Made by a program: the position numbers and the translations under genes. Of a stretch of 58,776 nt of DNA, positions 1 to 58,776 are shown in pieces. The notes beneath the pieces were generated by a model. That model made no database searches, was not told where the DNA came from, and saw only the letters and a list, made by a program, of their open reading frames with translations. Origin of the DNA: Patescibacteria group bacterium (GTDB lineage: Bacteria; Patescibacteriota; Minisyncoccia; Phycocordibacterales; DATDSR01); contig JBBTXQ010000018.1 in NCBI GenBank assembly GCA_038062165.1, positions 1 through 58,776 on the forward strand, given 5' to 3'. The number at the start of each line of letters is the position of its first letter. Position 1 is the first letter of the stretch.

Positions 1-657
1 GAGGGCAAGCACATCAAGCAATCTGGCGGTCGTGGTCAATACGGACATGCGGTTATTACACTGCGTCCCATCAAACCGGGAATTGAGGAACTTAGTGGCA
101 AGGCCGCTAAGTTAAAAAAGAATGTCAAAAGAAGTGACGGTTTCGAATTCGTTAACTCGATTAAGGGTGGTGTAATTCCAAACGAATATATTCCAGCTGT
201 TGAGAAGGGGATTAAAGAGGCAATGGCTAGGGGCATTGTGGCCGGCTTCCCGATGACTAATATTTCAGCCGAACTCACTTTCGGTTCGTATCACGATGTT
301 GACTCAAGCGAGATTGCGTTCAAACTTGCTGGCTCACTTGCTTTCCAAGAAGCGGCCAAGCGCGCCGGCCCGGTTCTGCTTGAACCTATCATGAATGTAG
401 AAGTTATCGTGCCGGAGAAGTTCATGGGCGATATCACTGGCTCGATCTCAAGCAAGCGCGGTCAAGTTGATCAAATTGAAGACAGGCCAGGAGGAGTGAA
501 AGTAATTAAAGCAAAAGTGCCCCTATCAGAAATGTTCGGTTACGTAACTAATTTGCGAAGCATGACTGAAGGTCGTGGCACATTCACCATGACGCCATTC
601 GAGTATCAGATCGTCCCCAAAAACGTAGCCGAAACAATAATTGCCGCCCGCAAATAG
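1..657 (+). CDS. fusA: Elongation factor G, C-terminal fragment (5' end lies outside the window)
   Basis: Frame 1 reads [23 protein letters not shown]... [25 protein letters not shown] and ends at TAG 655-657. It lies in the str-operon position upstream of tuf. Confidence 0.9.
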
Positions 658-661
658 CAAA

Positions 662-688
662 GCACTCCAAGGGCGGCCCTTGGAGTGC
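662..688. terminator. Hairpin between convergent fusA and the orphan gene 706-1029
   Basis: gcactccaagg-gcggc-ccttggagtgc forms a perfect 11-bp stem between two convergent stop codons. Confidence 0.5.
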
Positions 689-705
689 GGATGTCACGAA
701 CAAGA

Positions 706-1029
706 TTAGGTTACTTTCTCGTGTCGTTCGCTCAACTCTCGTCGAGCCCTGACAGCGTCGCGGATCTTGCCCATCGCTTCCGCGACAAGCTTTTCCACCT
801 CGTTCGCTGAAATGCTCACGAACGTGGCATGTTCGATCTGAACGGGGCTCATCCGTTCGCCCGACTCAAGGCCTTCCTGTAGGGTGAGAGCCTTTTGTTC
901 ACGATCGGTGAGACCGGCTTCCCGCATCAGATTCGCGAGCGCCTCCTCTACTACGTGTTCTTTTGCCCCAGACGTGCCGATGCCTAGTCCTCGCAAGAAC
1001 GCGCATCGGTTGCTGTGCGCTGTTTTCAT
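706..1029 (-). CDS. Hypothetical protein (GC-richer orphan, 107 aa)
   Basis: Upstream sequence is cacgAAGGAGGAcggc then ATG, a strong SD. I recognise no family. It is antisense to the str operon. Confidence 0.55.
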   Translation of the reverse strand: MKTAHSNRCAFLRGLGIGTSGAKEHVVEEALANLMREAGLTDREQKALTLQEGLESGERMSPVQIEHATFVSISANEVEKLVAEAMGKIRDAVRARRELSERHEKVT

Positions 1030-1182
1030 GCCGTCCTCCTTCGTGAGTGTTCTGGATGGTTCTGGGTTTTGAAACGACTCGGATTAATGATTGTGACGTT
1101 GTTTTGGTATTAATTTCTTGAATTAAGTTGAATTGGCAAATTAGCAAAAGAGGTGGGCCTGCAAGTTTCGCAGGCCCTGATT

Positions 1183-1617
1183 CTACGAGTAGACTGGCAC
1201 ACGCACTCGTTCGCGCTTGCTCTCGAATTTAATCAAGGCGGCTCTTTGGACCTCCCCGTTTTGAGCATCGTCGTTGATGATGCTGTCGAGGATAATCGGA
1301 CTGAGTTCGCCAGTTTCGATTGCCACAAGGCAAAGCTCTCTGTCTTTCGAGCGAATCATCTGACCAAGTAGCCACGAAACCTTGTTGACCTCAAAGGCTT
1401 GCGACAGTCCGCCTGAGAGCAAGATTGATTTTGCCCTCTCTGGAATAAATCGACAGAACTCACCGTAAACATCCTCATCGTGATTGCGCGGTGGCTTCCA
1501 GCAAAGAACGGCTGAGAAGAGTTGGTGTCGGAGCCATGGCACCCCGCGTTTCATTCCAAGGCGATAAACGAAATTCGCCACTTTCAATTGCAACTCCTTG
1601 CGCAAGATCCTTCTCAT
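1183..1617 (-). CDS. Hypothetical protein (GC-richer orphan, 144 aa)
   Basis: Upstream sequence is gcgaAAGGAGGGtcttagt then ATG. A hairpin (gggcctgc-aagtttc-gcaggccc, 1154-1178) follows the stop. I recognise no family. Confidence 0.55.
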
Positions 1618-1650
1618 ACTAAGACCCTCCTTTCGCTAGACTACCAGAGC

Positions 1651-1679
1651 TTGACTTGTTTTACCAGTTCATATAAGAT
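1651..1679 (+). promoter_or_regulatory. Candidate sigma70-type promoter for tuf
   Basis: TTGACT (1651-1656), 17-nt spacer, TAAGAT (1674-1679). It sits just downstream of the inserted antisense genes. Confidence 0.45.
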
Positions 1680-1794
1680 GCTCGTACTTGTAATTTCGGT
1701 AGGCAAGCTTGCCTGCCGCAGGCAGGTTGGCATTTATAAGTTAGTTAAGACCTCCAATACCCTCTCGGGCAATGAGGCAAAAATAAATAAACAT

Positions 1795-2997
1795 ATGGCA
1801 GAAGCATTTGATCGTTCTAAGCCACACTTAAACGTTGGCACAATTGGTCATGTTGACCACGGCAAGACTACTCTCACCGCGGCTATTCTTCATGTCCTCG
1901 ACATGAATAAGGCGGCAGGTTACGGTGCGCGAGTTGAAGGTATTGACGCAATCGACAAGGCGCCAGAAGAAAAAGCTAGAGGTATTACTATTTCTCTCCA
2001 CCACAGCGAGTACTGGACACCCAAGCGCCACTACGCACACATCGACGCTCCGGGTCATGCCGACTTCATCAAGAACATGATCACCGGTGCCGCCCAGATG
2101 GATGGTGCCATTATCGTGGTAGCCGCCACTGACGGTGTCATGCCTCAAACTCGCGAGCACATCTTACTTGCTCGCCAGGTAGGTGTGAATAAGATCATAG
2201 TCTTCTTAAACAAAGTGGACATGGTTGATGACGCTGAAATGGTTGGTCTCGTAGAAGAGGAAGTGCGCGAACTCTTGACTAAGTATAAATACGACGGTGC
2301 TAACACCCCAATTATCAAAGGCTCAGGCTTGAAGGGCCTTGAAGCTAAGAGTCTTGACGATGAGTGGGCCAAGAAGATTCTTGAACTTGTAGACACTATC
2401 GATACTTATTTCCCAGAACCAGCTCGCGAAATCGACAAGCCATTCTTACTCCCAATTGAAGACATTTTCTCGATTGAAGGTCGCGGTACGGTTGTCACGG
2501 GAAGAATTGAGAGAGGAAAAGTGAAAGTGGGCGAGGAAGTTGAACTCGTTGGTTTCAATCCAACAACTAAGACTACCGTGACCGGCATCGAAATGTTCAA
2601 CAAGCAACTCGATGAAGGCATGGCCGGAGATAACGCCGGTATCCTCCTGCGAGGCTTGAAGAAAGAAGACATAACTCGAGGCCAGGTTATTGCCAAAACA
2701 GGTTCTGTTACCCCTCATACTGATTTCGAAGCTGAAGTTTATGTGCTGACTAAAGAAGAGGGTGGCCGTCACACGCCGTTCTTCAAAGGTTACAAGCCAC
2801 AGTTCTACATTCGCACTACCGATGTGACAGGTGAGATTACTTTGCCAGAGGGCACGGAGATGGTTATGCCCGGCGATACTATTAAAGTGAATGTCAAGCT
2901 CGTGGCCCCTGTAGCCCTTGAAAGCGAACAGCGCTTCGCTATCCGCGAAGGTGGCAAGACAGTTGGGGCAGGTGTAGTAACCAAGATCAATGCCTAG
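1795..2997 (+). CDS. tuf: Elongation factor Tu
   Basis: [38 protein letters not shown] and NKVD GTPase motifs; 400 aa from the ATG at 1795. Confidence 0.95.
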
Positions 2998-3382
2998 TGC
3001 AACTAAAGAAAAAGTTAGTTCTCCTAAAACAAAGAGGACTTCTAAGGCGACCAAGACAGCCGCGGCAAGTTCCGGCATTGGCAAACTGCGAATTAAAGTA
3101 AGCGCTTATGAGCATAAAGTTCTGGACATGAGTGTGCGACAAATCGTTGATACAGCTATCAGACACGAAGGCGAAGTACACGGACCAGTGCCACTGCCCA
3201 CAGAGATCACGCGCTACACAGTAAATAGGGGAGCATTCATAGACAAGAACTCGCGCGAGCAGTTCGAGATGCGAGTACACAAGAGAACACTCGATATCGT
3301 AAATCCTTCCGGAAAAATAATCGAAGCACTTACGAATATCGAACTGCCTTCCGGAGTTGGAATAGATCTGAAAATGATGTAG
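2990..3382 (+). CDS. rpsJ: 30S ribosomal protein S10 with a Lys-rich N-terminal extension of about 30 aa
   Basis: [14 protein letters not shown]...[32 protein letters not shown]. It overlaps the tuf stop by 8 nt. No alternative start lies nearer the conserved core. Confidence 0.9.
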
Positions 3383-3390
3383 GTTTTTTT

Positions 3391-3978
3391 ATGAAATTTT
3401 TAATCGGCCGAAAACAGAATATGGCCCAGATCTTCGATGAGAAGGGCCGAGTAACAGGAGTGACTATTGTTAAACAAGAGCCGCTTAAAGTTACTCAAAT
3501 TAAAACTCTTGAGAAGGATGGCTATGTTGCCACCCAAGTTGGCTTCGGCGTGCAAAAAGAATCCAGAGTAAATAAACCCCAAAGAACTAAAGGTCTGTTC
3601 AAGGGTTTCAAAGAAATTAAAGAAGTTAGTGAGCTCGAAAATTTCCAAGTGGGAGATACTGTCGAGGTTAGTGGCACTAGCAAAGGCAAAGGCTTCCAAG
3701 GGGTGGTCAAGCGACATGGCTTCCACGGTGGCAGACGCAGTCACGGCCAGAAGCATTCAGAACGTGAGCCCGGCTCGATAGGTGGCGCAGGTCGCGCCGG
3801 TGGCCGTGTGGCCAAGGGCATGCGCATGGCCGGCCGCATGGGAGGTGATCGCATTACTGTAAAAAATTTAAAAGTTATCGCAATTGAAGGTGACGACCTG
3901 TATCTGTCGGGCGCCGTGCCCGGGCGCAGAGGCACTTTGTTAGAAATCCGAGGCACGAAGCACGAAACACGAAACTAA
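3391..3978 (+). CDS. rplC: 50S ribosomal protein L3
   Basis: GRKQNMAQIFDEKG...GTSKGKGFQGVVKRHGFHGG, in S10-operon order. Confidence 0.95.
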   Translation: MKFLIGRKQNMAQIFDEKGRVTGVTIVKQEPLKVTQIKTLEKDGYVATQVGFGVQKESRVNKPQRTKGLFKGFKEIKEVSELENFQVGDTVEVSGTSKGKGFQGVVKRHGFHGGRRSHGQKHSEREPGSIGGAGRAGGRVAKGMRMAGRMGGDRITVKNLKVIAIEGDDLYLSGAVPGRRGTLLEIRGTKHETRN

Positions 3979-3979
3979 T

Positions 3980-4609
3980 ATGAACGCGCCACTATACAAT
4001 CAAGAGGGAAAAGATTTAGGGAAGTTGGAGCTTCCGGATAAGATTTTTGGTTTGCCGTGGAATGCTGATCTGGTTCATCAAGTTGTAGTCAGTCAGCAGG
4101 GTAATGCTCGCACTCCTGTGGCGCACGCTAAGGGTAGAGGCGAAGTGCGTGGTGGCGGTAAAAAACCTTGGAAGCAGAAGGGTACTGGCCGTGCTCGTCA
4201 CGGTTCTATTCGCTCACCACTATGGGTAGGAGGTGGCGTAACTCATGGGCCAACAAAAGAGAAAATTTATGCGCGCAAAATAAACAAGAAGATGGCCGCC
4301 AAGGCTTGGGCCACTATTGTCTCGCAAAAGTTGCGAGATGGGGAGGTATTTTTCATAGACAAATTAACATTGTCTGGTATAAAAACTAAATCAGCTTCAA
4401 GTATTATTTCTAACCTATCCAAAAAGTTAGATAAAAAAGAACTCGTTTACAAAAAAGGTAACAGAGCCCTGATTGCTTTGGGCAAGCGCGATAACGTGGT
4501 CGAGAAGAGCTTCCGTAATTTACCAGCAGTTAAAATGATAGAGTGTAGAAATATGAACGCACTCGTTGCCATGACTTACAAATTCATTTTCTTTGTAGAC
4601 TATAAGTAA
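3980..4609 (+). CDS. rplD: 50S ribosomal protein L4
   Basis: HAKGRGEVRGGGKKPWKQKGTGRARHGSIRSPLWVGGG, in operon order. Confidence 0.95.
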   Translation: MNAPLYNQEGKDLGKLELPDKIFGLPWNADLVHQVVVSQQGNARTPVAHAKGRGEVRGGGKKPWKQKGTGRARHGSIRSPLWVGGGVTHGPTKEKIYARKINKKMAAKAWATIVSQKLRDGEVFFIDKLTLSGIKTKSASSIISNLSKKLDKKELVYKKGNRALIALGKRDNVVEKSFRNLPAVKMIECRNMNALVAMTYKFIFFVDYK

Positions 4610-4613
4610 TTTT

Positions 4614-4880
4614 ATGTCAGTTATCAAACGCCAATATCTCACGGAACGCTCTAGTCTTCTTTCAGAAAAAGGCATATATTCTTTCGTTGTCACAAGTGAG
4701 GCAAATAAAAGTGAAATTGCTAAGGCCTTAGAAACTAAATATAAAGTTAAGCCCATAAACGTGCGAGTAATTAATACCAAAGGCAAAGTTGTGGTCAGGG
4801 GTTACAAAAAGGGTCGCAAAGCGGGTATGCGCAAGGCTTATGTTAAATTTCCAGCCGGTACTAAAATAGAATCTGTTTAG
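4614..4880 (+). CDS. rplW: 50S ribosomal protein L23
   Basis: Size, position and KSEIAKALETKYKVKPINVRVIN match L23. Confidence 0.9.
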   Translation: MSVIKRQYLTERSSLLSEKGIYSFVVTSEANKSEIAKALETKYKVKPINVRVINTKGKVVVRGYKKGRKAGMRKAYVKFPAGTKIESV

Positions 4881-4904
4881 TTCGACTACGCTCACTATAA
4901 ATAA
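4878..4904 (+). promoter_or_regulatory. Conserved 27-nt intergenic motif TAGTTCGACTACGCTCACTATAAATAA, copy 1 of 3
   Basis: It begins with the rplW stop codon and ends 2 nt before the rplB ATG. Near-identical copies lie at 14027-14053 and 14444-14470. Confidence 0.5.
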
Positions 4905-4906
4905 TC

Positions 4907-5755
4907 ATGAAGAAATACAAGCCAACAACTAAATCTCGCCGCGCTATGACTGGTATTAATTACCGGGAAGTTCTGTCGGGTGACAGGCCACACAAGGCTC
5001 TTGTCTCGGGTGGCAAGCGTAGGCAAGGCCGGGCCAGTTGGGGCAGGATCACTATGCGTCACAAGGGCGGCGGTTCTAAACGCTTGTTTAGAGATGTTGA
5101 TTTTATGTACGCCAAGAAGGATATCCCTGCCCGTATTGAGACACTTGAATACGATCCAAACAGAAGCGGCTTCGTAGGACGTGTCGTTTATGCTGACGGT
5201 GAACGAAGTTATGTGCTCCTGCCCACGACACTTAAAGTTGGTGATTCATTTGTAACGGGCGAGAAAGTGGCTATTAAAGTGGGCAACCGCTTACCTCTTA
5301 AAAATATTCCTACTGGCACATTTGTTTTTAATATAGAGTTGCAACCAAAGGGTGGTGCCAAACTTGTGCGCTCTGCAGGCGTCTTTGCTGAAGTACTTGC
5401 CCGTGACGGCGGTTTCGTTAACGTACGCATGCCCAGTTCCGAAATACGCAAGATTGATGAGAACGCCTGGGCCTCGATTGGTTCTGTTTCGAATCCAGAA
5501 AACATGCTGGTTAACTATGGCAAAGCCGGCAGATCACGCTGGAAAGGCATCCGTCCCACAGTCCGTGGCACAGCTATGAACCCAGTAGATCATCCATACG
5601 GCGGAGGTGAAGGTCGCCAGGGCCGTGGTACCAGACGTGCCAAAACGCGTTGGGGCAAACCGGTAGGCAAAGGCCAAAAGTCCCGCCGCCCCAAGAAGTA
5701 TAGCAACGTATTTATAGTCTCAAGACGCCGCGTCGGCAAGAAGAAAACTGTCTAG
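4907..5755 (+). CDS. rplB: 50S ribosomal protein L2
   Basis: GRITMRHKGGGSKR...TVRGTAMNPVDHPYGGGEGR. Confidence 0.95.
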   Translation: MKKYKPTTKSRRAMTGINYREVLSGDRPHKALVSGGKRRQGRASWGRITMRHKGGGSKRLFRDVDFMYAKKDIPARIETLEYDPNRSGFVGRVVYADGERSYVLLPTTLKVGDSFVTGEKVAIKVGNRLPLKNIPTGTFVFNIELQPKGGAKLVRSAGVFAEVLARDGGFVNVRMPSSEIRKIDENAWASIGSVSNPENMLVNYGKAGRSRWKGIRPTVRGTAMNPVDHPYGGGEGRQGRGTRRAKTRWGKPVGKGQKSRRPKKYSNVFIVSRRRVGKKKTV

Positions 5756-5764
5756 TAATTGAGA

Positions 5765-5795
5765 AACGGCCCGACAATTGCCGGGCCGTTCTTTG
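5765..5795. terminator. Hairpin between rplB and the convergent orphan gene
   Basis: aacggcccg-acaattgc-cgggccgtt followed by cttt. Confidence 0.6.
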
Positions 5796-5810
5796 ATCGC
5801 GGGCGACGGG

Positions 5811-6095
5811 TCACATCCCCATCCCTCCGTAAGGGGGAGGGTGGTAGGGTGACCTATAGGCTTCCTCGTTGGCCTTCTTTATCGCTGCGGCAATCCGGAG
5901 CTGCTCGTCTTCTGGCAGTCCAGAGAACCACACCTCGAGCTCGCGCACTGCGCGCATGCCGAGGTAGACAAGGGCGACCCCGCCGAGAGCGAGAACAACC
6001 CAGAATCGCCACCAGCTCTCCACGTTGTAGAACGCCCCGGTAAGTGTCCCCACAGTTACCGCGGCGGCAAGCACGACGTAGCCGATTGTTCTCAT
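5811..6095 (-). CDS. Hypothetical small membrane protein (GC-rich orphan, 94 aa)
   Basis: Two hydrophobic helices (IGYVVLAAAVTVGTLTGAFY, FWVVLALGGVALVYLGM). A purine-rich SD-like AAGGGGG lies upstream. A hand count gives 35/60 G+C in 5811-5870. Confidence 0.55.
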   Translation of the reverse strand: MRTIGYVVLAAAVTVGTLTGAFYNVESWWRFWVVLALGGVALVYLGMRAVRELEVWFSGLPEDEQLRIAAAIKKANEEAYRSPYHPPPYGGMGM

Positions 6096-6448
6096 GACCT
6101 ATGGACCCCCTTCCCTTTCCAAACAGCTGCGCACCCGTTTGAGTATAACGCAACAGAGCCCTCGCTGGTAGTGAGAGCTCTGTCCAGCTTAGGGCATGGA
6201 TTAAGAAGTTCATATTTGTTGTGGATTGGTTGGTAATATCGATTTTCGCTTGACAGGTTATTTATTTGGGTATAGTCTAGATATACATGAATCGTTTTGT
6301 CATAACTTCCCGATCGATTTGCATTGAGACCTCAACTAAGATGTGGGGTATGTTTTCCCATTTCTATTTTAAACAACATATGCGCGGGTAATTAATACAT
6401 AAATTAGTAAGCAAGAACCCCGCGCAGAAATGTGTGGGGTTCTTCTTT

Positions 6449-6815
6449 TCCCGAGGGGAGGGATCATCAGTACTGATCTCCCCCCGGGGCAAGTGCTCTC
6501 ACGACACCAATTGGTGCGTGATAGGTCTTTGAGGCTAATCCCGACATTCTGTCGGGACGCCCGATCAAAAACACAGTTTTTGATTTAGGGAGGTCTTTAT
6601 GTGCGTGAGGCGTTGTGAGTTGCCGTGGGTGCCCGGTTCGTCTGACCCGTGTAGCATCCCGGAGCATCTCCGAGGCAGTGCCCCAAGCGAACCTGGCCCT
6701 GACTCCAGAGAGGAGGAGGTTTCCCGGCGTGAGGACGGGTTGTCTACACCCGGTCCAGCCTATTTCCCCGAGGGTGCTCTCTAGCTTCACCCCCTCCGAC
6801 ATCTGTCGGAGGGGC
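6449..6815. repeat. GC-rich cluster of local hairpins/palindromes (non-coding)
   Basis: Hairpins at about 6449-6489, 6500-6520, 6539-6558 (tcccgaca-ttc-tgtcggga), 6562-6586, 6734-6752 and 6789-6812 (cccctccgaca-tc-tgtcggagggg). The string tttccc(c)gaggg...gtgctctc recurs at both ends. Confidence 0.4.
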
Positions 6816-6858
6816 AACTTGCAAATTATTAGGTTAAGAGTAGTTTTATGGACATGAG

Positions 6859-6936
6859 TCCCGTTAGAAGCTTCGGGATTCACGCCACCATGCTACATAT
6901 TATCAACGCCAAATATAGTGTTAGCTTCTAACGGGA
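6859..6936 (+). repeat. Start-codon hairpin element, copy 1 (13-bp stem TCCCGTTAGAAGC / GCTTCTAACGGGA)
   Basis: Perfect 13-bp stem. The 3' arm ends on the A of the pepA ATG. ATGAG flanks both sides (6854-6858 and 6936-6940). Confidence 0.6.
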
Positions 6937-8294
6937 TGAGAATAATTAACAAAGACAAGTTAGGGAAAGGCCTGCCTGCCGGCAGGCAGGAGTACAAAAA
7001 GGCTGATTTTAAGGACGCAAATAGCTTGCGTAAATTTGTTTTGGCTGTACGCAAGGCTGTGGCTGATGCCAAGAAAGACAAGATGAAAAAAGTGGCAGTT
7101 ATCCTGAAAGAGATTCACAAGTTCGGGATTGGCGAGAGAGAATTGGGTGAGATAATTGCTCGCGAGGTACTGATTGCTGATTATGAATTTACTAAATACT
7201 TGAGCAAGCCAAAAGAGGGCTGGAGCTTTATTTCTGGATTTGCTCTTATCGGTAAAGTTAGTAAGGAGTTTAAGGTGGGAATTGAGAGGGGCAAAATAAT
7301 TGCGGGAGAAGTTAACATGACTCGCGAGCTGGCTAATACTCCGGGTGGCGAGATGGTTCCCAAGACTCTTGCCTTAGCCGCTCGAGAAGCAGTTAAAGAT
7401 TTGCCCAACACAAAAATAACAGTACTTGGCAAAAAGGAACTTGAGAAGCTGGGGATGGGAGCAGTGCTCGGTGTAGCCAAGGGCTCGCCAGAAGAGCCGC
7501 AATTTATTGTTGTGGAGTATCGCCCCCTAGCCCCCTCTTATGATAAGAGGGGGAACAAAGGGGGAGATATCGTTCTGGTTGGCAAAGGCGTGACCTTCGA
7601 TACTGGGGGACTCAATCTCAAGCCTACTGATGGCATTAACGACATGCACTTGGATATGTCCGGTGGTGCGGCTGTGATACACGCTGTTGCACTTGCTGCT
7701 AAACTTGGTGTGAAGAAAAATATAGTGGCGCTTGTGCCCGCGGTTGAGAACATGCCCGGAGGTTACTCATATAGACCCGGCGATATTCTTAAGTCGTTAT
7801 CTGGCAAAACTATTGAGATCAAAAATACTGATGCTGAAGGCAGAGTAATTCTCGCCGACGCTCTCACCTACGCCAAGAAGTTTAACCCAAGATTAGTTAT
7901 TGATGTCGCAACTCTAACTGGCGCGGCTTGTGTCGCCCTTGGCGAACGCGCCTCGGCTATCTTCACGCGTGATCAAGAGCTTGAAAAGTTGACGAGGGAA
8001 CTGGGAGAGAAGTCAGGCGATTATGTTTGGCCGATGCCCATGTGGGAAGAGTATGAGAGTGAAGTGAAGGGAACATTCGGCGATGTAGCTAATCTTGGCA
8101 AGAAGGGCAGGATGGGCGGAGCAATCTCGGGCGCAATGTTCTTACTGCAATTCACCAAAGATTACCCCAAAAGTACAAAGTGGATGCACATAGACATGGC
8201 CCCCACAATGACAGCTACAGACGACGAGTTTCTAGCCAAAGGAGCCAAAGGCAGTCCCGTCAAGCTCCTGCTTGCCTTGATTGAGAGTTACTGA
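6936..8294 (+). CDS. pepA: Leucyl aminopeptidase (M17 family)
   Basis: VLVGKGVTFDTGGLNLKP and NTDAEGRVILADAL M17 signatures. I prefer the ATG at 6936 over the GTG at 6918 because the same cttctaacgggATG junction precedes rplV and rplN. Confidence 0.9.
   Translation: MRIINKDKLGKGLPAGRQEYKKADFKDANSLRKFVLAVRKAVADAKKDKMKKVAVILKEIHKFGIGERELGEIIAREVLIADYEFTKYLSKPKEGWSFISGFALIGKVSKEFKVGIERGKIIAGEVNMTRELANTPGGEMVPKTLALAAREAVKDLPNTKITVLGKKELEKLGMGAVLGVAKGSPEEPQFIVVEYRPLAPSYDKRGNKGGDIVLVGKGVTFDTGGLNLKPTDGINDMHLDMSGGAAVIHAVALAAKLGVKKNIVALVPAVENMPGGYSYRPGDILKSLSGKTIEIKNTDAEGRVILADALTYAKKFNPRLVIDVATLTGAACVALGERASAIFTRDQELEKLTRELGEKSGDYVWPMPMWEEYESEVKGTFGDVANLGKKGRMGGAISGAMFLLQFTKDYPKSTKWMHIDMAPTMTATDDEFLAKGAKGSPVKLLLALIESY
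7518..7569. repeat. 52-nt nested palindromic element inserted in frame in pepA
   Basis: tatcgccccct-ag-CCCCCTCTTA-tg-ATAAGAGGGGGA-acaa-agggggagata. All four blocks (44 nt) are identical to recG 45293-45342. Confidence 0.7.
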
Positions 8295-8317
8295 AAGTTT
8301 GTAGAGAGACATTCGTC

Positions 8318-8548
8318 GTGTATAATATGAAAGTGAAAACACTTAACTGGACAAACGTAATAAAGAAATACAAGGGACTATGGGTTGGATTCAAGAACGA
8401 CAACAGGACCGTTATCGCTTCTGGTAGAACTCCAGCTGAAGTTATTAAGAAGGCAAAAAGTAGCGGATATGAAAATCCAATACTTTTCAGAGTGCCCAGC
8501 AGGCTAGTTGCCTTCGTTGGGATAATAGATGAAATTTCCATACGCTAA
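8318..8548 (+). CDS. DUF5678-like small protein (the ATG at 8327 is a possible start)
   Basis: KYKGLWVGFKNDNRTVIASGRTPAEVIKKAKSSGYENPILFRVP fits the KGKWVAI...a-helix...RVP pattern of DUF5678 proteins, as recalled from memory. Confidence 0.65.
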   Translation: MYNMKVKTLNWTNVIKKYKGLWVGFKNDNRTVIASGRTPAEVIKKAKSSGYENPILFRVPSRLVAFVGIIDEISIR

Positions 8549-8936
8549 ATTTGGTAGAGTTGGGAGTGAAATTATTAAACGCCCCGTTGTTCCAATTGAA
8601 GTTAAATTTGAAGATGAAACCGTCCTTTACGATGCCTTGATAGACTCCGGAGCGGATATTTGTATATTCGATGCTGCAATTGGCGAACAACTTGGTATCA
8701 ACATAATTTCTGGAATCCCAATTGTTTTTGGTGGAGCTGAATATTCCAAGGGTTCTGCGGCATATTTGCATCAAGTCAAAATAAAGATTAAAAATAAAGA
8801 AATAAAAACGCAAGTTGCCTTTACATACAACATCGCTAACCATGGTCATGGCCTTTTGGGGCAAAAAGGGTTTTTCGATAAATTTGCAATCAAATTTGAT
8901 TATTCCAATGATGTTGTAGATATTAGTTCCAGATAA
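8529..8936 (+). CDS. Retropepsin-like (clan AA) aspartic protease
   Basis: Catalytic LIDSGAD motif plus downstream GLLGQKGFF. 135 aa. It overlaps the preceding small gene by 20 nt. Confidence 0.75.
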   Translation: MKFPYAKFGRVGSEIIKRPVVPIEVKFEDETVLYDALIDSGADICIFDAAIGEQLGINIISGIPIVFGGAEYSKGSAAYLHQVKIKIKNKEIKTQVAFTYNIANHGHGLLGQKGFFDKFAIKFDYSNDVVDISSR

Positions 8937-8939
8937 AAT

Positions 8940-8990
8940 ACCAAAGGCAGCCCGGTCAAACTCCTACTTACCATCATTGAGAACTTTTAG
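8940..8990 (+). pseudogene. Displaced duplicate of the pepA 3' end
   Basis: It translates to TKGSPVKLLLTIIENF* against the pepA C-terminus AKGSPVKLLLALIESY* (8244-8294). Several of the nucleotide differences are synonymous. Confidence 0.6.
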
Positions 8991-9033
8991 GCCTTTTTTT
9001 GAAAAGAAATTAGCCCGCGATGTTTGGTCGGGG

Positions 9034-9288
9034 CTAAAGGTTCCCGGTCTCGTCTTTGATTTTCTCCATTATTCGCACTGGAATCGCATTTTCCTTAAGA
9101 CAGTCACACTTATCAAGTTGTGTGCCAGCAAGTTTGCTGGCATGTGGTAATTGCCATTCCATATTAAGCGTTTGGCGGTCTCTAATTCGCAACAAAGGCA
9201 AGTGCCTTACGCCGTTGCAAACGATGTAGTGATAGCACTCACCGGCCTGATAAGCTAGGAATACCCGTATTTCCGAATTTCCTTCCAT
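9034..9288 (-). CDS. Hypothetical protein (orphan, 84 aa)
   Basis: aaGAGGAGGAGGT lies immediately upstream of the ATG. A hairpin and T-run follow the stop. I recognise no family. Confidence 0.5.
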   Translation of the reverse strand: MEGNSEIRVFLAYQAGECYHYIVCNGVRHLPLLRIRDRQTLNMEWQLPHASKLAGTQLDKCDCLKENAIPVRIMEKIKDETGNL

Positions 9289-9319
9289 ACCTCCTCCTCT
9301 TGTTCAAGTATACACTCTC

Positions 9320-9348
9320 TTGCGTGGTAATTGCTTGCGTGATAGGAT
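9320..9348 (+). promoter_or_regulatory. Candidate promoter restarting rpsS transcription
   Basis: TTGCGT, 17-nt spacer, TAGGAT, with TG 1 nt upstream of the -10 box. The same gtgaTAGGATa box occurs at 13747-13752 upstream of rpsZ. Confidence 0.4.
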
Positions 9349-9395
9349 AGCCTTCGTCCCGCGTAGCCTTGTGCGAAGTGGGACTCACGTCTATT

Positions 9396-9740
9396 ATGTC
9401 ACGATCGTTATACAAAGGCCCTTACGTTGACCCACGTGTTACTAAAAAAATAGTGGGGAAAGATCCGATGAAAACCGGCCTTATTAAGACTTGGGCTAGA
9501 GATAGCGTAATTAGTCCTGACATGGTTGGTTTTGCCTTCGGTGTGCATAACGGTAAAGACTTTATTGAGGTGAAAGTAGTTGAGGAGATGGTTGGACATA
9601 GACTGGGCGAATTTTCCCAGACTCGCAAATTTACTAAACATGGTGGCAAGATGCAGAAGGAGCAAGAGTTAAAGGCTAAAGAAGCCGAGATTGCCTCGGC
9701 CAAATCTGCCAAAGAAGCAGGCGAAGCCGCAAAAAAGTAA
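9396..9740 (+). CDS. rpsS: 30S ribosomal protein S19 with a Lys/Ala/Glu-rich C-terminal tail
   Basis: SRSLYKGPYVD...GHRLGEFSQTRKFTKHGG, followed by a low-complexity tail of about 30 aa. Confidence 0.9.
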   Translation: MSRSLYKGPYVDPRVTKKIVGKDPMKTGLIKTWARDSVISPDMVGFAFGVHNGKDFIEVKVVEEMVGHRLGEFSQTRKFTKHGGKMQKEQELKAKEAEIASAKSAKEAGEAAKK

Positions 9741-9760
9741 GAAGTAATAAGTAATATGAA

Positions 9761-9841
9761 TCCCATTAGAAGTATGTCTCAATTAAGTCACTGCGATATG
9801 TCAGGCGTATATACAATTAACGTAAGTAACTTCTAACGGGA
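9761..9841 (+). repeat. Start-codon hairpin element, copy 2
   Basis: TCCCATTAGAAGT...ACTTCTAACGGGA. ATGAA flanks both sides (9756-9760 and 9841-9845). A uORF runs 9756-9836. Confidence 0.6.
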
Positions 9842-10173
9842 TGAAAGCGAGTTTAAACAATTATAGGCAAGCTCCACGAAAAGTCAGATTAGTAACAGAT
9901 CTTATTAAGGGCAAGAGCGTAGAGAAAGCCAAAACAGAACTTGCGCATCTCTCTAAACGCGCTTCTACGCCTATTCTTAAACTTTTAAATTCAGCGATTG
10001 CTAACTCAAATTTAAATTTAAATGAGAGTGATAAAAATAACTTGTTTATAAAAAGTATTAGCGTAGACAAAGGGATTGTCTTGAAAAGGAGTATGCCACG
10101 CGCTCATGGTCGCGCATTTCCAATACACAAGCACACGTCGCACATCAAGTTAGAATTAGCCAGAAAATCATGA
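9841..10173 (+). CDS. rplV: 50S ribosomal protein L22
   Basis: NYRQAPRKVRLVTDLIKGKSVEKA...MPRAHGRAFPIHKHTSHI. Confidence 0.9.
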   Translation: MKASLNNYRQAPRKVRLVTDLIKGKSVEKAKTELAHLSKRASTPILKLLNSAIANSNLNLNESDKNNLFIKSISVDKGIVLKRSMPRAHGRAFPIHKHTSHIKLELARKS

Positions 10174-10529
10174 GTCATACAGTACATCCATACGCACATA
10201 GATTAGGAATTTTGCGAGACTGGAAGAGTCGCTGGTTCGTGGCGCGCATCAAGAAGCCTCTTTACAGACAGAATTTGAAAGCCGATGTGATGTTGCGCGA
10301 GACACTTGAAAAAGAGTTGCGTGCTTTCCTTGTTGATTCTATCGAAATTGAAAGAGGAGAGAATTATTTGAGAGTGATAGTGAAAACTGCCAGACCGGGT
10401 TTGATAATTGGTCGCTCCGGTGAAGGTTCAAATAAGCTCAAAGAGACTATTGTAAAAAGATTAAGAAAGTTAGGCGCCAATATTCCAAGAGATGTGCGTT
10501 TGCAGATTGAAGAGGTGCGCTCTCCCTAG
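10170..10529 (+). CDS. rpsC: 30S ribosomal protein S3, N-terminal (KH) part, ending at an in-frame TAG
   Basis: VHPYAHRLGILRDWKSRWF...ARPGLIIGRSGEGSNKL...QIEEVRSP then TAG at 10527-10529. Confidence 0.85.
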   Translation: MSHTVHPYAHRLGILRDWKSRWFVARIKKPLYRQNLKADVMLRETLEKELRAFLVDSIEIERGENYLRVIVKTARPGLIIGRSGEGSNKLKETIVKRLRKLGANIPRDVRLQIEEVRSP

Positions 10530-10544
10530 AGTCATGCCCAAATT

Positions 10545-10865
10545 GTGGCGCACATGATTGAAGAGGCCATAGAAAAGCGCACACCATTTAGACGCACTCT
10601 CAAACAGAGTATTGAGAAGATTATGGCTAATAAAGACGTTAAGGGAGTGAAGATTACACTTTCGGGTAGACTGGACGGTTCAGAAATGGGTCGGGTTGAG
10701 TCGCTCATGAAGGGGCGTTTGCCATTGCAAACTCTGCGAGCCGATATTGACTTCGCAAAGGGCCGAGCTCGCATGCCTTACGGAGATATTGGCATAAAGG
10801 TTTGGATTTATAGGGGAGAGATATTTGCTGAAACGCAAAACGCAAAACGCAAAACGCAAAATTAA
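10545..10865 (+). CDS. rpsC: 30S ribosomal protein S3, C-terminal part (same frame as 10170-10529)
   Basis: IEEAIEKRTPFRRTLKQSI...GVKITLSGRLDGSEMGR...LPLQTLRADIDFAKGRA...GIKVWIY. GTG 10545 and ATG 10554 are the only possible restarts. Confidence 0.85.
   Translation: MAHMIEEAIEKRTPFRRTLKQSIEKIMANKDVKGVKITLSGRLDGSEMGRVESLMKGRLPLQTLRADIDFAKGRARMPYGDIGIKVWIYRGEIFAETQNAKRKTQN
10834..10861 (+). repeat. Heptanucleotide tandem repeat (CGCAAAA x4)
   Basis: Four perfect 7-nt units in the last codons of rpsC, 6 nt upstream of the rplP ATG. Confidence 0.8.
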
Positions 10866-10866
10866 T

Positions 10867-11292
10867 ATGGGAATGTTGGTACCAAAAAAAGTTAAATATA
10901 GGAAGTGGCACACGATGCGTCGTAACCCAAAACGCGTGGGCCTAGATAGTCGTGGCACGGAATTATCTTTCGGGTCATTTGGTTTGCAAGCACTTTCGGC
11001 CGGGCGAATTAAGTCTAATCAACTTGAAGCATCAAGGAAAGCGATGTCGCGGGTCATTAAGAAGACAGGCAAAATTTGGATTCGCGTTTTTCCAGATATG
11101 CCGTATACTGCTAAGCCCGCGGAAGTGAAGTTAGGTAAGGGCAAGGGTGATGTGCAAGGTTATGTTGTGCCAGTTCGTGCCGGGAGAGTTCTGTTTGAAG
11201 TTGAGGGTTTAACGGAGTTAGAGTCGCGAGATGTTCTGCGTAAGGCTGGCTCTAAACTGCCGGTCAAGACTAAAATAATTGTTAGAGCATAA
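10867..11292 (+). CDS. rplP: 50S ribosomal protein L16 (start at ATG 10867 or 10873)
   Basis: MLVPKKVKYRKWH...IWIRVFPDMPYTAKPAEVKLGKGKG. Confidence 0.9.
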   Translation: MGMLVPKKVKYRKWHTMRRNPKRVGLDSRGTELSFGSFGLQALSAGRIKSNQLEASRKAMSRVIKKTGKIWIRVFPDMPYTAKPAEVKLGKGKGDVQGYVVPVRAGRVLFEVEGLTELESRDVLRKAGSKLPVKTKIIVRA

Positions 11293-11304
11293 TGCGAGTA
11301 AAGT

Positions 11305-11541
11305 ATGGAAGACACAAAAACAAAACATAAAATGTCTGGGATAGTAGTGGGAGACAAAATGAACAAGACTCGAGTCGTTTCTGTTGAACGTTTCGCTAAG
11401 CATCCCAAATACGGCAAGTTCATTCACACCAGTAAAAAGTACAAAGCTCACGATGAAACTAACTCAACCCATGTTGGTGATAAAGTGACTATAGAAGAAT
11501 GCCGGCCTATCTCACGCGATAAGCATTTCAGAATTGTATAA
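11305..11541 (+). CDS. rpsQ: 30S ribosomal protein S17
   Basis: [29 protein letters not shown]...[21 protein letters not shown]. It follows rplP after 12 nt, leaving no room for rpmC. Confidence 0.9.
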
Positions 11542-11621
11542 TCCCATTAGAAGTATAGTTATATAATGTCAATAAACATGTCAAATTTACACACAATTAA
11601 CGTAAGTAACTTCTAACGGGA
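11542..11621 (+). repeat. Start-codon hairpin element, copy 3
   Basis: It has the same arms as copy 2 and the shared internal block ACAATTAACGTAAGTAACTTCTAACGGG. It starts right after the rpsQ TAA and ends on the A of the rplN ATG. Confidence 0.6.
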
Positions 11622-11989
11622 TGATTCAACCACGAGCAATAGTAAAAATAGCTGACAACACCGGAGCCAAAATTGGGCGTATTTTCAAAGTGCTCGGCGG
11701 TTCTAAACGCAGATACGCTCGCGTAGGCGATTTGGTTGTGCTATCTGTCCAAACAGCCGAACCTCGTAAGATGGCCAAGAAGAAGGAAGTGCATAGGGCC
11801 GTGGTTGTGAGGCAAAGGGCCAACATGCGCCGTTCTGACGGATCTTATATCAGGTTTGATGAGAATGCAGTTGTGCTAGTTGACGTTAAGAATGAACCTA
11901 AAGGAGCACGTGTTTTCGGTCCTGTGCCTAGAGAGTTAACAGAAATGGGATTCCAGAAGATAGCCTCACTTGCGCCAGAGATTGTATAA
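11621..11989 (+). CDS. rplN: 50S ribosomal protein L14
   Basis: [17 protein letters not shown]...[10 protein letters not shown]. Confidence 0.95.
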
Positions 11990-11993
11990 ATAT

Positions 11994-12254
11994 ATGAATA
12001 TCAAGAAAGGGGATAATGTCATAATTTTGGCCGGGAAAGACAAAGGCAAGAAAGCCAAAGTTTTACGCGTTTTAAAAGCAGAGGGTAAATTGGTAATAGA
12101 GGGAGTGAATGAAGTAAAAAAACACAGACGACCCAAAAAAGCGGGAGAGAAAGGTCAAATAGTAACAATCTCCATGCCTATTGACGTTTCAAACGTGGCT
12201 CACTTTTGTGACAAGTGTAAAAAAGGCGTTAGGCGTGAACACAAACATGATTGA
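11994..12254 (+). CDS. rplX: 50S ribosomal protein L24
   Basis: [26 protein letters not shown] (KOW motif), in operon order. Confidence 0.9.
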
Positions 12255-12780
12255 TGTTAAGGCACAATTTGAAAAGTCTATCCCAGCCCTAATGAAAGAT
12301 TTGGGGGTGACTAATAAACTTGCCTTGCCAAGATTGGAAAAAGTGATTGTTTCCGTTGGTACGGGCTCTTTCAAAGACAAAAAGAAAATTGATGTGGTTA
12401 TGGATCGTCTGGCTAAGATCACTGGTCAGAAACCGGCTCGAACAGTGGCCAAGAAATCTATTGCCACGTTCAAGTTGCGCGCCGGCGATCCGGCTGGAGC
12501 CAAAGTAACACTGCGAGGCGCACGTATGAATGACTTTTTGAATCGCTTGATCAACGTAGCTATCCCACGTGAACGAGACTTCAGGGGCCTTAAAGAGAGC
12601 TCTGTAGACGAAATGGGCAATCTCTCAATAGGCTTCAAAGAACACACTATTTTCCCCGAGACCGCTGATGAAGACCTAAAAGATGTGTTCTCGTTCGGTA
12701 TAACCATAGCTACCACGGCAAAGAATAAGAAAGAAGCCTTGGCACTTTTCCACGCTCTCCACTTCCCATTTAAGAAGTAG
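12247..12780 (+). CDS. rplE: 50S ribosomal protein L5
   Basis: [14 protein letters not shown]...[19 protein letters not shown]...[14 protein letters not shown]. Confidence 0.95.
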
Positions 12781-12813
12781 TCTACTATAATTTTTACAGA
12801 GGAGGACCCGGCC

Positions 12814-13017
12814 ATGTCTCTCCGATTTGCTGTGGAAATTCCAGAACCAACGCCCCGCAATGTGGTTACGACCACCCAGATGAAATGTGGTCATGTCCAC
12901 GAATGTCTGGGTGATGCCCATCAGGCGATCTGTGGTGCGTATGTATGCCGTGCTCATGATTACGTTCATCGCTTCTGCACGGCTACGTACTGCGTTGCCA
13001 GGATCCCCCAGACATAG
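12814..13017 (+). CDS. Hypothetical Cys/His-rich small protein (orphan, 67 aa)
   Basis: GAGGAGGA lies 7 nt upstream of the ATG, and the gene has its own terminator at 13045-13075. A hand count gives 31/60 G+C in 12814-12873 against 25/60 in rplX 12001-12060. Confidence 0.5.
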   Translation: MSLRFAVEIPEPTPRNVVTTTQMKCGHVHECLGDAHQAICGAYVCRAHDYVHRFCTATYCVARIPQT

Positions 13018-13044
13018 CGCGCAACACACTCACTCCAGCATGCC

Positions 13045-13075
13045 CCCGTAGCGGTTCGCCGCTACGGGTTTTTTA
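13045..13075 (+). terminator. Rho-independent terminator
   Basis: cccgtagcgg-ttcg-ccgctacggg followed by tttttt. Confidence 0.75.
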
Positions 13076-13120
13076 TTCACGCAAATTATGGTATAACCGA
13101 AGAAGGAGGATCTCCATAAA

Positions 13121-13324
13121 ATGAGAACCAGAACTCGCGGCAAATGGAAGTGCGGTGGAGTCTGCAAACGGATGCTAGAATCAAGTGACGTTCGCAATCT
13201 AACGAAATGCGGCAAGACAGTCTGTAACGACTGTTTCCCACGCCACAAGATCTGTCAGAGAGGCAAGTGCATGGCCGGTTCGCAAGCGGCCAGCCACGGC
13301 CACGAAAACGCCACCGGCGACTAG
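13121..13324 (+). CDS. Hypothetical Cys-rich (zinc-ribbon-like) small protein (orphan, 67 aa)
   Basis: AAGGAGGA upstream. CGGVC...C..C and CNDC...C pairs. A hairpin aatgttcgagcc-ccg-gcctcgaacatt follows the stop. Confidence 0.5.
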   Translation: MRTRTRGKWKCGGVCKRMLESSDVRNLTKCGKTVCNDCFPRHKICQRGKCMAGSQAASHGHENATGD

Positions 13325-13391
13325 CCACCCAAAATGTTCGAGCCCCGGCCTCGAACATTTCCCCGTGCGGGTAGGAAGAAAGGAGAACTAG

Positions 13392-13628
13392 ATGACTCCA
13401 GAGGAAAGTCAGGCTTTACGAGATAGGGCCCTCCAGTTGTTCGCGGAAAAGAGAAATATGGATGCCGACGATCTTTCTAACAGGCTTGGTCAGACCAGTC
13501 ACGTTGCTCTGGTTGTAATCAAGCAATTGGAGAAAGATAATTTTGTTCGCGTCTCGCCCAAGCAACCCGGCGAGCATCATCCAGACGAGTTAAGTCAGTA
13601 CAGTGTAGTCTACGGAATCTCGCTTTAG
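13392..13628 (+). CDS. Hypothetical small protein, possibly winged-helix (orphan, 78 aa)
   Basis: AAAGGAG lies 6 nt upstream of the ATG. A hairpin ccccgtagtaa-gcttcgc-ttactacgggg follows the stop. Confidence 0.55.
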   Translation: MTPEESQALRDRALQLFAEKRNMDADDLSNRLGQTSHVALVVIKQLEKDNFVRVSPKQPGEHHPDELSQYSVVYGISL

Positions 13629-13683
13629 GTTTCACTTCTTTACCCCGTAGTAAGCTTCGCTTTACTACGGGGTTGCTCTTTTT

Positions 13684-13741
13684 GGGCTAAATCCGCCTCT
13701 GGCGGATCGCCCGAACATTACTTTTGCAATGTTTTAGGGGG
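13684..13741 (+). repeat. Two-hairpin GGGCTAAATC...AATGTTTTAGGGG element, copy a
   Basis: gggctaaATCCGCCtctGGCGGATcgcccgAACATTacttttgcAATGTTttagggg. It is homologous to 28101-28165, and both stems carry compensatory changes. Confidence 0.55.
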
Positions 13742-13752
13742 TGTGATAGGAT
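13724..13752 (+). promoter_or_regulatory. Candidate promoter restarting rpsZ/spc transcription
   Basis: TTGCAA, 17-nt spacer, TAGGAT, with the same gtgaTAGGATa box as at 9343-9348. Confidence 0.35.
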
Positions 13753-13843
13753 AAAGGGGTTCTAAGAATAGTCTCGCTAGACTGCCTGGCAGGTCCGGGT
13801 AAGTGGCGGGACCAAAATTATTCTTCAATTTCATTCAGAACAA

Positions 13844-14029
13844 GTGGCAAAAAAGAGCACAATTGCACGGTCGAAACGGACGCCTAAGTACAAAAGTCGC
13901 GTGGTGCGACGTTGTTTCAGATGCGGCCGCAAACGCGCTTATATGCGTGACTTTGACATGTGTAGGATATGTTTCCGCGAGGCGGCAAATGAAGGACGTA
14001 TCCCCGGCATTAGAAAAGCATCGTGGTAG
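13844..14029 (+). CDS. rpsZ: 30S ribosomal protein S14, type Z (zinc-binding); GTG start
   Basis: MAKKSTIARSKRTPKYKSRVVRRCFRCGRKRAYMRDFDMCRICFRE; 61 aa with CxxC...CxxC. Confidence 0.9.
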   Translation: MAKKSTIARSKRTPKYKSRVVRRCFRCGRKRAYMRDFDMCRICFREAANEGRIPGIRKASW

Positions 14030-14053
14030 TTCGACTGCGCTCACTATAAATAA
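14027..14053 (+). promoter_or_regulatory. Conserved 27-nt intergenic motif, copy 2
   Basis: TAGTTCGACTGCGCTCACTATAAATAA. It starts at the rpsZ stop codon, and the rpsH ATG follows 3 nt later. Confidence 0.5.
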
Positions 14054-14056
14054 ACT

Positions 14057-14446
14057 ATGGATCAAATTTCTGACATGTTAATTAGAATCAAGAATGCCGG
14101 TAGCGCCCGGCAGGATTCTACAATTGTGCCTTATTCTAAACTTAAGTTTGAGATTGCGAATGTTCTATTGAGTGAAAGTTATATCAAATCTTTTTCGGTT
14201 AAAGGTAAAAAAGTACGCAAGCACATAGAAGTAGAAATTGCTTATCGAGACGATGGCTCTGTTCGCATAACTGATGTTAATCGCATTTCTAAATTATCAA
14301 GACGCGTTTATCTTGGTGCTAAAGATATCAGACCCGTTAAACAGGGCACTGGCCTGCTCGTGCTCTCTACCCCCAAGGGTATCCTGTCAGGCAGAGATGC
14401 CCGCAAGCAGATGGTCGGAGGTGAAGCGTTATTTAGTATCTGGTAG
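14057..14446 (+). CDS. rpsH: 30S ribosomal protein S8
   Basis: DQISDMLIRIKNAGSAR...GTGLLVLSTPKGILSGRDARK. Confidence 0.95.
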   Translation: MDQISDMLIRIKNAGSARQDSTIVPYSKLKFEIANVLLSESYIKSFSVKGKKVRKHIEVEIAYRDDGSVRITDVNRISKLSRRVYLGAKDIRPVKQGTGLLVLSTPKGILSGRDARKQMVGGEALFSIW

Positions 14447-14470
14447 TTCGACTACGCTCACTATAAATAA
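14444..14470 (+). promoter_or_regulatory. Conserved 27-nt intergenic motif, copy 3
   Basis: TAGTTCGACTACGCTCACTATAAATAA. It starts at the rpsH stop codon, and the rplF ATG follows 2 nt later. Confidence 0.5.
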
Positions 14471-14472
14471 TT

Positions 14473-15012
14473 ATGTCACGTCTAGGCAAAAAAGAAATAA
14501 AGATCCCCTCTGGAGTAACTGTCACTCAAGACGGTAATTCTTTGCGTTTTAAAGGACCTAAGGGAGAATTAAAGCGTGACTTTTTAACCGAAATCGTGGT
14601 AACTGTTTCCGGTGATTCTATTACTCTTGCTTTGCGAGGCAATCCTACTGTATTCGGCCGATCGCTTTGGGGAACATACAGTTCGCACATTAGAAATATG
14701 ATTAAGGGTGTGACCGAAGGTTTCTCGGAGAAACTCTTGATCGAGGGCACGGGATATAAGTGGAGTGTGTCGGGAACTAATTTGGATCTATCTCTCGGTT
14801 TCTCGCACCCTGTCAAATTACCCATTCCAGCTGGTCTCACGGTTAAAGCAGAAAAAGGCGAGCTTGTAATAATAGGGATAGATAAAGAAATTGTGGGCAG
14901 TTTCGCGGCTCTAGTCAGGAGTTTAAAAAAACCAGAGCCCTATAAGGGCAAGGGCATTAGGTATCACGATGAGGTAATTGAACGCAAGCAAGGTAAGAGA
15001 TCTACGGCATAA
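14473..15012 (+). CDS. rplF: 50S ribosomal protein L6
   Basis: [16 protein letters not shown]...GTGYKW...[13 protein letters not shown]. Confidence 0.95.
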
Positions 15013-15014
15013 TC

Positions 15015-15320
15015 ATGAATAAAGCAAAAGAGAAACAACAAAAGAGAGTAACGAGGCACAGGAGAATTCGTGCTAAGCTAAGTGGCACGGCAGAGCGCCC
15101 TCGATTGTCAGTCTACAAATCCAACAGAGCTATCTACGCTCAAATCATTGATGACGATAAGGGCGTCACTTTAGTTGCAGGAACAGAGGTAAATGAATTG
15201 GTCAAGAAGGCGCTTACAAAAAAAATCACGAGAGTAGTTTTTGACCGGGGAGGTTTTAATTATACTGGTAAAATTAAACAGTTCGCCGATGAAGCCAGAA
15301 AAGCCGGACTAGAATTCTAA
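15015..15320 (+). CDS. rplR: 50S ribosomal protein L18 (short, 101 aa)
   Basis: [34 protein letters not shown]...[28 protein letters not shown]. Confidence 0.9.
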
Positions 15321-15327
15321 ATTATTT

Positions 15328-15915
15328 ATGGAAAACGATACAACAAAAATTATTCCCGCAATTCCTGAGACAGAATTAGTCCCAGAGACAGAAAAGAAAG
15401 CCAAAAAGACTTTCTCTTTTGTGGGCAAAGAGCGCGATAAACGCGGAGGTGGTAATAGAGGTGGCAGAGGCAAGCGCGAGCGCGCTCGTTCAGACATGGC
15501 CCAGAACATGATAAGCATCAGACGTGTAGCTCGCGTAGTTTCTGGCGGACGCAGATTTTCATTCTCTGTTACGATGGTAGTAGGAGATCGTAACGGTAAA
15601 GTGGGAGTGGGCATGGGCAAGGCGGGCGACACAACCCTTGCTATTGATAAGGCTATCAAACATGCCAAGAAGCACATGATCAGTGTGCCCATGACCAAAA
15701 GTAAAAGCATAACAAGAGAGACTAGCGCTAAGTTCTCTTCATGTAGAGTTTATATTCAACCAGCGCCGGGTAGAGGTCTCTCGGCTGGTGGCTCGGTGCG
15801 AACTGTTCTTGATTTGGCTGGTCTTACCGACGTGAATGCCAAAGTGCTTTCACGTAGCAAGAACAGATTCAATAATGCCAAAGCGGCAATTTTGGCTTTA
15901 AGCAAATTAAGATAA
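15328..15915 (+). CDS. rpsE: 30S ribosomal protein S5 with an N-terminal extension of about 50 aa
   Basis: ISIRRVARVVSGGRRFSFSVTMVVGDRNGKVGVGMGKA...SAGGSVRTVLDLAGL. Confidence 0.9.
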   Translation: MENDTTKIIPAIPETELVPETEKKAKKTFSFVGKERDKRGGGNRGGRGKRERARSDMAQNMISIRRVARVVSGGRRFSFSVTMVVGDRNGKVGVGMGKAGDTTLAIDKAIKHAKKHMISVPMTKSKSITRETSAKFSSCRVYIQPAPGRGLSAGGSVRTVLDLAGLTDVNAKVLSRSKNRFNNAKAAILALSKLR

Positions 15916-15937
15916 CTTTTAAATTTCGATTTCTAAA

Positions 15938-16339
15938 ATGCAATTACATAACTTAAAATCTAAAACCAAGCGCAAATTCGGCAAGACTGTCGGCCGAGGT
16001 GGTAAGCGTGGCAAAACTTCCGGCAAGGGAGGCAAGGGTCAAACGGCTCGTGCTGGTCACAGAGTCCGTCCCGAAGTGCGCGATGTAATCAAGAAGTTGC
16101 CCAAACTGCGTGGCTATCGCCAGAAGAGTTTAAATAAGCTCGCCAGTGTCATAAACGTTGGCGACTTAGAGAAGCGCTTCGAATCTGGCGCAGTTTTGAA
16201 TCCCAAAGTTCTTGGTCTGAAGGGAAAGGTTAAAATTCTCGGTGACGGTGAATTAACCAAGAAATTCATTATCGAGAATTGTTTTGTTTCAGAAAGTGCA
16301 AAAAATAAGATAGAAAAAGCTGGTGGTACGATTAACTAA
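15938..16339 (+). CDS. rplO: 50S ribosomal protein L15
   Basis: GRGGKRGKTSGKGGKGQTARAGH. It follows rpsE directly, with no rpmD (L30) between them. Confidence 0.9.
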   Translation: MQLHNLKSKTKRKFGKTVGRGGKRGKTSGKGGKGQTARAGHRVRPEVRDVIKKLPKLRGYRQKSLNKLASVINVGDLEKRFESGAVLNPKVLGLKGKVKILGDGELTKKFIIENCFVSESAKNKIEKAGGTIN

Positions 16340-16355
16340 TCCACGTAACTAATTT

Positions 16356-17627
16356 ATGAAAACTTTTGTAGAAAAATTAAGCTTACTCTTCTCGGACAAA
16401 AGCTTGCGCAAGCGCATACTCTTTGTTTTGGGTGCTCTTATTATTTTCCGTGCTCTTGCCGCTATTCCATTACCAGGGGTATCAGTTGGTTCACTTTCCA
16501 ATTTCCTTTCCAACAATCAATTTTTAGGGCTACTCAACATTTTCTCCGGTGGTGGTTTGGCCAATCTTTCGATTGTTATGCTGGGTGTGGGCCCTTACAT
16601 TACGGCCACGATCATCATGCAACTTTTAACTATGGTTTTCCCCAGGCTCAAAGAGATGTATCACGAAGAGGGTGAACTTGGTCGCAAGAAGTTTTCGCAG
16701 TACTCACGTATGCTGGCTGTGCCACTCGGCATTCTTCAAGGATTGGGTCTTATGGCCCTTTTGACTAGTCAGAACATTTTAGAGCCTATGCAAGGTTTCG
16801 AAAAAGTTGTAAGCCTTATTGTAATTACAGCTGGTTCGATCTTACTTATGTGGCTCGGTGAGCTTATTAATGAATTTGGCATTGGCAACGGTGTTTCCAT
16901 TATTATTTTCTCGGGTATTGTGGCCAGTATCCCCACATCAATTGCCAGAGCACTGTTCACTTTCGAGATTAGTCAATTACCAGTCTATCTCTTATTTTTA
17001 ATTATTGCTGTTTTGATAGTAGCTGGTGTAGTGCTCGTAACAGAAGCTGAACGGCCTATCCCTGTGACCTATGCCAAACGAGTGCGAGGCATGAAGATGT
17101 ACGGTGGCCAATCTACTTACCTGCCACTGCGCCTTAATCAAGCGGGCGTGATTCCTATTATCTTCGCGCTATCTATCCTACTTTTCCCTCAAATGATCAC
17201 TAATCTATTATCTGGATCAGGCAACGCGATTATTCAAAAAGTTTCAGGTCTTGCCAATACTATTCTTCAGAACCAACTTGTCTATGGCATTTTGTATTTT
17301 ATTCTTGTTTTCGTTTTCACGTATTTCTACACAGCTATTACTTTTGATCCACACGCAACTTCAGAGAACCTTCAAAAGTCCGGCGCGTTTATCCCCGGCA
17401 CTCGTCCAGGCGCTTCTACCACCGAGCATCTTTCGCAAATAGTTACTCGCCTCACGACTTTCGGCGCCCTATTTTTGGGCATCATCGCCGTCTTGCCAAT
17501 TGTTATGCAAAGCGTTACGGGGATCACAAGTCTCGCTATTGGTGGCACCGGACTGCTAATTGTTGTCTCGGTAGTCATAGATCTAATCAAACAATTAAAC
17601 GCCCAACTCTCCGTCCGCGAGTATTAA
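16356..17627 (+). CDS. secY: Preprotein translocase subunit SecY
   Basis: Ten-helix membrane protein with LGVGPYITATIIMQLL and GGTGLLIVVSVVID motifs. Confidence 0.95.
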   Translation: MKTFVEKLSLLFSDKSLRKRILFVLGALIIFRALAAIPLPGVSVGSLSNFLSNNQFLGLLNIFSGGGLANLSIVMLGVGPYITATIIMQLLTMVFPRLKEMYHEEGELGRKKFSQYSRMLAVPLGILQGLGLMALLTSQNILEPMQGFEKVVSLIVITAGSILLMWLGELINEFGIGNGVSIIIFSGIVASIPTSIARALFTFEISQLPVYLLFLIIAVLIVAGVVLVTEAERPIPVTYAKRVRGMKMYGGQSTYLPLRLNQAGVIPIIFALSILLFPQMITNLLSGSGNAIIQKVSGLANTILQNQLVYGILYFILVFVFTYFYTAITFDPHATSENLQKSGAFIPGTRPGASTTEHLSQIVTRLTTFGALFLGIIAVLPIVMQSVTGITSLAIGGTGLLIVVSVVIDLIKQLNAQLSVREY

Positions 17628-17649
17628 CAGCTAACAAGCGAAGAAGCTA

Positions 17650-18237
17650 ATGCAGCTGGGAACCTACATCATTATTGGTCGGTCGGGGTCAGGTAAGGGG
17701 ACACAAGCTAAGCTCTTGATTGAAGAGATTAAGAGGCGTGACCAGGAACACGGTGTTTTTTATCTCGAATCGGGGGACGGCTTTAGGCAGTTACTCACGG
17801 ACGATAATTTAACGGCGGAACTTGCTCGTCAGATTAGTGATGCAGGTCAGTTACAGCCGGCATTCTTGGCTATACATGTTTGGTCACACTTATTTATTTC
17901 AAACATGAAGAGCAACGAGCACTTGGTGATAGATGGTACACCTAGGAAATTAAACGAGGCGAGAATTTTGGCGGGCGCATTGCGATTCTACGGCAGAATC
18001 AAACCGACAGTTATATATGTTGATGTTTCGCGCAAGTGGGCTACAGAACGACTCCTTGCCAGGCATCGCAGTGATGACGAGATCAAAAATGTTGAGGGCA
18101 GATTAAACTGGTTCGATACTGACGTGTTGCCGGCCATAGAATATTTCCGCGACGAACAAGACTTCCGAGTGATTGATATTAATGGCGAGCAAGAGATTGA
18201 AAAAGTTCACAATGAAATCATCAGTAAAATCTTCTAG
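17650..18237 (+). CDS. adk: Adenylate kinase (short form)
   Basis: P-loop IIGRSGSGKGTQAKLL and LVIDGTPRKLNEA, in the position after secY. Confidence 0.85.
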   Translation: MQLGTYIIIGRSGSGKGTQAKLLIEEIKRRDQEHGVFYLESGDGFRQLLTDDNLTAELARQISDAGQLQPAFLAIHVWSHLFISNMKSNEHLVIDGTPRKLNEARILAGALRFYGRIKPTVIYVDVSRKWATERLLARHRSDDEIKNVEGRLNWFDTDVLPAIEYFRDEQDFRVIDINGEQEIEKVHNEIISKIF

Positions 18238-19012
18238 AGAAATCGAAATAATGCGTGAGGGAGGTAGACGTCTCTCAAATATTTTGCGTACTGTAAGCGA
18301 GCGAGTTGTGTCGGGTGTGCGTGCAGACGAGCTTAACGAGCTGGCCGAGAGCTTGATTAGAGCGGGGGGTGATCGGCCAGCCTTCTTGCATTATAAGCCA
18401 GATTTTGCCAGTAAGCCATTCCCTGCCACTTTGTGTGTCTCTGTGAATGATGAGATAGTGCACGGTATCCCCTCCGACCGCGTTTTAAAAGAAGAAGATA
18501 TTGTGGGCCTTGATTTGGGACTCGAACACGAAGGTCTTTTTACTGACATGGCCGTAACGGTTGCAATTGGCAAAATAAGTGATGCAGATAATAAACTTAT
18601 GCAAATAACTCGAGAAGCGCTTACGAGTGCCATTGCCGTAGTGAAAGGGGGAGTGCCTGTTGGGGAGATTGGCAAGGCGATAGACAAAGTAGTGCGACCG
18701 GCAGGCTTCGCCATAGTTACTGAACTCGGAGGCCATGGTGTGGGGCACGCTATCCACGAGCCACCATTCATTTCTCACAGTGCTCAACCAGACAAATCAG
18801 GCAACACGGGAAATAATAAGGGTGAGAAATTAGAAATAGGCCAAACAATTGCAATAGAACCAATGATCAACGCCGGTGGGCCTGATGTAATCTTCGACGA
18901 AAAAGATGGCTACACAGTTCGTACTGCCGACAAAAGCAACAGCGCCCACTACGAAGTGACATTGGCTATAACCGAAAAAGGAGCAGATGTCCTAACCCCC
19001 ATTTTCTGGTAA
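18212..19012 (+). CDS. map: Type I methionine aminopeptidase
   Basis: REIEIMREGG...VCVSVNDEIVHGIP...GHGVGHAIHEPP...IAIEPM...HYEVTLAI. Confidence 0.9.
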   Translation: MKSSVKSSREIEIMREGGRRLSNILRTVSERVVSGVRADELNELAESLIRAGGDRPAFLHYKPDFASKPFPATLCVSVNDEIVHGIPSDRVLKEEDIVGLDLGLEHEGLFTDMAVTVAIGKISDADNKLMQITREALTSAIAVVKGGVPVGEIGKAIDKVVRPAGFAIVTELGGHGVGHAIHEPPFISHSAQPDKSGNTGNNKGEKLEIGQTIAIEPMINAGGPDVIFDEKDGYTVRTADKSNSAHYEVTLAITEKGADVLTPIFW

Positions 19013-19023
19013 TATAGTTGCCT

Positions 19024-19503
19024 ATGCATAGCACAAAGTACGAACGATCGCTGATTATTGTTAAGCCGGATGCCATACAGCGCCGGCTCCTGGGGGAGAT
19101 TATTCATCGTTTTGAACGTAAGGGGTTGGATATTGTAGGGATGAAGATGATGGAACTTGGGGATGTGCTATTGGACGAACATTATGCTCATCACAAGGAC
19201 AAAGCTTTTTTCCCTAAATTGAAGAAATATATGCAATCTGCTCCTGTTGTGCTTATGGCTATTGCTGGAGTGGATGCTGTGGCCACAGTGCGCCTTATTG
19301 TGGGACCTACTAAGTCGCGAGAGGCGTCAGCGGGAACAATCAGAGGAGACTTCGCCATGAGTGTCCAGACTAATATAGTTCACGCCTCTGATACTCGAGA
19401 GAGTGCCGAGAAAGAAATTAAGCGATTTTTTGATGAAAGCGAGCTTTGTGAGCGCCCAAGGCATGATTTGCCTTATATATACTCGCCTGACGAGCTGGAA
19501 TAA
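19024..19503 (+). CDS. ndk: Nucleoside-diphosphate kinase
   Basis: ERSLIIVKPDAIQRRLLGEIIHRFERKGL...GTIRGDFA...NIVHASD. Confidence 0.9.
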   Translation: MHSTKYERSLIIVKPDAIQRRLLGEIIHRFERKGLDIVGMKMMELGDVLLDEHYAHHKDKAFFPKLKKYMQSAPVVLMAIAGVDAVATVRLIVGPTKSREASAGTIRGDFAMSVQTNIVHASDTRESAEKEIKRFFDESELCERPRHDLPYIYSPDELE

Positions 19504-19654
19504 AAGTAGACGAATAAGGGCTCGACCGACCCGAAGGGGACCTTCGGGTTTAGGGGAAAGATTGTGGAAAAGTCGTGGATGAATTGGCTTAATTGTGGCT
19601 CAAAAGTTTTTCTAATTCCTTGACATTATGTATGCGGGTTCTAACATTATATGT

Positions 19655-19822
19655 AGGACTACTTATTGCCAACTAGCTGCCACGTTCAGGGCTCGCCCGT
19701 TAATAAATAGTCGCAGGTTCTCTACACGAGACCGCGCAGGGTGCCCACCTAGTGATTTGCTAGGTTCTGGCTTATAAGTAGCCCTAAGCAAGCCGCCACC
19801 GCAAGGTGGTTGTTTGCTTTTC
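19655..19822 (+). ncRNA. Candidate structured sRNA: a roughly 130-nt rod-like hairpin plus a terminator
   Basis: TTGACA at 19620-19625 with an A/T-rich -10 region. AGGACUACUUAU (19655-66) pairs with AUAAGUAGCCCU (19774-85). Further inward pairings are CUAGC/GCUAG, CAC/GUG, GGGC/GCCC and an apical GGUUCUC/GAGACC. A hairpin with a T-run lies at 19786-19822. Confidence 0.3.
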
Positions 19823-19842
19823 GTGCTATTATTTACTAGCAA

Positions 19843-21225
19843 ATGACCCGCGATACGGTCAAAATTCATTTTTTTGGGGGGGCCGGTGATGTGACCGGTT
19901 CTAATTTTCTTATTGAGACAACTAAGTTACCCAAAAATATAAAAATTTTGGTTGACTGTGGTATGTTTCAAGGCTCTAAGATATGTGACGAGAAAAATCG
20001 CCAAGCTTTTCCCTACGATCCTGCTCAAATAGATTACTTAATGGTTACGCACTCTCACATAGATCACGTGGGCAGGATTCCCAAATTAGCGCGCGACGGA
20101 TTCCGAGGCAAAATAATTTCTACCCCGCCCACTAAGGAGTTGGCCGAGGCTATGCTAATTGATAGTCTGGGCGTGCTCGAAAAAGAGGCTCGTCACGAAG
20201 GCTTGCCGCCCTTTTACGACGAAAGTAATGTAATGAGTGCAATGAGCTTGTGGCAGACACTCAACTATCACGAGGTACTAAATATCGGGCCGATTGGTAT
20301 AACTTTGCGCGATGCGGGTCACGTGTTGGGATCAGCCATGATCGAGTTCCATTATAATGGCAAAAAAATAGTGTTCACGGGCGACTTGGGCAACACGCCC
20401 ACACCCTTATTGCGCGATACGGAAGTAATCAGTGATGCTAATGTGCTCTTGATAGAGAGCGTGTACGGCGATCGCAATCACGAGACGCAAGTAGAACGCA
20501 AGCGCAAACTCGAAAGCGTGATAGAAGATACATTCAAGAAGCGGGGCACGCTTATGATCCCGGCATTTTCACTCGAACGCACACAAGAGATCTTGTACGA
20601 AATAGAGCGCATGATGGAACAGGATCGCATCCCGCTTATTCCAGTTTATGTAGATTCGCCACTTGCCATTAAAGTGACTGATATTTATAAAAAATATGAA
20701 AGTGAATACTTTAATAAAGATGTGAAATATATTATGAATTCAAGCAACGAGATTTTCTCATTCCCACAATTGCAATTTACTCACAGCACTGATGATTCGC
20801 GCGCGATCGACAAATCGCCTCTGCCCAAGATTGTGATAGCCGGATCGGGGATGAGTAATGGCGGTAGGATCTTGCATCATGAGAAGCGTTTCTTGCCCGA
20901 TAAGAACAGCACGCTCTTACTGGTTGGTTACCAAGCATTTGGCACACTGGGCCGACGTTTACAAGAAGGACAGAAGCGAGTGCGCATTATGGGTGAAGAG
21001 GTAGACGTGCGAGCAAGGGTAGAAACAATAGGTGGATACAGCGCACACAAAGATTCCGATGCACTTCTCGAGTTCGTCGCTTCAAACACTGACACACTCG
21101 AGCATGTGTACACGATTCTAGGCGAGCCAAAGTCGAGCATGTTCTTGGCCCAGAGAATAAGAGATTATCTGGGAATAAGAGCAACAGCGCCAGCCACGGG
21201 CGAAGTCGTCGAAATAGAAGTGTGA
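19843..21225 (+). CDS. MBL-fold beta-CASP family RNA-metabolising hydrolase (RNase J/CPSF-like)
   Basis: VTHSHIDHVGRIP metallo-beta-lactamase motif, beta-CASP middle part and a C-terminal GGYSAHKD motif. Confidence 0.85.
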   Translation: MTRDTVKIHFFGGAGDVTGSNFLIETTKLPKNIKILVDCGMFQGSKICDEKNRQAFPYDPAQIDYLMVTHSHIDHVGRIPKLARDGFRGKIISTPPTKELAEAMLIDSLGVLEKEARHEGLPPFYDESNVMSAMSLWQTLNYHEVLNIGPIGITLRDAGHVLGSAMIEFHYNGKKIVFTGDLGNTPTPLLRDTEVISDANVLLIESVYGDRNHETQVERKRKLESVIEDTFKKRGTLMIPAFSLERTQEILYEIERMMEQDRIPLIPVYVDSPLAIKVTDIYKKYESEYFNKDVKYIMNSSNEIFSFPQLQFTHSTDDSRAIDKSPLPKIVIAGSGMSNGGRILHHEKRFLPDKNSTLLLVGYQAFGTLGRRLQEGQKRVRIMGEEVDVRARVETIGGYSAHKDSDALLEFVASNTDTLEHVYTILGEPKSSMFLAQRIRDYLGIRATAPATGEVVEIEV

Positions 21226-21229
21226 GATT

Positions 21230-21265
21230 AATGATGAAATGTTAAAATTTGCAATTTGCAAACAA
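21230..21265 (+). repeat. Left 36-bp terminal inverted repeat of a 1.07-kb two-gene element
   Basis: aatgatgaaatgttaaaatttgcaatttgcaaacaa matches the reverse complement of 22268-22303 at 35 of 36 positions. Confidence 0.8.
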
Positions 21266-21288
21266 TGATTTGGGGAAAATGAGACAAT

Positions 21289-21816
21289 GTGCAAATGGGC
21301 AATTTGAAAACAATGAACGAAATGAAAAAATTGCAGAAACAAAATGTTGGCAACGCCGGGGAATATTACATAGCCGCTAGACTTTCGGCGCTCGATTTTA
21401 CAGCAACTATCACACTTGGGCGAGCTGAAAAATACGATATACTGGCGCTAAGTCCAACAGGTAGATTGGTAAAAATTTCCGTTAAGACAACTCAGATTAA
21501 CAATGCGACCAATTTTCCTTTGTCAGCCAAGGATGAGAAAGGTGAGGCGGATGATTTTTATTACGTATTCGTAAAGCTTTACAATTTTGGCAAAGAGCCC
21601 GACTTCTGGGTCATACCAAGCATAGTGGTTTGCCCAATTGTGAAACAATCTGACGAGATTTGGCTAAAAACTCCCGGAAGAAATAACTCGGAACATAAAA
21701 TGACGACAATGAGAATATTGCCGATTGAAACAAGAGGAGGAGAAGTACAACTGTTTCCAAGAAACTGGAACGAGGAAATTAAGAAATATTATAAAAACCT
21801 AGATCAATTATTATAG
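21289..21816 (+). CDS. Hypothetical protein, PD-(D/E)xK (Hjc/restriction-endonuclease-like) fold suspected
   Basis: GNAGEYYIAARL...EKYDILALSPTGRLVKISVKT fits an E...D...(S/E)xK nuclease core. The start is uncertain (GTG 21289 or ATG 21295). Confidence 0.55.
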   Translation: MQMGNLKTMNEMKKLQKQNVGNAGEYYIAARLSALDFTATITLGRAEKYDILALSPTGRLVKISVKTTQINNATNFPLSAKDEKGEADDFYYVFVKLYNFGKEPDFWVIPSIVVCPIVKQSDEIWLKTPGRNNSEHKMTTMRILPIETRGGEVQLFPRNWNEEIKKYYKNLDQLL

Positions 21817-21822
21817 CCTCCA

Positions 21823-22194
21823 ATGACCTATGATTTGGAAGAACGTACCAGGAAGTTTAGCAAGGCGGTGATTGAATGTTTGCGGAGTTTGCCGAAAGAT
21901 CAGATTAATCTCCCGCTCGTGAGTCAGTGTGTGCGGGCCGCTACTAGTGTTGGTGCGAATTATCGAGAGGCGAATGCTGCCAGTTCAAAAAAGGACTTTA
22001 AGAACAAGATTGCTATTTGTCGCAAAGAAATTCGTGAGACAAAATATTGGTTTGAACTCTTGTCTGACGCAAATCCTAAGGAAAAGGTAACACTAGACAA
22101 ATTATATGACGAAGCCCGTCAACTTGATTTAATCTTCAATAAAATCTATAGTTCTGTAGGTGGATTTGAGAGATTTGATAATCCACCTAAATGA
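21823..22194 (+). CDS. Four-helix-bundle protein (23S rRNA intervening-sequence protein / Avd-like family)
   Basis: DLEERTRKFSKAVIECLRSLP...CVRAATSVGANYREANAASSKKDFKNKIAICRKEIRETKYWFELL is typical of the TIGR02436-type family, as recalled from memory. Confidence 0.8.
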   Translation: MTYDLEERTRKFSKAVIECLRSLPKDQINLPLVSQCVRAATSVGANYREANAASSKKDFKNKIAICRKEIRETKYWFELLSDANPKEKVTLDKLYDEARQLDLIFNKIYSSVGGFERFDNPPK

Positions 22195-22267
22195 GCTAAT
22201 GAGAAATGTGCAATTTGCAAACAACGACTTTAATGAACAAAGTTTTTAAAAATTTATCATTTGCACC

Positions 22268-22303
22268 TTGTTTGCAAATTGCAAATTCTAACATTTCATC
22301 ATT
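22268..22303 (-). repeat. Right 36-bp terminal inverted repeat
   Basis: See 21230-21265. It ends on the base before the ATG of the next gene. An extra partial direct copy (atgtgcaatttgcaaacaa) lies at about 22206-22232. Confidence 0.8.
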
Positions 22304-22912
22304 ATGTCTGTAGACAGACATTCACATTTTAAGATTAAGATTGCTATTTCGGGCGCGGCCGAGACTGGCCACTTAACAGAATCTGCTACGCTTATGGCCG
22401 AAGAACTTGGCCGTGAGGTTGTGCGTCAAGGGGCTATTCTTGTCACGGGCGCTACCACAGGCATTCCACTTTGGGCCGCTAAGGGTGCAAAGGAAGAGGG
22501 CGGCACTTCGATAGGTATATCACCTGCTCTGGGCGAGCGCGAACATGTAGAGCAATACGGCTTGCCACTCGACTACATGGACCTGATTATGTTCACCGGG
22601 CAAGGTTATTCCGGACGCGATATTCTTATGACCCGCTCATCTGATGCCGTAATAATATGCGCAGGCAGGATTGGCACGATACACGAGTTCACTGTTGTGT
22701 TCGAGGATCACAAGCCTCTGGGGATTCTGGAAGGAGACTGGTCAACAGATGACATAATCAAAGAGATTATCGAGAAGAGTAATCGGGCAAATGAAGATAA
22801 GGACATAGTCTACGACTCTGATCCTAAAAAATTAGTTGAAAAAGTGATAAAGATGGTTAAAGAATCTAAAATAGAATATTACAAGGCACCTAAAGTTACT
22901 AAACTCAATTAA
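22304..22912 (+). CDS. TIGR00725/LOG-like Rossmann-fold protein
   Basis: KIAISGAA...AEELGREVVRQGAILVTGATTGIPLWAAKGAKEEGGTSIGISP...SDAVIICAGRIGT. Confidence 0.65.
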   Translation: MSVDRHSHFKIKIAISGAAETGHLTESATLMAEELGREVVRQGAILVTGATTGIPLWAAKGAKEEGGTSIGISPALGEREHVEQYGLPLDYMDLIMFTGQGYSGRDILMTRSSDAVIICAGRIGTIHEFTVVFEDHKPLGILEGDWSTDDIIKEIIEKSNRANEDKDIVYDSDPKKLVEKVIKMVKESKIEYYKAPKVTKLN

Positions 22913-22915
22913 TTG

Positions 22916-23692
22916 ATGAGTTTGAAACTGGCTAGCTGGAATGTGAATGGCCTGCGCGCAGTAGAGCGCAAGGGTCTATTCCGTCCTTTTCTTGTATCCT
23001 ACAAACCCGACATTGTCGCTCTGCAGGAAATCAAAGTAGATGAGAATTCGCACAAGAAGTCAGAAATAGATTTTCCCGGTTTCACAGAATATTACAATCA
23101 CGCTCGCAAACCTGGCTACTCGGGCACGGCAGTGCTTTTGCGGGAAGGCTTGCCCACACCCAAAGTAACATTAGGTATTGGGAAAGAGGAGTTTGATGGT
23201 GAAGGGCGAGTGATTACGCTAGAATTCGAGAAGTTCTATTTCGTCAACGCGTATTTCCCGCACACTCGTCACGATCTCTCAAGACTCATATTCAAACAAA
23301 AGTTTAACATCGCAATGTTTGCGTATATCAAAAAACTTGATAAGAAAAAGCCGGTTATTTTCACCGGGGACTACAATGTGGCTCACGAACCGATCGATCT
23401 AGCCCGGCCCAAAGATAATGACGGCAATCCCGGGTTTCACCCCCTAGAACGCAAGTGGGTGAGCAAATTTCTCAAAGCTGGATTCACTGACACATTCCGT
23501 AGTTTGCATCCCAAAGACGTGAAATATACGTGGTGGAGCATGCGCTTCGGCGCCCGTAAGCGCAACGTAGGCTGGCGCATAGACTATTTCTGCGTAAGCG
23601 AGCGCATCGCCAAGAAAGTAAAAAATGCCGCAATCCACGACCTGATATTAGGCTCGGATCACTGCCCGGTGACACTTGAGATCGACATATAA
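22916..23692 (+). CDS. xth: Exodeoxyribonuclease III
   Basis: LASWNVNGLRA...DIVALQEIK...FTGDYNVAHEPIDL...WWSMRFGARKRNVGWRIDYF...GSDHCPV. Confidence 0.9.
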   Translation: MSLKLASWNVNGLRAVERKGLFRPFLVSYKPDIVALQEIKVDENSHKKSEIDFPGFTEYYNHARKPGYSGTAVLLREGLPTPKVTLGIGKEEFDGEGRVITLEFEKFYFVNAYFPHTRHDLSRLIFKQKFNIAMFAYIKKLDKKKPVIFTGDYNVAHEPIDLARPKDNDGNPGFHPLERKWVSKFLKAGFTDTFRSLHPKDVKYTWWSMRFGARKRNVGWRIDYFCVSERIAKKVKNAAIHDLILGSDHCPVTLEIDI

Positions 23693-23709
23693 TTTGCAGA
23701 TGATACAAT

Positions 23710-23982
23710 ATGGACATGAGGGATCTAACTAAAGTTGATATGAGTGGCATATCTAAGAATGGTCAAAAGATTTATGCCAAGCTAAGCAAGGAGTACAAGC
23801 GTAAGAACAAAGGCAAGTACATTGCCGTCAATGTTAAAAATGGTGAGATTTTTAAGGCTGATAGAACTGCAGAGGCGGTACAGAAAGCTTTAAAAAAATA
23901 TCCAAACGAAGTCTTTTATGCCGTACGGGTGGGATATTCTGTTGTTGAAACTCTGGGTAGTTTCGGTGTCCGAATTGAATAA
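23710..23982 (+). CDS. DUF5678-like small protein (second copy of this type)
   Basis: KGKYIAVNVKNGEIFKADRTAEAVQKALKKYPNEVFYAVRVG has the same architecture as 8318-8548. Confidence 0.6.
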   Translation: MDMRDLTKVDMSGISKNGQKIYAKLSKEYKRKNKGKYIAVNVKNGEIFKADRTAEAVQKALKKYPNEVFYAVRVGYSVVETLGSFGVRIE

Positions 23983-24366
23983 ATGATTAGAGGTTATTTC
24001 GACAATAATAGACCTCACATTCCTTTGACTATTGGCTGGGGGCCGTCGGTAGAAGATACTTTCGTCCTGGTGGATACCGGTTTTAATGGTGAAATAAAGA
24101 TAACTCCTGAAAACGCAAAACGACTTGAGCTCAACATTACGCATGATGAGACAGTTGGTCTAGCAAATGGGCAGCGTGTCAGTATGTCAGCCGCACTAAT
24201 TTATGTAGACATGGGCGGATCAATTGGCGTTGTAAATGCGATCATTGCCCCAGGCGACACAGTTATAGGCGTTAACCTAATGAAAAAGTTCGCCTGCCTC
24301 CTTACCGCCAATTTCAAAACCTCAACCCTCCGCCTCAAACCACAACCTGCGAAACGAACCAGTTGA
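23983..24366 (+). CDS. Retropepsin-like (clan AA) aspartic protease (second copy)
   Basis: VLVDTGFNG catalytic motif and TVIGVNLMKKF. It starts on the base after the stop of the preceding small gene. Confidence 0.7.
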   Translation: MIRGYFDNNRPHIPLTIGWGPSVEDTFVLVDTGFNGEIKITPENAKRLELNITHDETVGLANGQRVSMSAALIYVDMGGSIGVVNAIIAPGDTVIGVNLMKKFACLLTANFKTSTLRLKPQPAKRTS

Positions 24367-24425
24367 TTGAGATTTAGCTACTTTTGAGTTATACTATCGT
24401 TGTTTAGCAGGTTAAGACCAAAATT

Positions 24426-24833
24426 ATGAAAGAAAGAGAATATGCAAAGTACGGAAGAGTGATCAGGCCAGAATTTGAGAAAGAAGACATAAAATTTTGG
24501 TTGGAAAGTTATTATAAAAGATATGGAACGGAGTATTCTCATCCCAACATGCCTGACAAGCCAGCTAAGTTCAAAGACATGACCGTCAGTCAGGCCCGAG
24601 AGATTCTCCGTGTTCTAAGAGAGTGGAAAGTTGACGAGATGAAAGAACATTCTAGGACGGCTACTGGTTATCAGGAAGGAGATCCAGGTCACGATTATGC
24701 CGTCGCGAAAGGTGATGTTGCACAAAAGGGAGCTGGGAATATTAACGAAGTAGAGTCGTTTTTACTTGGCCAACCGGAGTCGATGACAATGAAAGAATTC
24801 CTCGGCTTAACAGAAAACGACAAGGCCGCCTGA
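24426..24833 (+). CDS. Hypothetical protein (135 aa)
   Basis: Clean ORF. I recognise no family. Confidence 0.5.
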   Translation: MKEREYAKYGRVIRPEFEKEDIKFWLESYYKRYGTEYSHPNMPDKPAKFKDMTVSQAREILRVLREWKVDEMKEHSRTATGYQEGDPGHDYAVAKGDVAQKGAGNINEVESFLLGQPESMTMKEFLGLTENDKAA

Positions 24834-24843
24834 TTCTCTAAGA

Positions 24844-25185
24844 TCATTTTACAAACTCTACGACGCGTTTGAAGACTTGAGGTTGGTGTTCGGCTAGTCC
24901 GGCTAGGATTTTGCGATCGAGCCTAACTCCTTTTTTGTCTAGCACGTGGATGAACTTAGAATACGATAAGCCTAATGGTTTGACTGTTGCGCCGATTTTA
25001 ATATTCCATAATCTCCTGAAATCACTTTTCTTGTCACGCCTGTGCGCTCTTGCGTATGCTAGCGCTTTCGTTACTGCTACTTTAGCAGCGCGCTCTTTGG
25101 TACTCCTGCCGTGACGGTAGCCCTTAGCTGCTTTGAGCAGATTGCGACGACGCTTAAGTGCATGTACTCCCTTTTTAATTCTCAT
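24844..25185 (-). CDS. rplT: 50S ribosomal protein L20
   Basis: MRIKKGVHALKRRRNLLKAAKGYRHGRS...AYARAHRRDKK. Confidence 0.95.
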   Translation of the reverse strand: MRIKKGVHALKRRRNLLKAAKGYRHGRSTKERAAKVAVTKALAYARAHRRDKKSDFRRLWNIKIGATVKPLGLSYSKFIHVLDKKGVRLDRKILAGLAEHQPQVFKRVVEFVK

Positions 25186-25216
25186 TGTTTAGGTATTAGT
25201 TGCTAGGTATTAGGTA

Positions 25217-25408
25217 CTAGATATTTGGAAGATTACGAGCGATCGTCTTGGCTGACATATGGAAGACTCGACCGCGTTTGGCGTCCAGCTGACTACTGCG
25301 CGAGGCCTTGGCGTTGAAATGGTTCTGTCCTGCCTTGCGCACCAAGAATTTGCCATTTCTGGTGATCTTAATTCGCTTCGTGAATGATTTGTTTGTTTTT
25401 GCTCCCAT
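25217..25408 (-). CDS. rpmI: 50S ribosomal protein L35
   Basis: MGAKTNKSFTKRIKITRNGKFLVRKAGQNHFNAK, lying between infC and rplT. Confidence 0.85.
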   Translation of the reverse strand: MGAKTNKSFTKRIKITRNGKFLVRKAGQNHFNAKASRSSQLDAKRGRVFHMSAKTIARNLPNI

Positions 25409-25409
25409 A

Positions 25410-25925
25410 TTATTTTCTAACACGCTCGATTGTCACAGATAATCCTTTGGGGCCCGGTTTGACGTCGTCAACAACTCTAAATTCTTCGGTAATTAATTTC
25501 AAAATTCTATCAAGTCGTTCTTTCAAGAAACCCTTGTCCATGTACTTGGCTCGGCCCCGCAGATATAGATCAACTTTCACTCTATGGCCTGCACTCAAGA
25601 ACTTACTTGCTTGGCCGGCCTTGAGGTCAAGATCGTGATCTCCAGTGCCAATCTTGACCTGAATATTTTTGGTCTCTTGAACGTGCGTTTTGGCCTTGGC
25701 CTCCTTCTGCTTCTTGCTCTCCTGATATTGCCATTTGCCGAAGTCTATTATCTTGGCAACTGGGGGAGTGGCCGTGGGCGAAATTTCTACCAAATCCAAT
25801 CCATATTCCTCTGATTTTGCAAGAGCTTGGTCTCGGGAAAGAACACCCAAATTAGTGCCGTCATGCACGAGTACACGCAATTCTTTAGCCTGGATCTCGT
25901 GATTTATACGAATGCCCCTATTCAC
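25410..25925 (-). CDS. infC: Translation initiation factor IF-3 (start uncertain; the GTG at 25925 is proposed)
   Basis: INHEIQAKELRVL...LVEISPTATPPVAKIIDFGKWQYQ...VQVKIGTGDHDLD. The long ORF up to 25985 would overlap the smpB start. Confidence 0.85.
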   Translation of the reverse strand: MNRGIRINHEIQAKELRVLVHDGTNLGVLSRDQALAKSEEYGLDLVEISPTATPPVAKIIDFGKWQYQESKKQKEAKAKTHVQETKNIQVKIGTGDHDLDLKAGQASKFLSAGHRVKVDLYLRGRAKYMDKGFLKERLDRILKLITEEFRVVDDVKPGPKGLSVTIERVRK

Positions 25926-25972
25926 TTCTGCAAATTCATACGAAAAGGAGTATATACTAAATATAGAAATGT

Positions 25973-25978
25973 TACAAT
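25973..25978 (+). promoter_or_regulatory. -10 box 5 nt upstream of the smpB ATG (leaderless-type arrangement)
   Basis: TACAAT-aggcc-ATG. Confidence 0.4.
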
Positions 25979-25983
25979 AGGCC

Positions 25984-26430
25984 ATGGCTACTTTGCTAGA
26001 AAATAAGAAGGTCTGGCATGATTACGAGATACTCGAACGTTTCGAGGCGGGGATTGTGCTCTTGGGGACGGAAGTTAAATCGTTACGCTCTGCTCATGGC
26101 GTCTTGGCTGGTTCGCATGTTTTAGTCAGGGGTGCTGAAGTGTACATTGTGGGCATGCAAGTTCCAGCGTACCAGATTGCGAACGCAGGCAAGGATTATG
26201 ATCCATCACGAACGCGCAAGTTACTACTCACTCAAAATGAGATAGCCACGCTCTCTGGTTTGAGCGCGCGCAAGGGTCTGACAATAGTGCCACTGTCTGT
26301 TTATACAAAAAGTAAAAAGATTAAACTTGAAATCGCGATCGTAAAAGGCAAGAAGAAGTTCGATAAGCGTGAGGATATTAAGAAGCGTGACGACAAGCGC
26401 GCAATTGCCAGATTAATGCGAAATAAATGA
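25984..26430 (+). CDS. smpB: SsrA-binding protein SmpB
   Basis: ENKKVWHDYEILERFEAGIVLLGTEVKSLR...LVPLSVY...KLEIAIVKGKKKFDKRE. Confidence 0.9.
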   Translation: MATLLENKKVWHDYEILERFEAGIVLLGTEVKSLRSAHGVLAGSHVLVRGAEVYIVGMQVPAYQIANAGKDYDPSRTRKLLLTQNEIATLSGLSARKGLTIVPLSVYTKSKKIKLEIAIVKGKKKFDKREDIKKRDDKRAIARLMRNK

Positions 26431-27233
26431 ACAGAAAAATTTGGGTGTTTGCAGTTTTGAGCATTGTTGCAACTTTAGCTTTTCGAGTTTGGGTTTTGAA
26501 TCCTGAACTTTCTCTTGCTGTGAGTGACTCGTTCTCTGACGTATCAAGCTTATTTAACAATCTGTCTGGTTCGATGCTTGCGTCGGCGAGTTCTCGGATT
26601 GTGTATGTACGAGAGGGAATGCGCAAAGAAGAAGTGGGCGAACTATTTGCTCGCAAACTAGATTGGAATGATACCCAAAAGTTAGCATTCTTGAGAGGTC
26701 CAGAGGGTGAGTATTATCCTGGCACTTATTCTATTTCAAATAGCAAGGATGAGAACGTAATGCGAGAGTTAATGCTACACAGATTCGAGCGCGAAGTTGA
26801 AGAAAGATTGTCGAGCAGTACCAAGAGTGTGGTATCAATTCCGACGATTATTAAAGTGGCTTCAATAATTGAGCGCGAAGCGGGCGGGAAGAGAGACATG
26901 AGGCTTATCTCTGGCGTGATCTGGAATCGTATTTTTACCGACATGAATTTGCAAATAGATGCAACTGTTCAATATGCCATTGGGACAGAAGAGAAAGGCT
27001 GGTGGCCGACAGTCTATCCAGAGGACTTACACGTAGAGTCACCCTTTAATACATACAAATATGAAGGTTTCCCGCCGGCTCCCATCTCTAATCCCGGGTT
27101 AGCGTCAATAGACGCGGCCATGAACCCGGCCAAAACAAAATGCTTGTTTTATATCCACGACAAGAGACGTCGCATCCATTGCGCTGAAACATACGAAGGC
27201 CACAAGAAAAATATAAACAGATATCTTAAATAG
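26427..27233 (+). CDS. mltG: Endolytic transglycosylase MltG (YceG-like)
   Basis: N-terminal TM helix, ASIIEREAG, and SPFNTYKYEGFPPAPISNPGLASIDAAMNP. Confidence 0.85.
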   Translation: MNRKIWVFAVLSIVATLAFRVWVLNPELSLAVSDSFSDVSSLFNNLSGSMLASASSRIVYVREGMRKEEVGELFARKLDWNDTQKLAFLRGPEGEYYPGTYSISNSKDENVMRELMLHRFEREVEERLSSSTKSVVSIPTIIKVASIIEREAGGKRDMRLISGVIWNRIFTDMNLQIDATVQYAIGTEEKGWWPTVYPEDLHVESPFNTYKYEGFPPAPISNPGLASIDAAMNPAKTKCLFYIHDKRRRIHCAETYEGHKKNINRYLK

Positions 27234-27346
27234 CTTGACTTAGGTAAGAAAGTGTGTATAATTGGGGGTAGAGGTAAAGTAGAAGGTTGGGATACCAAAA
27301 AAATAACGAGGTCGATAACGGCCCGTCAGAAGTAAGGAGCCCACCA

Positions 27347-27703
27347 ATGAGTTTGAAAAGTCTTTTCAAGAAACTCGCTCTCGCCGTGCGAGTGCCGCGG
27401 GAATTGCTCATGGGCAAGACGCATGAGCCCAGGGTGTTTGAGTCTGATTTGTCCTCCAACCCGAACCACTACGAGCTCTCGGCACATCTGGGTTACCAGT
27501 GTGCAGATATCCCGGAGCCGTTGCCGGGCCGCCACGAGGTCACGCTCTGTGCTACTCTCCAGAAGGTGGAGGACGAGAGAGCTGTGGAAGAGGCGCGTGT
27601 TGCGGCAGAGCGAGATGAATCGCTCATTGCCCTGCGCAAGTTCTGGGCAAGAGTTGAGGAGGGCAAGGCCCACTCGGCCCATGCGGTGGCGGCGAGAAGA
27701 TAA
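27347..27703 (+). CDS. Hypothetical protein (GC-richer orphan, 118 aa)
   Basis: TAAGGAG lies 7 nt upstream of ATG 27347. A hairpin gggctc...gagccc (27713-27740) follows the stop. I recognise no family. Confidence 0.5.
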   Translation: MSLKSLFKKLALAVRVPRELLMGKTHEPRVFESDLSSNPNHYELSAHLGYQCADIPEPLPGRHEVTLCATLQKVEDERAVEEARVAAERDESLIALRKFWARVEEGKAHSAHAVAARR

Positions 27704-27830
27704 GCAGTGTAGGAAGGGCTCTCGACAGAACGTCGGAGCCCAACCTAATATCTTAGAACTTTGAAAATTATGACCTAAATCCGTATTTCGGATCGGTCAA
27801 GCCGGTCACTCACTAAAACATTACGACCTG

Positions 27831-27836
27831 TATAAT
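27831..27836 (+). promoter_or_regulatory. -10 box abutting the GIY-YIG start codons (leaderless-type)
   Basis: TATAAT-tga-ATGATG. Confidence 0.4.
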
Positions 27837-27839
27837 TGA

Positions 27840-28169
27840 ATGATGATTTTCACCGTCTATATTCTCTACTCAGCAAAGACGCGAACTCTATATGTTGGAT
27901 GTACATCTGATCTAGACAATAGGCTTAATAAGCATTTTCGAGGAGAAGTTTTTTCAACCAAAAACAAAAGGCCACTATCCTTGATTCATCAGGAATTATT
28001 CAAGGACAAGGGGAAAGCATTTCAACGAGAAAGATTCCTAAAAAGCCTTTGGGGCGCAAGAGAGAAGAAAAAAATATTGACTAATTACCTATCTGTTTTA
28101 GGGCTAAATCAATCGCTTTGCGATTGGTCGCCCGAACATTGCGACATGTCGCAATGTTTTAGGGGATGA
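27840..28169 (+). CDS. GIY-YIG nuclease family small protein; the 3' tail reads into a repeat and the tmRNA 5' end
   Basis: FTVYILYSAKTRTLYVGCTSDLDNRLNKH...RERFLKSLWGAREKKKIL. The last 20 or so codons translate the repeat at 28101-28165. Confidence 0.7.
   Translation: MMIFTVYILYSAKTRTLYVGCTSDLDNRLNKHFRGEVFSTKNKRPLSLIHQELFKDKGKAFQRERFLKSLWGAREKKKILTNYLSVLGLNQSLCDWSPEHCDMSQCFRG
28101..28165 (+). repeat. Two-hairpin GGGCTAAATC...AATGTTTTAGGGG element, copy b
   Basis: gggctaaatCAATCGCtttGCGATTGgtcgcccgAACATTGCGACAtGTCGCAATGTTttagggg. Its terminal GGGG is the first 4 nt of the tmRNA. Confidence 0.55.
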
Positions 28170-28558
28170 TCGGCCTAGACATAGATCGTGCACTTTGTGC
28201 GCAAGTCGTGAGAGTATGTGTCACGCTAATCACACATGCAAAAGTTACCTGCAAAGGAAACTAATGGGGAGCAGGGTTCATTTGTGGCTAGTCCATTTAT
28301 GTTCTCTGCTTTCGCGCTCGCTTAAGTCGAGCGCCATTCTATCCGCAAGAAGCTTCGGTAACGGATAGGGTGTAACCACAGGAGCTAGCCCAGCCCTTAA
28401 CTTCAAGGGCTGGGTGAAATAAAGAAGTTATACTGTGAGCGCTTTCGTTTATCTTCTATACTCACAGCGAAATCCGCCAGCTGGCGGAAAGATAAACTAA
28501 ACTTGTAGATCCACTCTCTGCATTTCTATGCACGGCGGTTCGATTCCGCCCATCTCCA
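28162..28558 (+). ncRNA. ssrA: tmRNA (SsrA)
   Basis: The 5' GGGGATG pairs with the 3' CATCTCC and includes a G3:U70 pair. T-arm GGCGGTTCGATTCCGCC. The tag ORF ends ...FSAFALA-TAA (stop 28323-28325), with a possible resume codon GCA at 28251. A terminator lies at 28617-28645. smpB is 1.7 kb upstream. Confidence 0.8.
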
Positions 28559-28616
28559 TTCGACTCCTTCGCTTTTAGCGAAGTCGCTCATGGTAAACCA
28601 CCATGAGAGAAAAACA

Positions 28617-28645
28617 AAAGCGCCCTTCGGGGTGCTTTTGTTTTG
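28617..28645 (+). terminator. Rho-independent terminator after tmRNA
   Basis: aaaagcgccc-ttcg-gggtgctttt followed by gtttt. Confidence 0.7.
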
Positions 28646-28708
28646 TGGCGAATGCCCTGAGTGAGGAACACAGTGACGAATCGAACGGGCCGGAATATAC
28701 TCTTATCT

Positions 28709-28912
28709 ATGTACTTCGTTTACATGCTCAAAAATAGTTTCAATGATTTATACACCGGCATAACCGAAAACCCAACAGAACGCCTGAACTATCACAACTC
28801 AAAGCTGGGTGCACGGTTTACAAAAAACAAGCAAGCTTTTAATATTGTCTTTCTTGAGCAACACCAAACTCTTGCTGAAGCCCGCAAACGCGAAATCCAA
28901 ATCAAGAAGTAG
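28709..28912 (+). CDS. GIY-YIG nuclease family small protein, ending at a TAG that occupies a conserved Trp position (homology continues to 28981)
   Basis: MYFVYMLKNSFNDLYTGITENPTERLNYHN...ARKREIQIKK-TAG-RREKKELLIERY. TATACT lies 7 nt upstream of the ATG. Confidence 0.65.
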   Translation: MYFVYMLKNSFNDLYTGITENPTERLNYHNSKLGARFTKNKQAFNIVFLEQHQTLAEARKREIQIKK

Positions 28913-29084
28913 CGCAGGGAAAAGAAGGAGCTGTTGATCGAAAGATACTCCAGAGGTTTGCCTACCAAGCAACGGTGTTAATATATTATTCGCGACCGAT
29001 TACGCCCATCTCTTTCAATACGGAGGCTTAGCCTCCACAAGATAAGTTCTAGACACGATCATCTGTTGGCACTACAATTAAGCC

Positions 29085-29435
29085 GTGACAGAACAAGACA
29101 ACAGTGGCTGGGTGTGGGGTATCCTGCTTATTGTCGTATTAGCATGGCTCTTGTGGCCCATGATTAAACCCTCCGAAACGGAAGGAAAGTGGCGGGCTAC
29201 CTACTACCCAGACGGTTGTCTTAACTGTTCAGATAGGGGGATATCCAGCCCATTTTTCGATACTGTAAACGAATGTACAGTGTGGGTTCACCAAAAGAAG
29301 TTGGAGCGTAATCATCTCAATAATTCAATGGATACAGCAGAATGTGGGTTTGATTGCAAAATGAATTACGACTTGGGAGCTGGGATCGAAGTCTGCAAGG
29401 AAACAGTAGATGTGTTTGGTAAGCCTAGTTTTTAG
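29085..29435 (+). CDS. Hypothetical membrane-anchored Cys-rich protein
   Basis: N-terminal TM helix WVWGILLIVVLAWLLWPMI; GTG start. I recognise no family. Confidence 0.45.
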   Translation: MTEQDNSGWVWGILLIVVLAWLLWPMIKPSETEGKWRATYYPDGCLNCSDRGISSPFFDTVNECTVWVHQKKLERNHLNNSMDTAECGFDCKMNYDLGAGIEVCKETVDVFGKPSF

Positions 29436-29487
29436 ACCAGAGATATTACCCCCCACAAATATCAAAAGAAAATAAGCATCAACTATT

Positions 29488-29805
29488 ATGGATCTACCGG
29501 CATTAAATTTGAAAGACGTCTTTAGGTCACTCGGAAAACAAACTGTGTATCTAACACTGACACTTTTGAGTGGTATATTTATCGTTTTCTCAATTATTTA
29601 TGATAGATATATTTTGTTCGGAATCATGGTGTTTCTCTATGCAATTGTGGGTGTTTTCTGGAGGTTTTGTATAAAAGATCTACAAGACCTTTACCCTAAT
29701 GCAAAAAAGCAACTTACTATAATATTTCACATCGGCAACTTTGATTTGCTAGCCATTCTTTTGTATTGCCTCGAACACATCTTGCTTGCTACTATTTTCG
29801 TATAG
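29488..29805 (+). CDS. Hypothetical membrane protein
   Basis: About three predicted hydrophobic helices. I recognise no family. Confidence 0.45.
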   Translation: MDLPALNLKDVFRSLGKQTVYLTLTLLSGIFIVFSIIYDRYILFGIMVFLYAIVGVFWRFCIKDLQDLYPNAKKQLTIIFHIGNFDLLAILLYCLEHILLATIFV

Positions 29806-29867
29806 CACACGCAATCTTTTGGTGTAACGAGCGGCCTATTTGTTGGACGTCCGAAACACGCAACCTA

Positions 29868-30089
29868 TCAGTAAGGCCTGGCGTAGTCCCACCTACTTTC
29901 CTCAATCTGGTCATCCATTATAACCTCATACGGTTTACTCTGGTGAATTTTACGCTCATCGTTCGCAACATAAGTTAGGATAACAAACACGACAGCAACA
30001 AAGAGTAGCAAACCGAGGGTTTGCAAAATTTTTTCACCCAACCAAGACCACAAAGGGCTGGGGAAATTTTTGGTAAACCAATCTTTCAT
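29868..30089 (-). CDS. Hypothetical small membrane protein
   Basis: One TM helix (LGLLLFVAVVFVILTYV). I recognise no family. Confidence 0.4.
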   Translation of the reverse strand: MKDWFTKNFPSPLWSWLGEKILQTLGLLLFVAVVFVILTYVANDERKIHQSKPYEVIMDDQIEESRWDYARPY

Positions 30090-30109
30090 ATTTTGATAAA
30101 AATCAAAGA

Positions 30110-30805
30110 TTATTTTTCTATTAGGAATTCGCTTGACTCGTAGTCCTTAATAATTTTACCTGCCTGGCTCCAGTCGAAGTATGTTGATTGACACTCTGCA
30201 TCAAGGTTTGTTGGGCTAATAGGTGTAGTTTTCCTAAGATAATCTTCTGAACAATTGATAACGGTATAGTCGTTTTCATAAATGCACGATGCGTGAGTGT
30301 TGATATATGTCAGGCTCGTGCAAAAATTGTAATCAGCCCTTACCTTATTTTTCCTTTTGTTACACTCATAAACAGCATCTTGAACACTATTTTCAATGAT
30401 AGGCTTATAACACTCCGCAACTTTTGGCGTCAATTCATCGTAATGCTCTTTAGCTTCAGCATACTCTTTTTTCGCTTCGACTTTTGCTTGTTCATCTGCT
30501 CTTATTTTCTTTGCCCTATCTATCGGAATGAGCACTAAACCGATCGCTAAGACACTCAGGCTAACGACAAAAAGGATTGCCTGAAGTTTTGACGTCCTCC
30601 CCTTCTGAATTTTTACCCCTTTAATTACATACCGTATGATTCTGATTACAAATTCTGTGACTAAATAAAACACAACCATTCCTAAGCCTGAACTAACAAG
30701 AGCTACCCAAGTGGTAGTCCAAGAATCAAAGAAAACTCCATTAACGGCTGTGCCTAAACCGACGAGGGCAACCAGTAGTAACCAGTAATATGTACAACAT
30801 TCCAA
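30110..30805 (-). CDS. Hypothetical membrane protein with a Cys-rich C-terminal domain
   Basis: Several N-terminal TM helices, a Lys/Glu coiled segment, then multiple Cys residues. Confidence 0.5.
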   Translation of the reverse strand: MECCTYYWLLLVALVGLGTAVNGVFFDSWTTTWVALVSSGLGMVVFYLVTEFVIRIIRYVIKGVKIQKGRTSKLQAILFVVSLSVLAIGLVLIPIDRAKKIRADEQAKVEAKKEYAEAKEHYDELTPKVAECYKPIIENSVQDAVYECNKRKNKVRADYNFCTSLTYINTHASCIYENDYTVINCSEDYLRKTTPISPTNLDAECQSTYFDWSQAGKIIKDYESSEFLIEK

Positions 30806-30983
30806 AACCTACCAACTCCAGCCTTTAGTTCTTTTCCGACACCTTCTTTATTTTGCTCAATATTATTATCCATCGGACTAGTTTGTTTAACTCCCTATTT
30901 GTGACTCCTAAATGCTAGCACAAGGAGTGGTACATATCCACACCGAAACTTGCTATTTTGTATAAATTCGGTATATTAGCAAT

Positions 30984-31583
30984 ATGGCTAAGTTAGTGAA
31001 CCGTGCTGATTTTGTGGCTAAGATTAAGGCTAGGGGGATAGTCCTCTTTTCACCGCGCGATATACAAACAGTGTTCGGAGTTTCTAAGGTTGCTGCCACT
31101 TTCTTACTCCATCGCTATAAAAAAGGAGGTATTATCGTTAGCGTCAAGCGGGGTTTATATTCTTTCCCAGACGCCTTACCTCCTGAATTGTATCTAGCCA
31201 ACAAGCTTTATAATCCATCTTATGTATCACGCGAGTTTGCACTTTCCTACCACGGGATCATTCCCGAGACTGTCTACGAGATAACATCAGTAACTACAAA
31301 GGCAACTCGGCGGTTTGAGACGGTGGGTAAAATATATTCGTATAGGCGAATCAAGAAATCAGCATTTACAGGATACGTTGTGGAGAAACAGCGTGGATTT
31401 ACTTTCCGCATCGCAGATATTGAAAAAGCTTTTGTTGACAGCCTTTACTACCGAGTCCTTTTTAGCAAGAAACCTATTAGTCGTTTTGACAAGACTAAAA
31501 TTAACAAAGACAAGGCGCTTAAGTATGCGCAGTTATTTAATAATCAAAAACTTATTGCTATACTAAAAAGAACACTTCAATGA
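30984..31583 (+). CDS. abiEi: AbiEi-family antitoxin (type IV TA / abortive infection)
   Basis: N-terminal wHTH-like FSPRDIQTVFGVSKVAATFLLHRYKKGGIIVSVKRGLYSF. It overlaps the AbiEii gene by 4 nt. Confidence 0.8.
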   Translation: MAKLVNRADFVAKIKARGIVLFSPRDIQTVFGVSKVAATFLLHRYKKGGIIVSVKRGLYSFPDALPPELYLANKLYNPSYVSREFALSYHGIIPETVYEITSVTTKATRRFETVGKIYSYRRIKKSAFTGYVVEKQRGFTFRIADIEKAFVDSLYYRVLFSKKPISRFDKTKINKDKALKYAQLFNNQKLIAILKRTLQ

Positions 31584-32335
31584 TAGGGTCAGAAATATTT
31601 GAACGTATTGCTCGGCAGGAACAAACAAGTGTATTCCCAAACATTGTCCGTGAATACGCGCAACACTTGTTTCTGACAGAACTATACCAACTTCAAGGAT
31701 CGGAGAGGTTGCTTTTCAAGGGCGGAACTGCGCTACGTATTGTCTATAACTCGCCACGTTTTTCAGAGGATTTAGACTTCTCTTTATTTGGGGTATCAAT
31801 TCCAGAGGCTACAAAATTTGTGGAGGACTTATTTGTTGGTGTTCTCGCGAAAATGGAGGCGAACGGCATTCGTGTGGACATAAGTAACAAATCACACTCG
31901 ACAAGTGGCGGATACGTTGGATTAGCCACCCTACACGCAGATGGCTATGCGCCTATAAACATAGAGTTAAACATATCATTCCGTAATGGCCGTGTTGTTC
32001 AAGCAGAAGTTGATAGCATTAGTAATAATTTCGTGCCAACTTACACATTATACCATCTACCACAGGAAGAACTGGTTGACGAAAAAGTGTTTGGGGCACT
32101 CATGCAACGAAAGAAGCCTAGGGATTACTACGACCTATACTTTATAATGAGAAAAGGGATGTTGTCACAAGAGCAAAAGGGCAAGCTGGCCAAAGTTTCT
32201 GCACAGATTGTTAATGAGGCTAGCAAGGTTGATTTCCGTACCGAACTTGAGGCATTTCTACCAGCAAGCCAACAAGCTATCATTCGCAACTTTTCACAGA
32301 CGTTAGAACGTGAGATGAGAAATCAACTCGCGTAG
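31580..32335 (+). CDS. abiEii: AbiEii/AbiGii-family nucleotidyltransferase toxin
   Basis: LLFKGGTALRIVYNSPRFSEDLDFS and KPRDYYDLYFI motifs. Confidence 0.85.
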   Translation: MIGSEIFERIARQEQTSVFPNIVREYAQHLFLTELYQLQGSERLLFKGGTALRIVYNSPRFSEDLDFSLFGVSIPEATKFVEDLFVGVLAKMEANGIRVDISNKSHSTSGGYVGLATLHADGYAPINIELNISFRNGRVVQAEVDSISNNFVPTYTLYHLPQEELVDEKVFGALMQRKKPRDYYDLYFIMRKGMLSQEQKGKLAKVSAQIVNEASKVDFRTELEAFLPASQQAIIRNFSQTLEREMRNQLA

Positions 32336-32424
32336 GCAACTTTGGCTAAATCGGGAATGTAAACGTAACCTTTTGTATTGTGAATCATAGTTCCAACACC
32401 CTTCACTGTGTTCCACCACTTCGC

Positions 32425-32453
32425 AAAAAAGGTCCCTTGGGGGACCTTTTTTT
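32425..32453. terminator. Hairpin flanked by an A-run and a T-run
   Basis: aaaaaaggtccc-ttg-ggggacc-ttttttt. Confidence 0.7.
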
Positions 32454-32562
32454 GCTTCGCGGTGCACGCACCTAACTTTGATAAATAATGGAGAGTCGTT
32501 TGTAAATTAACGTCGGCATTGCGAGAAGTGGTAGGACCCTGCGTAGCGTTAGCGAAGCAGGG

Positions 32563-32568
32563 TATAAT
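32563..32568 (+). promoter_or_regulatory. -10 box 6 nt upstream of the GIY-YIG ATG (leaderless-type)
   Basis: TATAAT-tatcaa-ATG. Confidence 0.45.
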
Positions 32569-32574
32569 TATCAA

Positions 32575-32811
32575 ATGTTTTACGTTTACATACTTAAAGA
32601 CGAGACAGGTAGAAAGTACATTGGTTGCACTTTTGATTTAAAAAATCGTATAGCTGAACATAACGCAGGAGAAACAAAATCGACTAAAAATCGTGGGCGT
32701 CAATCTTTAGTCTGGTACGGTTGTTTTCCTAGCAGGAAGTTAGCTTATGATTTTGAAAGTTACCTTAAATCCAGCTCCGGCCACGCTTTCACCCGCAAAC
32801 ATTTAATCTAA
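32575..32811 (+). CDS. GIY-YIG nuclease family small protein
   Basis: MFYVYILKDETGRKYIGCTFDLKNRIAEHNAGETKSTK. Confidence 0.75.
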   Translation: MFYVYILKDETGRKYIGCTFDLKNRIAEHNAGETKSTKNRGRQSLVWYGCFPSRKLAYDFESYLKSSSGHAFTRKHLI

Positions 32812-32861
32812 CAAGAGACTCTTAATTGAGAGCCTTTTGTTTATAACGGGGTTGGCCTATA

Positions 32862-34763
32862 ATGTTAAATGTGGGCAGTGCTAATAATAAAACGAAATTA
32901 CCTGTAGTTATTCTGTTTGTTTCCATTATTTTTATTGCTGTTTTGGGTTATTCAATTGCTGATATTGATAACAACGTAGCTATTAGTCCAGCTTCAAACC
33001 TAGCTCAATCGTTACCCCAAAGTGGGCCGGACGGTTATTTTGATATTGCGGTTATTGATGCGCTCTATGGGACAAGTGCGCTCGGACAGAGAAATTTTGA
33101 CAGAGATGTGCTCGGGGTTATTAATTTGATTTCGACCACTTCGCCTTTCAAAGAACGTAAGTCCCAGTTAAAAGTTAACAAAGTTTTTACTGGACTTAAT
33201 TTTAACTGCGTTGCACTGGCTACCACAACCATTGGTTGTGATCTGACTCAAGTAACAGCCGAGCTCGCGAATAGGGGCATTAAATATGATAAGGCGATAC
33301 TGCTTACAAATTCCAAGGGATCTGGCCATGCCAGTTTGAATGCAACAATCACTCGAATTACTCGAACTAATTTGAACCTCTCCTTACATGAATTGGGCCA
33401 CATGCTCGGACTCTATGATGAAGGTCGTGTTTACAAATCAAATGCGCCATGGCAAGGTACAGATGCGAATATATACTCCGGCACATTGCCGAGTAGTACC
33501 TGGGTAAATCAAGGGATTGCGGCCCAATATACAAGAGGTTGTCTCTATCGAGATACATACTGTGCGTTGCCAATGAGTGTGATGCGCAGTCTCAACAAGC
33601 AGTACTTATACTACAGTCCGCCGGGGGAGTATGTGATTAATCAGAAGTTGGATGCTATTGCCGGGCCTTCACCGACTCCTTTCGTGCGTTTAACCACAAA
33701 CAAAACAATTGTTAAAAAGGGTGGCAGCTTGAACATGGGATGGTTTACTTTTGGCGCTACAAGTTGCATTGCCTCGGGAGAGTGGACAGGAGACAAGCCC
33801 ACGCACGGATATATTACCGTTACCCTTACTCAACCAGGCACTTATGTCTACACCATAAGCTGTATGGGTGGAGGCATAACTCTAAGCCGCAGTGTCTCGT
33901 TGATTGCGGATGATATACCGCCCATTGTGGACGCGCCCACAGTTGCGCCGATTAATTCTACGGGTCAACTGGAACGCTCGGTTACGATTTCTGCCGTGGC
34001 AAGTGACAATGTGGGCCTCGCTTCTGTTTCGTTTTACGTTGATGGTCGCAGAGCTGCTACCGACACTAAACCGCCATACGCTATCGGCTGGAATACAAAG
34101 AAGATTATAAACGGTCCGCACACGCTCGAAGCGGTGGCCACTGACCTGGCTGGGCACATGTCAACGAGTAGTCCCACGTTTGTAAATGTTTTAAATATTA
34201 ACGCTCCTCCGAGTGTTGACGCGGGAGCCGACAAAGTAGTCGCACAGACGGGTCCTGTGTCGCTTGTTGCCAAGATCATAGACGACGCTCTGCCTTATCC
34301 GTACAAGCTAATCGTTAGGTGGAAACTACTTACAGGCCCAGGGGCAGTCAAGTTTAACACAACTACAAAGAGTGCCGTGACGGCCACATTGTCTCTGTTT
34401 GGTACTTACAATTTCCAGATCGTGGTTTATGACAGGCAATACTATGCCACTGATACGATCTCTGTCTTGGTAGACAAGGATGCATTTGCAACCCCAACAT
34501 CAAGCTCAACCACCTTGACTCCTGAAGTGCCTAAAATAATCAAGAATTCACCCACGAGCTTCACTCTAACCACTATCGGCAGTGCAATATCAATTTCTTG
34601 GAGCAAAGTAAGTGGTCCGGGCGAAGTGACTTTCAGTAGACCGGATTCATTCTTCACCGACGTTACAGTCGATACTTCCGGCGAGTATGTTATAAGGCGC
34701 ACTGTTACCCTAATGGGAAGAAAATCTATAGACACAGATTTTAAAATCGTTGCAGATGAATAG
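32862..34763 (+). CDS. Secreted/anchored protein with a zinc-metalloprotease-like HExxH motif and Ig/PKD-like domains
   Basis: N-terminal TM/signal anchor; LHELGHMLGLYDE; Ig-like VSFYVDGRRAATDTKPPYAIGWNT...GPHTLEAVATD; C-terminal WSKVSGPGEVTF module. Confidence 0.6.
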   Translation: MLNVGSANNKTKLPVVILFVSIIFIAVLGYSIADIDNNVAISPASNLAQSLPQSGPDGYFDIAVIDALYGTSALGQRNFDRDVLGVINLISTTSPFKERKSQLKVNKVFTGLNFNCVALATTTIGCDLTQVTAELANRGIKYDKAILLTNSKGSGHASLNATITRITRTNLNLSLHELGHMLGLYDEGRVYKSNAPWQGTDANIYSGTLPSSTWVNQGIAAQYTRGCLYRDTYCALPMSVMRSLNKQYLYYSPPGEYVINQKLDAIAGPSPTPFVRLTTNKTIVKKGGSLNMGWFTFGATSCIASGEWTGDKPTHGYITVTLTQPGTYVYTISCMGGGITLSRSVSLIADDIPPIVDAPTVAPINSTGQLERSVTISAVASDNVGLASVSFYVDGRRAATDTKPPYAIGWNTKKIINGPHTLEAVATDLAGHMSTSSPTFVNVLNINAPPSVDAGADKVVAQTGPVSLVAKIIDDALPYPYKLIVRWKLLTGPGAVKFNTTTKSAVTATLSLFGTYNFQIVVYDRQYYATDTISVLVDKDAFATPTSSSTTLTPEVPKIIKNSPTSFTLTTIGSAISISWSKVSGPGEVTFSRPDSFFTDVTVDTSGEYVIRRTVTLMGRKSIDTDFKIVADE

Positions 34764-35493
34764 ATTGCTAAAAATTATAGTATCTTTTTTTGTTATTTAC
34801 GGATTATTTACTTATTACAAGGGAGTAGAGATTAGCAAACCACAAACAGCGACCTCAACATCCATCTCAACCTATACGAACGATGTAGAGATTAGCAAAC
34901 CACAAACAGTAACTTCTACGAAAAAAGTTATTTCAACCTCAACAACAACTCCAGAGATCGAGATAGATACAATAGAGGCAGGAGATCTGATAGGGGATTG
35001 GGATAGCAGTTTTTATCTAGATGAACTATCTGACACAGAAGAGTATGTAGAAGAATCTGAAACGGAATACCCAGAAATGGTAGAAGTTGAATATGAAGAA
35101 ATTACGTTGTCCGAGCAAGTTGTCGATTTTGGCACCGAGAACGAAAACGAAAATGAGGATGAGGTGGATGAGGAGATTGATATTGAAGAAACTATGTTAC
35201 CCGAGGAGATTGATAATGAAATGAGCCCTACTCAAGTTCAAACCCAAACACAAACCCAAACAATTAGTTTGCCAGTTTTGTATGCGGGTATCAATGTACC
35301 CCTACCTATTGGCGAGGAGATTATTGTCTCTTGGAGCAAAATAAGCGGTCCGGGCAATATGACTTTCAGCAACCCAAACGATTTAGTAACAAACGTTACT
35401 GTAGATAGTGTGGGCAATTATTTATTGCGCCGGACTATCTCTCAAGATGGAGTAGCTCCGATAATTTATGACTACGTCTTTATTGTGCAGTAG
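34750..35493 (+). CDS. Anchored acidic protein sharing the C-terminal WSK[IV]SGPG module
   Basis: TM helix; 25-nt direct repeat (34825-34849 and 34885-34909, coding VEISKPQT); Glu/Asp-rich middle; VSWSKISGPGNMTFSNP...GNYLLRRTI. Confidence 0.55.
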   Translation: MQMNRLLKIIVSFFVIYGLFTYYKGVEISKPQTATSTSISTYTNDVEISKPQTVTSTKKVISTSTTTPEIEIDTIEAGDLIGDWDSSFYLDELSDTEEYVEESETEYPEMVEVEYEEITLSEQVVDFGTENENENEDEVDEEIDIEETMLPEEIDNEMSPTQVQTQTQTQTISLPVLYAGINVPLPIGEEIIVSWSKISGPGNMTFSNPNDLVTNVTVDSVGNYLLRRTISQDGVAPIIYDYVFIVQ

Positions 35494-35521
35494 TCAGGAT
35501 TGTGTGCTAGAATGATTTTCT

Positions 35522-35608
35522 ATGGCTTTTCACAAACATCTTAATTGGCTCTTCGTGGCTTGTTTGGTTGTACTCGGGGCATTGACTATCATGGCCCTTT
35601 TCCTGTAG
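35522..35608 (+). CDS. Possible 28-aa hydrophobic micro-protein upstream of ftsH
   Basis: [34 protein letters not shown] lies 8 nt upstream of the ATG. Coding evidence rests on the ORF alone. Confidence 0.25.
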
Positions 35609-35618
35609 GAATAAGAAT

Positions 35619-38600
35619 ATGTCTCAAAATCTCAAGAACGACAAGCCCGACAAGGGCAGCAATAAGGGCGGCAATCCTTGGCGAGGACTTGGCACACATC
35701 TCTTTTCGGTTGTTTTAATTCTGCTTCTTCTTTCTAGTTTGTATTCTTTTTTCGCGGGCGAAGCTGGCAAAGCTGATCTAATTAGTATCTCGCAACTCGC
35801 TGCTGACATCCAAACAGAGAAGGTTTCTAAGATTAACGTAGAAGGAGACAGTCTTACAATCTCCTACAAAGATGGCACTGAAAAGAAATCTAAGAAGGAA
35901 GTTGAGTCAGCCCTTTCACAGAGCCTGATTAATTACGGCGTCACGAATGATAAATTAGCAAAAGTGTTGGTAGATGTCAGCAACCCAAGCGGCTTCGGCT
36001 ACTGGTTTCTCAATCTCCTGCCCATACTTGCCCCTATTCTCTTAATAGTATTCTTTATTTGGATGCTTACGCGACAAGTCAAGGGTTCGGCTATGCAAGC
36101 TTTCTCTTTCGGCCAAAGCAAAGCCAGAGTGATTGATCCAAATGATAAAACGCAGAAAGTTACATTCAAAGATGTTGCGGGGGTCAAGGAAGCCAAAGAA
36201 GAATTAAAAGAAATTGTAGATTTCCTAAAAAATCCAAAAAAGTTTCTGGATATCGGCGCCCGCATTCCCAAGGGCGTGCTCTTGATGGGTGCGCCCGGCA
36301 CAGGGAAATGCGTGGTGGGAGATACTCTAGTGCTTACAAACAAGGGTGTGATGGAAATACAAGATATCCCAAACTTCTTCGCGGTTGACGAACAGAATGT
36401 AGTTCACGGAGCCTCGCTACCTTCCTTTGATGACAAAAAGATAGAAAATATAATATCTAATGCCACACACTGGTACGATCTCGGAGTACAGAGGACAATA
36501 AAGATTACCCTTCGAAGTGGGTTAGAACTCGAAGGAACTCTTGAGCATCCAGTATTGATCATGTCTCCTGAAGGTTCGCTGGAGTTCAAAAAATTGGAGC
36601 ACCTTATGGCCGGAGATCAAATCGCCGTGTCTATAGATAATGGTGTTTTTGGAAGAAACAATAAAGTAGATGAGAAAACCGCTTATGTTATGGGTCTTCT
36701 CACGGGTGACGGTAATATGAGTCATTCAAGTAGGGTTGGCTTTACTACCACAGACAAGGAGTTGGAAGAAGTTTTTAAATCATTCATAGGAACTTACGAT
36801 ACTACCTCTCATGTTAGTTTGGCCACTGACGGAATAACGCACGTTGTAAATTCTTGGAAGTTAAAAAAGTATCTATATCAGGCAGGCATGTCATATTTAC
36901 TTTCCTATGATAAAGTTATTCCACCAACAATTTTACAATCACCTAGAGGTGTTGTCAGTGCTTTTTTGCGTGGTCTGTACGATACAGATGGCTCTTTTGA
37001 ACGATACGCTGTGACTTATTCAACGGTAAGTAAAAAGCTTTCGGAACAAGTTATGTCAACACTTTTGAATCTTGGCATATTACCTAACCGTCGTGTCAAG
37101 ATGCCAATAGCTTCTAATCGCCCTCGCCCTGTCTACGAAATCTCGATCACAGGGGAATCACTGATTTCCTTTGCTCGGGAAATTAATTTTGGACTTGGTC
37201 GGAAAAGAGACTTGCTCGAAAAATATATAAAGGAACATAAAGTTGGCAACACTAATGTAGATGTATTTCCTTATATTGCCAAAAAAGTTGATTCATGTTG
37301 GCGAGCAATGAGCAGCATGTCTTTAAGTCATGAAAAGCTGAGTAAATTAAATCAAAAAATTAGATACCGAGGGCGTATATCACGCTCCTCTCTTAAGTAC
37401 TTTGTAGGTGAATTCGAGAAAAGTGGGTGCAAACATTCAGATTTCCATTTTCTCAAAAGTCTTGTAGACGCCAAGCTCTTTTTCTCACCTGTTGATAGTT
37501 TAGAGAAGAGTGAGAATAGGGTTTACGATTTTACAATATCAAGAACACATTCGTTTATATCAAACGGGTTTATTTCCCACAATACGCTTCTAGCTCGGGC
37601 TGTAGCCGGTGAGGCCAAAGTGCCATTTTTGTATTTATCTGGTAGCGAATTTGTAGAAATGTTTGTAGGAGTTGGAGCTAGCAGAGTTAGGGATTTGTTT
37701 AAGATGGCCAAGAAGGTAGCTCCCGCAATAGTCTTCGTAGACGAGATTGACGCAGTGGGCCGTCATAGAGGATCGGGTTATGGTGGCGGCAATGACGAGC
37801 GTGAACAAACACTTAATCAGATCCTAGTTGAAATGGACGGTTTCGAGCCCAATGACAAAGTGATTGTCATGGCGGCGAGTGTGACCGGAGATACGCCTGT
37901 CCTAGTCAAGATAGATGGCAGATATGAACTAAAAGCAATAGCCGAAGTCGTAGATCCGCTCTATATGCCAAACGAAGAAGGCGTGGAGAAAGAAGCTAGA
38001 TCCCTTGAGGTTTTGGGCATGGAACCGTTGGTGCGAAAAAATCTAAAAAATAAGCAAAGTAAAAATATCTATTTTAAGTCAAGCGCCTTCAAGTATGTTA
38101 GAAGTGTGTTCAGACACCGTGTGTCTGAAATATACAAAATAGATTTTTTGGGAGGTTCACTTAGGACGACAGGCAACCATTCAGTTTTTGTTCGCAATAG
38201 GCTGGGAGTTCAAGCCCAGCGAGTCGATGAACTGAAGGCGGGTGATATTCTGGTTGATATCCCGTACGTAGCCAATAGGACAAATAAGTACCGCGAATTG
38301 CGTGCTCATAACTTTGTCCAGTCCGAAAATTACCACCTGACTATAAAAGTTTTTGAGGACAATCAGGATCTGCTCGCTGATTATGATTTTGCCATGCAAA
38401 ATAGATCAATTATGTCCCAATCAGCCATCGCTGGCCAGGTTGGAGTATCACAGACCACTATTTCCAAATGGCAGATTACTGACAGACGACCGAGAGAATT
38501 AAGCCGCGCCTATTTCGCCCATACACTGCCTGAGTGGGTGACAGTTACCCCAGGACTATGCAGACTATTGGGATATTACGTGGCTGAAGGATACGCTCGC

Positions 38601-40175
38601 AAGGAGTTAGATTTCTGTTTTAATTCTGGAGAGCGTGACTACATTGAAGATGTCAAGGAATTAATGCGATCAATTTTTGGCCTTGAAGCCCTAGCAGAGA
38701 GATCAATTACCCCCAATGCCACGAATATTGTCTTCTCCTCTGCCCCTCTGGCTCGCCTTTTCACCCAACTTTGTGGGAAGGGTGCACACAACAAACATGT
38801 TCCCGAGTTTCTTTTTGGGGCGCCACCGGACTACTTTATGGAGTTTTTTAGGGGTTATTTCAATGGTGATGGACACATAGATAAGCGTGGCCGGGTTGAG
38901 GTAACGTCAGTAAGCAAACAACTAATAACTGAATTGGCGTGGCTTTCAAGGATGCACGGGCTCAAGAGCTTCGTCCATAACTTCACTGTGCCCGCTGGTA
39001 GGACTATAAACGGTGGCCAACCTCTGCCGGAGACTTTGGCTTGGCGTCTTGGTTTCGGTAAAACACAAAACCCCTTGGGTCAAGCAGAGGGTAAGGCTAG
39101 TATAAAAAGACCCAAAATAATCAGTGTTACTAAGGAGAAATACGACGGGTATGTTTATGATTTTTGTGGTTGTGAGAACGAAGCATTTTTTGGTGGTATT
39201 ACGCCGATCCTTCTTCATAATACCAATCGGCCAGACGTGCTCGACCCGGCATTACTTAGGCCTGGCAGGTTTGATAGACGAGTAGTGCTTGATTTGCCAG
39301 ATCTAAAAGATCGAGAAGAGATCTTGCACATTCATGCTCGCAAGGTGCCAATGTTTGAAGACGTAGACTTTAAAGTGATCGCCACGCGCACGCCTGGTTT
39401 CTCGGGTGCGGATCTGGCTAATCTTGTGAATGAAGCGGCAATACTCGCCGCTCGCGAAGAACGCAAAGTGATCAGTCAGTATGATCTTATAAGAAGCGTG
39501 GAGAAGGTGATGCTTGGTCCCGAACGCAAATCACACGTTCTCTCACAAGAAGAGAAGCGCATTACTGCTTATCACGAAGGCGGACACGCACTTGTTGCGA
39601 GCGTGCTCGAACACGCTGATCCGGTGCACAAGATCTCGATTATTTCCCGTGGCCGTGCCGCTGGTTACACCCTTAAACTGCCGTTAGAAGAGAAGCGTCT
39701 GCATAATAAAAAGGCATTTCTAGATGATATTGCCGTGGGCTTGGGTGGTTACGCGGCCGAGGAACTTGTATTCGGTGATATCACAACCGGTGCCTCGAAC
39801 GACATCGCCAATCTCACTAATCTCGCTCGCAACATGGTAGCCCGTTTCGGCATGAGCGAAAAAGTCGGTCCGGTGGCGTATGACGATAGTGAATCACTTG
39901 CGCCCGGGCAAATGATAACAAGTAACGCATATTCAGAAGAAATGGCAGCGGTGCTAGATCAAGAAACTAAGCGCATAGTAAACGAAGCACTTGAGAAAGC
40001 AAACAAAGTGCTAAATAAGCATCGCAAAGCACTAGATGCCATAGCAGATAAACTAACCGAAGTCGAAACTCTTGAACAAAAAGATTTCGAAGATCTCTTA
40101 ATCCTCCACGGCATCAAACCTAAGAAATTAGCCCAGCGTAGCATCGGTGAAGTTGGGAAAGGGCAAGACAATTAG
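35619..40175 (+). CDS. ftsH: ATP-dependent zinc metalloprotease FtsH precursor containing two inteins
   Basis: Exteins read GAPGTGK|[24 protein letters not shown]|[18 protein letters not shown] and HEGGHAL. 1518 aa minus 425 and 448 aa leaves 645 aa. Confidence 0.95.
36309..37583 (+). mobile_element. Intein 1 in the FtsH Walker A (P-loop), with a LAGLIDADG homing-endonuclease domain
   Basis: It starts [10 protein letters not shown], has block [18 protein letters not shown] motifs LLTGDGN and [10 protein letters not shown], and ends FISHN followed by +1 Thr. Confidence 0.85.
37878..39221 (+). mobile_element. Intein 2 in the FtsH AAT|NRPD (sensor-1) site, with LAGLIDADG and HTH segments
   Basis: It starts [10 protein letters not shown] (Ser1), has block [10 protein letters not shown], an HTH-like [19 protein letters not shown], motifs [11 protein letters not shown] and [10 protein letters not shown], and ends ILLHN followed by +1 Thr. 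Confidence 0.85.
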
Positions 40176-40199
40176 AGCGTCTTGTGATAGTATATAAAT

Positions 40200-40451
40200 G
40201 TGAAAAAACAAAAACATAAAATATTGTCATATTTTGCAATTTTTGAACCAGCAGAAGAAGGTGGGTATAATGTAGCGTTCCCTGACTTTCCCGGCTGTGT
40301 CACTTTTGGTAAAAATTTTGAGCATGCCAAGGAGATGGCGAAAGAGGTTCTCGAACTCTGGCTTGAAGAGCTAGGATCACAGAAAGAAGAAATTCCAATA
40401 TACTCCGCTCGACCAATTATAGACCAAGTTGATATTGTTTTGGCATATTGA
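40200..40451 (+). CDS. hicB: HicB-family antitoxin
   Basis: YFAIFEPAEEGGYNVAFPDFPGCVTFGKNFEHAKEMAKEVLELWLEEL; GTG start 6 nt after TAGTAT. Confidence 0.8.
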   Translation: MKKQKHKILSYFAIFEPAEEGGYNVAFPDFPGCVTFGKNFEHAKEMAKEVLELWLEELGSQKEEIPIYSARPIIDQVDIVLAY

Positions 40452-40666
40452 TGAAACCATTAAGTGCTAAGAAGTTAATCGTTGTTCTTGAGAGCAACGG
40501 TTTTCTGTTTTCTCGTTCTAAAGGTAGTCATATGATTTATATTAATTCTCGAAATGGTGCCATGGTCCCGGTACCTCTCCATGGCTTAAGTCGCCCTATT
40601 CCGATAGGTACTTTTCTTAGTATTGTTAAACAATCAAGACTACCTAAAAAAGAATTCGGGGAGTAA
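40448..40666 (+). CDS. hicA: HicA-family mRNA interferase toxin
   Basis: LSAKKLIVVLESNGFLFSRSKGSHMIY...VPVPLHG...IPIGTFLSIVKQ. It overlaps hicB by 4 nt. Confidence 0.8.
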   Translation: MMKPLSAKKLIVVLESNGFLFSRSKGSHMIYINSRNGAMVPVPLHGLSRPIPIGTFLSIVKQSRLPKKEFGE

Positions 40667-40746
40667 TATATCAAGTTGCATGGTGTTTGTTTATATGGCG
40701 GGGTGACCTTTTCTTTTTGCGTTCAGCGCTTATACTACAGATATTC

Positions 40747-40819
40747 GGGCGTGTAGCTCAGTTGGTAGAGCGTTCGTCTTATACACGGAGGGTTCTTGGT
40801 TCGAGTCCAAGCGGGTGGA
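40747..40819 (+). pseudogene. tRNA-Ile(UAU)-like gene with a non-complementary acceptor stem
   Basis: The D-arm, anticodon arm (TTCGT-CTTATAC-ACGGA) and T-arm (CTTGG-TTCGAGT-CCAAG) all fold. However, the 5' GGGCGTG faces the 3' CGGGTGG, giving 3 mismatches. Its first 25 nt are identical to the tRNA at 43315. Confidence 0.5.
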
Positions 40820-40829
40820 CATGTCGAGT

Positions 40830-41102
40830 TTAGCCGTGATCGGGTTCGCTTTGGAGATCTTCAATGAGTATTCTCGCTTTGTCTCTTAGGGCGCGGCACT
40901 CGTTCTCACTATCTAAATCTGGGTGCTGTAACCCATATTTGTTGCATATTTGGGCGATTTTGGATTCTACCTCTAATATCTCGGCATTTATAATAGCTCC
41001 GCCGTGCCTTGCCATAATAAGTTCGGCCAGATCACCTAAATCCTGTATCTTCTCCTCTTTTGACCATACCACACTTTCTTTATTTTCCAGTTGATTTGCC
41101 AT
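40830..41102 (-). CDS. Hypothetical protein (90 aa)
   Basis: Clean ORF. I recognise no family. Confidence 0.45.
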   Translation of the reverse strand: MANQLENKESVVWSKEEKIQDLGDLAELIMARHGGAIINAEILEVESKIAQICNKYGLQHPDLDSENECRALRDKARILIEDLQSEPDHG

Positions 41103-41210
41103 GTTTGTTATTATATCACCATAAAATATTTGACTGGGGATAACATTATAGCGTTTTGTCTAGGGGGGGTTATAATGTGAAAGTATTGTATTAATAAATT
41201 AATAGAAATT

Positions 41211-42365
41211 ATGGATACTGAAAATAATAGTGGTAATAAGGGGCTCTATTGGATAGCGCTGTCAGGTCTCATTGTTGGTTTGATCACACTAATTATTGTG
41301 TATAAGCAACAGTCAGCCGTTAGAGTAAATCTTAACGAATCAGATGCTGCCGGTAATCCTTATATGTACGATGAGCCCCTCGATGTAAGTAATTTTATGG
41401 ATGCAGGGGATACTAGTGGTGCAGAATTCATTCCGTTGGAAGAAGGTCTAGATTCAGAAGATCTTGCCGCGGAAGTTATAAATACCACAAGTGTTAAACC
41501 GAGCTTTGAAATAGATGTAATTGTCCCTTCAGATCCCATATATATCGACGCTCCAACCATACTTGTGGGTAGTAATATAACCCCGGTCGCGCAATGGGCT
41601 ACGAAAACACCGGGTTCGTATCAGGGAGAGTCTGCCGCGGGAATGAGATTAACCATGGTCAGTGGTCCTTCTCAAGCAATGATACAGGCTAATGGGGGCA
41701 TTCCGGTTGCAGGTTCTCGGATTAAGGGCGATGGGCGTGTGTCTTTTGGCACACAATATCTGGCAATATTTACAGCTCCCGGCGACTACGTATTGAGGTA
41801 CACTTATACGTTGTGGAGAACTCCCATAGACAAAACACGGCCACCCACAAGATATCTTTGCTCCAACAATACTTGTCCAATCTATCCTACCCTCAAACTC
41901 CCTCCGGAAATTGTTACCAAAGACATTACGGTAACGGTCCTGGATAAGAGCGTGGCAACCGATCAGAAAGCATCCGCAAATCCTGATATAAAAATAGATG
42001 CTGGGAAAGATCAATCTGCTCGAACAAACAAGGCAATACGCTTGAGCAAGCATAGCTATGTGACTAAACGTTGCCTGGGAAAGCCCGCTGGATATTGCAA
42101 TGACAACATCGGGACTATCGGTGGCTGGACCAAAATATCAGGTCCTGGAGCAGTGACGTTTACCGGGAGTTTTTGGCGCTGTACCACAGGAGCAAACTAC
42201 GGAGAATCCTGCACGACAAGGAAGTTTACTAAAGCATATTACCCTTCGTTTGACACCACCTTTGCCGCTAAGTTTTCTGCCCCCGGAACTTACGTTCTGC
42301 GCTATGCGGTGTATGACACCAGTTATGGTTACGCGTATGATGACAAGGTGGTGACAGTAAAATAA
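41211..42365 (+). CDS. Anchored surface protein with PKD/Ig-like modules
   Basis: TM anchor LYWIALSGLIVGLITLIIV; C-terminal GGWTKISGPGAVTF...APGTYVLRYAVYD module related to those at 34.6 and 35.3 kb. Confidence 0.55.
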   Translation: MDTENNSGNKGLYWIALSGLIVGLITLIIVYKQQSAVRVNLNESDAAGNPYMYDEPLDVSNFMDAGDTSGAEFIPLEEGLDSEDLAAEVINTTSVKPSFEIDVIVPSDPIYIDAPTILVGSNITPVAQWATKTPGSYQGESAAGMRLTMVSGPSQAMIQANGGIPVAGSRIKGDGRVSFGTQYLAIFTAPGDYVLRYTYTLWRTPIDKTRPPTRYLCSNNTCPIYPTLKLPPEIVTKDITVTVLDKSVATDQKASANPDIKIDAGKDQSARTNKAIRLSKHSYVTKRCLGKPAGYCNDNIGTIGGWTKISGPGAVTFTGSFWRCTTGANYGESCTTRKFTKAYYPSFDTTFAAKFSAPGTYVLRYAVYDTSYGYAYDDKVVTVK

Positions 42366-42457
42366 AAGGAAGGTAGATCAGTACTTGAGAAAAGGTCGGA
42401 TCAATCAATTGAGCCGATCTTTTCTTTTATCTTTATGGTTAATCTTTCTTAATTCGC

Positions 42458-42463
42458 TATAAT
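42458..42463 (+). promoter_or_regulatory. -10 box 6 nt upstream of the CBS-protein ATG (leaderless-type)
   Basis: TATAAT-agaaag-ATG. Confidence 0.45.
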
Positions 42464-42469
42464 AGAAAG

Positions 42470-43126
42470 ATGAAGGTAACTGACATAATGACCACGGATG
42501 TGGTGACCGTTTTGCTAACGGATTCTATTGTGGTTGCGGCCGAGCGTCTTTTCACGCACGGCTTTGAAGGGTTGCCCGTGATTGACGAGCACGGTACTCT
42601 TGTGGGGCTTGTCACTCAAGGCAATCTGGTGGCCAAGAAGACGAACATTCACTTGCCCACACTACTCGTGCTCTTTAAAGAATTTGACCTATATCGCAAA
42701 GATAAGAAGTTCGTAAAAAGGGAGATAGACAGACTGCTCTCGCTCAAAGTCTCTGACGTTATGAACACCGAACCACCCCTCCTCTACGAAGGGGAGTCAG
42801 TAGATAGAGCCATCATGTATCTTAGTGCCATACACGGAGTTAATCCTACCTCCATAGTGACAGAAGCAAGACGACTCCTGGGAGTAATCACCAGACGTGA
42901 TCTATTTAAATTTTATAAAGAGAGTTCACCCAACATTGCTCCGGAGATACCTGCCGTTTCTCCTCTCGTTGACAACAGAGTGAACACTTTCATGAAGGAG
43001 TTCAAAGACAACTTTTTATTTATCTCCAGATGGCGTACTAAGGTTTGGATTACGGCAAACATTTTCTTCTTACTTACCGGTGTCATTGTCGCAGCCATCT
43101 TTATGTTGAGAGTGACATTTAATTGA
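42470..43126 (+). CDS. CBS-domain pair protein with a C-terminal TM helix
   Basis: MKVTDIMTTDVVTV...GFEGLPVIDEHGTLVGLVTQGNL and a second CBS repeat VSDVMNTEPP...GVITRRDL. Confidence 0.75.
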   Translation: MKVTDIMTTDVVTVLLTDSIVVAAERLFTHGFEGLPVIDEHGTLVGLVTQGNLVAKKTNIHLPTLLVLFKEFDLYRKDKKFVKREIDRLLSLKVSDVMNTEPPLLYEGESVDRAIMYLSAIHGVNPTSIVTEARRLLGVITRRDLFKFYKESSPNIAPEIPAVSPLVDNRVNTFMKEFKDNFLFISRWRTKVWITANIFFLLTGVIVAAIFMLRVTFN

Positions 43127-43314
43127 AGTGAGTATCCCGAACTCCATGGGCTACCTATTCGACAATTTCGTAGGCCGTATATTAAGAAAGCTACGTTTAA
43201 ATCACTTACTTACAAGGGAGGTTTTGGTCACGGTACCCGTAATGTTATGATTAGCAACGCGGGTTTGATGAGGAAGATTATGATGGGGTTACAGGTGTTG
43301 AAAGATCACTTTAT

Positions 43315-43387
43315 GGGCGTGTAGCTCAGTTGGTAGAGCACGGAGCTTATACCTCCGCGGTCCCTGGTTCGAGCCCAGGCACGCCCA
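43315..43387 (+). tRNA. tRNA-Ile, anticodon UAU
   Basis: 73-nt cloverleaf: GGGCGTG/CACGCCC acceptor, GCTC-AGTTGGTA-GAGC, CGGAG-CTTATAC-CTCCG, CCTGG-TTCGAGC-CCAGG. CCA is not encoded. Confidence 0.85.
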
Positions 43388-43412
43388 TTAGCCAAACTCG
43401 GACTCTTTTTTG

Positions 43413-43655
43413 TTAGTTGCCACTACAACCATTCTCTTTGCAGAAGGCGCAGACCTCCGGATTGCCGGTGTTTCTGCAACCAGTCCTACAGACTTCACAA
43501 TCAATTTTTTTCAGCCCGGATGTCTGCACTATGTTCTCTATATATGCATTCGTATCACTTAGCTCAACCTTTGATCGAGTGTATTGAACGAGGATAACGA
43601 GAATAGCGATTGTAACTACAAGAGTCAGAATCGAAATTAGTGTATCTTTATTCAT
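43413..43655 (-). CDS. Hypothetical small membrane-anchored Cys-rich protein
   Basis: TM helix ISILTLVVTIAILVILV followed by CEVCRTGCRNTGNPEVCAFCKENGC. Confidence 0.45.
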   Translation of the reverse strand: MNKDTLISILTLVVTIAILVILVQYTRSKVELSDTNAYIENIVQTSGLKKIDCEVCRTGCRNTGNPEVCAFCKENGCSGN

Positions 43656-43726
43656 GCGAATTTAAATAAATTATTAAAGTATATATATCATACAGTAATT
43701 TCGTGGTTTCCATAGTCCCTTATCCA

Positions 43727-46330
43727 CTATTCGAAATGGTGGTTCTGTGAGATGAGACGCTCGGCAAGGAGTGGGTGATTTGCAAGCGCGGGATCAGATT
43801 CGAGGATCGCGCGGGCTTCGGTTCTTGCCGCTTCTACCATTTTCAGATTTAGCAATGCTTCCATGCCCACGTCAGAGATGCCAGACTGTTTGATGCCAAC
43901 AAGTGAACCCGGGCCGCGCAGTTTGAGATCTTCTTCGGCCAGATCAAATCCTGATTTTGCTTTTTCGATAGCCTTCAAACGTGCCGATGTGGTACCTGCC
44001 CCGAGCGTAGTCGAGGGGAAGAGATAGCAATGTGCCTGATAACTTGAGCGCAACACCCGCCCTCTTAATTGGTGCAACTGGGCTAAGCCGAATCTCTCTG
44101 CCCCTTCTATGATAATTATTGTGGCGTTGGGTACGTTCACGCCCACTTCGATCACACTTGTCGCCACCAGAATGTTTATTTCGTTGTTGGCAAATTCGCT
44201 CATGATCTCATCTTTTTCTTTAGCCGACATTTTTCCATGTAGCGAAGCTACAACCAATTCTGGAAAAATGTTTAGGCCCAATTTCTCTGTCTCGCTCATG
44301 ACGTCTTTAGTTTCGAGCGCAAGTTCTTTTTCTGGATCGGGCTCGCTTATTCTGGGGCAGATTACGTATGCTTGTCGGCCAGATTTTATTTCGCGCCTGA
44401 TATGCTCGTACACATTTGCTCTCTCTTTTGGTTGAACTATTTTAGTGATAATTGGTTTGCGGCCGGGTGGCGACTCATCAAGTAGAGTCAAATCCAGATC
44501 TCCATAAATTGTGAAGGCGAGTGTGCGCGGGATAGGCGTAGCCGTCATAGATAAGAGATGCGGAACAAACGCGGAACTATGCGGAATTGACGCGGACGGG
44601 GAACGGGCTTCGTCGTAAACCAAACGTTTTATATCTAATTGTGTGGGGCCGAAATTGACTATGAGGGCCAGTTTATATTGTGATCCTTTAAGGTATTTCC
44701 ATGTTTGAGACGCTACTGTATCACCTAAAAATGGGAGAGCCTTGAGCTCAACTATTACTGAATCCTCGACAAGAAAATCAGGTTGATACAACCCAATCTT
44801 CTTCTCCTTATAGTAAATATCAATTCTTTTTTCTCTAGCAAACTGAAGACCGATCCGTCGGAATTCTTCCTCTAGTGCTCGTTGATAGACAACCTCCGGG
44901 TGACCACCTCCAAGTGTTTTGCGAACCTCGAATGCCGCACCACGTATTTTGTACGTAAGTTGTTCGTACAACAACTCCGTCTTTTCTTTGTTTTGTCTCC
45001 CTTCCGCATTGTTCAGCGTTTGGTCCGCGTTTCTTCCGCGAGCAACGAGCAAGGCTCGTTGCTCTACTCCGAAGCGGTGCTGTTCGTCGATGATTGATAG
45101 GGCCAACTTTTTGAACTTAACAGATTCCTGAATGAGGGCGTGTGTGCCAATCACGATGCTCATCGAGCCGTCAGCAATCCATTTGAGTAATTGTGTGCGC
45201 GATATGTGAGTGCCTGCTCCGAGCGTAATCGAGGGGTGGTTAATTTTTGAGGGAAACTTGCGACATTCACTGCCCGTGAGCAGGCCTATCTGTATCGCCC
45301 CCTCGATCCCCCTCTTACCATAAGAGGGGGAAGGGGGAGATAGGAGTGAAATGAAGCTTTCGAAATGCTGCTTGGCCAGGATCTCTGTGGGGGCCATATA
45401 GGCGACCTGCAAATTATTTTGAATTACAGCATGTGCCGCCGCCGCGGCAACATAAGTTTTGCCCGAACCGACATCGCCTTCAAGTAAGCGCATCATGGGG
45501 TGCGCTCTACCCATGTCATTTAAGATAATTTCAAGGGCCCAGTTCTGTGCTTGGGTGGGCCTGAAGGGGACTTCTAACTTGTCCTTGCTCGATATCTTGT
45601 ATGCCCCAGCCGTTTCGTATTCGTTGCGCGCCTTCTGCCTTGCAATCTGAATGAAGAAAATTTCTTGAAACGAGAAGCGCTTCCTGGCCGCCCGCGCGTC
45701 ACTCTCTCGCTTGGGGCTATGTATATATATGAGTGAGTGAGCAAGCGACGGTAATTTGTACTTCGTCAGAATATCTGTAGGGATCGGATCCCTATGTCTA
45801 TGTTGCTCTACAATCCCAGATTTGAGAACTTTTTGAATCGCATAAGTGAGCCAGAGGCTTGAGATGCCACGGGATTCAGGGTAGACGGGAACTAAGTTAC
45901 CGGGTAACCCCCGGTTACCCGGTAACTGGGAACTGAATAGAGGACCAGATAAATCAGTATCACTGGCAAGTTCTATTGCGGGATTAGTGAAACTTCGTGA
46001 GCCTTTGTACTCTTTAGATTTTCCAGATAGCCTAACAAGAGCGCCTTCAGCGAACTTTTTGGCCATATAAGCCTGACTAAACCAAATTGCTTTAACTTTC
46101 TTGCCCGAGATATCCTCAAGCGTCATCTCGGCAATTGCGACGCGCTTATGCCAACCCTTGCGTGTGCCTTGCGATACTACCTTGGCTATCACGCTCTCCT
46201 CGTGCGATGCGTAGCGAGCAGGGAAGTGGTGCAACAAATCATGAACAGTCAAGAGCCCCAGCTTCTTAAGCCCCCGCCTCTGCGCGTCTTTGAGTCGGAA
46301 GTGATTTTCTAGTTTATCGTTTGGAGTCAA
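43727..46330 (-). CDS. recG: ATP-dependent DNA helicase RecG carrying in-frame insertions; TTG start
   Basis: GDVGSGKT, DEQHRFGV, MTATPIPRTLA and QLHQLRGRV helicase motifs. At 867 aa it looks longer than typical RecG because of the inserted segments. Confidence 0.9.
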   Translation of the reverse strand: MTPNDKLENHFRLKDAQRRGLKKLGLLTVHDLLHHFPARYASHEESVIAKVVSQGTRKGWHKRVAIAEMTLEDISGKKVKAIWFSQAYMAKKFAEGALVRLSGKSKEYKGSRSFTNPAIELASDTDLSGPLFSSQLPGNRGLPGNLVPVYPESRGISSLWLTYAIQKVLKSGIVEQHRHRDPIPTDILTKYKLPSLAHSLIYIHSPKRESDARAARKRFSFQEIFFIQIARQKARNEYETAGAYKISSKDKLEVPFRPTQAQNWALEIILNDMGRAHPMMRLLEGDVGSGKTYVAAAAAHAVIQNNLQVAYMAPTEILAKQHFESFISLLSPPSPSYGKRGIEGAIQIGLLTGSECRKFPSKINHPSITLGAGTHISRTQLLKWIADGSMSIVIGTHALIQESVKFKKLALSIIDEQHRFGVEQRALLVARGRNADQTLNNAEGRQNKEKTELLYEQLTYKIRGAAFEVRKTLGGGHPEVVYQRALEEEFRRIGLQFAREKRIDIYYKEKKIGLYQPDFLVEDSVIVELKALPFLGDTVASQTWKYLKGSQYKLALIVNFGPTQLDIKRLVYDEARSPSASIPHSSAFVPHLLSMTATPIPRTLAFTIYGDLDLTLLDESPPGRKPIITKIVQPKERANVYEHIRREIKSGRQAYVICPRISEPDPEKELALETKDVMSETEKLGLNIFPELVVASLHGKMSAKEKDEIMSEFANNEINILVATSVIEVGVNVPNATIIIIEGAERFGLAQLHQLRGRVLRSSYQAHCYLFPSTTLGAGTTSARLKAIEKAKSGFDLAEEDLKLRGPGSLVGIKQSGISDVGMEALLNLKMVEAARTEARAILESDPALANHPLLAERLISQNHHFE
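44558..45040 (-). mobile_element. In-frame GxxExxY-family (PD-(D/E)xK-like) ORF insertion between RecG helicase motifs II and III, bounded by inverted GCGGAA-type repeats
   Basis: Insert reads LLYEQLTYKIRGAAFEVRKTLGGGHPEVVYQRALEEEF...QPDFLVEDSVIVELKA...LALIVNFG. Flanks 44558-44601 and 44999-45040 are inverted repeats (core gcggaaSaaacgcggaMc, 16/18). Confidence 0.65.
45293..45342. repeat. 50-nt nested palindromic element inserted in frame in recG (antisense to the gene)
   Basis: tatcgccccct-cgat-CCCCCTCTTA-cc-ATAAGAGGGGGA-agggggagata has the same four blocks as pepA 7518-7569. It encodes LSPPSPSYGKRGIEGA in RecG. Confidence 0.7.
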
Positions 46331-46736
46331 GCCCCCAGATTCTACCAGAGTCTGAGGCGGCTAACACGAGAAGTACGAATATGTAGATGATGTGTTCGTC
46401 TATTATGTAGGCGTGGGCATTGGGCATCGGAAATGGCAAGACCAGATAGTAGAGCAACATGAGCAACGCGCCCAAGGGGGCGGAATATTTCACAAAAATT
46501 CCCAAGATAAGCGAGATACCTAAGAGCGTGAGACCCCACTCATTCACGAAATTAGTGATGCTAATAAGGAATGGTGACGAGACTAGCTTGAAAAACCAGA
46601 TGAAGTTCTTGGCCGAACTAATATAACCTGCCGCTGTCCAACTGGGATCAAGCACTTTGGTAATGCCAGCGTAAAGCATGAGCCAACCAGCACCTAGTCT
46701 TAATAATAGAAGCGAAACTTTTTGATATGTACTCAT
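46314..46736 (-). CDS. DoxX-family membrane protein
   Basis: MSTYQKVSLLLLRLGAGWLMLYAGITKV... and four TM helices. Confidence 0.7.
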   Translation of the reverse strand: MSTYQKVSLLLLRLGAGWLMLYAGITKVLDPSWTAAGYISSAKNFIWFFKLVSSPFLISITNFVNEWGLTLLGISLILGIFVKYSAPLGALLMLLYYLVLPFPMPNAHAYIIDEHIIYIFVLLVLAASDSGRIWGLDSKR

Positions 46737-46743
46737 AGCTAAA

Positions 46744-47256
46744 TTATATACCCAAGATGATTTTGGGAAGGGCAAGTTTGAACCAATATGTGTATTTCTC
46801 CGGGTGGGTTGCCAAATCGGCTTGTAGTTTAGCCATATCTATCCAAGCCCACTCATCAGCTTCTTCTGGATCGACCTTGGGTGTGGCGTCCCAAGTGCCG
46901 ATGAATATGTGTAAGAACTCGTGCTCAACCAAACCATTTTCAAAATTGGTTTTGTATATAAAAGAAAATTTTTCTTTCAAGTCACAATCGAAACCCATTT
47001 CCTCTTCTAATCGCCGGTGGGTGGCTTCTTGTAATTTCTCGTTTGGATGTGGATGAGAGCAACAAGCATTAGACCAAAGTCCCCCCGAATGATACTTGCT
47101 CATCGCCCGACGTTGAATAAGCATCTCGCCCTTGCTATTAATTACAAAAATAGAGAAAGCTCTGTGCAAGAGCCCCTTTTTGTGTGCCGCAAGTTTCTCT
47201 TCCGTCCCTATCTCCTTGTCACTCTCGTCAACTAAGACGACTCTGATTTCTTGCAT
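46744..47256 (-). CDS. idi: Isopentenyl-diphosphate delta-isomerase, type 1 (Nudix)
   Basis: LLHRAFSIFVINSKGEMLIQRRAMSKYHSGGLWSNACCSHP...RRLEEEMG. Confidence 0.85.
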   Translation of the reverse strand: MQEIRVVLVDESDKEIGTEEKLAAHKKGLLHRAFSIFVINSKGEMLIQRRAMSKYHSGGLWSNACCSHPHPNEKLQEATHRRLEEEMGFDCDLKEKFSFIYKTNFENGLVEHEFLHIFIGTWDATPKVDPEEADEWAWIDMAKLQADLATHPEKYTYWFKLALPKIILGI

Positions 47257-47310
47257 AGAGTAGCTATGATAACATCTATATGGTAGTTTATAGTTTCAAG
47301 AAGTTGGTGG

Positions 47311-47402
47311 GGAGGCGTGGCTGAGTGGTCTAAAGCGGCACGGTGCTAACGTGTTGAGGGGGTAAAACTCCTCCGCTGGTTCGAATCCAGCCGCCTCCGC
47401 CA
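47311..47402 (+). tRNA. tRNA-Ser, anticodon GCU (CCA encoded)
   Basis: GGAGGCG/CGCCTCC acceptor, anticodon arm GCACG-GTGCTAA-CGTGT, long variable arm, GCTGG-TTCGAAT-CCAGC, G-CCA. Confidence 0.85.
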
Positions 47403-47485
47403 GATGTCCAAGTTCGAACCGAAGTGAAATGAGGGTTTTATACGAGATGTTAAACTTTCCCCTGTTTCCAGTGGATCATTGTTGC

Positions 47486-47491
47486 TATAAT
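47486..47491 (+). promoter_or_regulatory. -10 box 6 nt upstream of the R-M gene ATG (leaderless-type)
   Basis: TATAAT-tactgt-ATG (47498). Confidence 0.45.
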
Positions 47492-47497
47492 TACTGT

Positions 47498-49882
47498 ATG
47501 TCAAAAAACGAGAAAAAAACTGAAAATTTATCTCGTAAACTTCTGACCAAGGCTGGTATCTTTGATAACAGTGATTTTATTGTAGAGGAACAAAAAAGTG
47601 ATAACCCTATAATTCAAAAACTTCTAAAGGGTGCTAGTAAATCGGGTGCAGGTCTAGGGAAACCAGAGTTTATAATTCGTAAAAAGGATGACAACGATTT
47701 TCTGATGATCATTGAGTGTAAGGCAGATACAAAATATCACGAATCAAAAAATAGGGATCTATATAAAGACTATGCCGTTGATGGTGCACTTTTGTACGGA
47801 AGTCATCTGGCTCGGACATTTAATGTCATTGCAATTGGCATAAGTGGAGAAAATGAAGATGATTCAAAAATCAGTACCTATTTATATCCTAAAAATTCAT
47901 CTATTTATACAGATTTGTTGGATGAAAATAATCAAAAGATTCAAAAGATATTAAATTGGGGTAGGTACATCGAAAGAGCGAAATTTGACCCCGTCATGGC
48001 AAAAACACGTCATACAGATTTGATGAAATTTTCCCGTGAATTGCATGATTACTTGCGTGATTACGCAAAAGTAACTGAAGCTCAAAAGCCACTTTTAGTG
48101 AGCGGTGTATTGCTTGCGCTCATGGAAAAGGGTTTTGAGAAGGCATACATTGCCTATGAAGGCGAAGATCTAGCAAGAAAGACATTTCAAGCAATAAAAG
48201 ATGTTATTGATAGTGTCCAGCTTGGAGAAAACCAAGAGTCAAAGAAAAAAGCGGTCATTAACGCTTTTAGTTTTATCGAGCATCATCCAGAATTACATAA
48301 AATTGACATAAAAAAGAACGAATCACCCCTAAAGCATGTGATTCAGGAATTACATCTCCATGTTAAACCTTTTACAGAAAACCACTATGATTTTGATATC
48401 ATCGGTAATTTTTATGGTGAATTTATTCGATATACTGGTGGTGATAAACAGGGACTTGGTATAGTTCTTACTCCTAAACATATTACTGATCTTTTTGCAG
48501 ATATTACAAAAGTCAATAAAAACTCTGTAGTACTTGATATTTGTGCCGGAACCGCTGGATTTCTTATATCGGCCATGAAAAAAATGACTCGAGATGTCGA
48601 TGCAGATGAAAAACGAAGGATACTTGAAAACTCACTCATCGGCATCGAACAGGAGCCTCAGATGTTTGCTCTTGCTGTCTCTAATATGATTCTGCGTGGT
48701 GACGGAAAAACCAACCTTTATCAGGGTGATGGTTTGAGAGATCAGAACATTATTGAAAAAGTAAGAGAAAAAGCAGATACGGGTTTTATCAATCCTCCTT
48801 ATTCACAAAAAGGCGAGGATGTTTCAGAGTGGCATTTTATTATTCAAATGCTTGATTTATTAAAAACAAAAGGCACAGGCATTGCGATTGTGCCGATGCA
48901 ACTTGCTATCGACACAAAGAACCCAATGAGAGAAAAGCTTTTGAAAAATCACCGTCTTGAGGCTGTTATGAGTATGCCGGATGACTTGTTTTATCCCGTC
49001 GGAGTCGTCACTTGCATTATGGTTTTTACTGCACATGTACCACATGAGGGTGACCCACATCATGAAAGTTGGTTCGGATATTGGAAAGATGATGGATTCA
49101 AAAAAGATAGGGTGCAAGGCAGAATTCCCAAGAATGATAAGCTATGGAAAACCATAAAAAATGAATGGTTAGTTAATTTTAGTAATAAAAAAGAAACACC
49201 TGGAAAATCAGTAAGAAAAAAAGTTAGCCAAACAGATGAATGGTGTGTGGAAGCTTACCTAGAAACTGATTACTTAAATTTGTCTGATCAAGAGTTTATT
49301 GAATCTGGAAGACGGTATCTTGCTTTTTTGATAAGGAACGGTGATTTTGCTTTAGTCAGAGAACTTTCCGGAAATAATCGGGAGGTCAAATTAAATTTGG
49401 GGCAATTTAACTGGTTTACATATCAAGATTTGTTTAATAATCCAAAAATCGGAAAAAGTATCGATTTAAACAAACTTGAGGAGTCAGAGGACGGCATAAA
49501 TTATGTTGGTCGTACTGAAGAGAATAATGGTATTACCGCAAAGGTTATAAATGATGGAAGCTTTGAAGTTTATCGAGGTGGGTGCATTACAGTCCCAATG
49601 GTTGGCAATGAGCTTAAGTCAAGTTATCAAACAGATCCTTTTTGTGTATCCCAGAATATCGCTATTTTAGAACCAAAGAATTTTACACTAAATCCATTTT
49701 TAGCTATTTTTCTGAACACAATTATTCGTAAAGATAGATTCCGGTTTGCTTATGGAAGAACTTTAAGTCTTGACCGACTAAAGATGTTAAAAATTAAACT
49801 TCCAACAGACAAAGAAGGGAATCCCAATTGGAAATTTATGGAAGATTATATAAAATCTTTGCCGTATTCAGCGAGCATATAG
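47498..49882 (+). CDS. Single-chain restriction-modification enzyme (Type IIG/IIB-like: PD-ExK nuclease + gamma-class N6-adenine methyltransferase + one target-recognition domain)
   Basis: N-terminal DFLMIIECK; methylase motif I VVLDICAGTAGFLISA and motif IV FINPPYS; C-terminal roughly 250 aa resemble a Type I S-subunit TRD. Confidence 0.75.
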   Translation: MSKNEKKTENLSRKLLTKAGIFDNSDFIVEEQKSDNPIIQKLLKGASKSGAGLGKPEFIIRKKDDNDFLMIIECKADTKYHESKNRDLYKDYAVDGALLYGSHLARTFNVIAIGISGENEDDSKISTYLYPKNSSIYTDLLDENNQKIQKILNWGRYIERAKFDPVMAKTRHTDLMKFSRELHDYLRDYAKVTEAQKPLLVSGVLLALMEKGFEKAYIAYEGEDLARKTFQAIKDVIDSVQLGENQESKKKAVINAFSFIEHHPELHKIDIKKNESPLKHVIQELHLHVKPFTENHYDFDIIGNFYGEFIRYTGGDKQGLGIVLTPKHITDLFADITKVNKNSVVLDICAGTAGFLISAMKKMTRDVDADEKRRILENSLIGIEQEPQMFALAVSNMILRGDGKTNLYQGDGLRDQNIIEKVREKADTGFINPPYSQKGEDVSEWHFIIQMLDLLKTKGTGIAIVPMQLAIDTKNPMREKLLKNHRLEAVMSMPDDLFYPVGVVTCIMVFTAHVPHEGDPHHESWFGYWKDDGFKKDRVQGRIPKNDKLWKTIKNEWLVNFSNKKETPGKSVRKKVSQTDEWCVEAYLETDYLNLSDQEFIESGRRYLAFLIRNGDFALVRELSGNNREVKLNLGQFNWFTYQDLFNNPKIGKSIDLNKLEESEDGINYVGRTEENNGITAKVINDGSFEVYRGGCITVPMVGNELKSSYQTDPFCVSQNIAILEPKNFTLNPFLAIFLNTIIRKDRFRFAYGRTLSLDRLKMLKIKLPTDKEGNPNWKFMEDYIKSLPYSASI

Positions 49883-49906
49883 TGACTTAAAAATGAAACC
49901 CGATGT

Positions 49907-50122
49907 CTATATTGACTCGATTAACCCTCTGCTATAAGAGTTAATTGAATAATCCACGGCATTTCGCCCCTTATCCGACTTCGGTTTTGGCACCTCAAAC
50001 CATTGCGGATGTTGCTTGAACATAGCTCGTAATTCCTGTATACTTTTATCAAGATCTTCGAAGTTCCGGACATCGTCTCCGTCTATGCAATATGTGTATA
50101 ATATATAAATGCAAGATACCAA
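49907..50122 (-). CDS. Hypothetical small protein (weak call)
   Basis: ORF only. It overlaps the start of the next gene by 14 nt. Confidence 0.3.
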   Translation of the reverse strand: MVSCIYILYTYCIDGDDVRNFEDLDKSIQELRAMFKQHPQWFEVPKPKSDKGRNAVDYSINSYSRGLIESI

Positions 50123-51146
50123 GATACAGAATTACTTTTATGTTTTGATTTTGCTTCTGGTGGCCACTCTTTTCGTTTTTATCGCCCTGCCATTTTTATC
50201 TGCTATATTACTTGCCGTTGTGCTCGCTGTTTTGTTCCGGCCGGCTTATGAATTTATTTTGCGCGAGATCACTCGAGGTCGCGAATCTTTAGCCGCTCTC
50301 TTGACAATCTTGGGCGTAGTGCTAGTGATCCTTGTACCGCTTGGCTTTTTGGCCGGACAGATGGTGGGGGATGTGATTGACTTAAGTGAGAAAGTAACAG
50401 AGCCCGGAAGAGTTGATAGCTTCTTTGATTACGCTCGGGACACATTTTCTCGCATCGGAATCAATATTCCCGACAGTGGCAATGATTTACCTGTGCGCGA
50501 CTATGCTCTGCCAGTGGCCAACTGGATCATTGCACACGTTGGCGGCATCTTTGCATCAGTGGCAAGTATCACGCTTACCCTCTTCATTTCTCTCTTGGGT
50601 TTCTTCTCGCTTTTGAAAGATGGTCAGAAGTTGAAAGAATATATTATCAAACTCTCACCCGTGGCCGACAAACTAGATGTGCAAATATTCGATAAAATGC
50701 GTTTGACTGTTAATTCTGTAGTGCGCGGCGCATTAGTACTTGCTGTGATCCAGGGTGTAATTGCAACAATGGGCTATCTCTTATTCAGTCTACCACAACC
50801 CATTCTCTGGGGCGGCCTCACAGCTGTCTCGGCACTTGTGCCCGGGATTGGCACAGCTTTGATAGTTTTTCCCGCGGCCATTTTCTTGCTCATCAGTTCT
50901 GGTTTAGTTAATGGGGTGGGTTTACTTATTTGGGGTATGCTTGCGGTGGGTCTCGTTGATAATTTCTTGGGGCCCAAACTCATGGGCAGGGGAGTCAAGA
51001 TTCATTCGTTTTTAATTTTAATTTCAGTGTTGGGCGGTTTACAGTTTTTTGGTCCGATAGGCTTCATCGCCGGGCCACTAGTTCTCTCGCTCTTGATTGC
51101 CCTGCTTGATATATACCCAATCATCGCCCGCAATCTACAACAATAA
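50109..51146 (+). CDS. AI-2E family transporter (PerM-like permease)
   Basis: Eight or so TM helices and a typical length. A VDNFLGPKLMG motif lies near the C-terminus. Confidence 0.8.
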   Translation: MQDTKIQNYFYVLILLLVATLFVFIALPFLSAILLAVVLAVLFRPAYEFILREITRGRESLAALLTILGVVLVILVPLGFLAGQMVGDVIDLSEKVTEPGRVDSFFDYARDTFSRIGINIPDSGNDLPVRDYALPVANWIIAHVGGIFASVASITLTLFISLLGFFSLLKDGQKLKEYIIKLSPVADKLDVQIFDKMRLTVNSVVRGALVLAVIQGVIATMGYLLFSLPQPILWGGLTAVSALVPGIGTALIVFPAAIFLLISSGLVNGVGLLIWGMLAVGLVDNFLGPKLMGRGVKIHSFLILISVLGGLQFFGPIGFIAGPLVLSLLIALLDIYPIIARNLQQ

Positions 51147-51216
51147 GAAACACCTTTTTGTAACTTTTATTTGACTTAGTTAACCGGTAAGTGTAAGTTA
51201 GTGCTGGAGGTGAACT

Positions 51217-51540
51217 TTGGCCAATAAAATTTGCAGGCGCTGCGAAATAGGTCTTCTTCTTTATTCAGATGATCTAATGAGAGGTTCTGCCGACGGAGTA
51301 CACTGCAACAGTTGCGCCCGTGATCTCGTGATCGAGAAGGAATCAAAAAAGCGGAAAGAGGTTTTGCGCCGACAGAACATTGTTGTTACGACTATAACCC
51401 CAACCGCTACGCCCGAAACGAGTGCAGATAGAGCAGTCAGCAACTTCGAGCCCCTCGACCCAGATGTCCAGGTTATCGACATCCGTTTCTTCAAGGCTGA
51501 AATCAAAGCCTTCAGAGACTATCTTAAGAGCGCAAAATAA
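51217..51540 (+). CDS. Hypothetical zinc-ribbon small protein (GC-richer orphan; TTG start)
   Basis: GGAGGTG lies 6 nt upstream of TTG. CRRC...CNSC. A terminator lies at 51542-51575. Confidence 0.5.
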   Translation: MANKICRRCEIGLLLYSDDLMRGSADGVHCNSCARDLVIEKESKKRKEVLRRQNIVVTTITPTATPETSADRAVSNFEPLDPDVQVIDIRFFKAEIKAFRDYLKSAK

Positions 51541-51541
51541 A

Positions 51542-51575
51542 CCCCGTGAGAGGTCGACCCTCTCACGGGTTTGTT
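51542..51575. terminator. Hairpin between convergent orphan genes
   Basis: cccgtgagagg-tcga-ccctctcacggg followed by tttgttt. Confidence 0.7.
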
Positions 51576-51878
51576 TCATATTAACTTTTTAATGTTGAGC
51601 AATCTTGGTGCTAACCCACCACCAACGAGTTTGAGAAGTTCAGCCCACGAAGCACCAACTCCTCTTCTCGTTTCCCAAGCAAGTGACTGCAAATGCTTCA
51701 AGCGCCACCCGCAGGTGAGTGAATTCTCCATACCCATCCATGCCGTGCGTGACCAAATTCTGCCAGCCAGCATGGCCTCCGCCAGTTTGTCATAAGCCAC
51801 GCCCCCGAGCCACGGCTCGGCAAGGGCAAACTCCGGCCAGCACTCCTTACAGAGTCCTTCTCCGAGTTGCTCAATCAA
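51576..51878 (-). CDS. Hypothetical protein (GC-richer orphan); start unresolved
   Basis: The ORF starts at TTG 51878. A strong GAGGAGGT + ATG at 51910 is in another frame and gives MAKIQMGSSIT-TGA, whose stop overlaps the TTG (TTGA). This is either a coupled uORF or a frameshift. Confidence 0.45.
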   Translation of the reverse strand: MIEQLGEGLCKECWPEFALAEPWLGGVAYDKLAEAMLAGRIWSRTAWMGMENSLTCGWRLKHLQSLAWETRRGVGASWAELLKLVGGGLAPRLLNIKKLI

Positions 51879-52016
51879 GTAATGCTCGATCCCATTTGTA
51901 TTTTGGCCATTTCAGACCTCCTCTGTCTGCATTCTAAACACTAAGGCTTTAATGTCAACTTGCGCGCGTATAATAAGAAGTATAAAGTTAGTCACATTAA
52001 TGATTAGAAATAAAAA

Positions 52017-53948
52017 ATGAGAAATAAGAATTTTTTGATCGGCACAGTTGTTTTGGGAGTTGTTCTGTTCGCTGGTTTCGCAGGGGCCAACATTAGTAGC
52101 AATTTACTTCCTATTTCCGACGGTACGTACCTTCAGTGGACACCTAAATCTGGTTCCAGCCATTACGTGATGGTAGACGAGACCACTTGCAATGGTTTGA
52201 CTGATTACAATTATACCAATACTGTGGGCCAGAGAGATTCATACAATGTAAATTTATCTTCTATTCCAAACGGAGCAACGATCACTCAAATTGATATTAA
52301 ACCTTGTGCTTCACGTAACAGTAATGGGGGAAGATCTTCTAGTATGAATGTTTTTTACAGGTTAAATGGTGTTAATGGTGCCGACGCTGGCAATTACGCT
52401 CTCACGGGAACTAAGCCTGTCGAACTTGCAACTACAAGTTTCAGTGGTCTTGGCACAATTAAAGCATCCAGCACAAGTCTTGAAATTGGCGCAGTGCTTG
52501 CCACCAGCACCAAGGGCGCTCGTCTTGGTCGCATTTCCTCGCAAATAACCTACACGCCACTTTTGGCTCCAAGTTCTCTGATTGGGACTGCCTCGACCAC
52601 GGCTACAGCCGTTCGTCTTGATTGGACTGACAACTCAACAAATGAAACTGGGTTCTTGGTAGAAAGGAGTACTGATTCAATCAATTTTACTAATATCGCC
52701 ACCACTACAAGCAATGTTGTCTCATATGACGATGCCGGGCTTCTCTCTGGGACAACTTACTATCACCGCGTGCGAGCATATAACTCTGGAGCAAACTCTG
52801 CTTACACCAATACTGCTACCACCACGACTAATCTAATCATCCCAGCTCCAACTTCACTCTCTGCCATAGCCGCTACCACAACCCTAAACATTGATCTCTC
52901 GTGGGCAGACAATTCTTCAAATGAATCGGGTTTCTTGATTGAGCGCAGTACTGATGATCTAAATTACACCAACGTTGCTACTACAAGCTCAAACACGATT
53001 GCTTATTCTGATGTGGCTATTGCAGAAAATACAACTTATTACTACCGCGTACGGGCCTTCAATTTGCCTACTTACTCTGCTTATTCCAACACTGCTTCTG
53101 CCACAAGTGGCACAGCGCCTATTGCTCCATCGAGTCTCTCGGCCACTGCTTCAGCAACTGAATTGAGAATAACTCTAGAATGGGTAGATAACTCAAGCAA
53201 TGAGAGTGCGTTCTTGATCGAGCGCAGTATAGATGCAGTGAATTACTCTAATATTGCCACCACTAGCATAAACGCGGTTGACTATGCTGACGACAGTGTA
53301 CTTCCGGGGACAACTTATTATTACAGAATTAGGGCGCATAACGATATTGGGAATTCTGGTTACTCTAACACTGCTTCAGCCACTACTATCTCCACTCCGC
53401 TCCAACCCACAAGTCTTACTGGCACAACGGCCACCACGAGTATATCGATTCGCTTGCGTTGGACGGATAATTCTAGCAATGAAGACGGCTTCAATATTGA
53501 ACGCAAACTAGCAAGTCTGCCCAATTGGACATCGCTTGCCACAACCACTCTCAATATAGTTGATTACGACGACTTCACTGTGGCAGAAAATACAACTTAT
53601 CACTATAGAGTGCGTGCCTTCAATGGTGCTGGGTACTCCGCTTATTCCAATACCGCCTCCACAACTTCACCCGGTGTCCCACCATCGCCATCTGGGTTGG
53701 GTGCTACCGCAAGTTCTACTTCAAATGTTGCCTTAAGTTGGTTGGATAATTCACACAACGAGCTTAACTTCAATATTTGGAGAAGTTCAGATGCTGTTAA
53801 TTTCTCGTCTCTTGCCACCACAAGCGCTAACATTAAGAGTTACCTCGATGTGGCTCCAGGATCGGGTACCTGGTATTACAAAGTGAGAGCTTACAATTTC
53901 TTCGGTTACTCACTATTCTCAAATACAGCAAGTACTACGTTGCCATAA
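52017..53948 (+). CDS. Secreted protein with tandem fibronectin type III repeats
   Basis: Signal/TM anchor, then repeated units of about 95 aa: L.WTDNS.NE.GF.[IV]ERS.D..N[FY].N[IV]ATT....Y.D.....TYY[YH]R[VI]RA.N..G.S.YSNTA. Confidence 0.7.
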   Translation: MRNKNFLIGTVVLGVVLFAGFAGANISSNLLPISDGTYLQWTPKSGSSHYVMVDETTCNGLTDYNYTNTVGQRDSYNVNLSSIPNGATITQIDIKPCASRNSNGGRSSSMNVFYRLNGVNGADAGNYALTGTKPVELATTSFSGLGTIKASSTSLEIGAVLATSTKGARLGRISSQITYTPLLAPSSLIGTASTTATAVRLDWTDNSTNETGFLVERSTDSINFTNIATTTSNVVSYDDAGLLSGTTYYHRVRAYNSGANSAYTNTATTTTNLIIPAPTSLSAIAATTTLNIDLSWADNSSNESGFLIERSTDDLNYTNVATTSSNTIAYSDVAIAENTTYYYRVRAFNLPTYSAYSNTASATSGTAPIAPSSLSATASATELRITLEWVDNSSNESAFLIERSIDAVNYSNIATTSINAVDYADDSVLPGTTYYYRIRAHNDIGNSGYSNTASATTISTPLQPTSLTGTTATTSISIRLRWTDNSSNEDGFNIERKLASLPNWTSLATTTLNIVDYDDFTVAENTTYHYRVRAFNGAGYSAYSNTASTTSPGVPPSPSGLGATASSTSNVALSWLDNSHNELNFNIWRSSDAVNFSSLATTSANIKSYLDVAPGSGTWYYKVRAYNFFGYSLFSNTASTTLP

Positions 53949-54010
53949 CCCACGTAATCTGAAGGAGTAGAGAAAACAGCAAACCCGGCGGTGAAACCGT
54001 CGGGTTTGGA

Positions 54011-54670
54011 CTAATGGGCAAGGGTATAGGTGAGAACTTTTTTAGCTCCTGACTTCCTGAGTATTCTTGTGATTTCGCGTGATGTGGCTCCTGTTGTGTA
54101 CACGTCATCTATCAAGATTATATTTCGCTTCTTGATTGGCTCAAGATTATTTTCTGTGCCGTCTATATTTATTGCAAAAGCATTATTAAGATTAGTTAAT
54201 CTTTCGCGTTTATTTTTAAGTGAGACTTGGGGTACAGTGTGTCTGGTTTTTATTAGCAAGTTTGCAATGAGCTGGAAGCCAGTGCGCTCCGATACAATTT
54301 CTGCCAATAATTCTGCTTGATTGAAGCCCCTTTGTTGCAAACGTTTATGCGACATAGGCGCGGGGATGATTATTGGGTTCTCGATCCTCTCGAAAATCCC
54401 CCTTTCACTCAAATCTTCTAAAATAAATTCAGATAAATGCTTACCCAGAATGGGGGCAAGACGTTTGGCATGTCTATACTTGAGCATCTTGATTGCCTTG
54501 CGCATGGTTGGATGCGCGTAGGAGAAGCAAGATCTCGGGTTATCTTCATGATCATAAGCCGGCGGAATCTCGTATATACACTCTTCACACAAGGGAAGAG
54601 AGCCATTGTGGCAGGAGAGACATGATTCTGGAAAGAGGATATCAAGGAAGGTGTTTAAGAGTCGGATCAT
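54011..54670 (-). CDS. comFC: ComF family protein (phosphoribosyltransferase domain, ComFC-like)
   Basis: N-terminal CLSC...CEEC zinc finger, RGFNQAELLA, and ILIDDVYTTGAT PRTase motif. Confidence 0.8.
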   Translation of the reverse strand: MIRLLNTFLDILFPESCLSCHNGSLPLCEECIYEIPPAYDHEDNPRSCFSYAHPTMRKAIKMLKYRHAKRLAPILGKHLSEFILEDLSERGIFERIENPIIIPAPMSHKRLQQRGFNQAELLAEIVSERTGFQLIANLLIKTRHTVPQVSLKNKRERLTNLNNAFAINIDGTENNLEPIKKRNIILIDDVYTTGATSREITRILRKSGAKKVLTYTLAH

Positions 54671-54690
54671 GTTATAATTATGTCATATCT

Positions 54691-55800
54691 ATGCTAGAGA
54701 ACTTTTCGGTCGGCAAATTATTTGGAAGTTTCTTGTCTAAAGAACAGAGTGTGCTTGGAATTGATATTGGCTCGTCATCCATTAAAGTAGTTCAACTTAA
54801 AAAAAAGAAAGGCAAGGCAATATTGGAAACGTATGGTGAATTAAGTTTAGGTCCCTATGCCGAGTTATCAATTGGTCAAGCCACGATTCTCTCCACCGAG
54901 AAGACGATAGAAGCGATGAAGGATTTGTTCAGAGAAGCGAACGTGACCGCCAAGATCGCGGCTGTGGCTTTGCCCTTACGCTCTTCTCTTTTGAAGGTCA
55001 TAGAACTGCCCTCGTCAAAAGACGAGCAGATCAATCGAATGGTGCCAATAGAGGCGCGCAAACATATTCCGGTGCCGATCTCGGAAGTGACACTTGATTG
55101 GTGGGCCATTCCGAAGAAAGATTTTCAAACTCCAGAAATGGTGAGTCCAGATGCTTCGGGACAGCCAAACATGTCTAGCAAGACAGAAATTTTACTAGTG
55201 GCTATTCATAAAGCGGCAGTCAAGAAACAGCAAGACGTAGTTGCTGGCATGGGCCTTGACGCTCGCACATATGAAATAGAAACATTTAGTTCAATCAGGT
55301 CAGTGCTCTCACGCGATATTTCAGCCATGGCTATTCTTGACGTGGGGGCTGGAACAAGCAAGCTCACGATAATTGATTATGGGGTGGTAAGAGTTTCGCA
55401 CGTGATCAATAAGGGCGCGCAAGATGTGACAGTGGCTATAGCCACAGCAAGCGGCATCCCTTTTGCTGATGCTGAAAAAAAGAAGCGCAAAGAAGGCTTG
55501 GCCGAGCAGGCCAGTGCCGGTTCAATCCTCGATTACATCTTATTTGAAGCGAACGCTGTCATTGAGGAATATCAAAAAGCACACGCGCGACTTATTAATA
55601 AGATTGTTTGCACTGGTGGCGGAGCTGTTATGCAAGGCTTCGTTCAGATAGCCCAGAAACATTTCCAAGCCGAAGTAACATTAGGTGCCCCATTCACAAG
55701 AATAGAAGCGCCAGCATTCTTGACCGATATCCTAACTCAAGCCGGCCCCGAATTCGCCGTGGCGATCGGCCTCGCGCTCCACGAACTCGAAGAAGTGTAG
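54691..55800 (+). CDS. pilM: Type IV pilus assembly protein PilM
   Basis: VLGIDIGSSSIKVVQLKKKKG (actin-like ATPase fold), ILDVGAGTSKLTII, VCTGGGA. Confidence 0.85.
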   Translation: MLENFSVGKLFGSFLSKEQSVLGIDIGSSSIKVVQLKKKKGKAILETYGELSLGPYAELSIGQATILSTEKTIEAMKDLFREANVTAKIAAVALPLRSSLLKVIELPSSKDEQINRMVPIEARKHIPVPISEVTLDWWAIPKKDFQTPEMVSPDASGQPNMSSKTEILLVAIHKAAVKKQQDVVAGMGLDARTYEIETFSSIRSVLSRDISAMAILDVGAGTSKLTIIDYGVVRVSHVINKGAQDVTVAIATASGIPFADAEKKKRKEGLAEQASAGSILDYILFEANAVIEEYQKAHARLINKIVCTGGGAVMQGFVQIAQKHFQAEVTLGAPFTRIEAPAFLTDILTQAGPEFAVAIGLALHELEEV

Positions 55801-55818
55801 GTTTGACATGTTAGGAGA

Positions 55819-55845
55819 ACCCCGAAGGCCAGGCCTTCGGGGTTT
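55819..55845. terminator. Hairpin between pilM and the convergent orphan gene
   Basis: aaccccgaaggcc-a-ggccttcggggtt. Confidence 0.7.
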
Positions 55846-55850
55846 GTGCG

Positions 55851-56243
55851 TCACTTCATCAATCTCAGGCAATCATAGAACCTGTTGCGTAGAAGTTCTT
55901 GCCAGGTGAAGAGTTCTGGGATAGAGATGTTCTTGGGTGAATCTACTTCCTTGATCGGTCGCAATGGGCTCTCGGGGATAGGGAAGCCACAAGGCGGATT
56001 GGTGCAGGTCGGGACACCCGATGCATCCCTACTCTCGATCTTGAACAAGTGTCCGGGCAAGTTATTCGCATCGCCTGGGAGAAAAAGGAATCTCCACTTT
56101 TCAAACTGATTTTCGAACAGAATGCCTTGTCCAGTAACCATCTTTGGCTCAAGGAACACATCACCCGTCGATGCCATTGTGGTGTAATCGAACTCCACAA
56201 GTGTAGCGGTTGTGATGGCGGCAATCTTTTCCTTTAGGCCCAT
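55851..56243 (-). CDS. Hypothetical protein (GC-richer orphan, 130 aa)
   Basis: GAAGGAGGA lies 6 nt upstream of the ATG. I recognise no family. It is antisense within the pil cluster. Confidence 0.5.
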   Translation of the reverse strand: MGLKEKIAAITTATLVEFDYTTMASTGDVFLEPKMVTGQGILFENQFEKWRFLFLPGDANNLPGHLFKIESRDASGVPTCTNPPCGFPIPESPLRPIKEVDSPKNISIPELFTWQELLRNRFYDCLRLMK

Positions 56244-56343
56244 CTGCAGTCCTCCTTCCGTAGACAGTCTATTCCTACCCCACCCCGAAGTAAATAGTTG
56301 GGTACAAGTTGACTTCTTGTATACTGGGTATATACTGCAGGAT

Positions 56344-56622
56344 ATGGAGAAGACAGTTATAAATATAAAAACTGATCCGGTTGTTAAGAAACAGGCAAGC
56401 CAAATTGCGGCTCGTCTCGGTTTGCCTTTGGGTACAGTGATGAATAACTATTTGCGTCAATTTATTCGTGAACGCAGGGTAATTTTTGAGGAAGGGCTTA
56501 CCCCTAATAAGGCAACCGCCAAGCGGCTATTGATTGCCGAGCGAAATATTGCCGAAGGTAAAAATTTGTCACCTATTTTTAATACACCGGAAGAACTGTT
56601 TAAACACCTCAATTCTCTATGA
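56344..56622 (+). CDS. RelB/DinJ-family antitoxin
   Basis: INIKTDPVVKKQASQIAARLGLPLGTVMNNYLRQFI (ribbon-helix-helix). It overlaps the toxin gene by 4 nt. Confidence 0.7.
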   Translation: MEKTVINIKTDPVVKKQASQIAARLGLPLGTVMNNYLRQFIRERRVIFEEGLTPNKATAKRLLIAERNIAEGKNLSPIFNTPEELFKHLNSL

Positions 56623-56882
56623 GATTTATTACTGAGCGCGGTTTTGATAAGCAATTCACTAAATTATCCCCGAAGGTAAGACAAAAGTTTGAAGAAAGGT
56701 GGCTGATGTTTATTGATAATCAGACCCACCCTCTTTTAGAGAACCATCCACTTAACCCACCGTTTGCCGGGTCAAGAAGCATAAACGTAACCGGTGACTA
56801 TCGAGCAATTTTTAAGCAAATAAATCCTGATCTTATTATTTTCACAGACATTGGCACGCACCATCAGCTCTTCGGCACTTAG
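56619..56882 (+). CDS. RelE/YafQ-family toxin
   Basis: FDKQFTKLSPKVRQKFEERWLMF...HPLNPPFAGSRSINVTGDYRAIF...IIFTDIGTHHQLF. Confidence 0.75.
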   Translation: MRFITERGFDKQFTKLSPKVRQKFEERWLMFIDNQTHPLLENHPLNPPFAGSRSINVTGDYRAIFKQINPDLIIFTDIGTHHQLFGT

Positions 56883-56939
56883 ATTATCTGGGTATAAGTT
56901 GTTTTGAAGATATTTTTATAGTGTTAGAATGTTGATAGC

Positions 56940-57560
56940 ATGGATATTCCAGGAACATCATTGGGGACAAACACGGGGGTACGCACTTCTTTCATTCCTA
57001 AAACTTCCCTTGCGGTCCGACCGCCCAAGAGGGAAGGATTGGGCTTCTTGATGTTTCTCGGTCTTACTATTTTTTTAATATCACTCTTGGGTTGGTTGGC
57101 CGCTTATAGTTATAACTCATTGGTTGAGAAAGATGTGCATAATCTTGAGGCTTATTTAACGCAAGCCAAGGAATCTTTTGACCCGGCATTACTTAAAGTT
57201 TTCGAGAATCTTGATCGTCGCTTGAACTCGGCTGAGGATCTTATGGATGCTCACTCTGATCTTACCCCCCTTTTTGTAATGCTTGATCGGGTGACGCTTA
57301 AAACGGTGCGCTATACCCATTTTTCTTATATCAATAACGGAGCGGCCGCCGCAGTCAAGATATCCGGTGAGGCTCTTGATTTCCCTTCTGTCGCACTGCA
57401 GGCACTTGAATACAGCAAGGAAGATAAAATTATGAATCCTATATTTTCAAACTTTGGGGTCGAACAAGGTGGCAAGGTGACGTTTGATGTTTCATTTAAT
57501 ATTGATACAAGCTTAGTTTCTTACGCTCCCAAGACTGGCTCACCATTGGAGGGAATATAA
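56940..57560 (+). CDS. pilN: PilN-like pilus assembly protein (single-pass membrane)
   Basis: One TM helix and a periplasmic domain, positioned between pilM and the pilO-like gene. The call rests mainly on context. Confidence 0.5.
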   Translation: MDIPGTSLGTNTGVRTSFIPKTSLAVRPPKREGLGFLMFLGLTIFLISLLGWLAAYSYNSLVEKDVHNLEAYLTQAKESFDPALLKVFENLDRRLNSAEDLMDAHSDLTPLFVMLDRVTLKTVRYTHFSYINNGAAAAVKISGEALDFPSVALQALEYSKEDKIMNPIFSNFGVEQGGKVTFDVSFNIDTSLVSYAPKTGSPLEGI

Positions 57561-57564
57561 ACAT

Positions 57565-58113
57565 ATGCGCGCACTAATACCATTAATTGCAATCGTAGCG
57601 GCCGTGGCTATCTTTTTCGGTCCCACCAAGAGTACTCTTCAAGCCACGGATCCCTTAGTGGCCAAACGCACAAGTCTTGAGCAAGCTCTCGATAGCGCCA
57701 AGAAGATCCAATCGGTGCGTGAGACCTTGCAAGAGCGATACAATTCCTTCTCAAGTTCTGATCTAACGCGCTTGAACAAAATGGTACCTTCACACGTGGA
57801 TAACGTGCGCCTTGTGATAGACATTAATGGCATGGCCCGCACTTATGGCATGGCCCTTAAAGATATTGAAATCGGACAGACAGTGAGCGTGGTAGAGAAT
57901 CCTGCCGCCGGCACTATCGTGGGCGACGGGCCGGAGCATCTTGATATACGATTTGCGGTTAGTGGCAGTTACGATTCTCTCAAACTTTTCTTGGCGGATC
58001 TGGGCAAGAGCTTGCGCATTGTTGATATCACCGATCTTACTTTCAGTTCACGCGATGTGGATCTCTATGATTTCTCTATTTCACTTAGAACTTATTGGTT
58101 GCAAGACAAATAA
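57565..58113 (+). CDS. pilO: PilO-like pilus assembly protein
   Basis: N-terminal TM helix, coiled segment, and LDIRFAVSGSYDSLKLFLADL typical of the PilO C-terminal domain. Confidence 0.55.
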   Translation: MRALIPLIAIVAAVAIFFGPTKSTLQATDPLVAKRTSLEQALDSAKKIQSVRETLQERYNSFSSSDLTRLNKMVPSHVDNVRLVIDINGMARTYGMALKDIEIGQTVSVVENPAAGTIVGDGPEHLDIRFAVSGSYDSLKLFLADLGKSLRIVDITDLTFSSRDVDLYDFSISLRTYWLQDK

Positions 58114-58115
58114 AT

Positions 58116-58475
58116 ATGTCTAACCCCGCCAAAATTATCATGGTTTTAGTCGCACTTTTGTTGGCTTTTGTCGGCTTCAACTATTTGAAGGGAGACGAAG
58201 AGTCTTCGCCCACAACCGGTCTTGTGCGAGAGAACTTCGATTCTAGTGTTGGAGGAGGGGATAATAGCGAATTTTTGCGAGTACTCAAGAATCTTGAAAG
58301 TGTTTCGCTCGATGGCTCATTCCTTTCCACAGAAGCTTTCACCAACCTCATTGATTTTAGTCTCGAGCTTACTCCTGAACCAGTGGGCCGACCTAACCCC
58401 TTTAGGCCAATCAATCTTTTAGAGCGTGATTTAGCCACATTTCAAAATGCCTCAAGCACAGGAACCTCGCAGTGA
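58116..58475 (+). CDS. Hypothetical membrane-anchored protein in the pilus cluster
   Basis: TM helix IIMVLVALLLAFVGF. Context only. Confidence 0.4.
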   Translation: MSNPAKIIMVLVALLLAFVGFNYLKGDEESSPTTGLVRENFDSSVGGGDNSEFLRVLKNLESVSLDGSFLSTEAFTNLIDFSLELTPEPVGRPNPFRPINLLERDLATFQNASSTGTSQ

Positions 58476-58776
58476 TGCTCGTGAGATACCGGTAAGGGAT
58501 CTCTCGGGTAAGAAGGTCTCACCGGATATTCTCAAGTACATTCCGCAAGAATCAGCGGATTATTATAAGTTCGTGCCAATCGGTATCAAAGATTCTGCCC
58601 TTGAAGTGGGCATGGTAGATACCGAGAATACCGAGGCTCATAATGCCATCTCTATTATTGCCGACAAATTGGGCATGCCATTCAAGATTTTCAAAATAAG
58701 CGCCGATGATTTCCACGCCATCATTGATGATTACAAGAATCTAGCAAGTGAGGTAAACAAGGTCTTGAGCGAACTT
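58447..58776 (+). CDS. pilB: Type IV pilus/T2SS ATPase PilB (GspE N-terminal domain), 5' fragment running off the window
   Basis: The open frame from ATG 58447 reads ILKYIPQESADYYKFVPIGIKDSALEVGMVD...ISADDFHAIIDDY, which looks like a GspE-N domain. Confidence 0.7.
   Translation, partial: MPQAQEPRSDAREIPVRDLSGKKVSPDILKYIPQESADYYKFVPIGIKDSALEVGMVDTENTEAHNAISIIADKLGMPFKIFKISADDFHAIIDDYKNLASEVNKVLSEL

Follow-up and report, generated by a model that had tools for sequence, protein, structure and literature searches.

SD-led orphan mini-genes at junctions of the ribosomal-protein cluster in a Paceibacteria contig

Introduction

In Bacteroidia, the anti-Shine-Dalgarno (anti-SD) sequence is sequestered by bS21, bS18 and bS6, and in Flavobacterium johnsoniae the strongly SD-led gene is rpsU, a ribosomal protein gene subject to autoregulation (PMC7797042, PMC9976891, PMC13000453, PMC13000457). 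Closer to the organism studied here, a survey suggests that some Parcubacteria have lost the anti-SD. According to the portion of Tsurumaki et al. 2022 (PMC9297842) drawn on in this work, the anti-SD motif is detected in only 48% of Parcubacteria 16S genes, and that portion makes no mention of a retained class of SD-led genes.

The window analysed here, a DNA stretch of 58,776 nucleotides, is a contig of Paceibacteria from Hainich groundwater and belongs to the Candidate Phyla Radiation (CPR). Bacteria of this radiation have reduced ribosomes, and to our knowledge the way they initiate translation has hardly been studied. Within bacterial genomes, the ribosomal-protein cluster commonly counts as the most rigid region, and integration hot spots or genomic islets between conserved core genes are a general concept. 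Here we describe small SD-led orphan genes at junctions of this cluster and elsewhere in the window, compare them with related loci, and weigh where they may have come from.

Results

Three ORFs lie between rplE and rpsZ on the forward strand, at 12814-13017, 13121-13324 and 13392-13628, each opening with an ATG that no other start codon precedes after the upstream stop. The initial annotation had placed three tiny genes here, each with a strong GGAGG-type SD. The coordinates are confirmed by our ORF check, and so is the strength of the signals, with anti-SD duplex energies of -12.2, -12.6 and -11.7 kcal/mol for o12814, o13121 and o13392, respectively. On the same scale random 20-mers average -2.6 kcal/mol, and only 4.4% of them reach -8. 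The spacers, measured from the SD core, range from 6 to 12 nt.

All features of this island are on the forward strand. A sigma-70-type promoter-like site, TTCCCA-17-TATAAT (12763-12791; 10/12 consensus matches), overlaps the stop codon of rplE, with 22 nt between the end of its -10 box and the ATG of o12814. The SD of o12814, GAGGAGGA, follows at 12799-12806, and the gene itself encodes a Cys/His-rich orphan mini-protein of 67 aa. Its weak resemblance to a 61-aa Cys-rich ORF at the same junction of a relative, L093 (E = 0.003 in a single comparison), is only a hint of a link. Downstream lies an intrinsic terminator (13045-13078), in which a hairpin with a 10-bp GC-rich stem (13045-13068) precedes a T-run. 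The second gene, o13121, is led by AGGAGGA (13104-13110) and encodes a 67-aa mini-protein with seven cysteines that is probably zinc-binding. The third, o13392, is led by AGGAG (13381-13385), and the structure model predicts its 78-aa product to be a DNA-binding winged-helix protein; residues 13-22 vary among assemblies.

Each mini-gene had also been credited with its own hairpin terminator. A hairpin does follow all three, but the one 3' of o13121 (ATGTTCGAG...CTCGAACAT, ~13335-13359) has no T-run. The hairpin 3' of o13392 (13642-13673) has 13 pairs and a T-rich tail. Ahead of the rpsZ leader, the promoter-like TTGCAA-17-TAGGAT noted earlier is indeed present at 13724-13752, but it is weak, with only 8/12 consensus matches, and fell under the scan threshold. 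The rpsZ leader 3' of this site is partly conserved in L093. rpsZ (S14; 13844-14029), the first core gene past the island, has a GTG start and no SD. A search of 12700-13900 against Rfam at a permissive threshold returned no known RNA family.

Units of similar design recur along the window. The fusA|tuf gap holds two SD-led genes on the reverse strand, o706 (706-1029), encoding a helical protein of 107 aa predicted to resemble sigma-factor region 4, and o1183 (1183-1617), a 144-aa orphan; two further SD-led paralogous orphans occupy the rpsG|fusA gap just outside the window. The first unit of the rplB|rpsS island is o5811 (5811-6095, reverse strand; 94 aa, GC 0.61), which has a G-rich SD and, judged by eye, hydrophobic stretches amounting to about two membrane helices, so that it looks like a membrane protein. 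Upstream of pepA we find a 61-aa SD-led ORF that the initial annotation did not list, o6599 (6599-6784, forward strand); it is of low complexity and may not be a protein. Just upstream of rpsS is the antisense o9034 (9034-9288, reverse strand), an SD-led orphan of 84 aa. The 118-aa orphan o27347 (27347-27703, forward strand; GC 0.585) has the SD AAGGAG and a strong sigma-70-type promoter, TTGACT-16-TATAAT (27235-27262, forward strand; 11/12 matches). It is flanked by mltG on one side and a GIY-YIG gene on the other, with the tmRNA gene further downstream. o51217 (51217-51540, forward strand) is a 107-aa CxxC...CxxC orphan with a TTG start and the SD GGAGGT, and o55851 (55851-56243, reverse strand) is an SD-led 130-aa orphan between pilM and a RelB/YafQ pair.

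The odd member is o51576 (51576-51913, reverse strand), which has a perfect SD, GGAGG, and an ATG at 51913. This ATG opens a frame of 11 codons, shifted by one base relative to the 100-aa ORF at 51576-51878; the gene may be SD-led and frameshifted, or the sequence may contain an error. Thus, where the initial annotation had assigned eleven ORFs to one style, ten have a strong SD at the start codon given, and 51576-51878 is frame-shifted from its SD and ATG. Other parts of that description stand: the units are self-contained and sit in junctions of conserved clusters, half of them are antisense, and several are Cys-rich, with o5811 appearing membrane-like from its sequence. They are spread over at least seven sites on both strands.

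The window is divided in both translation signal and composition. Anti-SD duplex energies average -11.8 kcal/mol for the twelve orphans, 10 of which are at -11.7 kcal/mol or lower, against -0.9 kcal/mol for 32 core genes. None of the 32 core and accessory genes scored in the window's first half falls below -5.5 kcal/mol, in line with the earlier impression that core genes have no SD and that two translation-signal regimes coexist. Proteobacterial loci scored in the same run as the Patescibacteria loci gave -5 to -7.7. In an SD-motif scan of the whole window, pilO is the sole annotated gene start with an SD (GGAGG, 12-nt spacer), and the mobile-type genes present (HicAB, AbiE, RelB/YafQ, a restriction-modification gene and GIY-YIG) are without one. 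Ordinary genes instead have A-rich, G-poor upstream regions, and in 8/47 non-SD genes a -10 box ends ~5-7 nt 5' of the start codon, compared with 3.5% of all ATGs (p = 2e-4). Ribosomal-protein genes are SD-less in ~68 Patescibacteria loci too, which fits the anti-SD loss given for the same major lineage in the portion of PMC9297842 used here. A scan for the conserved 3'-end motif of 16S rRNA gave no 16S gene, either here or among the 171 loci covered, and rpsU and prfB are absent from the window.

Taking first-start ORFs of at least 50 aa as the test set, duplex energies of -10 kcal/mol or lower occur in 10/60 ORFs outside annotated genes and in 1/223 ORFs overlapping them (Fisher p = 9e-7). 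A density test that admitted any internal start codon (3.2 vs 3.8 per 10 kb) was swamped by in-frame sites inside long genes, and the first-start-codon test was used instead. The orphans are also GC-richer than 67 other genes (GC 0.535 vs 0.436; GC3 0.581 vs 0.428; Mann-Whitney p ~1e-6), which upholds the two compositions proposed earlier from hand counts. A strong hairpin (-18 to -29 kcal/mol in a 70-nt fold) lies 3' of 11/12 units, and three units have sigma-70-type promoters scoring 10-11/12.

Could such a pattern be an artefact, either because the metagenome contig is chimeric or because the ORFs arose by chance in non-coding spacers of high GC? The contig comes from a metagenome-assembled genome, one assembly carries clustered substitutions, and the low complexity of o6599 and the frameshift in o51576 would fit such an origin. 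However, Logan contigs (two sequencing runs), ENA contigs (two replicates) and an NCBI co-assembly all contain the same junctions at 99.6-100% identity, and these separately generated assemblies exclude the chimera against which the initial annotation had advised a check. Shuffling the islands yields a mean of 0.7 strong-SD ORFs (maximum 4 in 300) vs 10 observed, and alternative ORFs that overlap the orphans in the same GC-rich spacers have no SD. Conservation at the protein level across genomes and the high-confidence fold of o706 also speak against an artefact. This explanation is already largely refuted and we regard it as highly improbable; the orphan proteins appear to be real.

Large gaps in the ribosomal-protein cluster of relatives concentrate at four junctions, namely rplB|rpsS, rplE|rpsZ, rpsJ|rplC and secY|adk. 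The gap exceeds 300 bp in 32/45 loci at rplB|rpsS and in 33/60 at rplE|rpsZ, whereas twelve other junctions pass this length in no more than one locus, and a further three do so in a minority of loci (3/40 to 7/64). Across relatives the rplE|rpsZ gap spans 9 to 5961 bp, and the rplB|rpsS gap reaches 4673 bp. Content therefore varies between the same conserved flanking genes, as at chromosomal integration hot spots. Beside the window's own islands we found no integrase, tRNA or other mobility gene. The hot spots of relatives hold toxin-antitoxin pairs and, in some cases, an IS200-like gene or a reverse transcriptase, which is of the retron type in L085; in L007 there is an ORF that resembles one.

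Clear homologues were found for only three families. Those of o706 and o1183 share the fusA|tuf gap of L085, with their order swapped between the genomes, and the L085 protein P0014 is the single homologue of o1183; another candidate, P0013, proved to be a repetitive false match. An SD-led homologue of o13121 with 44% identity and 7/7 cysteines conserved occupies the rplE|rpsZ gap of L093. Upstream of pepA in L092 and L093 there are SD-led ORFs with an N-terminus similar to that of o6599. The homologues in relatives have 30-44% identity and unalignable flanks, and they keep a strong SD every time. Synteny is nevertheless partial: SD-led homologues hold the corresponding positions in L085, L092 and L093, but the closest relatives lack any counterpart of o13392, o5811 and o9034. 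Together with o27347, o51217 and o55851, for which the searches likewise gave no homologue, these genes may have been gained recently, and cassette content is still turning over. Island ORFs are GC-richer than the core in L093 (0.53-0.57 vs 0.476), and L085 has the same pattern. In ~70 more distant relatives SD-led gap ORFs are mildly enriched (2.1% vs 0.8%, p = 0.002) but not GC-richer; the GC excess is thus a feature of the clade and not general across relatives.

These comparisons bear on the initial suggestion that the genes had been acquired repeatedly from elsewhere, be it a phage, a plasmid or another host. Recent transfers from SD-using, GC-richer donors (a host bacterium, a phage or a plasmid), inserted where gaps are permissive, would make the SD and GC content unameliorated signatures of the donor. 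The GC and GC3 excess is in keeping with this, as is a canonical kit of promoter, SD and terminator unlike that of host genes. The same can be said of the extreme orphan status, the several orphans without a counterpart in the closest relatives, the mobile-type or defence cargo at the same hot spots of relatives (toxin-antitoxin pairs, the IS200-like gene and the two reverse-transcriptase finds), and type IV pilus and ComF-like genes compatible with DNA uptake. Yet no donor emerged. No orphan scored above the curated thresholds of Pfam, PHROGs (0/10 tested) or PADLOC (five tested), profile scans of 2.9 million viral contigs found no relatives of three families, and sets of 5.8 billion or 1.8 billion proteins yielded no non-CPR homologue of the three families searched there.

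In those billion-scale sets the o706 profile recovered the L085 protein alone and the o13121 profile only itself, while o1183 had one real homologue and o13392 only its own strain variant. A phmmer comparison of the orphans with all stop-to-stop segments of 161 loci, copies of their own genome left out, returned the same three links only. Because the known homologues are CPR genes at the same junctions that keep their SD at 30-44% identity, they argue for long residence or circulation within the clade. The SD-less state of the host's other mobile-type genes also counts against recent import. Repeated recent acquisition is thus unsupported as originally put, and we consider it possible but on the unlikely side. 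The persistent GC-richness, on the other hand, is not explained by long residence.

The proteins had been described as matching no recognised family, which is correct at curated thresholds, where weak zf-RING_5 and MarR matches are the sole Pfam hints among the orphans, but slightly overstated at the level of the fold. The model of o706 has a pLDDT of 90.6, and its top structural matches are all sigma region 4, with target-normalised TM-scores of 0.76-0.87 against isolated region-4 domains and weak E-values of ~0.1. It is predicted to be a stand-alone sigma-region-4-like fold; with no Pfam match, we rejected it as a full member of the sigma-70 family. For o13392 (pLDDT 76.8), the modeled topology is H1-b-H2-H3-b-b and the top structural matches are MarR-family chains. 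Its Pfam MarR score is 17 bits against a cut-off of 24.6 and it is without dimerisation helices, so the protein would share the MarR/ArsR winged-helix fold without clear family membership. Two orphans of L086 considered as zf-HC2 anti-sigma-like proteins received no support from Pfam.

Small genes in pairs and triplets, some with predicted DNA-binding folds (sigma-region-4-like and winged helix), could also belong to integrated mobile elements, as modules of a regulatory, toxin-antitoxin-like or defence/anti-defence kind. Such modules would be selfish, serving addiction or immunity, and persist at hot spots, and their SDs and GC content would be incidental. The abundance of toxin-antitoxin genes in the hot spots of relatives is consistent with this, and so are the neighbours of the o706 and o1183 homologues in L085, the retron-type reverse transcriptase and a 243-aa ORF that by eye reads like a PD-(D/E)xK nuclease, although the latter has no Pfam or PADLOC match. 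We nonetheless think this origin doubtful. The orphans gave no PADLOC, Pfam toxin/antitoxin or PHROG match, the units are monocistronic with their own terminators and not overlapping two-gene operons, o706 and o1183 have changed places between genomes, and no integrase or transposase adjoins the window's islands. A type II toxin-antitoxin module was rejected, as each ORF has its own SD and terminator and none has a Pfam/PADLOC match.

Discussion

With moderate confidence, we favour the reading that the mini-genes and their look-alikes are real, independently expressed genes of a fast-evolving, lineage-restricted accessory pool, SD-translated and housed at permissive slots. Within the str-S10-spc ribosomal cluster it would sit at a small number of permissive positions, presumably transcription-unit boundaries, and elsewhere in some other intergenic slots. 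Each unit would have the classical expression signals of bacteria around its ORF: a sigma-70-type promoter, or else upstream read-through, and a strong SD before it, and a terminator hairpin after it. Housekeeping and ordinary accessory genes would begin translation without an SD, on leaders that are A/U-rich or structured and repeated, and probably also on leaderless mRNAs.

Since the homologues all keep a strong SD despite 30-44% identity and unalignable flanks, the SD is likely under selection and hence used. A class of small proteins would then be translated under a second regime that depends on the SD. A dedicated, differently translated gene class had been offered as the alternative to acquisition in the initial annotation; the same-junction homologues with SDs favour it, although several orphans are without a counterpart. 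If the anti-SD motif is absent in this genome, the SD could not work as proposed, and the SD-led class becomes harder to explain, not easier. The members resolved so far are of predicted DNA-binding or metal-binding types (sigma-region-4-like, winged helix and Cys-rich), and their functions are predicted from the folds. Recombination between the strongly conserved genes on either side would reshuffle or replace cassettes and so bring about turnover. Type IV pilus genes and a ComF-like protein (Pribosyltran domain, weak double-zinc-ribbon match) are encoded in the window and would agree with an uptake of DNA.

SD-less housekeeping genes beside SD-keeping accessory genes raise the question of whether a CPR clade still uses SD pairing, and for what. 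In Paceibacteria the ribosomal-protein cluster has fixed hot spots with accessory-gene turnover, and such islands can disturb ribosomal-protein marker sets extracted by synteny. Gene callers trained on a single ribosome-binding-site model for the whole genome will overlook one of the two classes or misplace its starts.

The orphans resemble several known systems in part. Like integron gene cassettes, they are small, mostly orphan ORFs, each followed by a hairpin, whose order shuffles between genomes. An integron cassette array was rejected, as none of the window's Pfam-annotated genes codes for a recombinase and there is no attI, and the units lie on both strands at at least seven sites with promoters of their own; the downstream hairpins share no sequence family or attC-like core and were rejected as attC sites. 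Phage morons are likewise autonomous promoter-gene-terminator units of deviating GC between unrelated genes, but a prophage remnant or moron was dismissed given 0/10 PHROGs matches, no match for the three families scanned in the 2.9 million viral contigs and no neighbouring phage genes. The islands share with hot spots and islets a variable, mostly orphan or mobile-type cargo between the same pair of conserved core genes across genomes. Unlike typical islets, they are found within the ribosomal-protein super-cluster, measure only 0.4 to 6 kb, have no integrase or tRNA, and carry cargo with its own type of translation signal.

The two regimes within one cell are reminiscent of the SD-blind translation of Bacteroidia, where ordinary genes also have A-rich upstream regions without an SD and a few genes have strong or extended ones. 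In the present case the SD-led class is a dozen orphan accessory genes, the lineage is CPR, and the likeness is one of mRNA-side signals. The comparison nevertheless allows a more specific, tentative proposal, which we hold to be unlikely. The SD may have been repurposed as a selective switch, such that a conserved regulon of small regulators and Zn-proteins at the boundaries of ribosomal operons is translated only when the anti-SD is exposed, ordinary mRNAs being leaderless or read by SD-blind or SD-independent ribosomes. Exposure would mark a ribosome sub-population or state, for example with a platform protein missing, under stress or upon host contact. Such a switch would be the CPR counterpart of the Flavobacterium bS21/rpsU circuit, widened to a fast-evolving accessory class.

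Genomic context

The window is a 58.8-kb contig with a GC content of 44.5%. Its nearest relatives are Paceibacteria (Parcubacteria) MAGs, and it therefore derives from a bacterium of the Candidate Phyla Radiation (CPR), sampled, according to the contig names, from the 0.1-µm fraction of Hainich groundwater, well H51. The left end carries fusA (3' end), tuf, rpsJ, rplC-D-W-B, a 3.6-kb insert and rpsS-rplV-rpsC-rplP-rpsQ-rplN-X-E, followed by a 1.06-kb region (12781-13843) and then rpsZ-rpsH-rplF-R-rpsE-rplO-secY-adk-map-ndk, with no L30 gene between rpsE and rplO. The remainder contains toxin-antitoxin pairs, AbiE, three small GIY-YIG genes, an intein-bearing ftsH, recG, a restriction-modification methylase/specificity gene, type IV pilus genes and tmRNA.

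The L29 gene (rpmC) is missing between rplP and rpsQ (11292-11305), where the gap is 12 bp; the spacing is 231-256 bp in the three closest relatives (L092-L094), with a median of 253 bp among 64 relatives, and in more distant relatives an L29-sized ORF occupies it. An in-frame TAG at 10527-10529 splits S3 (rpsC, 10170-10865) into two ORFs. This codon is GAG (Glu) in another assembly, and in the NCBI contig rpsC is called intact, at 231 aa. The TAG reflects either variation in the population or an error in the sequence. The ftsH product (35619-40175; 1518 aa) contains intein splicing and LAGLIDADG domains, and recG (43727-46330) has a PD-(D/E)XK_3 nuclease domain inside. A tRNA-like sequence at 40747-40813, with 76% identity to tRNA-Ile(TAT) at 43314-43388, a partial Rfam match and no ARAGORN call, is probably a degraded duplicate.

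Two further repeats are dispersed in the window. A gene pair encoding DUF5678 and a retropepsin-like aspartyl protease is present twice (8318-8936 and 23710-24366) and again between secY and adk of one relative (L033); the two genes probably form a mobile module. The 33-nt palindrome CCCCCTCTTATGATAAGAGGGGG lies in frame in the unrelated genes pepA (7523-7555) and, in opposite orientation, recG (45300-45332), contributing ...PLAPSYDKRG... to one protein and ...PSPSYGKRG... to the other. It is not present in pepA of L093, and it resembles the Rickettsia palindromic elements, which insert into coding sequences.

Anatomy of the SD-led orphan units

The region between rplE and rpsZ was initially annotated as holding three ORFs (12814-13017, 13121-13324 and 13392-13628) with Shine-Dalgarno (SD) sites, hairpins and a weak promoter-like TTGCAA-17-TAGGAT site, and all of these are present. 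Orphan ORFs of the same style, named here by left-hand coordinate, recur across the window. Duplex energies with the 16S anti-SD tail average -11.8 kcal/mol for 12 orphans, 10 of them at -11.7 or lower. The average is -0.9 kcal/mol for 32 genes of the core and ordinary accessory sets, with no value below -5.5; random 20-mers of the window average -2.6 kcal/mol, with 4.4% reaching -8. The suggested difference in composition also holds, orphans having a GC of 0.535 and a GC3 of 0.581 versus 0.436 and 0.428 in 67 other genes (p ~1e-6). A strong GC-rich hairpin lies within ~40 nt 3' of 11 of the 12 orphans, and several have good sigma-70-type promoters (TTGACT-16-TATAAT at o27347, TTGACA-16-TAGAAT at o51576 and TTCCCA-17-TATAAT at o12814).

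The family needed correction at one member and extension elsewhere. No SD is found at the TTG start of 51576-51878, for which one had been claimed; a perfect GGAGG-ATG lies at 51913 and opens an 11-codon frame shifted by one base relative to the long ORF. The ORF at 6599-6784 is an additional SD-led member. Just left of the window, in the left extension of the NCBI contig, the gap between rpsG and fusA (L086:12462-14132) is a further 2-kb island with two SD-led orphans of 62 and 105 aa, which are paralogues of each other and both carry an H-x3-C-x2-C motif. The island also holds a gene without an SD, whose product has a PaaX/Cas2-like domain, and an ORF for a 59-aa zinc-ribbon protein. SD-led orphans were not found in the right extension, which contains pilus genes.

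Chance and an assembly artefact were both considered as explanations of these units. Mis-assembly had been raised at the outset, but the junctions recur at 99.6-100% identity in Logan contigs (runs ERR3858113 and ERR3858114), in ENA contigs from two replicates and in an NCBI co-assembly (GCA_964367285.1, 89 kb). When first-start ORFs of 50 aa or more are compared, a strong SD precedes 10 of 60 outside annotated genes versus 1 of 223 overlapping them (p = 9e-7). The other 50 of the 60 have no SD and include the alternative frames that overlap within these GC-rich spacers; GC-richness alone therefore does not yield the signal. Shuffles of seven islands gave a mean of 0.7 SD-led ORFs versus 10 observed. 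Together, the independent assemblies, the ORF test and the shuffles largely rule out both explanations.

Two assemblies of the same population differ within o13392, where codons 13-22 (13429-13457) have eight substitutions in 29 nt, changing the amino acid in six codons and silent in one. The two are otherwise identical over a 12-kb overlap, except for the rpsC codon and a 200-nt tract of rpsE with 34 changes, all synonymous. The clustered changes within o13392 suggest that a local allele or a conversion tract affects helix 1 of the winged-helix fold described below.

Start signals of the other genes

The sequence preceding 47 non-orphan genes is rich in A, which accounts for 45-62% at five of the six positions between -9 and -4, and poor in G, which does not exceed 15% across -9 to -1. 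A TATAAT-like box lies 3-8 nt 5' of the ATG in 8 of 47 non-SD genes, for example at 32575, 42470, 50109 and 30984, versus 3.5% of all ATGs (p = 2e-4), a placement that suggests leaderless mRNAs in this CPR genome. The HicAB, AbiE, RelB/YafQ, restriction-modification and GIY-YIG genes of the window have no SD, and the SD is therefore not simply a mark of anything mobile.

Two repeated leader cassettes precede core genes. One, ending ...GTAACTTCTAACGGG-ATG, occurs at 9759-9843, 11540-11623 and 6860-6938 of the window, at L090:12951-12980, before rplV and rplX of L093 and before rplN of L094. Its last 12 nt are complementary to CCCRTTAGAAG ~50 nt upstream. It heads unrelated genes (rplV, rplN, pepA and pilT), is conserved in relatives, and may act as a translation-start element of a non-SD type or represent a mobile leader cassette. 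The other, GTAGTTCGACTRCGCTCACTATAAATAA, lies directly 5' of the ATG of rplB (4876-4904), rpsH (14025-14053) and rplF (14442-14470) and includes a -10-like TATAAA 5-6 nt from the start codon.

Lineage-wide hot spots

For ribosomal-protein genes, mean SD energies in ~68 Patescibacteria loci retrieved with L5 range from ~+0.6 to -3.6 kcal/mol, like random sequence. Ten loci from outside Patescibacteria, most of them proteobacterial, gave -5 to -7.7 kcal/mol in that run, which validates the measure. The near-random values agree with one figure given in a published account, detection of an anti-SD motif in only 48% of Parcubacteria 16S genes (PMC9297842).

Gaps in the ribosomal clusters of relatives are non-random. 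They exceed 300 bp at rplB|rpsS in 32 of 45 loci (largest 4.7 kb), at rplE|rpsZ in 33 of 60 (6.0 kb), at rpsJ|rplC in 13 of 32 (3.6 kb) and at secY|adk in 24 of 44 (2.9 kb). Such gaps occur in a minority of loci at tuf|rpsJ, rplD|rplW and adk|map, and in at most one locus each at twelve other junctions; rplP|rpsQ gaps are filled by the L29 gene. The window's islands at rplB|rpsS and rplE|rpsZ therefore occupy lineage-wide hot spots. The cargo in relatives is mixed, comprising toxin-antitoxin pairs, an IS200-like gene, a methyltransferase, reverse transcriptases and orphans. SD-led ORFs are mildly enriched in these gaps (2.1% versus 0.8%, p = 0.002) and are not GC-richer; thus, the pronounced form is limited to this genome and its near relatives.

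Homologues and origin of the orphans

Judged by their sequences, the orphan proteins are extreme orphans: in 90%-identity clusters, eight of ten looked up stand alone and two are joined only by a near-identical variant. Except for a strain variant, o13392 has no homologue among 5.8 billion proteins, and o1183 has one true homologue among 1.8 billion representatives (E = 4.7e-9). The latter lies between fusA and tuf on a 4.9-kb contig (L085), adjoined by a homologue of o706 (37% identity) and beside a retron-type reverse transcriptase. As in the window, both homologues run antisense to the operon, but in swapped order. This contig (Logan SRR22045392, another CPR genome) has a fusA|tuf gap of 4.2 kb (267-4508), which also holds a 243-aa SD-led ORF that is PD-(D/E)xK nuclease-like by eye and has no Pfam or PADLOC match.

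A closer relative, L093, has ribosomal proteins averaging 73% identity to those of the window. Its rplE|rpsZ gap (1.3 kb) contains three SD-led units with promoters and terminators: one encodes a homologue of o13121 (44% identity, seven of seven cysteines conserved) and another a Cys-rich protein faintly resembling o12814. Upstream of pepA, both L092 and L093 have SD-led ORFs with an N terminus like that of o6599. All homologous pairs have a strong SD (-11.0 to -15.2 kcal/mol) despite unalignable flanks, suggesting that it is maintained by selection. In L093 and L085, as in the window, the island ORFs exceed the core in GC content.

The initial annotation had proposed either repeated acquisition from a foreign source or a dedicated, differently translated gene class. 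No donor outside CPR was found for the three families searched in the large protein sets, and neither a PHROGs search with ten orphans nor viral-contig scans with three families revealed a phage link. With SD-led homologues at the same junctions in CPR genomes and no donor, recent foreign acquisition is not favored and the dedicated class is. We conclude that the class is, at least in part, old within the clade, fast-evolving and reshuffled.

Putative functions

The o706 model has a high-confidence fold (pLDDT 90.6). Among the matches listed, all 50 structural matches are sigma factors or isolated region 4, with weak E-values, and there is no Pfam match; the predicted protein is therefore a stand-alone region-4-like helix-turn-helix protein. 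The modeled o13392 is a minimal winged helix (pLDDT 76.8). The Cys-rich o13121, o12814 and o51217 are probably metal-binding, and o5811, judged by sequence, looks like a small membrane protein. Overall, the orphan proteins look like small regulators.

A proposed dual translation regime

The observation is confirmed and extended, and its initial interpretation holds in part. The orphans would constitute a maintained accessory class translated by SD-dependent initiation, set in an otherwise SD-independent genome. The class probably sits at transcription-unit boundaries and would turn over by recombination between conserved flanks. Its persistent GC excess might stem from biased gene conversion at recombination hot spots or from circulation within a mobile pool specific to the clade. 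Both accessory genes at hot spots and dual translation regimes are known kinds, of which this class would be a case in CPR bacteria. The closest precedent for two translation regimes in one cell is in Bacteroidia, where the ribosome keeps its anti-SD hidden and ribosomes deficient in bS21 translate the SD-led rpsU (PMC7797042, PMC9976891, PMC13000453).

Follow-up and report, generated by a model that had tools for sequence, protein, structure and literature searches.

The window, a stretch of 58,776 nucleotides of a tiny-genome Patescibacteria group (CPR) bacterium (contig JBBTXQ010000018.1, assembly GCA_038062165.1), carries a recG gene whose product contains a putative nuclease inserted in frame. 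The insert spans residues 433-588 of the DNA-repair helicase RecG (156 aa, 468 nt) and is located between helicase motifs II and III (Table 1). Alignment with insert-less orthologues places its borders at ...LLVARG / RNADQ...HSSAF / VPHLLSMTATPIPRT, and the recG reading frame is continuous across it. Pfam recovers the RecG domain order intact, with RecG_wedge, DEAD (aa 282-425), Helicase_C (aa 643-762) and RecG_dom3_C, and places PDDEXK_3 (PF13366) at aa 457-569. The SF2 motifs I-VI follow in order, and GSGKT, DEQH, TATPIPRT and QLHQLRGRV are invariant in the RecG alignments A1 and A3. The NCBIfam RecG models match the protein as two separate stretches, and the equivalog score (677.9) falls just under the cut-off of 718 because the insert splits the match. 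An earlier note on this DNA had described a whole GxxExxY nuclease-like protein in frame between RecG motifs II and III, which the full-length PF13366 and TIGR04256 matches and the orthologue alignment confirm. The borders given there (44558-45040) were right within a few codons.

Table 1. Position of the recG gene, the insert and its parts in the window.
Feature	Position	Strand	Remarks
recG ORF, host gene, 867 aa	43727..46330	minus	reads through the insert without stop
Whole insert, aa 433-588, 468 nt	44567..45034	minus	alignment with insert-less orthologues
recG DNA flanking the insert (44567-45034)			...CGCGGA on one side, GTTCCGCAT... on the other
Predicted host/insert junction peptides if the insert is translated			NADQTLNNAEGR and SPSASIPHSSAFVPHLLSMTATPIPR
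5' arm, encodes RNADQTLNNAEGRQNKEKTE	44975..45034	minus	GCGGA / GCTGA / GCGGA at 11 and 10 nt spacing
Putative nuclease core (GxxExxY / PDDEXK_3), aa 453-575	44606..44974	minus	GHPEVVY and PDF..VELK intact; predicted confident alpha/beta domain
3' arm, encodes RSPSASIPHSSAF	44567..44605	minus	TCCGC units at 10 or 11 nt spacing, 21-nt tandem repeat
Inverted-repeat arm	45002..45035	none	repeat finder; partner of 44553-44586
Inverted-repeat arm	44553..44586	none	repeat finder; outer 14 nt extend into host codons VPHLL
Perfect 11-bp hairpin GAGCAACGAGC-AAG-GCTCGTTGCTC, encodes EQRALLVAR	45040..45064	none	adjoins the 5' arm of the insert

Judged from its sequence, the insert is a complete GxxExxY/PDDEXK_3 putative nuclease with intact catalytic residues. 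The core is 123 aa long and matches PF13366 with E 4.5e-30 (104.9 bits, cut-off 22) and the NCBIfam GxxExxY model TIGR04256 with E 1.6e-32 (112.3 bits, cut-off 35) over profile positions 1-116 of 116. The sequence reads GHPEVVY for the GxxExxY motif and PDFLVEDSVIVELK, with PDF...VELK, for PD-(D/E)xK. In alignment A2, residues G44, E49, P87, E98 and K100 do not vary, and at least 90% of the sequences keep D88. A Foldseek search of the predicted core against the PDB returned lambda exonuclease, Cas4 and Hjc as best matches (probability ~1, TM-score 0.35-0.44), which supports only a generic restriction-endonuclease-like PD-(D/E)xK fold for the model. The sole PDB match by sequence search was T7 endonuclease I, at an E of 0.13 too weak to claim kinship with junction resolvases. 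Clustered at 50% identity, the GxxExxY family has about 22,000 representatives.

AlphaFold predicts a confident, intact RecG core with intact flanking domains. The insert domain (aa 452-573) reaches pLDDT values of 91-97 and the core 95-98, and the arms (aa 433-451 and 574-585) are predicted as disordered linkers with pLDDT <50. The nuclease thus appears in the model as a confident independent domain, joined to RecG at each end by a disordered linker of translated arm sequence, and the arm-encoded peptide is predicted to lie in a surface loop. An intein was considered and rejected: its first residue is Arg (RNAD) and its last four are SSAF, with Val next, so that it lacks the Cys/Ser/Thr start and the His-Asn end with a Cys/Ser/Thr behind it, as the earlier note had also read from the termini. 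In the 108 RecG inserts taken together, V, I, S or A most often comes directly after the insert, and PH comes next. No Hint, splicing or intein family is present among the Pfam and NCBIfam matches of the window's RecG.

The insert is bounded by an imperfect inverted repeat of 34 nt with 85% complementarity and a 16-nt core at 94%, in agreement with the repeats of GCGGA units first noticed from the sequence. The tandem repeat of the 3' arm has a unit of 21 nt (44558-44575 and 44579-44596). An arm 20-mer occurs only at the two arms in the window at up to three mismatches, with 0 expected from 100 shuffles. A search for a further cassette copy or an arm-like peptide elsewhere in the window found none.

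Distribution across host genes and genomes

The insert is found at the same site in 108 of the best 120 RecG relatives. A scan of genome contigs with the window peptide recovered, for the most part, RecGs without the insert, plus a single unrelated free-standing GxxExxY protein. A metagenome scan queried with the alignment of inserts, with loci retrieved by DNA pattern, provided 80 loci carrying the nuclease core. Related contigs came from groundwater and sediment sites of the Ga0209542/Ga0210057 and Hainich ERZ129xxxx series. The core is in frame and open inside long host ORFs in 64 of these loci and stands free between unrelated ORFs in the remaining 16. None of the 80 loci has a host gene interrupted out of frame, and no split host gene was found around any of the 16 free-standing copies. 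The hosts of the intragenic copies are RecG (29), a LepA-type GTPase (21), a transketolase-type protein (5), GatB (4), glycosyltransferases (2), LeuRS (2) and ValRS (1); Pfam assigned 42 families in 63 long representatives. The earlier note had held that a widespread, conserved RecG domain without flanking repeats would speak against its reading. The insert is indeed widespread and conserved in RecG of many lineages. However, the repeats are kept and the same cassette occurs in unrelated proteins. With the same arms and cassette shared by many unrelated proteins, the insert is not an ordinary RecG domain.

Insertion sites adjoin highly conserved motifs. In RecG these are motifs II and III on either side of the site; the cassette precedes DTPGH in LepA, TTRP(D/E)T in LeuRS and ValRS, and GTKVEVKNLNSF in GatB. 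All 21 LepA copies share one site. Sites in conserved motifs are of the type favoured by homing elements. Free-standing copies, including one from a likely non-CPR bacterium (L101), have ORF-bracketing repeats as well, with lineage-specific sequence. In-frame hairpins composed of the same arm units but devoid of an ORF were found in L021, L027, L079 and L091, with folding energies of -38 to -62 kcal/mol. These ORF-less hairpins occupy some of the same host ORFs as the cassette.

The only point in favour of an assembly chimera or a sequencing artefact is that the DNA comes from a metagenome assembly. Such an error is hardly conceivable given that upwards of 100 independent assemblies of several origins share this architecture and the frame is continuous. 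Mis-assembly, named in the earlier note as a way in which its reading could fail, is hence set aside.

Motif arrays and pairing of the arms

The arms are arrays of short motifs, GCNGA on the 5' side and TCNGC on the 3' side, spaced by 10 or 11 nt. Per arm of 75 nt, GCNGA is counted 3.7 times and TCNGC 3.3 times, with the opposite-sense motif at only 0.25, and ~75% of all motif spacings equal 10 or 11 nt. Two units amount to 21 nt, which corresponds to 7 codons and to about two DNA turns. The arm peptides of the RecG type read NA(D/E)QT.NA(D/E) ... SAFVPHSSAS.

As RNA, the arms are able to pair, as had been anticipated: they pair with each other in the minimum-energy structure (z = -3.4). Cognate arms form duplexes of -48.6 kcal/mol, while non-cognate pairs reach -39.8 and shuffled arms -28.4. 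Arms might pair in the pre-mRNA, followed by excision of the insert and religation in a manner resembling rRNA intervening sequences or bulge-helix-bulge processing, perhaps by the encoded PD-(D/E)xK enzyme, or the ribosome could hop across the insert. The pairing, the much greater strength of cognate than shuffled duplexes, and the presence of tRNA-splicing endonucleases among distant fold matches (E 0.1 to 0.25) are in line with such a process. Yet each of the 64 intragenic copies keeps the host frame open, which excision from RNA does not require, and free copies are not surrounded by split host genes. The insert evolves under protein-level constraint in the host frame. Mismatches in 79 aligned arm pairs comprise 124 G:U and 173 A:C, hence no sense-strand excess of G:U, and three LepA copies (L018, L033 and L034) have lost the 3' arm and are still in frame. 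No Rfam family matches either: the gathering scan of the whole window reported only tmRNA and tRNAs, and a scan of 44300-45300 at E<=1 had no match. Removal or bypass at the RNA level, one of two options raised in the earlier note, is left unsupported and seems very improbable; equally improbable is the specific version in which the encoded PD-(D/E)xK enzyme cuts at the arm helix and so frees the mRNA of the insert. The other option, a RecG that tolerates an extra domain, is favoured by the intact core and separate domain in the AlphaFold model and by the in-frame, open state of every intragenic copy. The absent Rfam match also speaks against a group I or II intron or another known structured RNA.

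Recurrence at the RecG site

With the insert removed, the window's RecG nests within a 12-member insert-less clade in neighbour-joining trees of short alignments. It is 78% identical to P0118 and P0120 and at most 59% identical to insert-bearing RecGs. A wedge-domain deletion of 13 aa is common to the window's RecG and the insert-less clade. Loci L094 and L096 have an empty RecG site, and the gene neighbourhood of L094 is that of the window. Despite this position, the arms and core of the window's insert are of the RecG type. The placement inside the insert-less clade suggests a separate gain of the cassette at exactly the site occupied in other RecGs, in a homing-like manner. A donor above ~65% identity to the window's copy was not found, so the regain is either old or its donor unsampled. 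RecG hence combines recurrence at a precise site with a presence-absence pattern that conflicts with the host phylogeny in neighbour-joining trees. A search for co-conversion tracts found the insert flanks nearly invariant in all RecGs.

Within RecG, insert identity follows host identity (49-63% vs 52-58%), which fits long vertical inheritance and could point to a domesticated domain. An ancestral Paceibacteria-type RecG might have taken up a nuclease that now serves the helicase, for instance by cutting the branched substrates of RecG remodelling, with the repeats left as debris. The shared site in 108 of the best 120 RecG matches, the conserved catalytic residues and a faint likeness to junction-resolving nucleases (T7 endonuclease I at E 0.13, Hjc ST1444 by Foldseek) would agree with domestication. 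We nevertheless regard it as rather unlikely. The same cassette and arms are present in LepA, LeuRS, ValRS, GatB, glycosyltransferases and a transketolase-type protein, hosts with no evident need of a DNA nuclease. The arms retain their complementarity and 10/11-nt phasing and have not decayed, and 12 close RecG relatives are without the insert, with the window's copy apparently gained separately.

Palindromes are also present at the insert site of some RecGs that lack the cassette. Among insert-less RecGs with loops of 30-35 aa, 5/5 checked at the DNA level carry strong in-frame hairpins at the exact insert site. The stems range from 9 to 21 bp and their sequences are unrelated or nested. These unrelated palindromes are left unexplained by the cassette model alone. 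Since some insertion sequences target REP hairpin loops, the arms could be external to the element, with the nuclease ORF inserting into the loop of a palindrome already resident in RecG and in other loops. The hairpins at the empty site would be accounted for, as would the outer 14 nt of the window's 3' arm, which are host codons. However, these GCNGA/TCNGC arrays also border free-standing copies and those in unrelated genes, arm type goes with cassette lineage, as in the RecG-type arms, and only the hairpins of P0118 and P0119 among the insert-less relatives have the CAGCGG unit common to the arms. An origin of the arms from resident palindromes is thus quite unlikely.

Proposed mechanism and relation to known elements

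We suggest that the insert is probably an unspliced, in-frame selfish mobile cassette translated as an extra domain of RecG, with the arms acting as DNA ends. The cassette would consist of a GxxExxY (PD-(D/E)xK) nuclease gene between two inverted motif-array arms, placed in sense orientation and in phase within the surface loop between RecG motifs II and III. No removal would take place, and the mRNA would be translated through into a single protein of 867 aa. The nuclease likely forms a domain of its own, and hydrophilic, disordered linkers would be provided by the translated arms. A separate domain on linkers would keep RecG functional, while an essential gene would suffer if the element were lost imprecisely. 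The arms may work at the DNA level as the ends of the element rather than as an mRNA helix; the nuclease or a partner would probably bind them as phased sites, and they might also form a cruciform. Vertical descent might be the main way in which the cassette persists. Now and then it could be copied, in a homing-like manner, to an allele that lacks it at this site, and less often still to a gene not occupied before. The hairpin derivatives without an ORF could represent non-autonomous relatives. A nuclease of 120 aa alone cannot explain integration into new genes. The family-wide picture of a mobile element, the ORF-less derivatives and the separate acquisition in the window's lineage go beyond the earlier note.

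The cassette is apparently an undescribed selfish DNA element, as no description was found in the open-access literature. Several known systems share some of its features. Inteins with homing endonucleases are likewise nuclease-carrying, in-frame inserts in conserved motifs of essential proteins, with patchy presence and recurrence at the same site. Unlike inteins, the cassette has no Hint/splicing domain or splice-end residues, is apparently kept in the mature protein, and bears repeat arrays at its ends, which inteins are not known to have. Rickettsia palindromic elements (RPEs), reportedly described by Ogata et al. in 2000, are palindromic selfish DNA in frame in several unrelated protein-coding genes and are translated as a surface peptide. 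Their direct analogue would be the ORF-less hairpins of L021, L027, L079 and L091. RPEs differ in host phylum and sequence and carry no gene, whereas the full cassette encodes the 123-aa nuclease core between its arms. The REP/RAYT (REPIN) system resembles the cassette in having a nuclease-type gene between inverted palindromic repeats as well as ORF-less hairpin copies. RAYT enzymes are HUH/Y1 transposases and REPs are extragenic, in contrast to a PD-(D/E)xK enzyme encoded in frame in coding sequence. I-Ssp6803I, a PD-(D/E)xK homing endonuclease, provides a precedent for a small nuclease of this fold as the engine of a site-specific selfish element; it differs in being intron-encoded. The sequence and fold comparisons found no close kinship of the insert with it, the best PDB folds being lambda exonuclease, Cas4 and Hjc at a TM-score of at most 0.44. 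Finally, rRNA intervening sequences and CPR rRNA insertions, common in the same bacteria, are flanked by a long-range stem and sometimes contain a small selfish ORF. These insertions are located in rRNA and are removed from the transcript, while the cassette is in mRNA with no sign of removal. LAGLIDADG and GIY-YIG ORFs are reported for CPR rRNA-gene insertions, with no mention of PDDEXK, "inverted repeat" or "palindrom..." (PMC11270868).

We tentatively raise the possibility that the cassette represents a new class of mobile element, a third option beside introns and inteins, in which a homing-type nuclease gene resides in essential genes without RNA or protein splicing, has linker-coding ends phased at 10.5 bp and ORF-less relatives, and remodels core proteins of Patescibacteria. 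If so, the cassette would supply a missing category of selfish nuclease genes, where insertion is neutralised by translatability rather than by splicing. It would also account for CPR/Patescibacteria core proteins (RecG, LepA, aminoacyl-tRNA synthetases and GatB) exceeding their orthologues in length. The large, functionless GxxExxY family would gain a testable role. The insertion sites would offer natural permissive positions for domain insertion in well-studied enzymes, and the arms a defined DNA motif array for binding tests. Public annotation labels whole RecG helicases "GxxExxY protein", and a translated cassette would account for these labels.

The nuclease insert in RecG

Pfam finds the RecG domains of the window's protein in the order RecG_wedge, DEAD (282-425), Helicase_C (643-762) and RecG_dom3_C, and between both helicase halves it matches PDDEXK_3 over its full length (aa 457-569, E 4.5e-30). 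The GxxExxY profile TIGR04256 matches over its entire length (1-116/116, E 1.6e-32; NCBIfam), and the RecG equivalogs of NCBIfam are split into two separate matching stretches on the ORF. The orthologue alignment proposed in the earlier note sets the borders at ...DEQHRFGVEQRALLVARG / RNADQ...HSSAF / VPHLLSMTATPIPRT, and a repeat finder recovers the arms on either side. The earlier note had described a GxxExxY ORF flanked by inverted repeats within RecG, which is borne out at essentially the same coordinates. The arm motif does not occur again in the window, with 0 occurrences expected by chance.

An intein is ruled out, as there is neither a Hint domain nor nucleophile/His-Asn termini. Rfam scans, which gave only tmRNA and tRNAs over the whole window and no match at E<=1 over 44300-45300, likewise rule out an intron or other structured RNA of known type, and the same architecture in insert-bearing RecGs of other assemblies rules out an assembly artefact.

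Structure modelling, also suggested earlier, predicts that the RecG core stays intact with the insert as a separate domain (AlphaFold2, 84-sequence alignment, mean pLDDT 82). Insert residues 452-573 form an alpha/beta domain at pLDDT 91-97, the translated arms (433-451 and 574-585) fall below 50, and the insert modelled alone takes the same fold as within RecG. Among solved structures it comes closest to lambda exonuclease, Cas4 SSO0001 and the archaeal Holliday-junction-type resolvase Hjc. The TM-scores of at most 0.44 point to a generic PD-(D/E)xK nuclease fold with no close solved relative.

Features in the window and in loci of the metagenome census (window positions unless a locus is named)
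Feature	Position	Strand	Details
recG	43727..46330	minus	ORF, 867 aa
Insert	44567-45034	minus	aa 433-588 of RecG; alignment with orthologues
Inverted-repeat arms	44553-44586 and 45002-45035		34 nt, 85% complementary; repeat finder
ORF-less in-frame hairpin	L021 483-593		arm units only
ORF-less in-frame hairpin	L027 3344-3502		arm units only
ORF-less in-frame hairpin	L079 3179-3340		arm units only
ORF-less in-frame hairpin	L091 3179-3292		114 nt, -54 kcal/mol; arm units only
Perfect hairpin	45040-45064		11 bp; encodes EQRALLVAR
Perfect palindrome in recG	45307-45331		encodes SPSYGKRGI
Perfect palindrome in ORF 6918..8294	7531-7553		encodes APSYDKRG; VGKGVTFDTGG follows
Perfect hairpin in recG	45895-45927		15 bp, AGTTACCGGGTAACC-CCC-GGTTACCCGGTAACT; encodes QLPGNRGLPGNL
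Partial tRNA match	40752-40813		46.9 bits, model positions 6-65 of 71 (Rfam); no ARAGORN call

Host genes and insertion sites

A whole-protein search found PF13366 at exactly the same position in 108 of the 120 best RecG relatives, all from Patescibacteria (Paceibacteria-type) assemblies. Among insert-bearing RecGs, the identity of the insert to the window's copy (49-63%) follows host identity (52-58%). NCBI and JGI list several full-length proteins of this kind as 'GxxExxY protein', an annotation error due to the insert. A search with the insert only also placed near relatives inside LepA-type GTPases and riboflavin kinase.

Aligned inserts, used as the query for a metagenome scan, yielded a census of 80 loci, with each core (the nuclease part between the arms) placed by tblastn and extended stop to stop. 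The unit recurs both within other ORFs and free-standing, as the earlier note had proposed to search for. In-frame cores within long ORFs account for 64 loci, the hosts being RecG (29), LepA-type GTPase (21), a transketolase-C-type protein (5), GatB (4), glycosyltransferases (2), LeuRS (2) and ValRS (1). Pfam also picked up the GatB, transketolase, LepA and glycosyltransferase identities; LeuRS and ValRS are assigned by HMGH/KMSKS-type signatures. The remaining 16 cores stand free, with unrelated ORFs around them and in no case with host-gene halves on both sides, and hence no out-of-frame intragenic copy was found among the 80 loci. This in-frame rule speaks against excision at the RNA level, by which the insert would be removed from the host transcript.

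The insertion sites adjoin highly conserved motifs. All 21 LepA copies occupy a single position immediately before (V/I)LNLIDTPGH, the LeuRS and ValRS copies lie directly before TTRP(D/E)T, and the GatB copies directly before GTKVEVKNLNSF.

The family is large: an exhaustive HMMER search with a limit of E<=1e-3 retrieved 21,995 cluster representatives. Classification of 149 of the best 150 gave 46 free proteins, 25 internal inserts, 46 terminal fusions, many probably cut off by contig ends, and 32 tandem doubles. Pfam identified 42 partner families among 63 long representatives. The tandem doubles (~32 of the best 149; e.g. P0269, P0279, P0281) span ~260-275 aa with two GxxExxY domains.

Phased inverted arms

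Embedded and free-standing copies alike have odd termini, with repeats of x-N-A-D/E at the N-terminus and of P-R-x-S-A or S-A-S at the C-terminus, which are two translations of a single inverted DNA repeat (AACGCGGA and TCCGCGTT). There are 3.7 GCNGA pentamers per 5' arm and 3.3 TCNGC per 3' arm, neighbouring units lie 10 or 11 nt apart in ~75% of cases, and the opposite-sense pentamer is nearly missing (0.25 per arm). The window's arms read GCGGA/GCTGA/GCGGA (5') and four TCCGC units (3'). Two units span 21 nt, equal to 7 codons and ~two turns of B-DNA, so that the reading frame is kept and all units lie on one duplex face. By analogy, the layout would match the phased sites for protein binding that transposon ends typically carry. 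ORF-bracketing inverted repeats of lineage-specific sequence were found in five of six free-standing copies tested. One of these, L101, probably stems from a source other than a CPR bacterium because LpxB is among the neighbouring genes.

The recG insert arms pair when folded as RNA (z = -3.4). Across 79 loci, mean duplex energies of 75-nt arms were -48.6 kcal/mol for cognate, -39.8 for non-cognate and -28.4 for shuffled pairs, which indicates an inverted repeat that is family-wide and partly locus-specific. Sense-strand mismatches in 79 aligned arm pairs comprised 173 A:C versus 124 G:U (binomial p = 0.005), the opposite of what preservation of a sense-strand RNA helix predicts, and give no sign of it. 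Coding constraint, mutation bias or an antisense transcript may cause the A:C excess. Three lepA loci (L018, L033 and L034, the latter two with identical flanks) have lost the 3' arm, kept the 5' arm and remain in frame, so the inverted repeat is dispensable for keeping the insert. Both the mismatch bias and the one-armed copies further argue against RNA-level excision, which on sequence evidence is improbable.

A proposed selfish cassette and its derivatives

Host phylogeny and insert are in conflict in the window's lineage. Compared without the insert, the window's RecG shows 78% identity with both P0118 and P0120, 76% with P0119 and 65-72% with another nine RecGs, none of which has the insert, versus at most 59% with insert-bearing RecGs. 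Like the insert-less group, it has a 13-aa deletion in the wedge domain; it shares its gene neighbourhood with the P0118 locus (L094) and sits five or six nodes deep within the insert-less clade in a neighbour-joining tree. Its arms (NADQTLNNAE ... SASIPHSSAFVPH) and core are of the type found in other RecGs. From these comparisons, a separate gain at the identical site appears more parsimonious than at least five losses, and would be the behaviour of a homing-type element. The 80-locus census contained no close donor (best core identity ~65%), and the RecG insert flanks are too conserved to carry a co-conversion signal.

Sequence comparison directly shows the anatomy of the insert, its in-frame placement, the variety of hosts, the phased motifs, the derivatives lacking an ORF and the clash with host phylogeny. 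The likeliest explanation is a selfish DNA cassette, a nuclease gene with phased-motif inverted ends, that would occupy permissive loops beside conserved motifs of essential genes. Judging from sequence, the host mRNA would be translated through the cassette, its ends encoding disordered hydrophilic linkers, the nuclease might be catalytically active and the arms might act at the DNA level. The cassette would persist because imprecise loss damages the host gene, and could occasionally be copied into empty alleles at the same site by homing.

Some cassette-bearing host ORFs hold a second in-frame insert of GCNGA/TCNGC arm units only, folding into a long hairpin (-38 to -62 kcal/mol in the four tabulated loci). 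Transposable elements show the same pairing of autonomous and non-autonomous forms. REP/RAYT systems similarly combine a gene between inverted repeats with hairpin-only copies, though their enzyme is HUH rather than PD-(D/E)xK. Intein-borne homing endonucleases share the cassette's niche, whereas the cassette lacks a splicing domain. Rickettsia palindromic elements are likewise in-frame translated palindromes but, unlike the cassette, have no ORF. A survey of PD-(D/E)xK proteins enters PDDEXK_3 as 'Unknown' (PMC3424549), and a study of CPR rRNA-gene insertions mentions neither the GxxExxY/PDDEXK_3 family nor inverted repeats (PMC11270868). No account of the cassette was found in the open-access literature searched. 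We regard it as a novel version of selfish elements of kinds already described, with a fair chance of deserving its own category.

Five insert-less RecG loci (L094, L096, L107, L108, L109) have motif II/III loops of 30-35 aa with strong in-frame hairpins at the cassette site, unrelated or nested in sequence. Stems measure 9 bp (P0118), 18 bp, nested (P0119), 21 bp (P0120), 10 bp (P0122) and 15 bp (P0125), and between P0120 and P0122 a compensatory A>G / T>C pair has changed. These hairpins may be footprints, targets or independent mini-elements.

The window itself contains ~23 distinct perfect hairpins (stem >=9 bp), several within ORFs, with 56 raw matches versus 3.9 in shuffled sequence. One, of 11 bp, directly adjoins the 5' arm; invariant Q-R codons of RecG make up its left half, and the right half is an inverted copy of them. 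The palindrome CCCCCTCTTA-NNN-TAAGAGGGGG occurs in frame in two unrelated genes, recG and a putative leucyl-aminopeptidase-like ORF, and represents a second family of such mini-palindromes; the recG copy encodes part of a loop (pLDDT <50) missing from 18 other aligned RecGs. The 15-bp hairpin falls in a variable RecG loop (pLDDT <50), with a similar PGNRGLLGNL in P0118. The partial tRNA match may reflect a fragment of a tRNA gene or a tRNA pseudogene.
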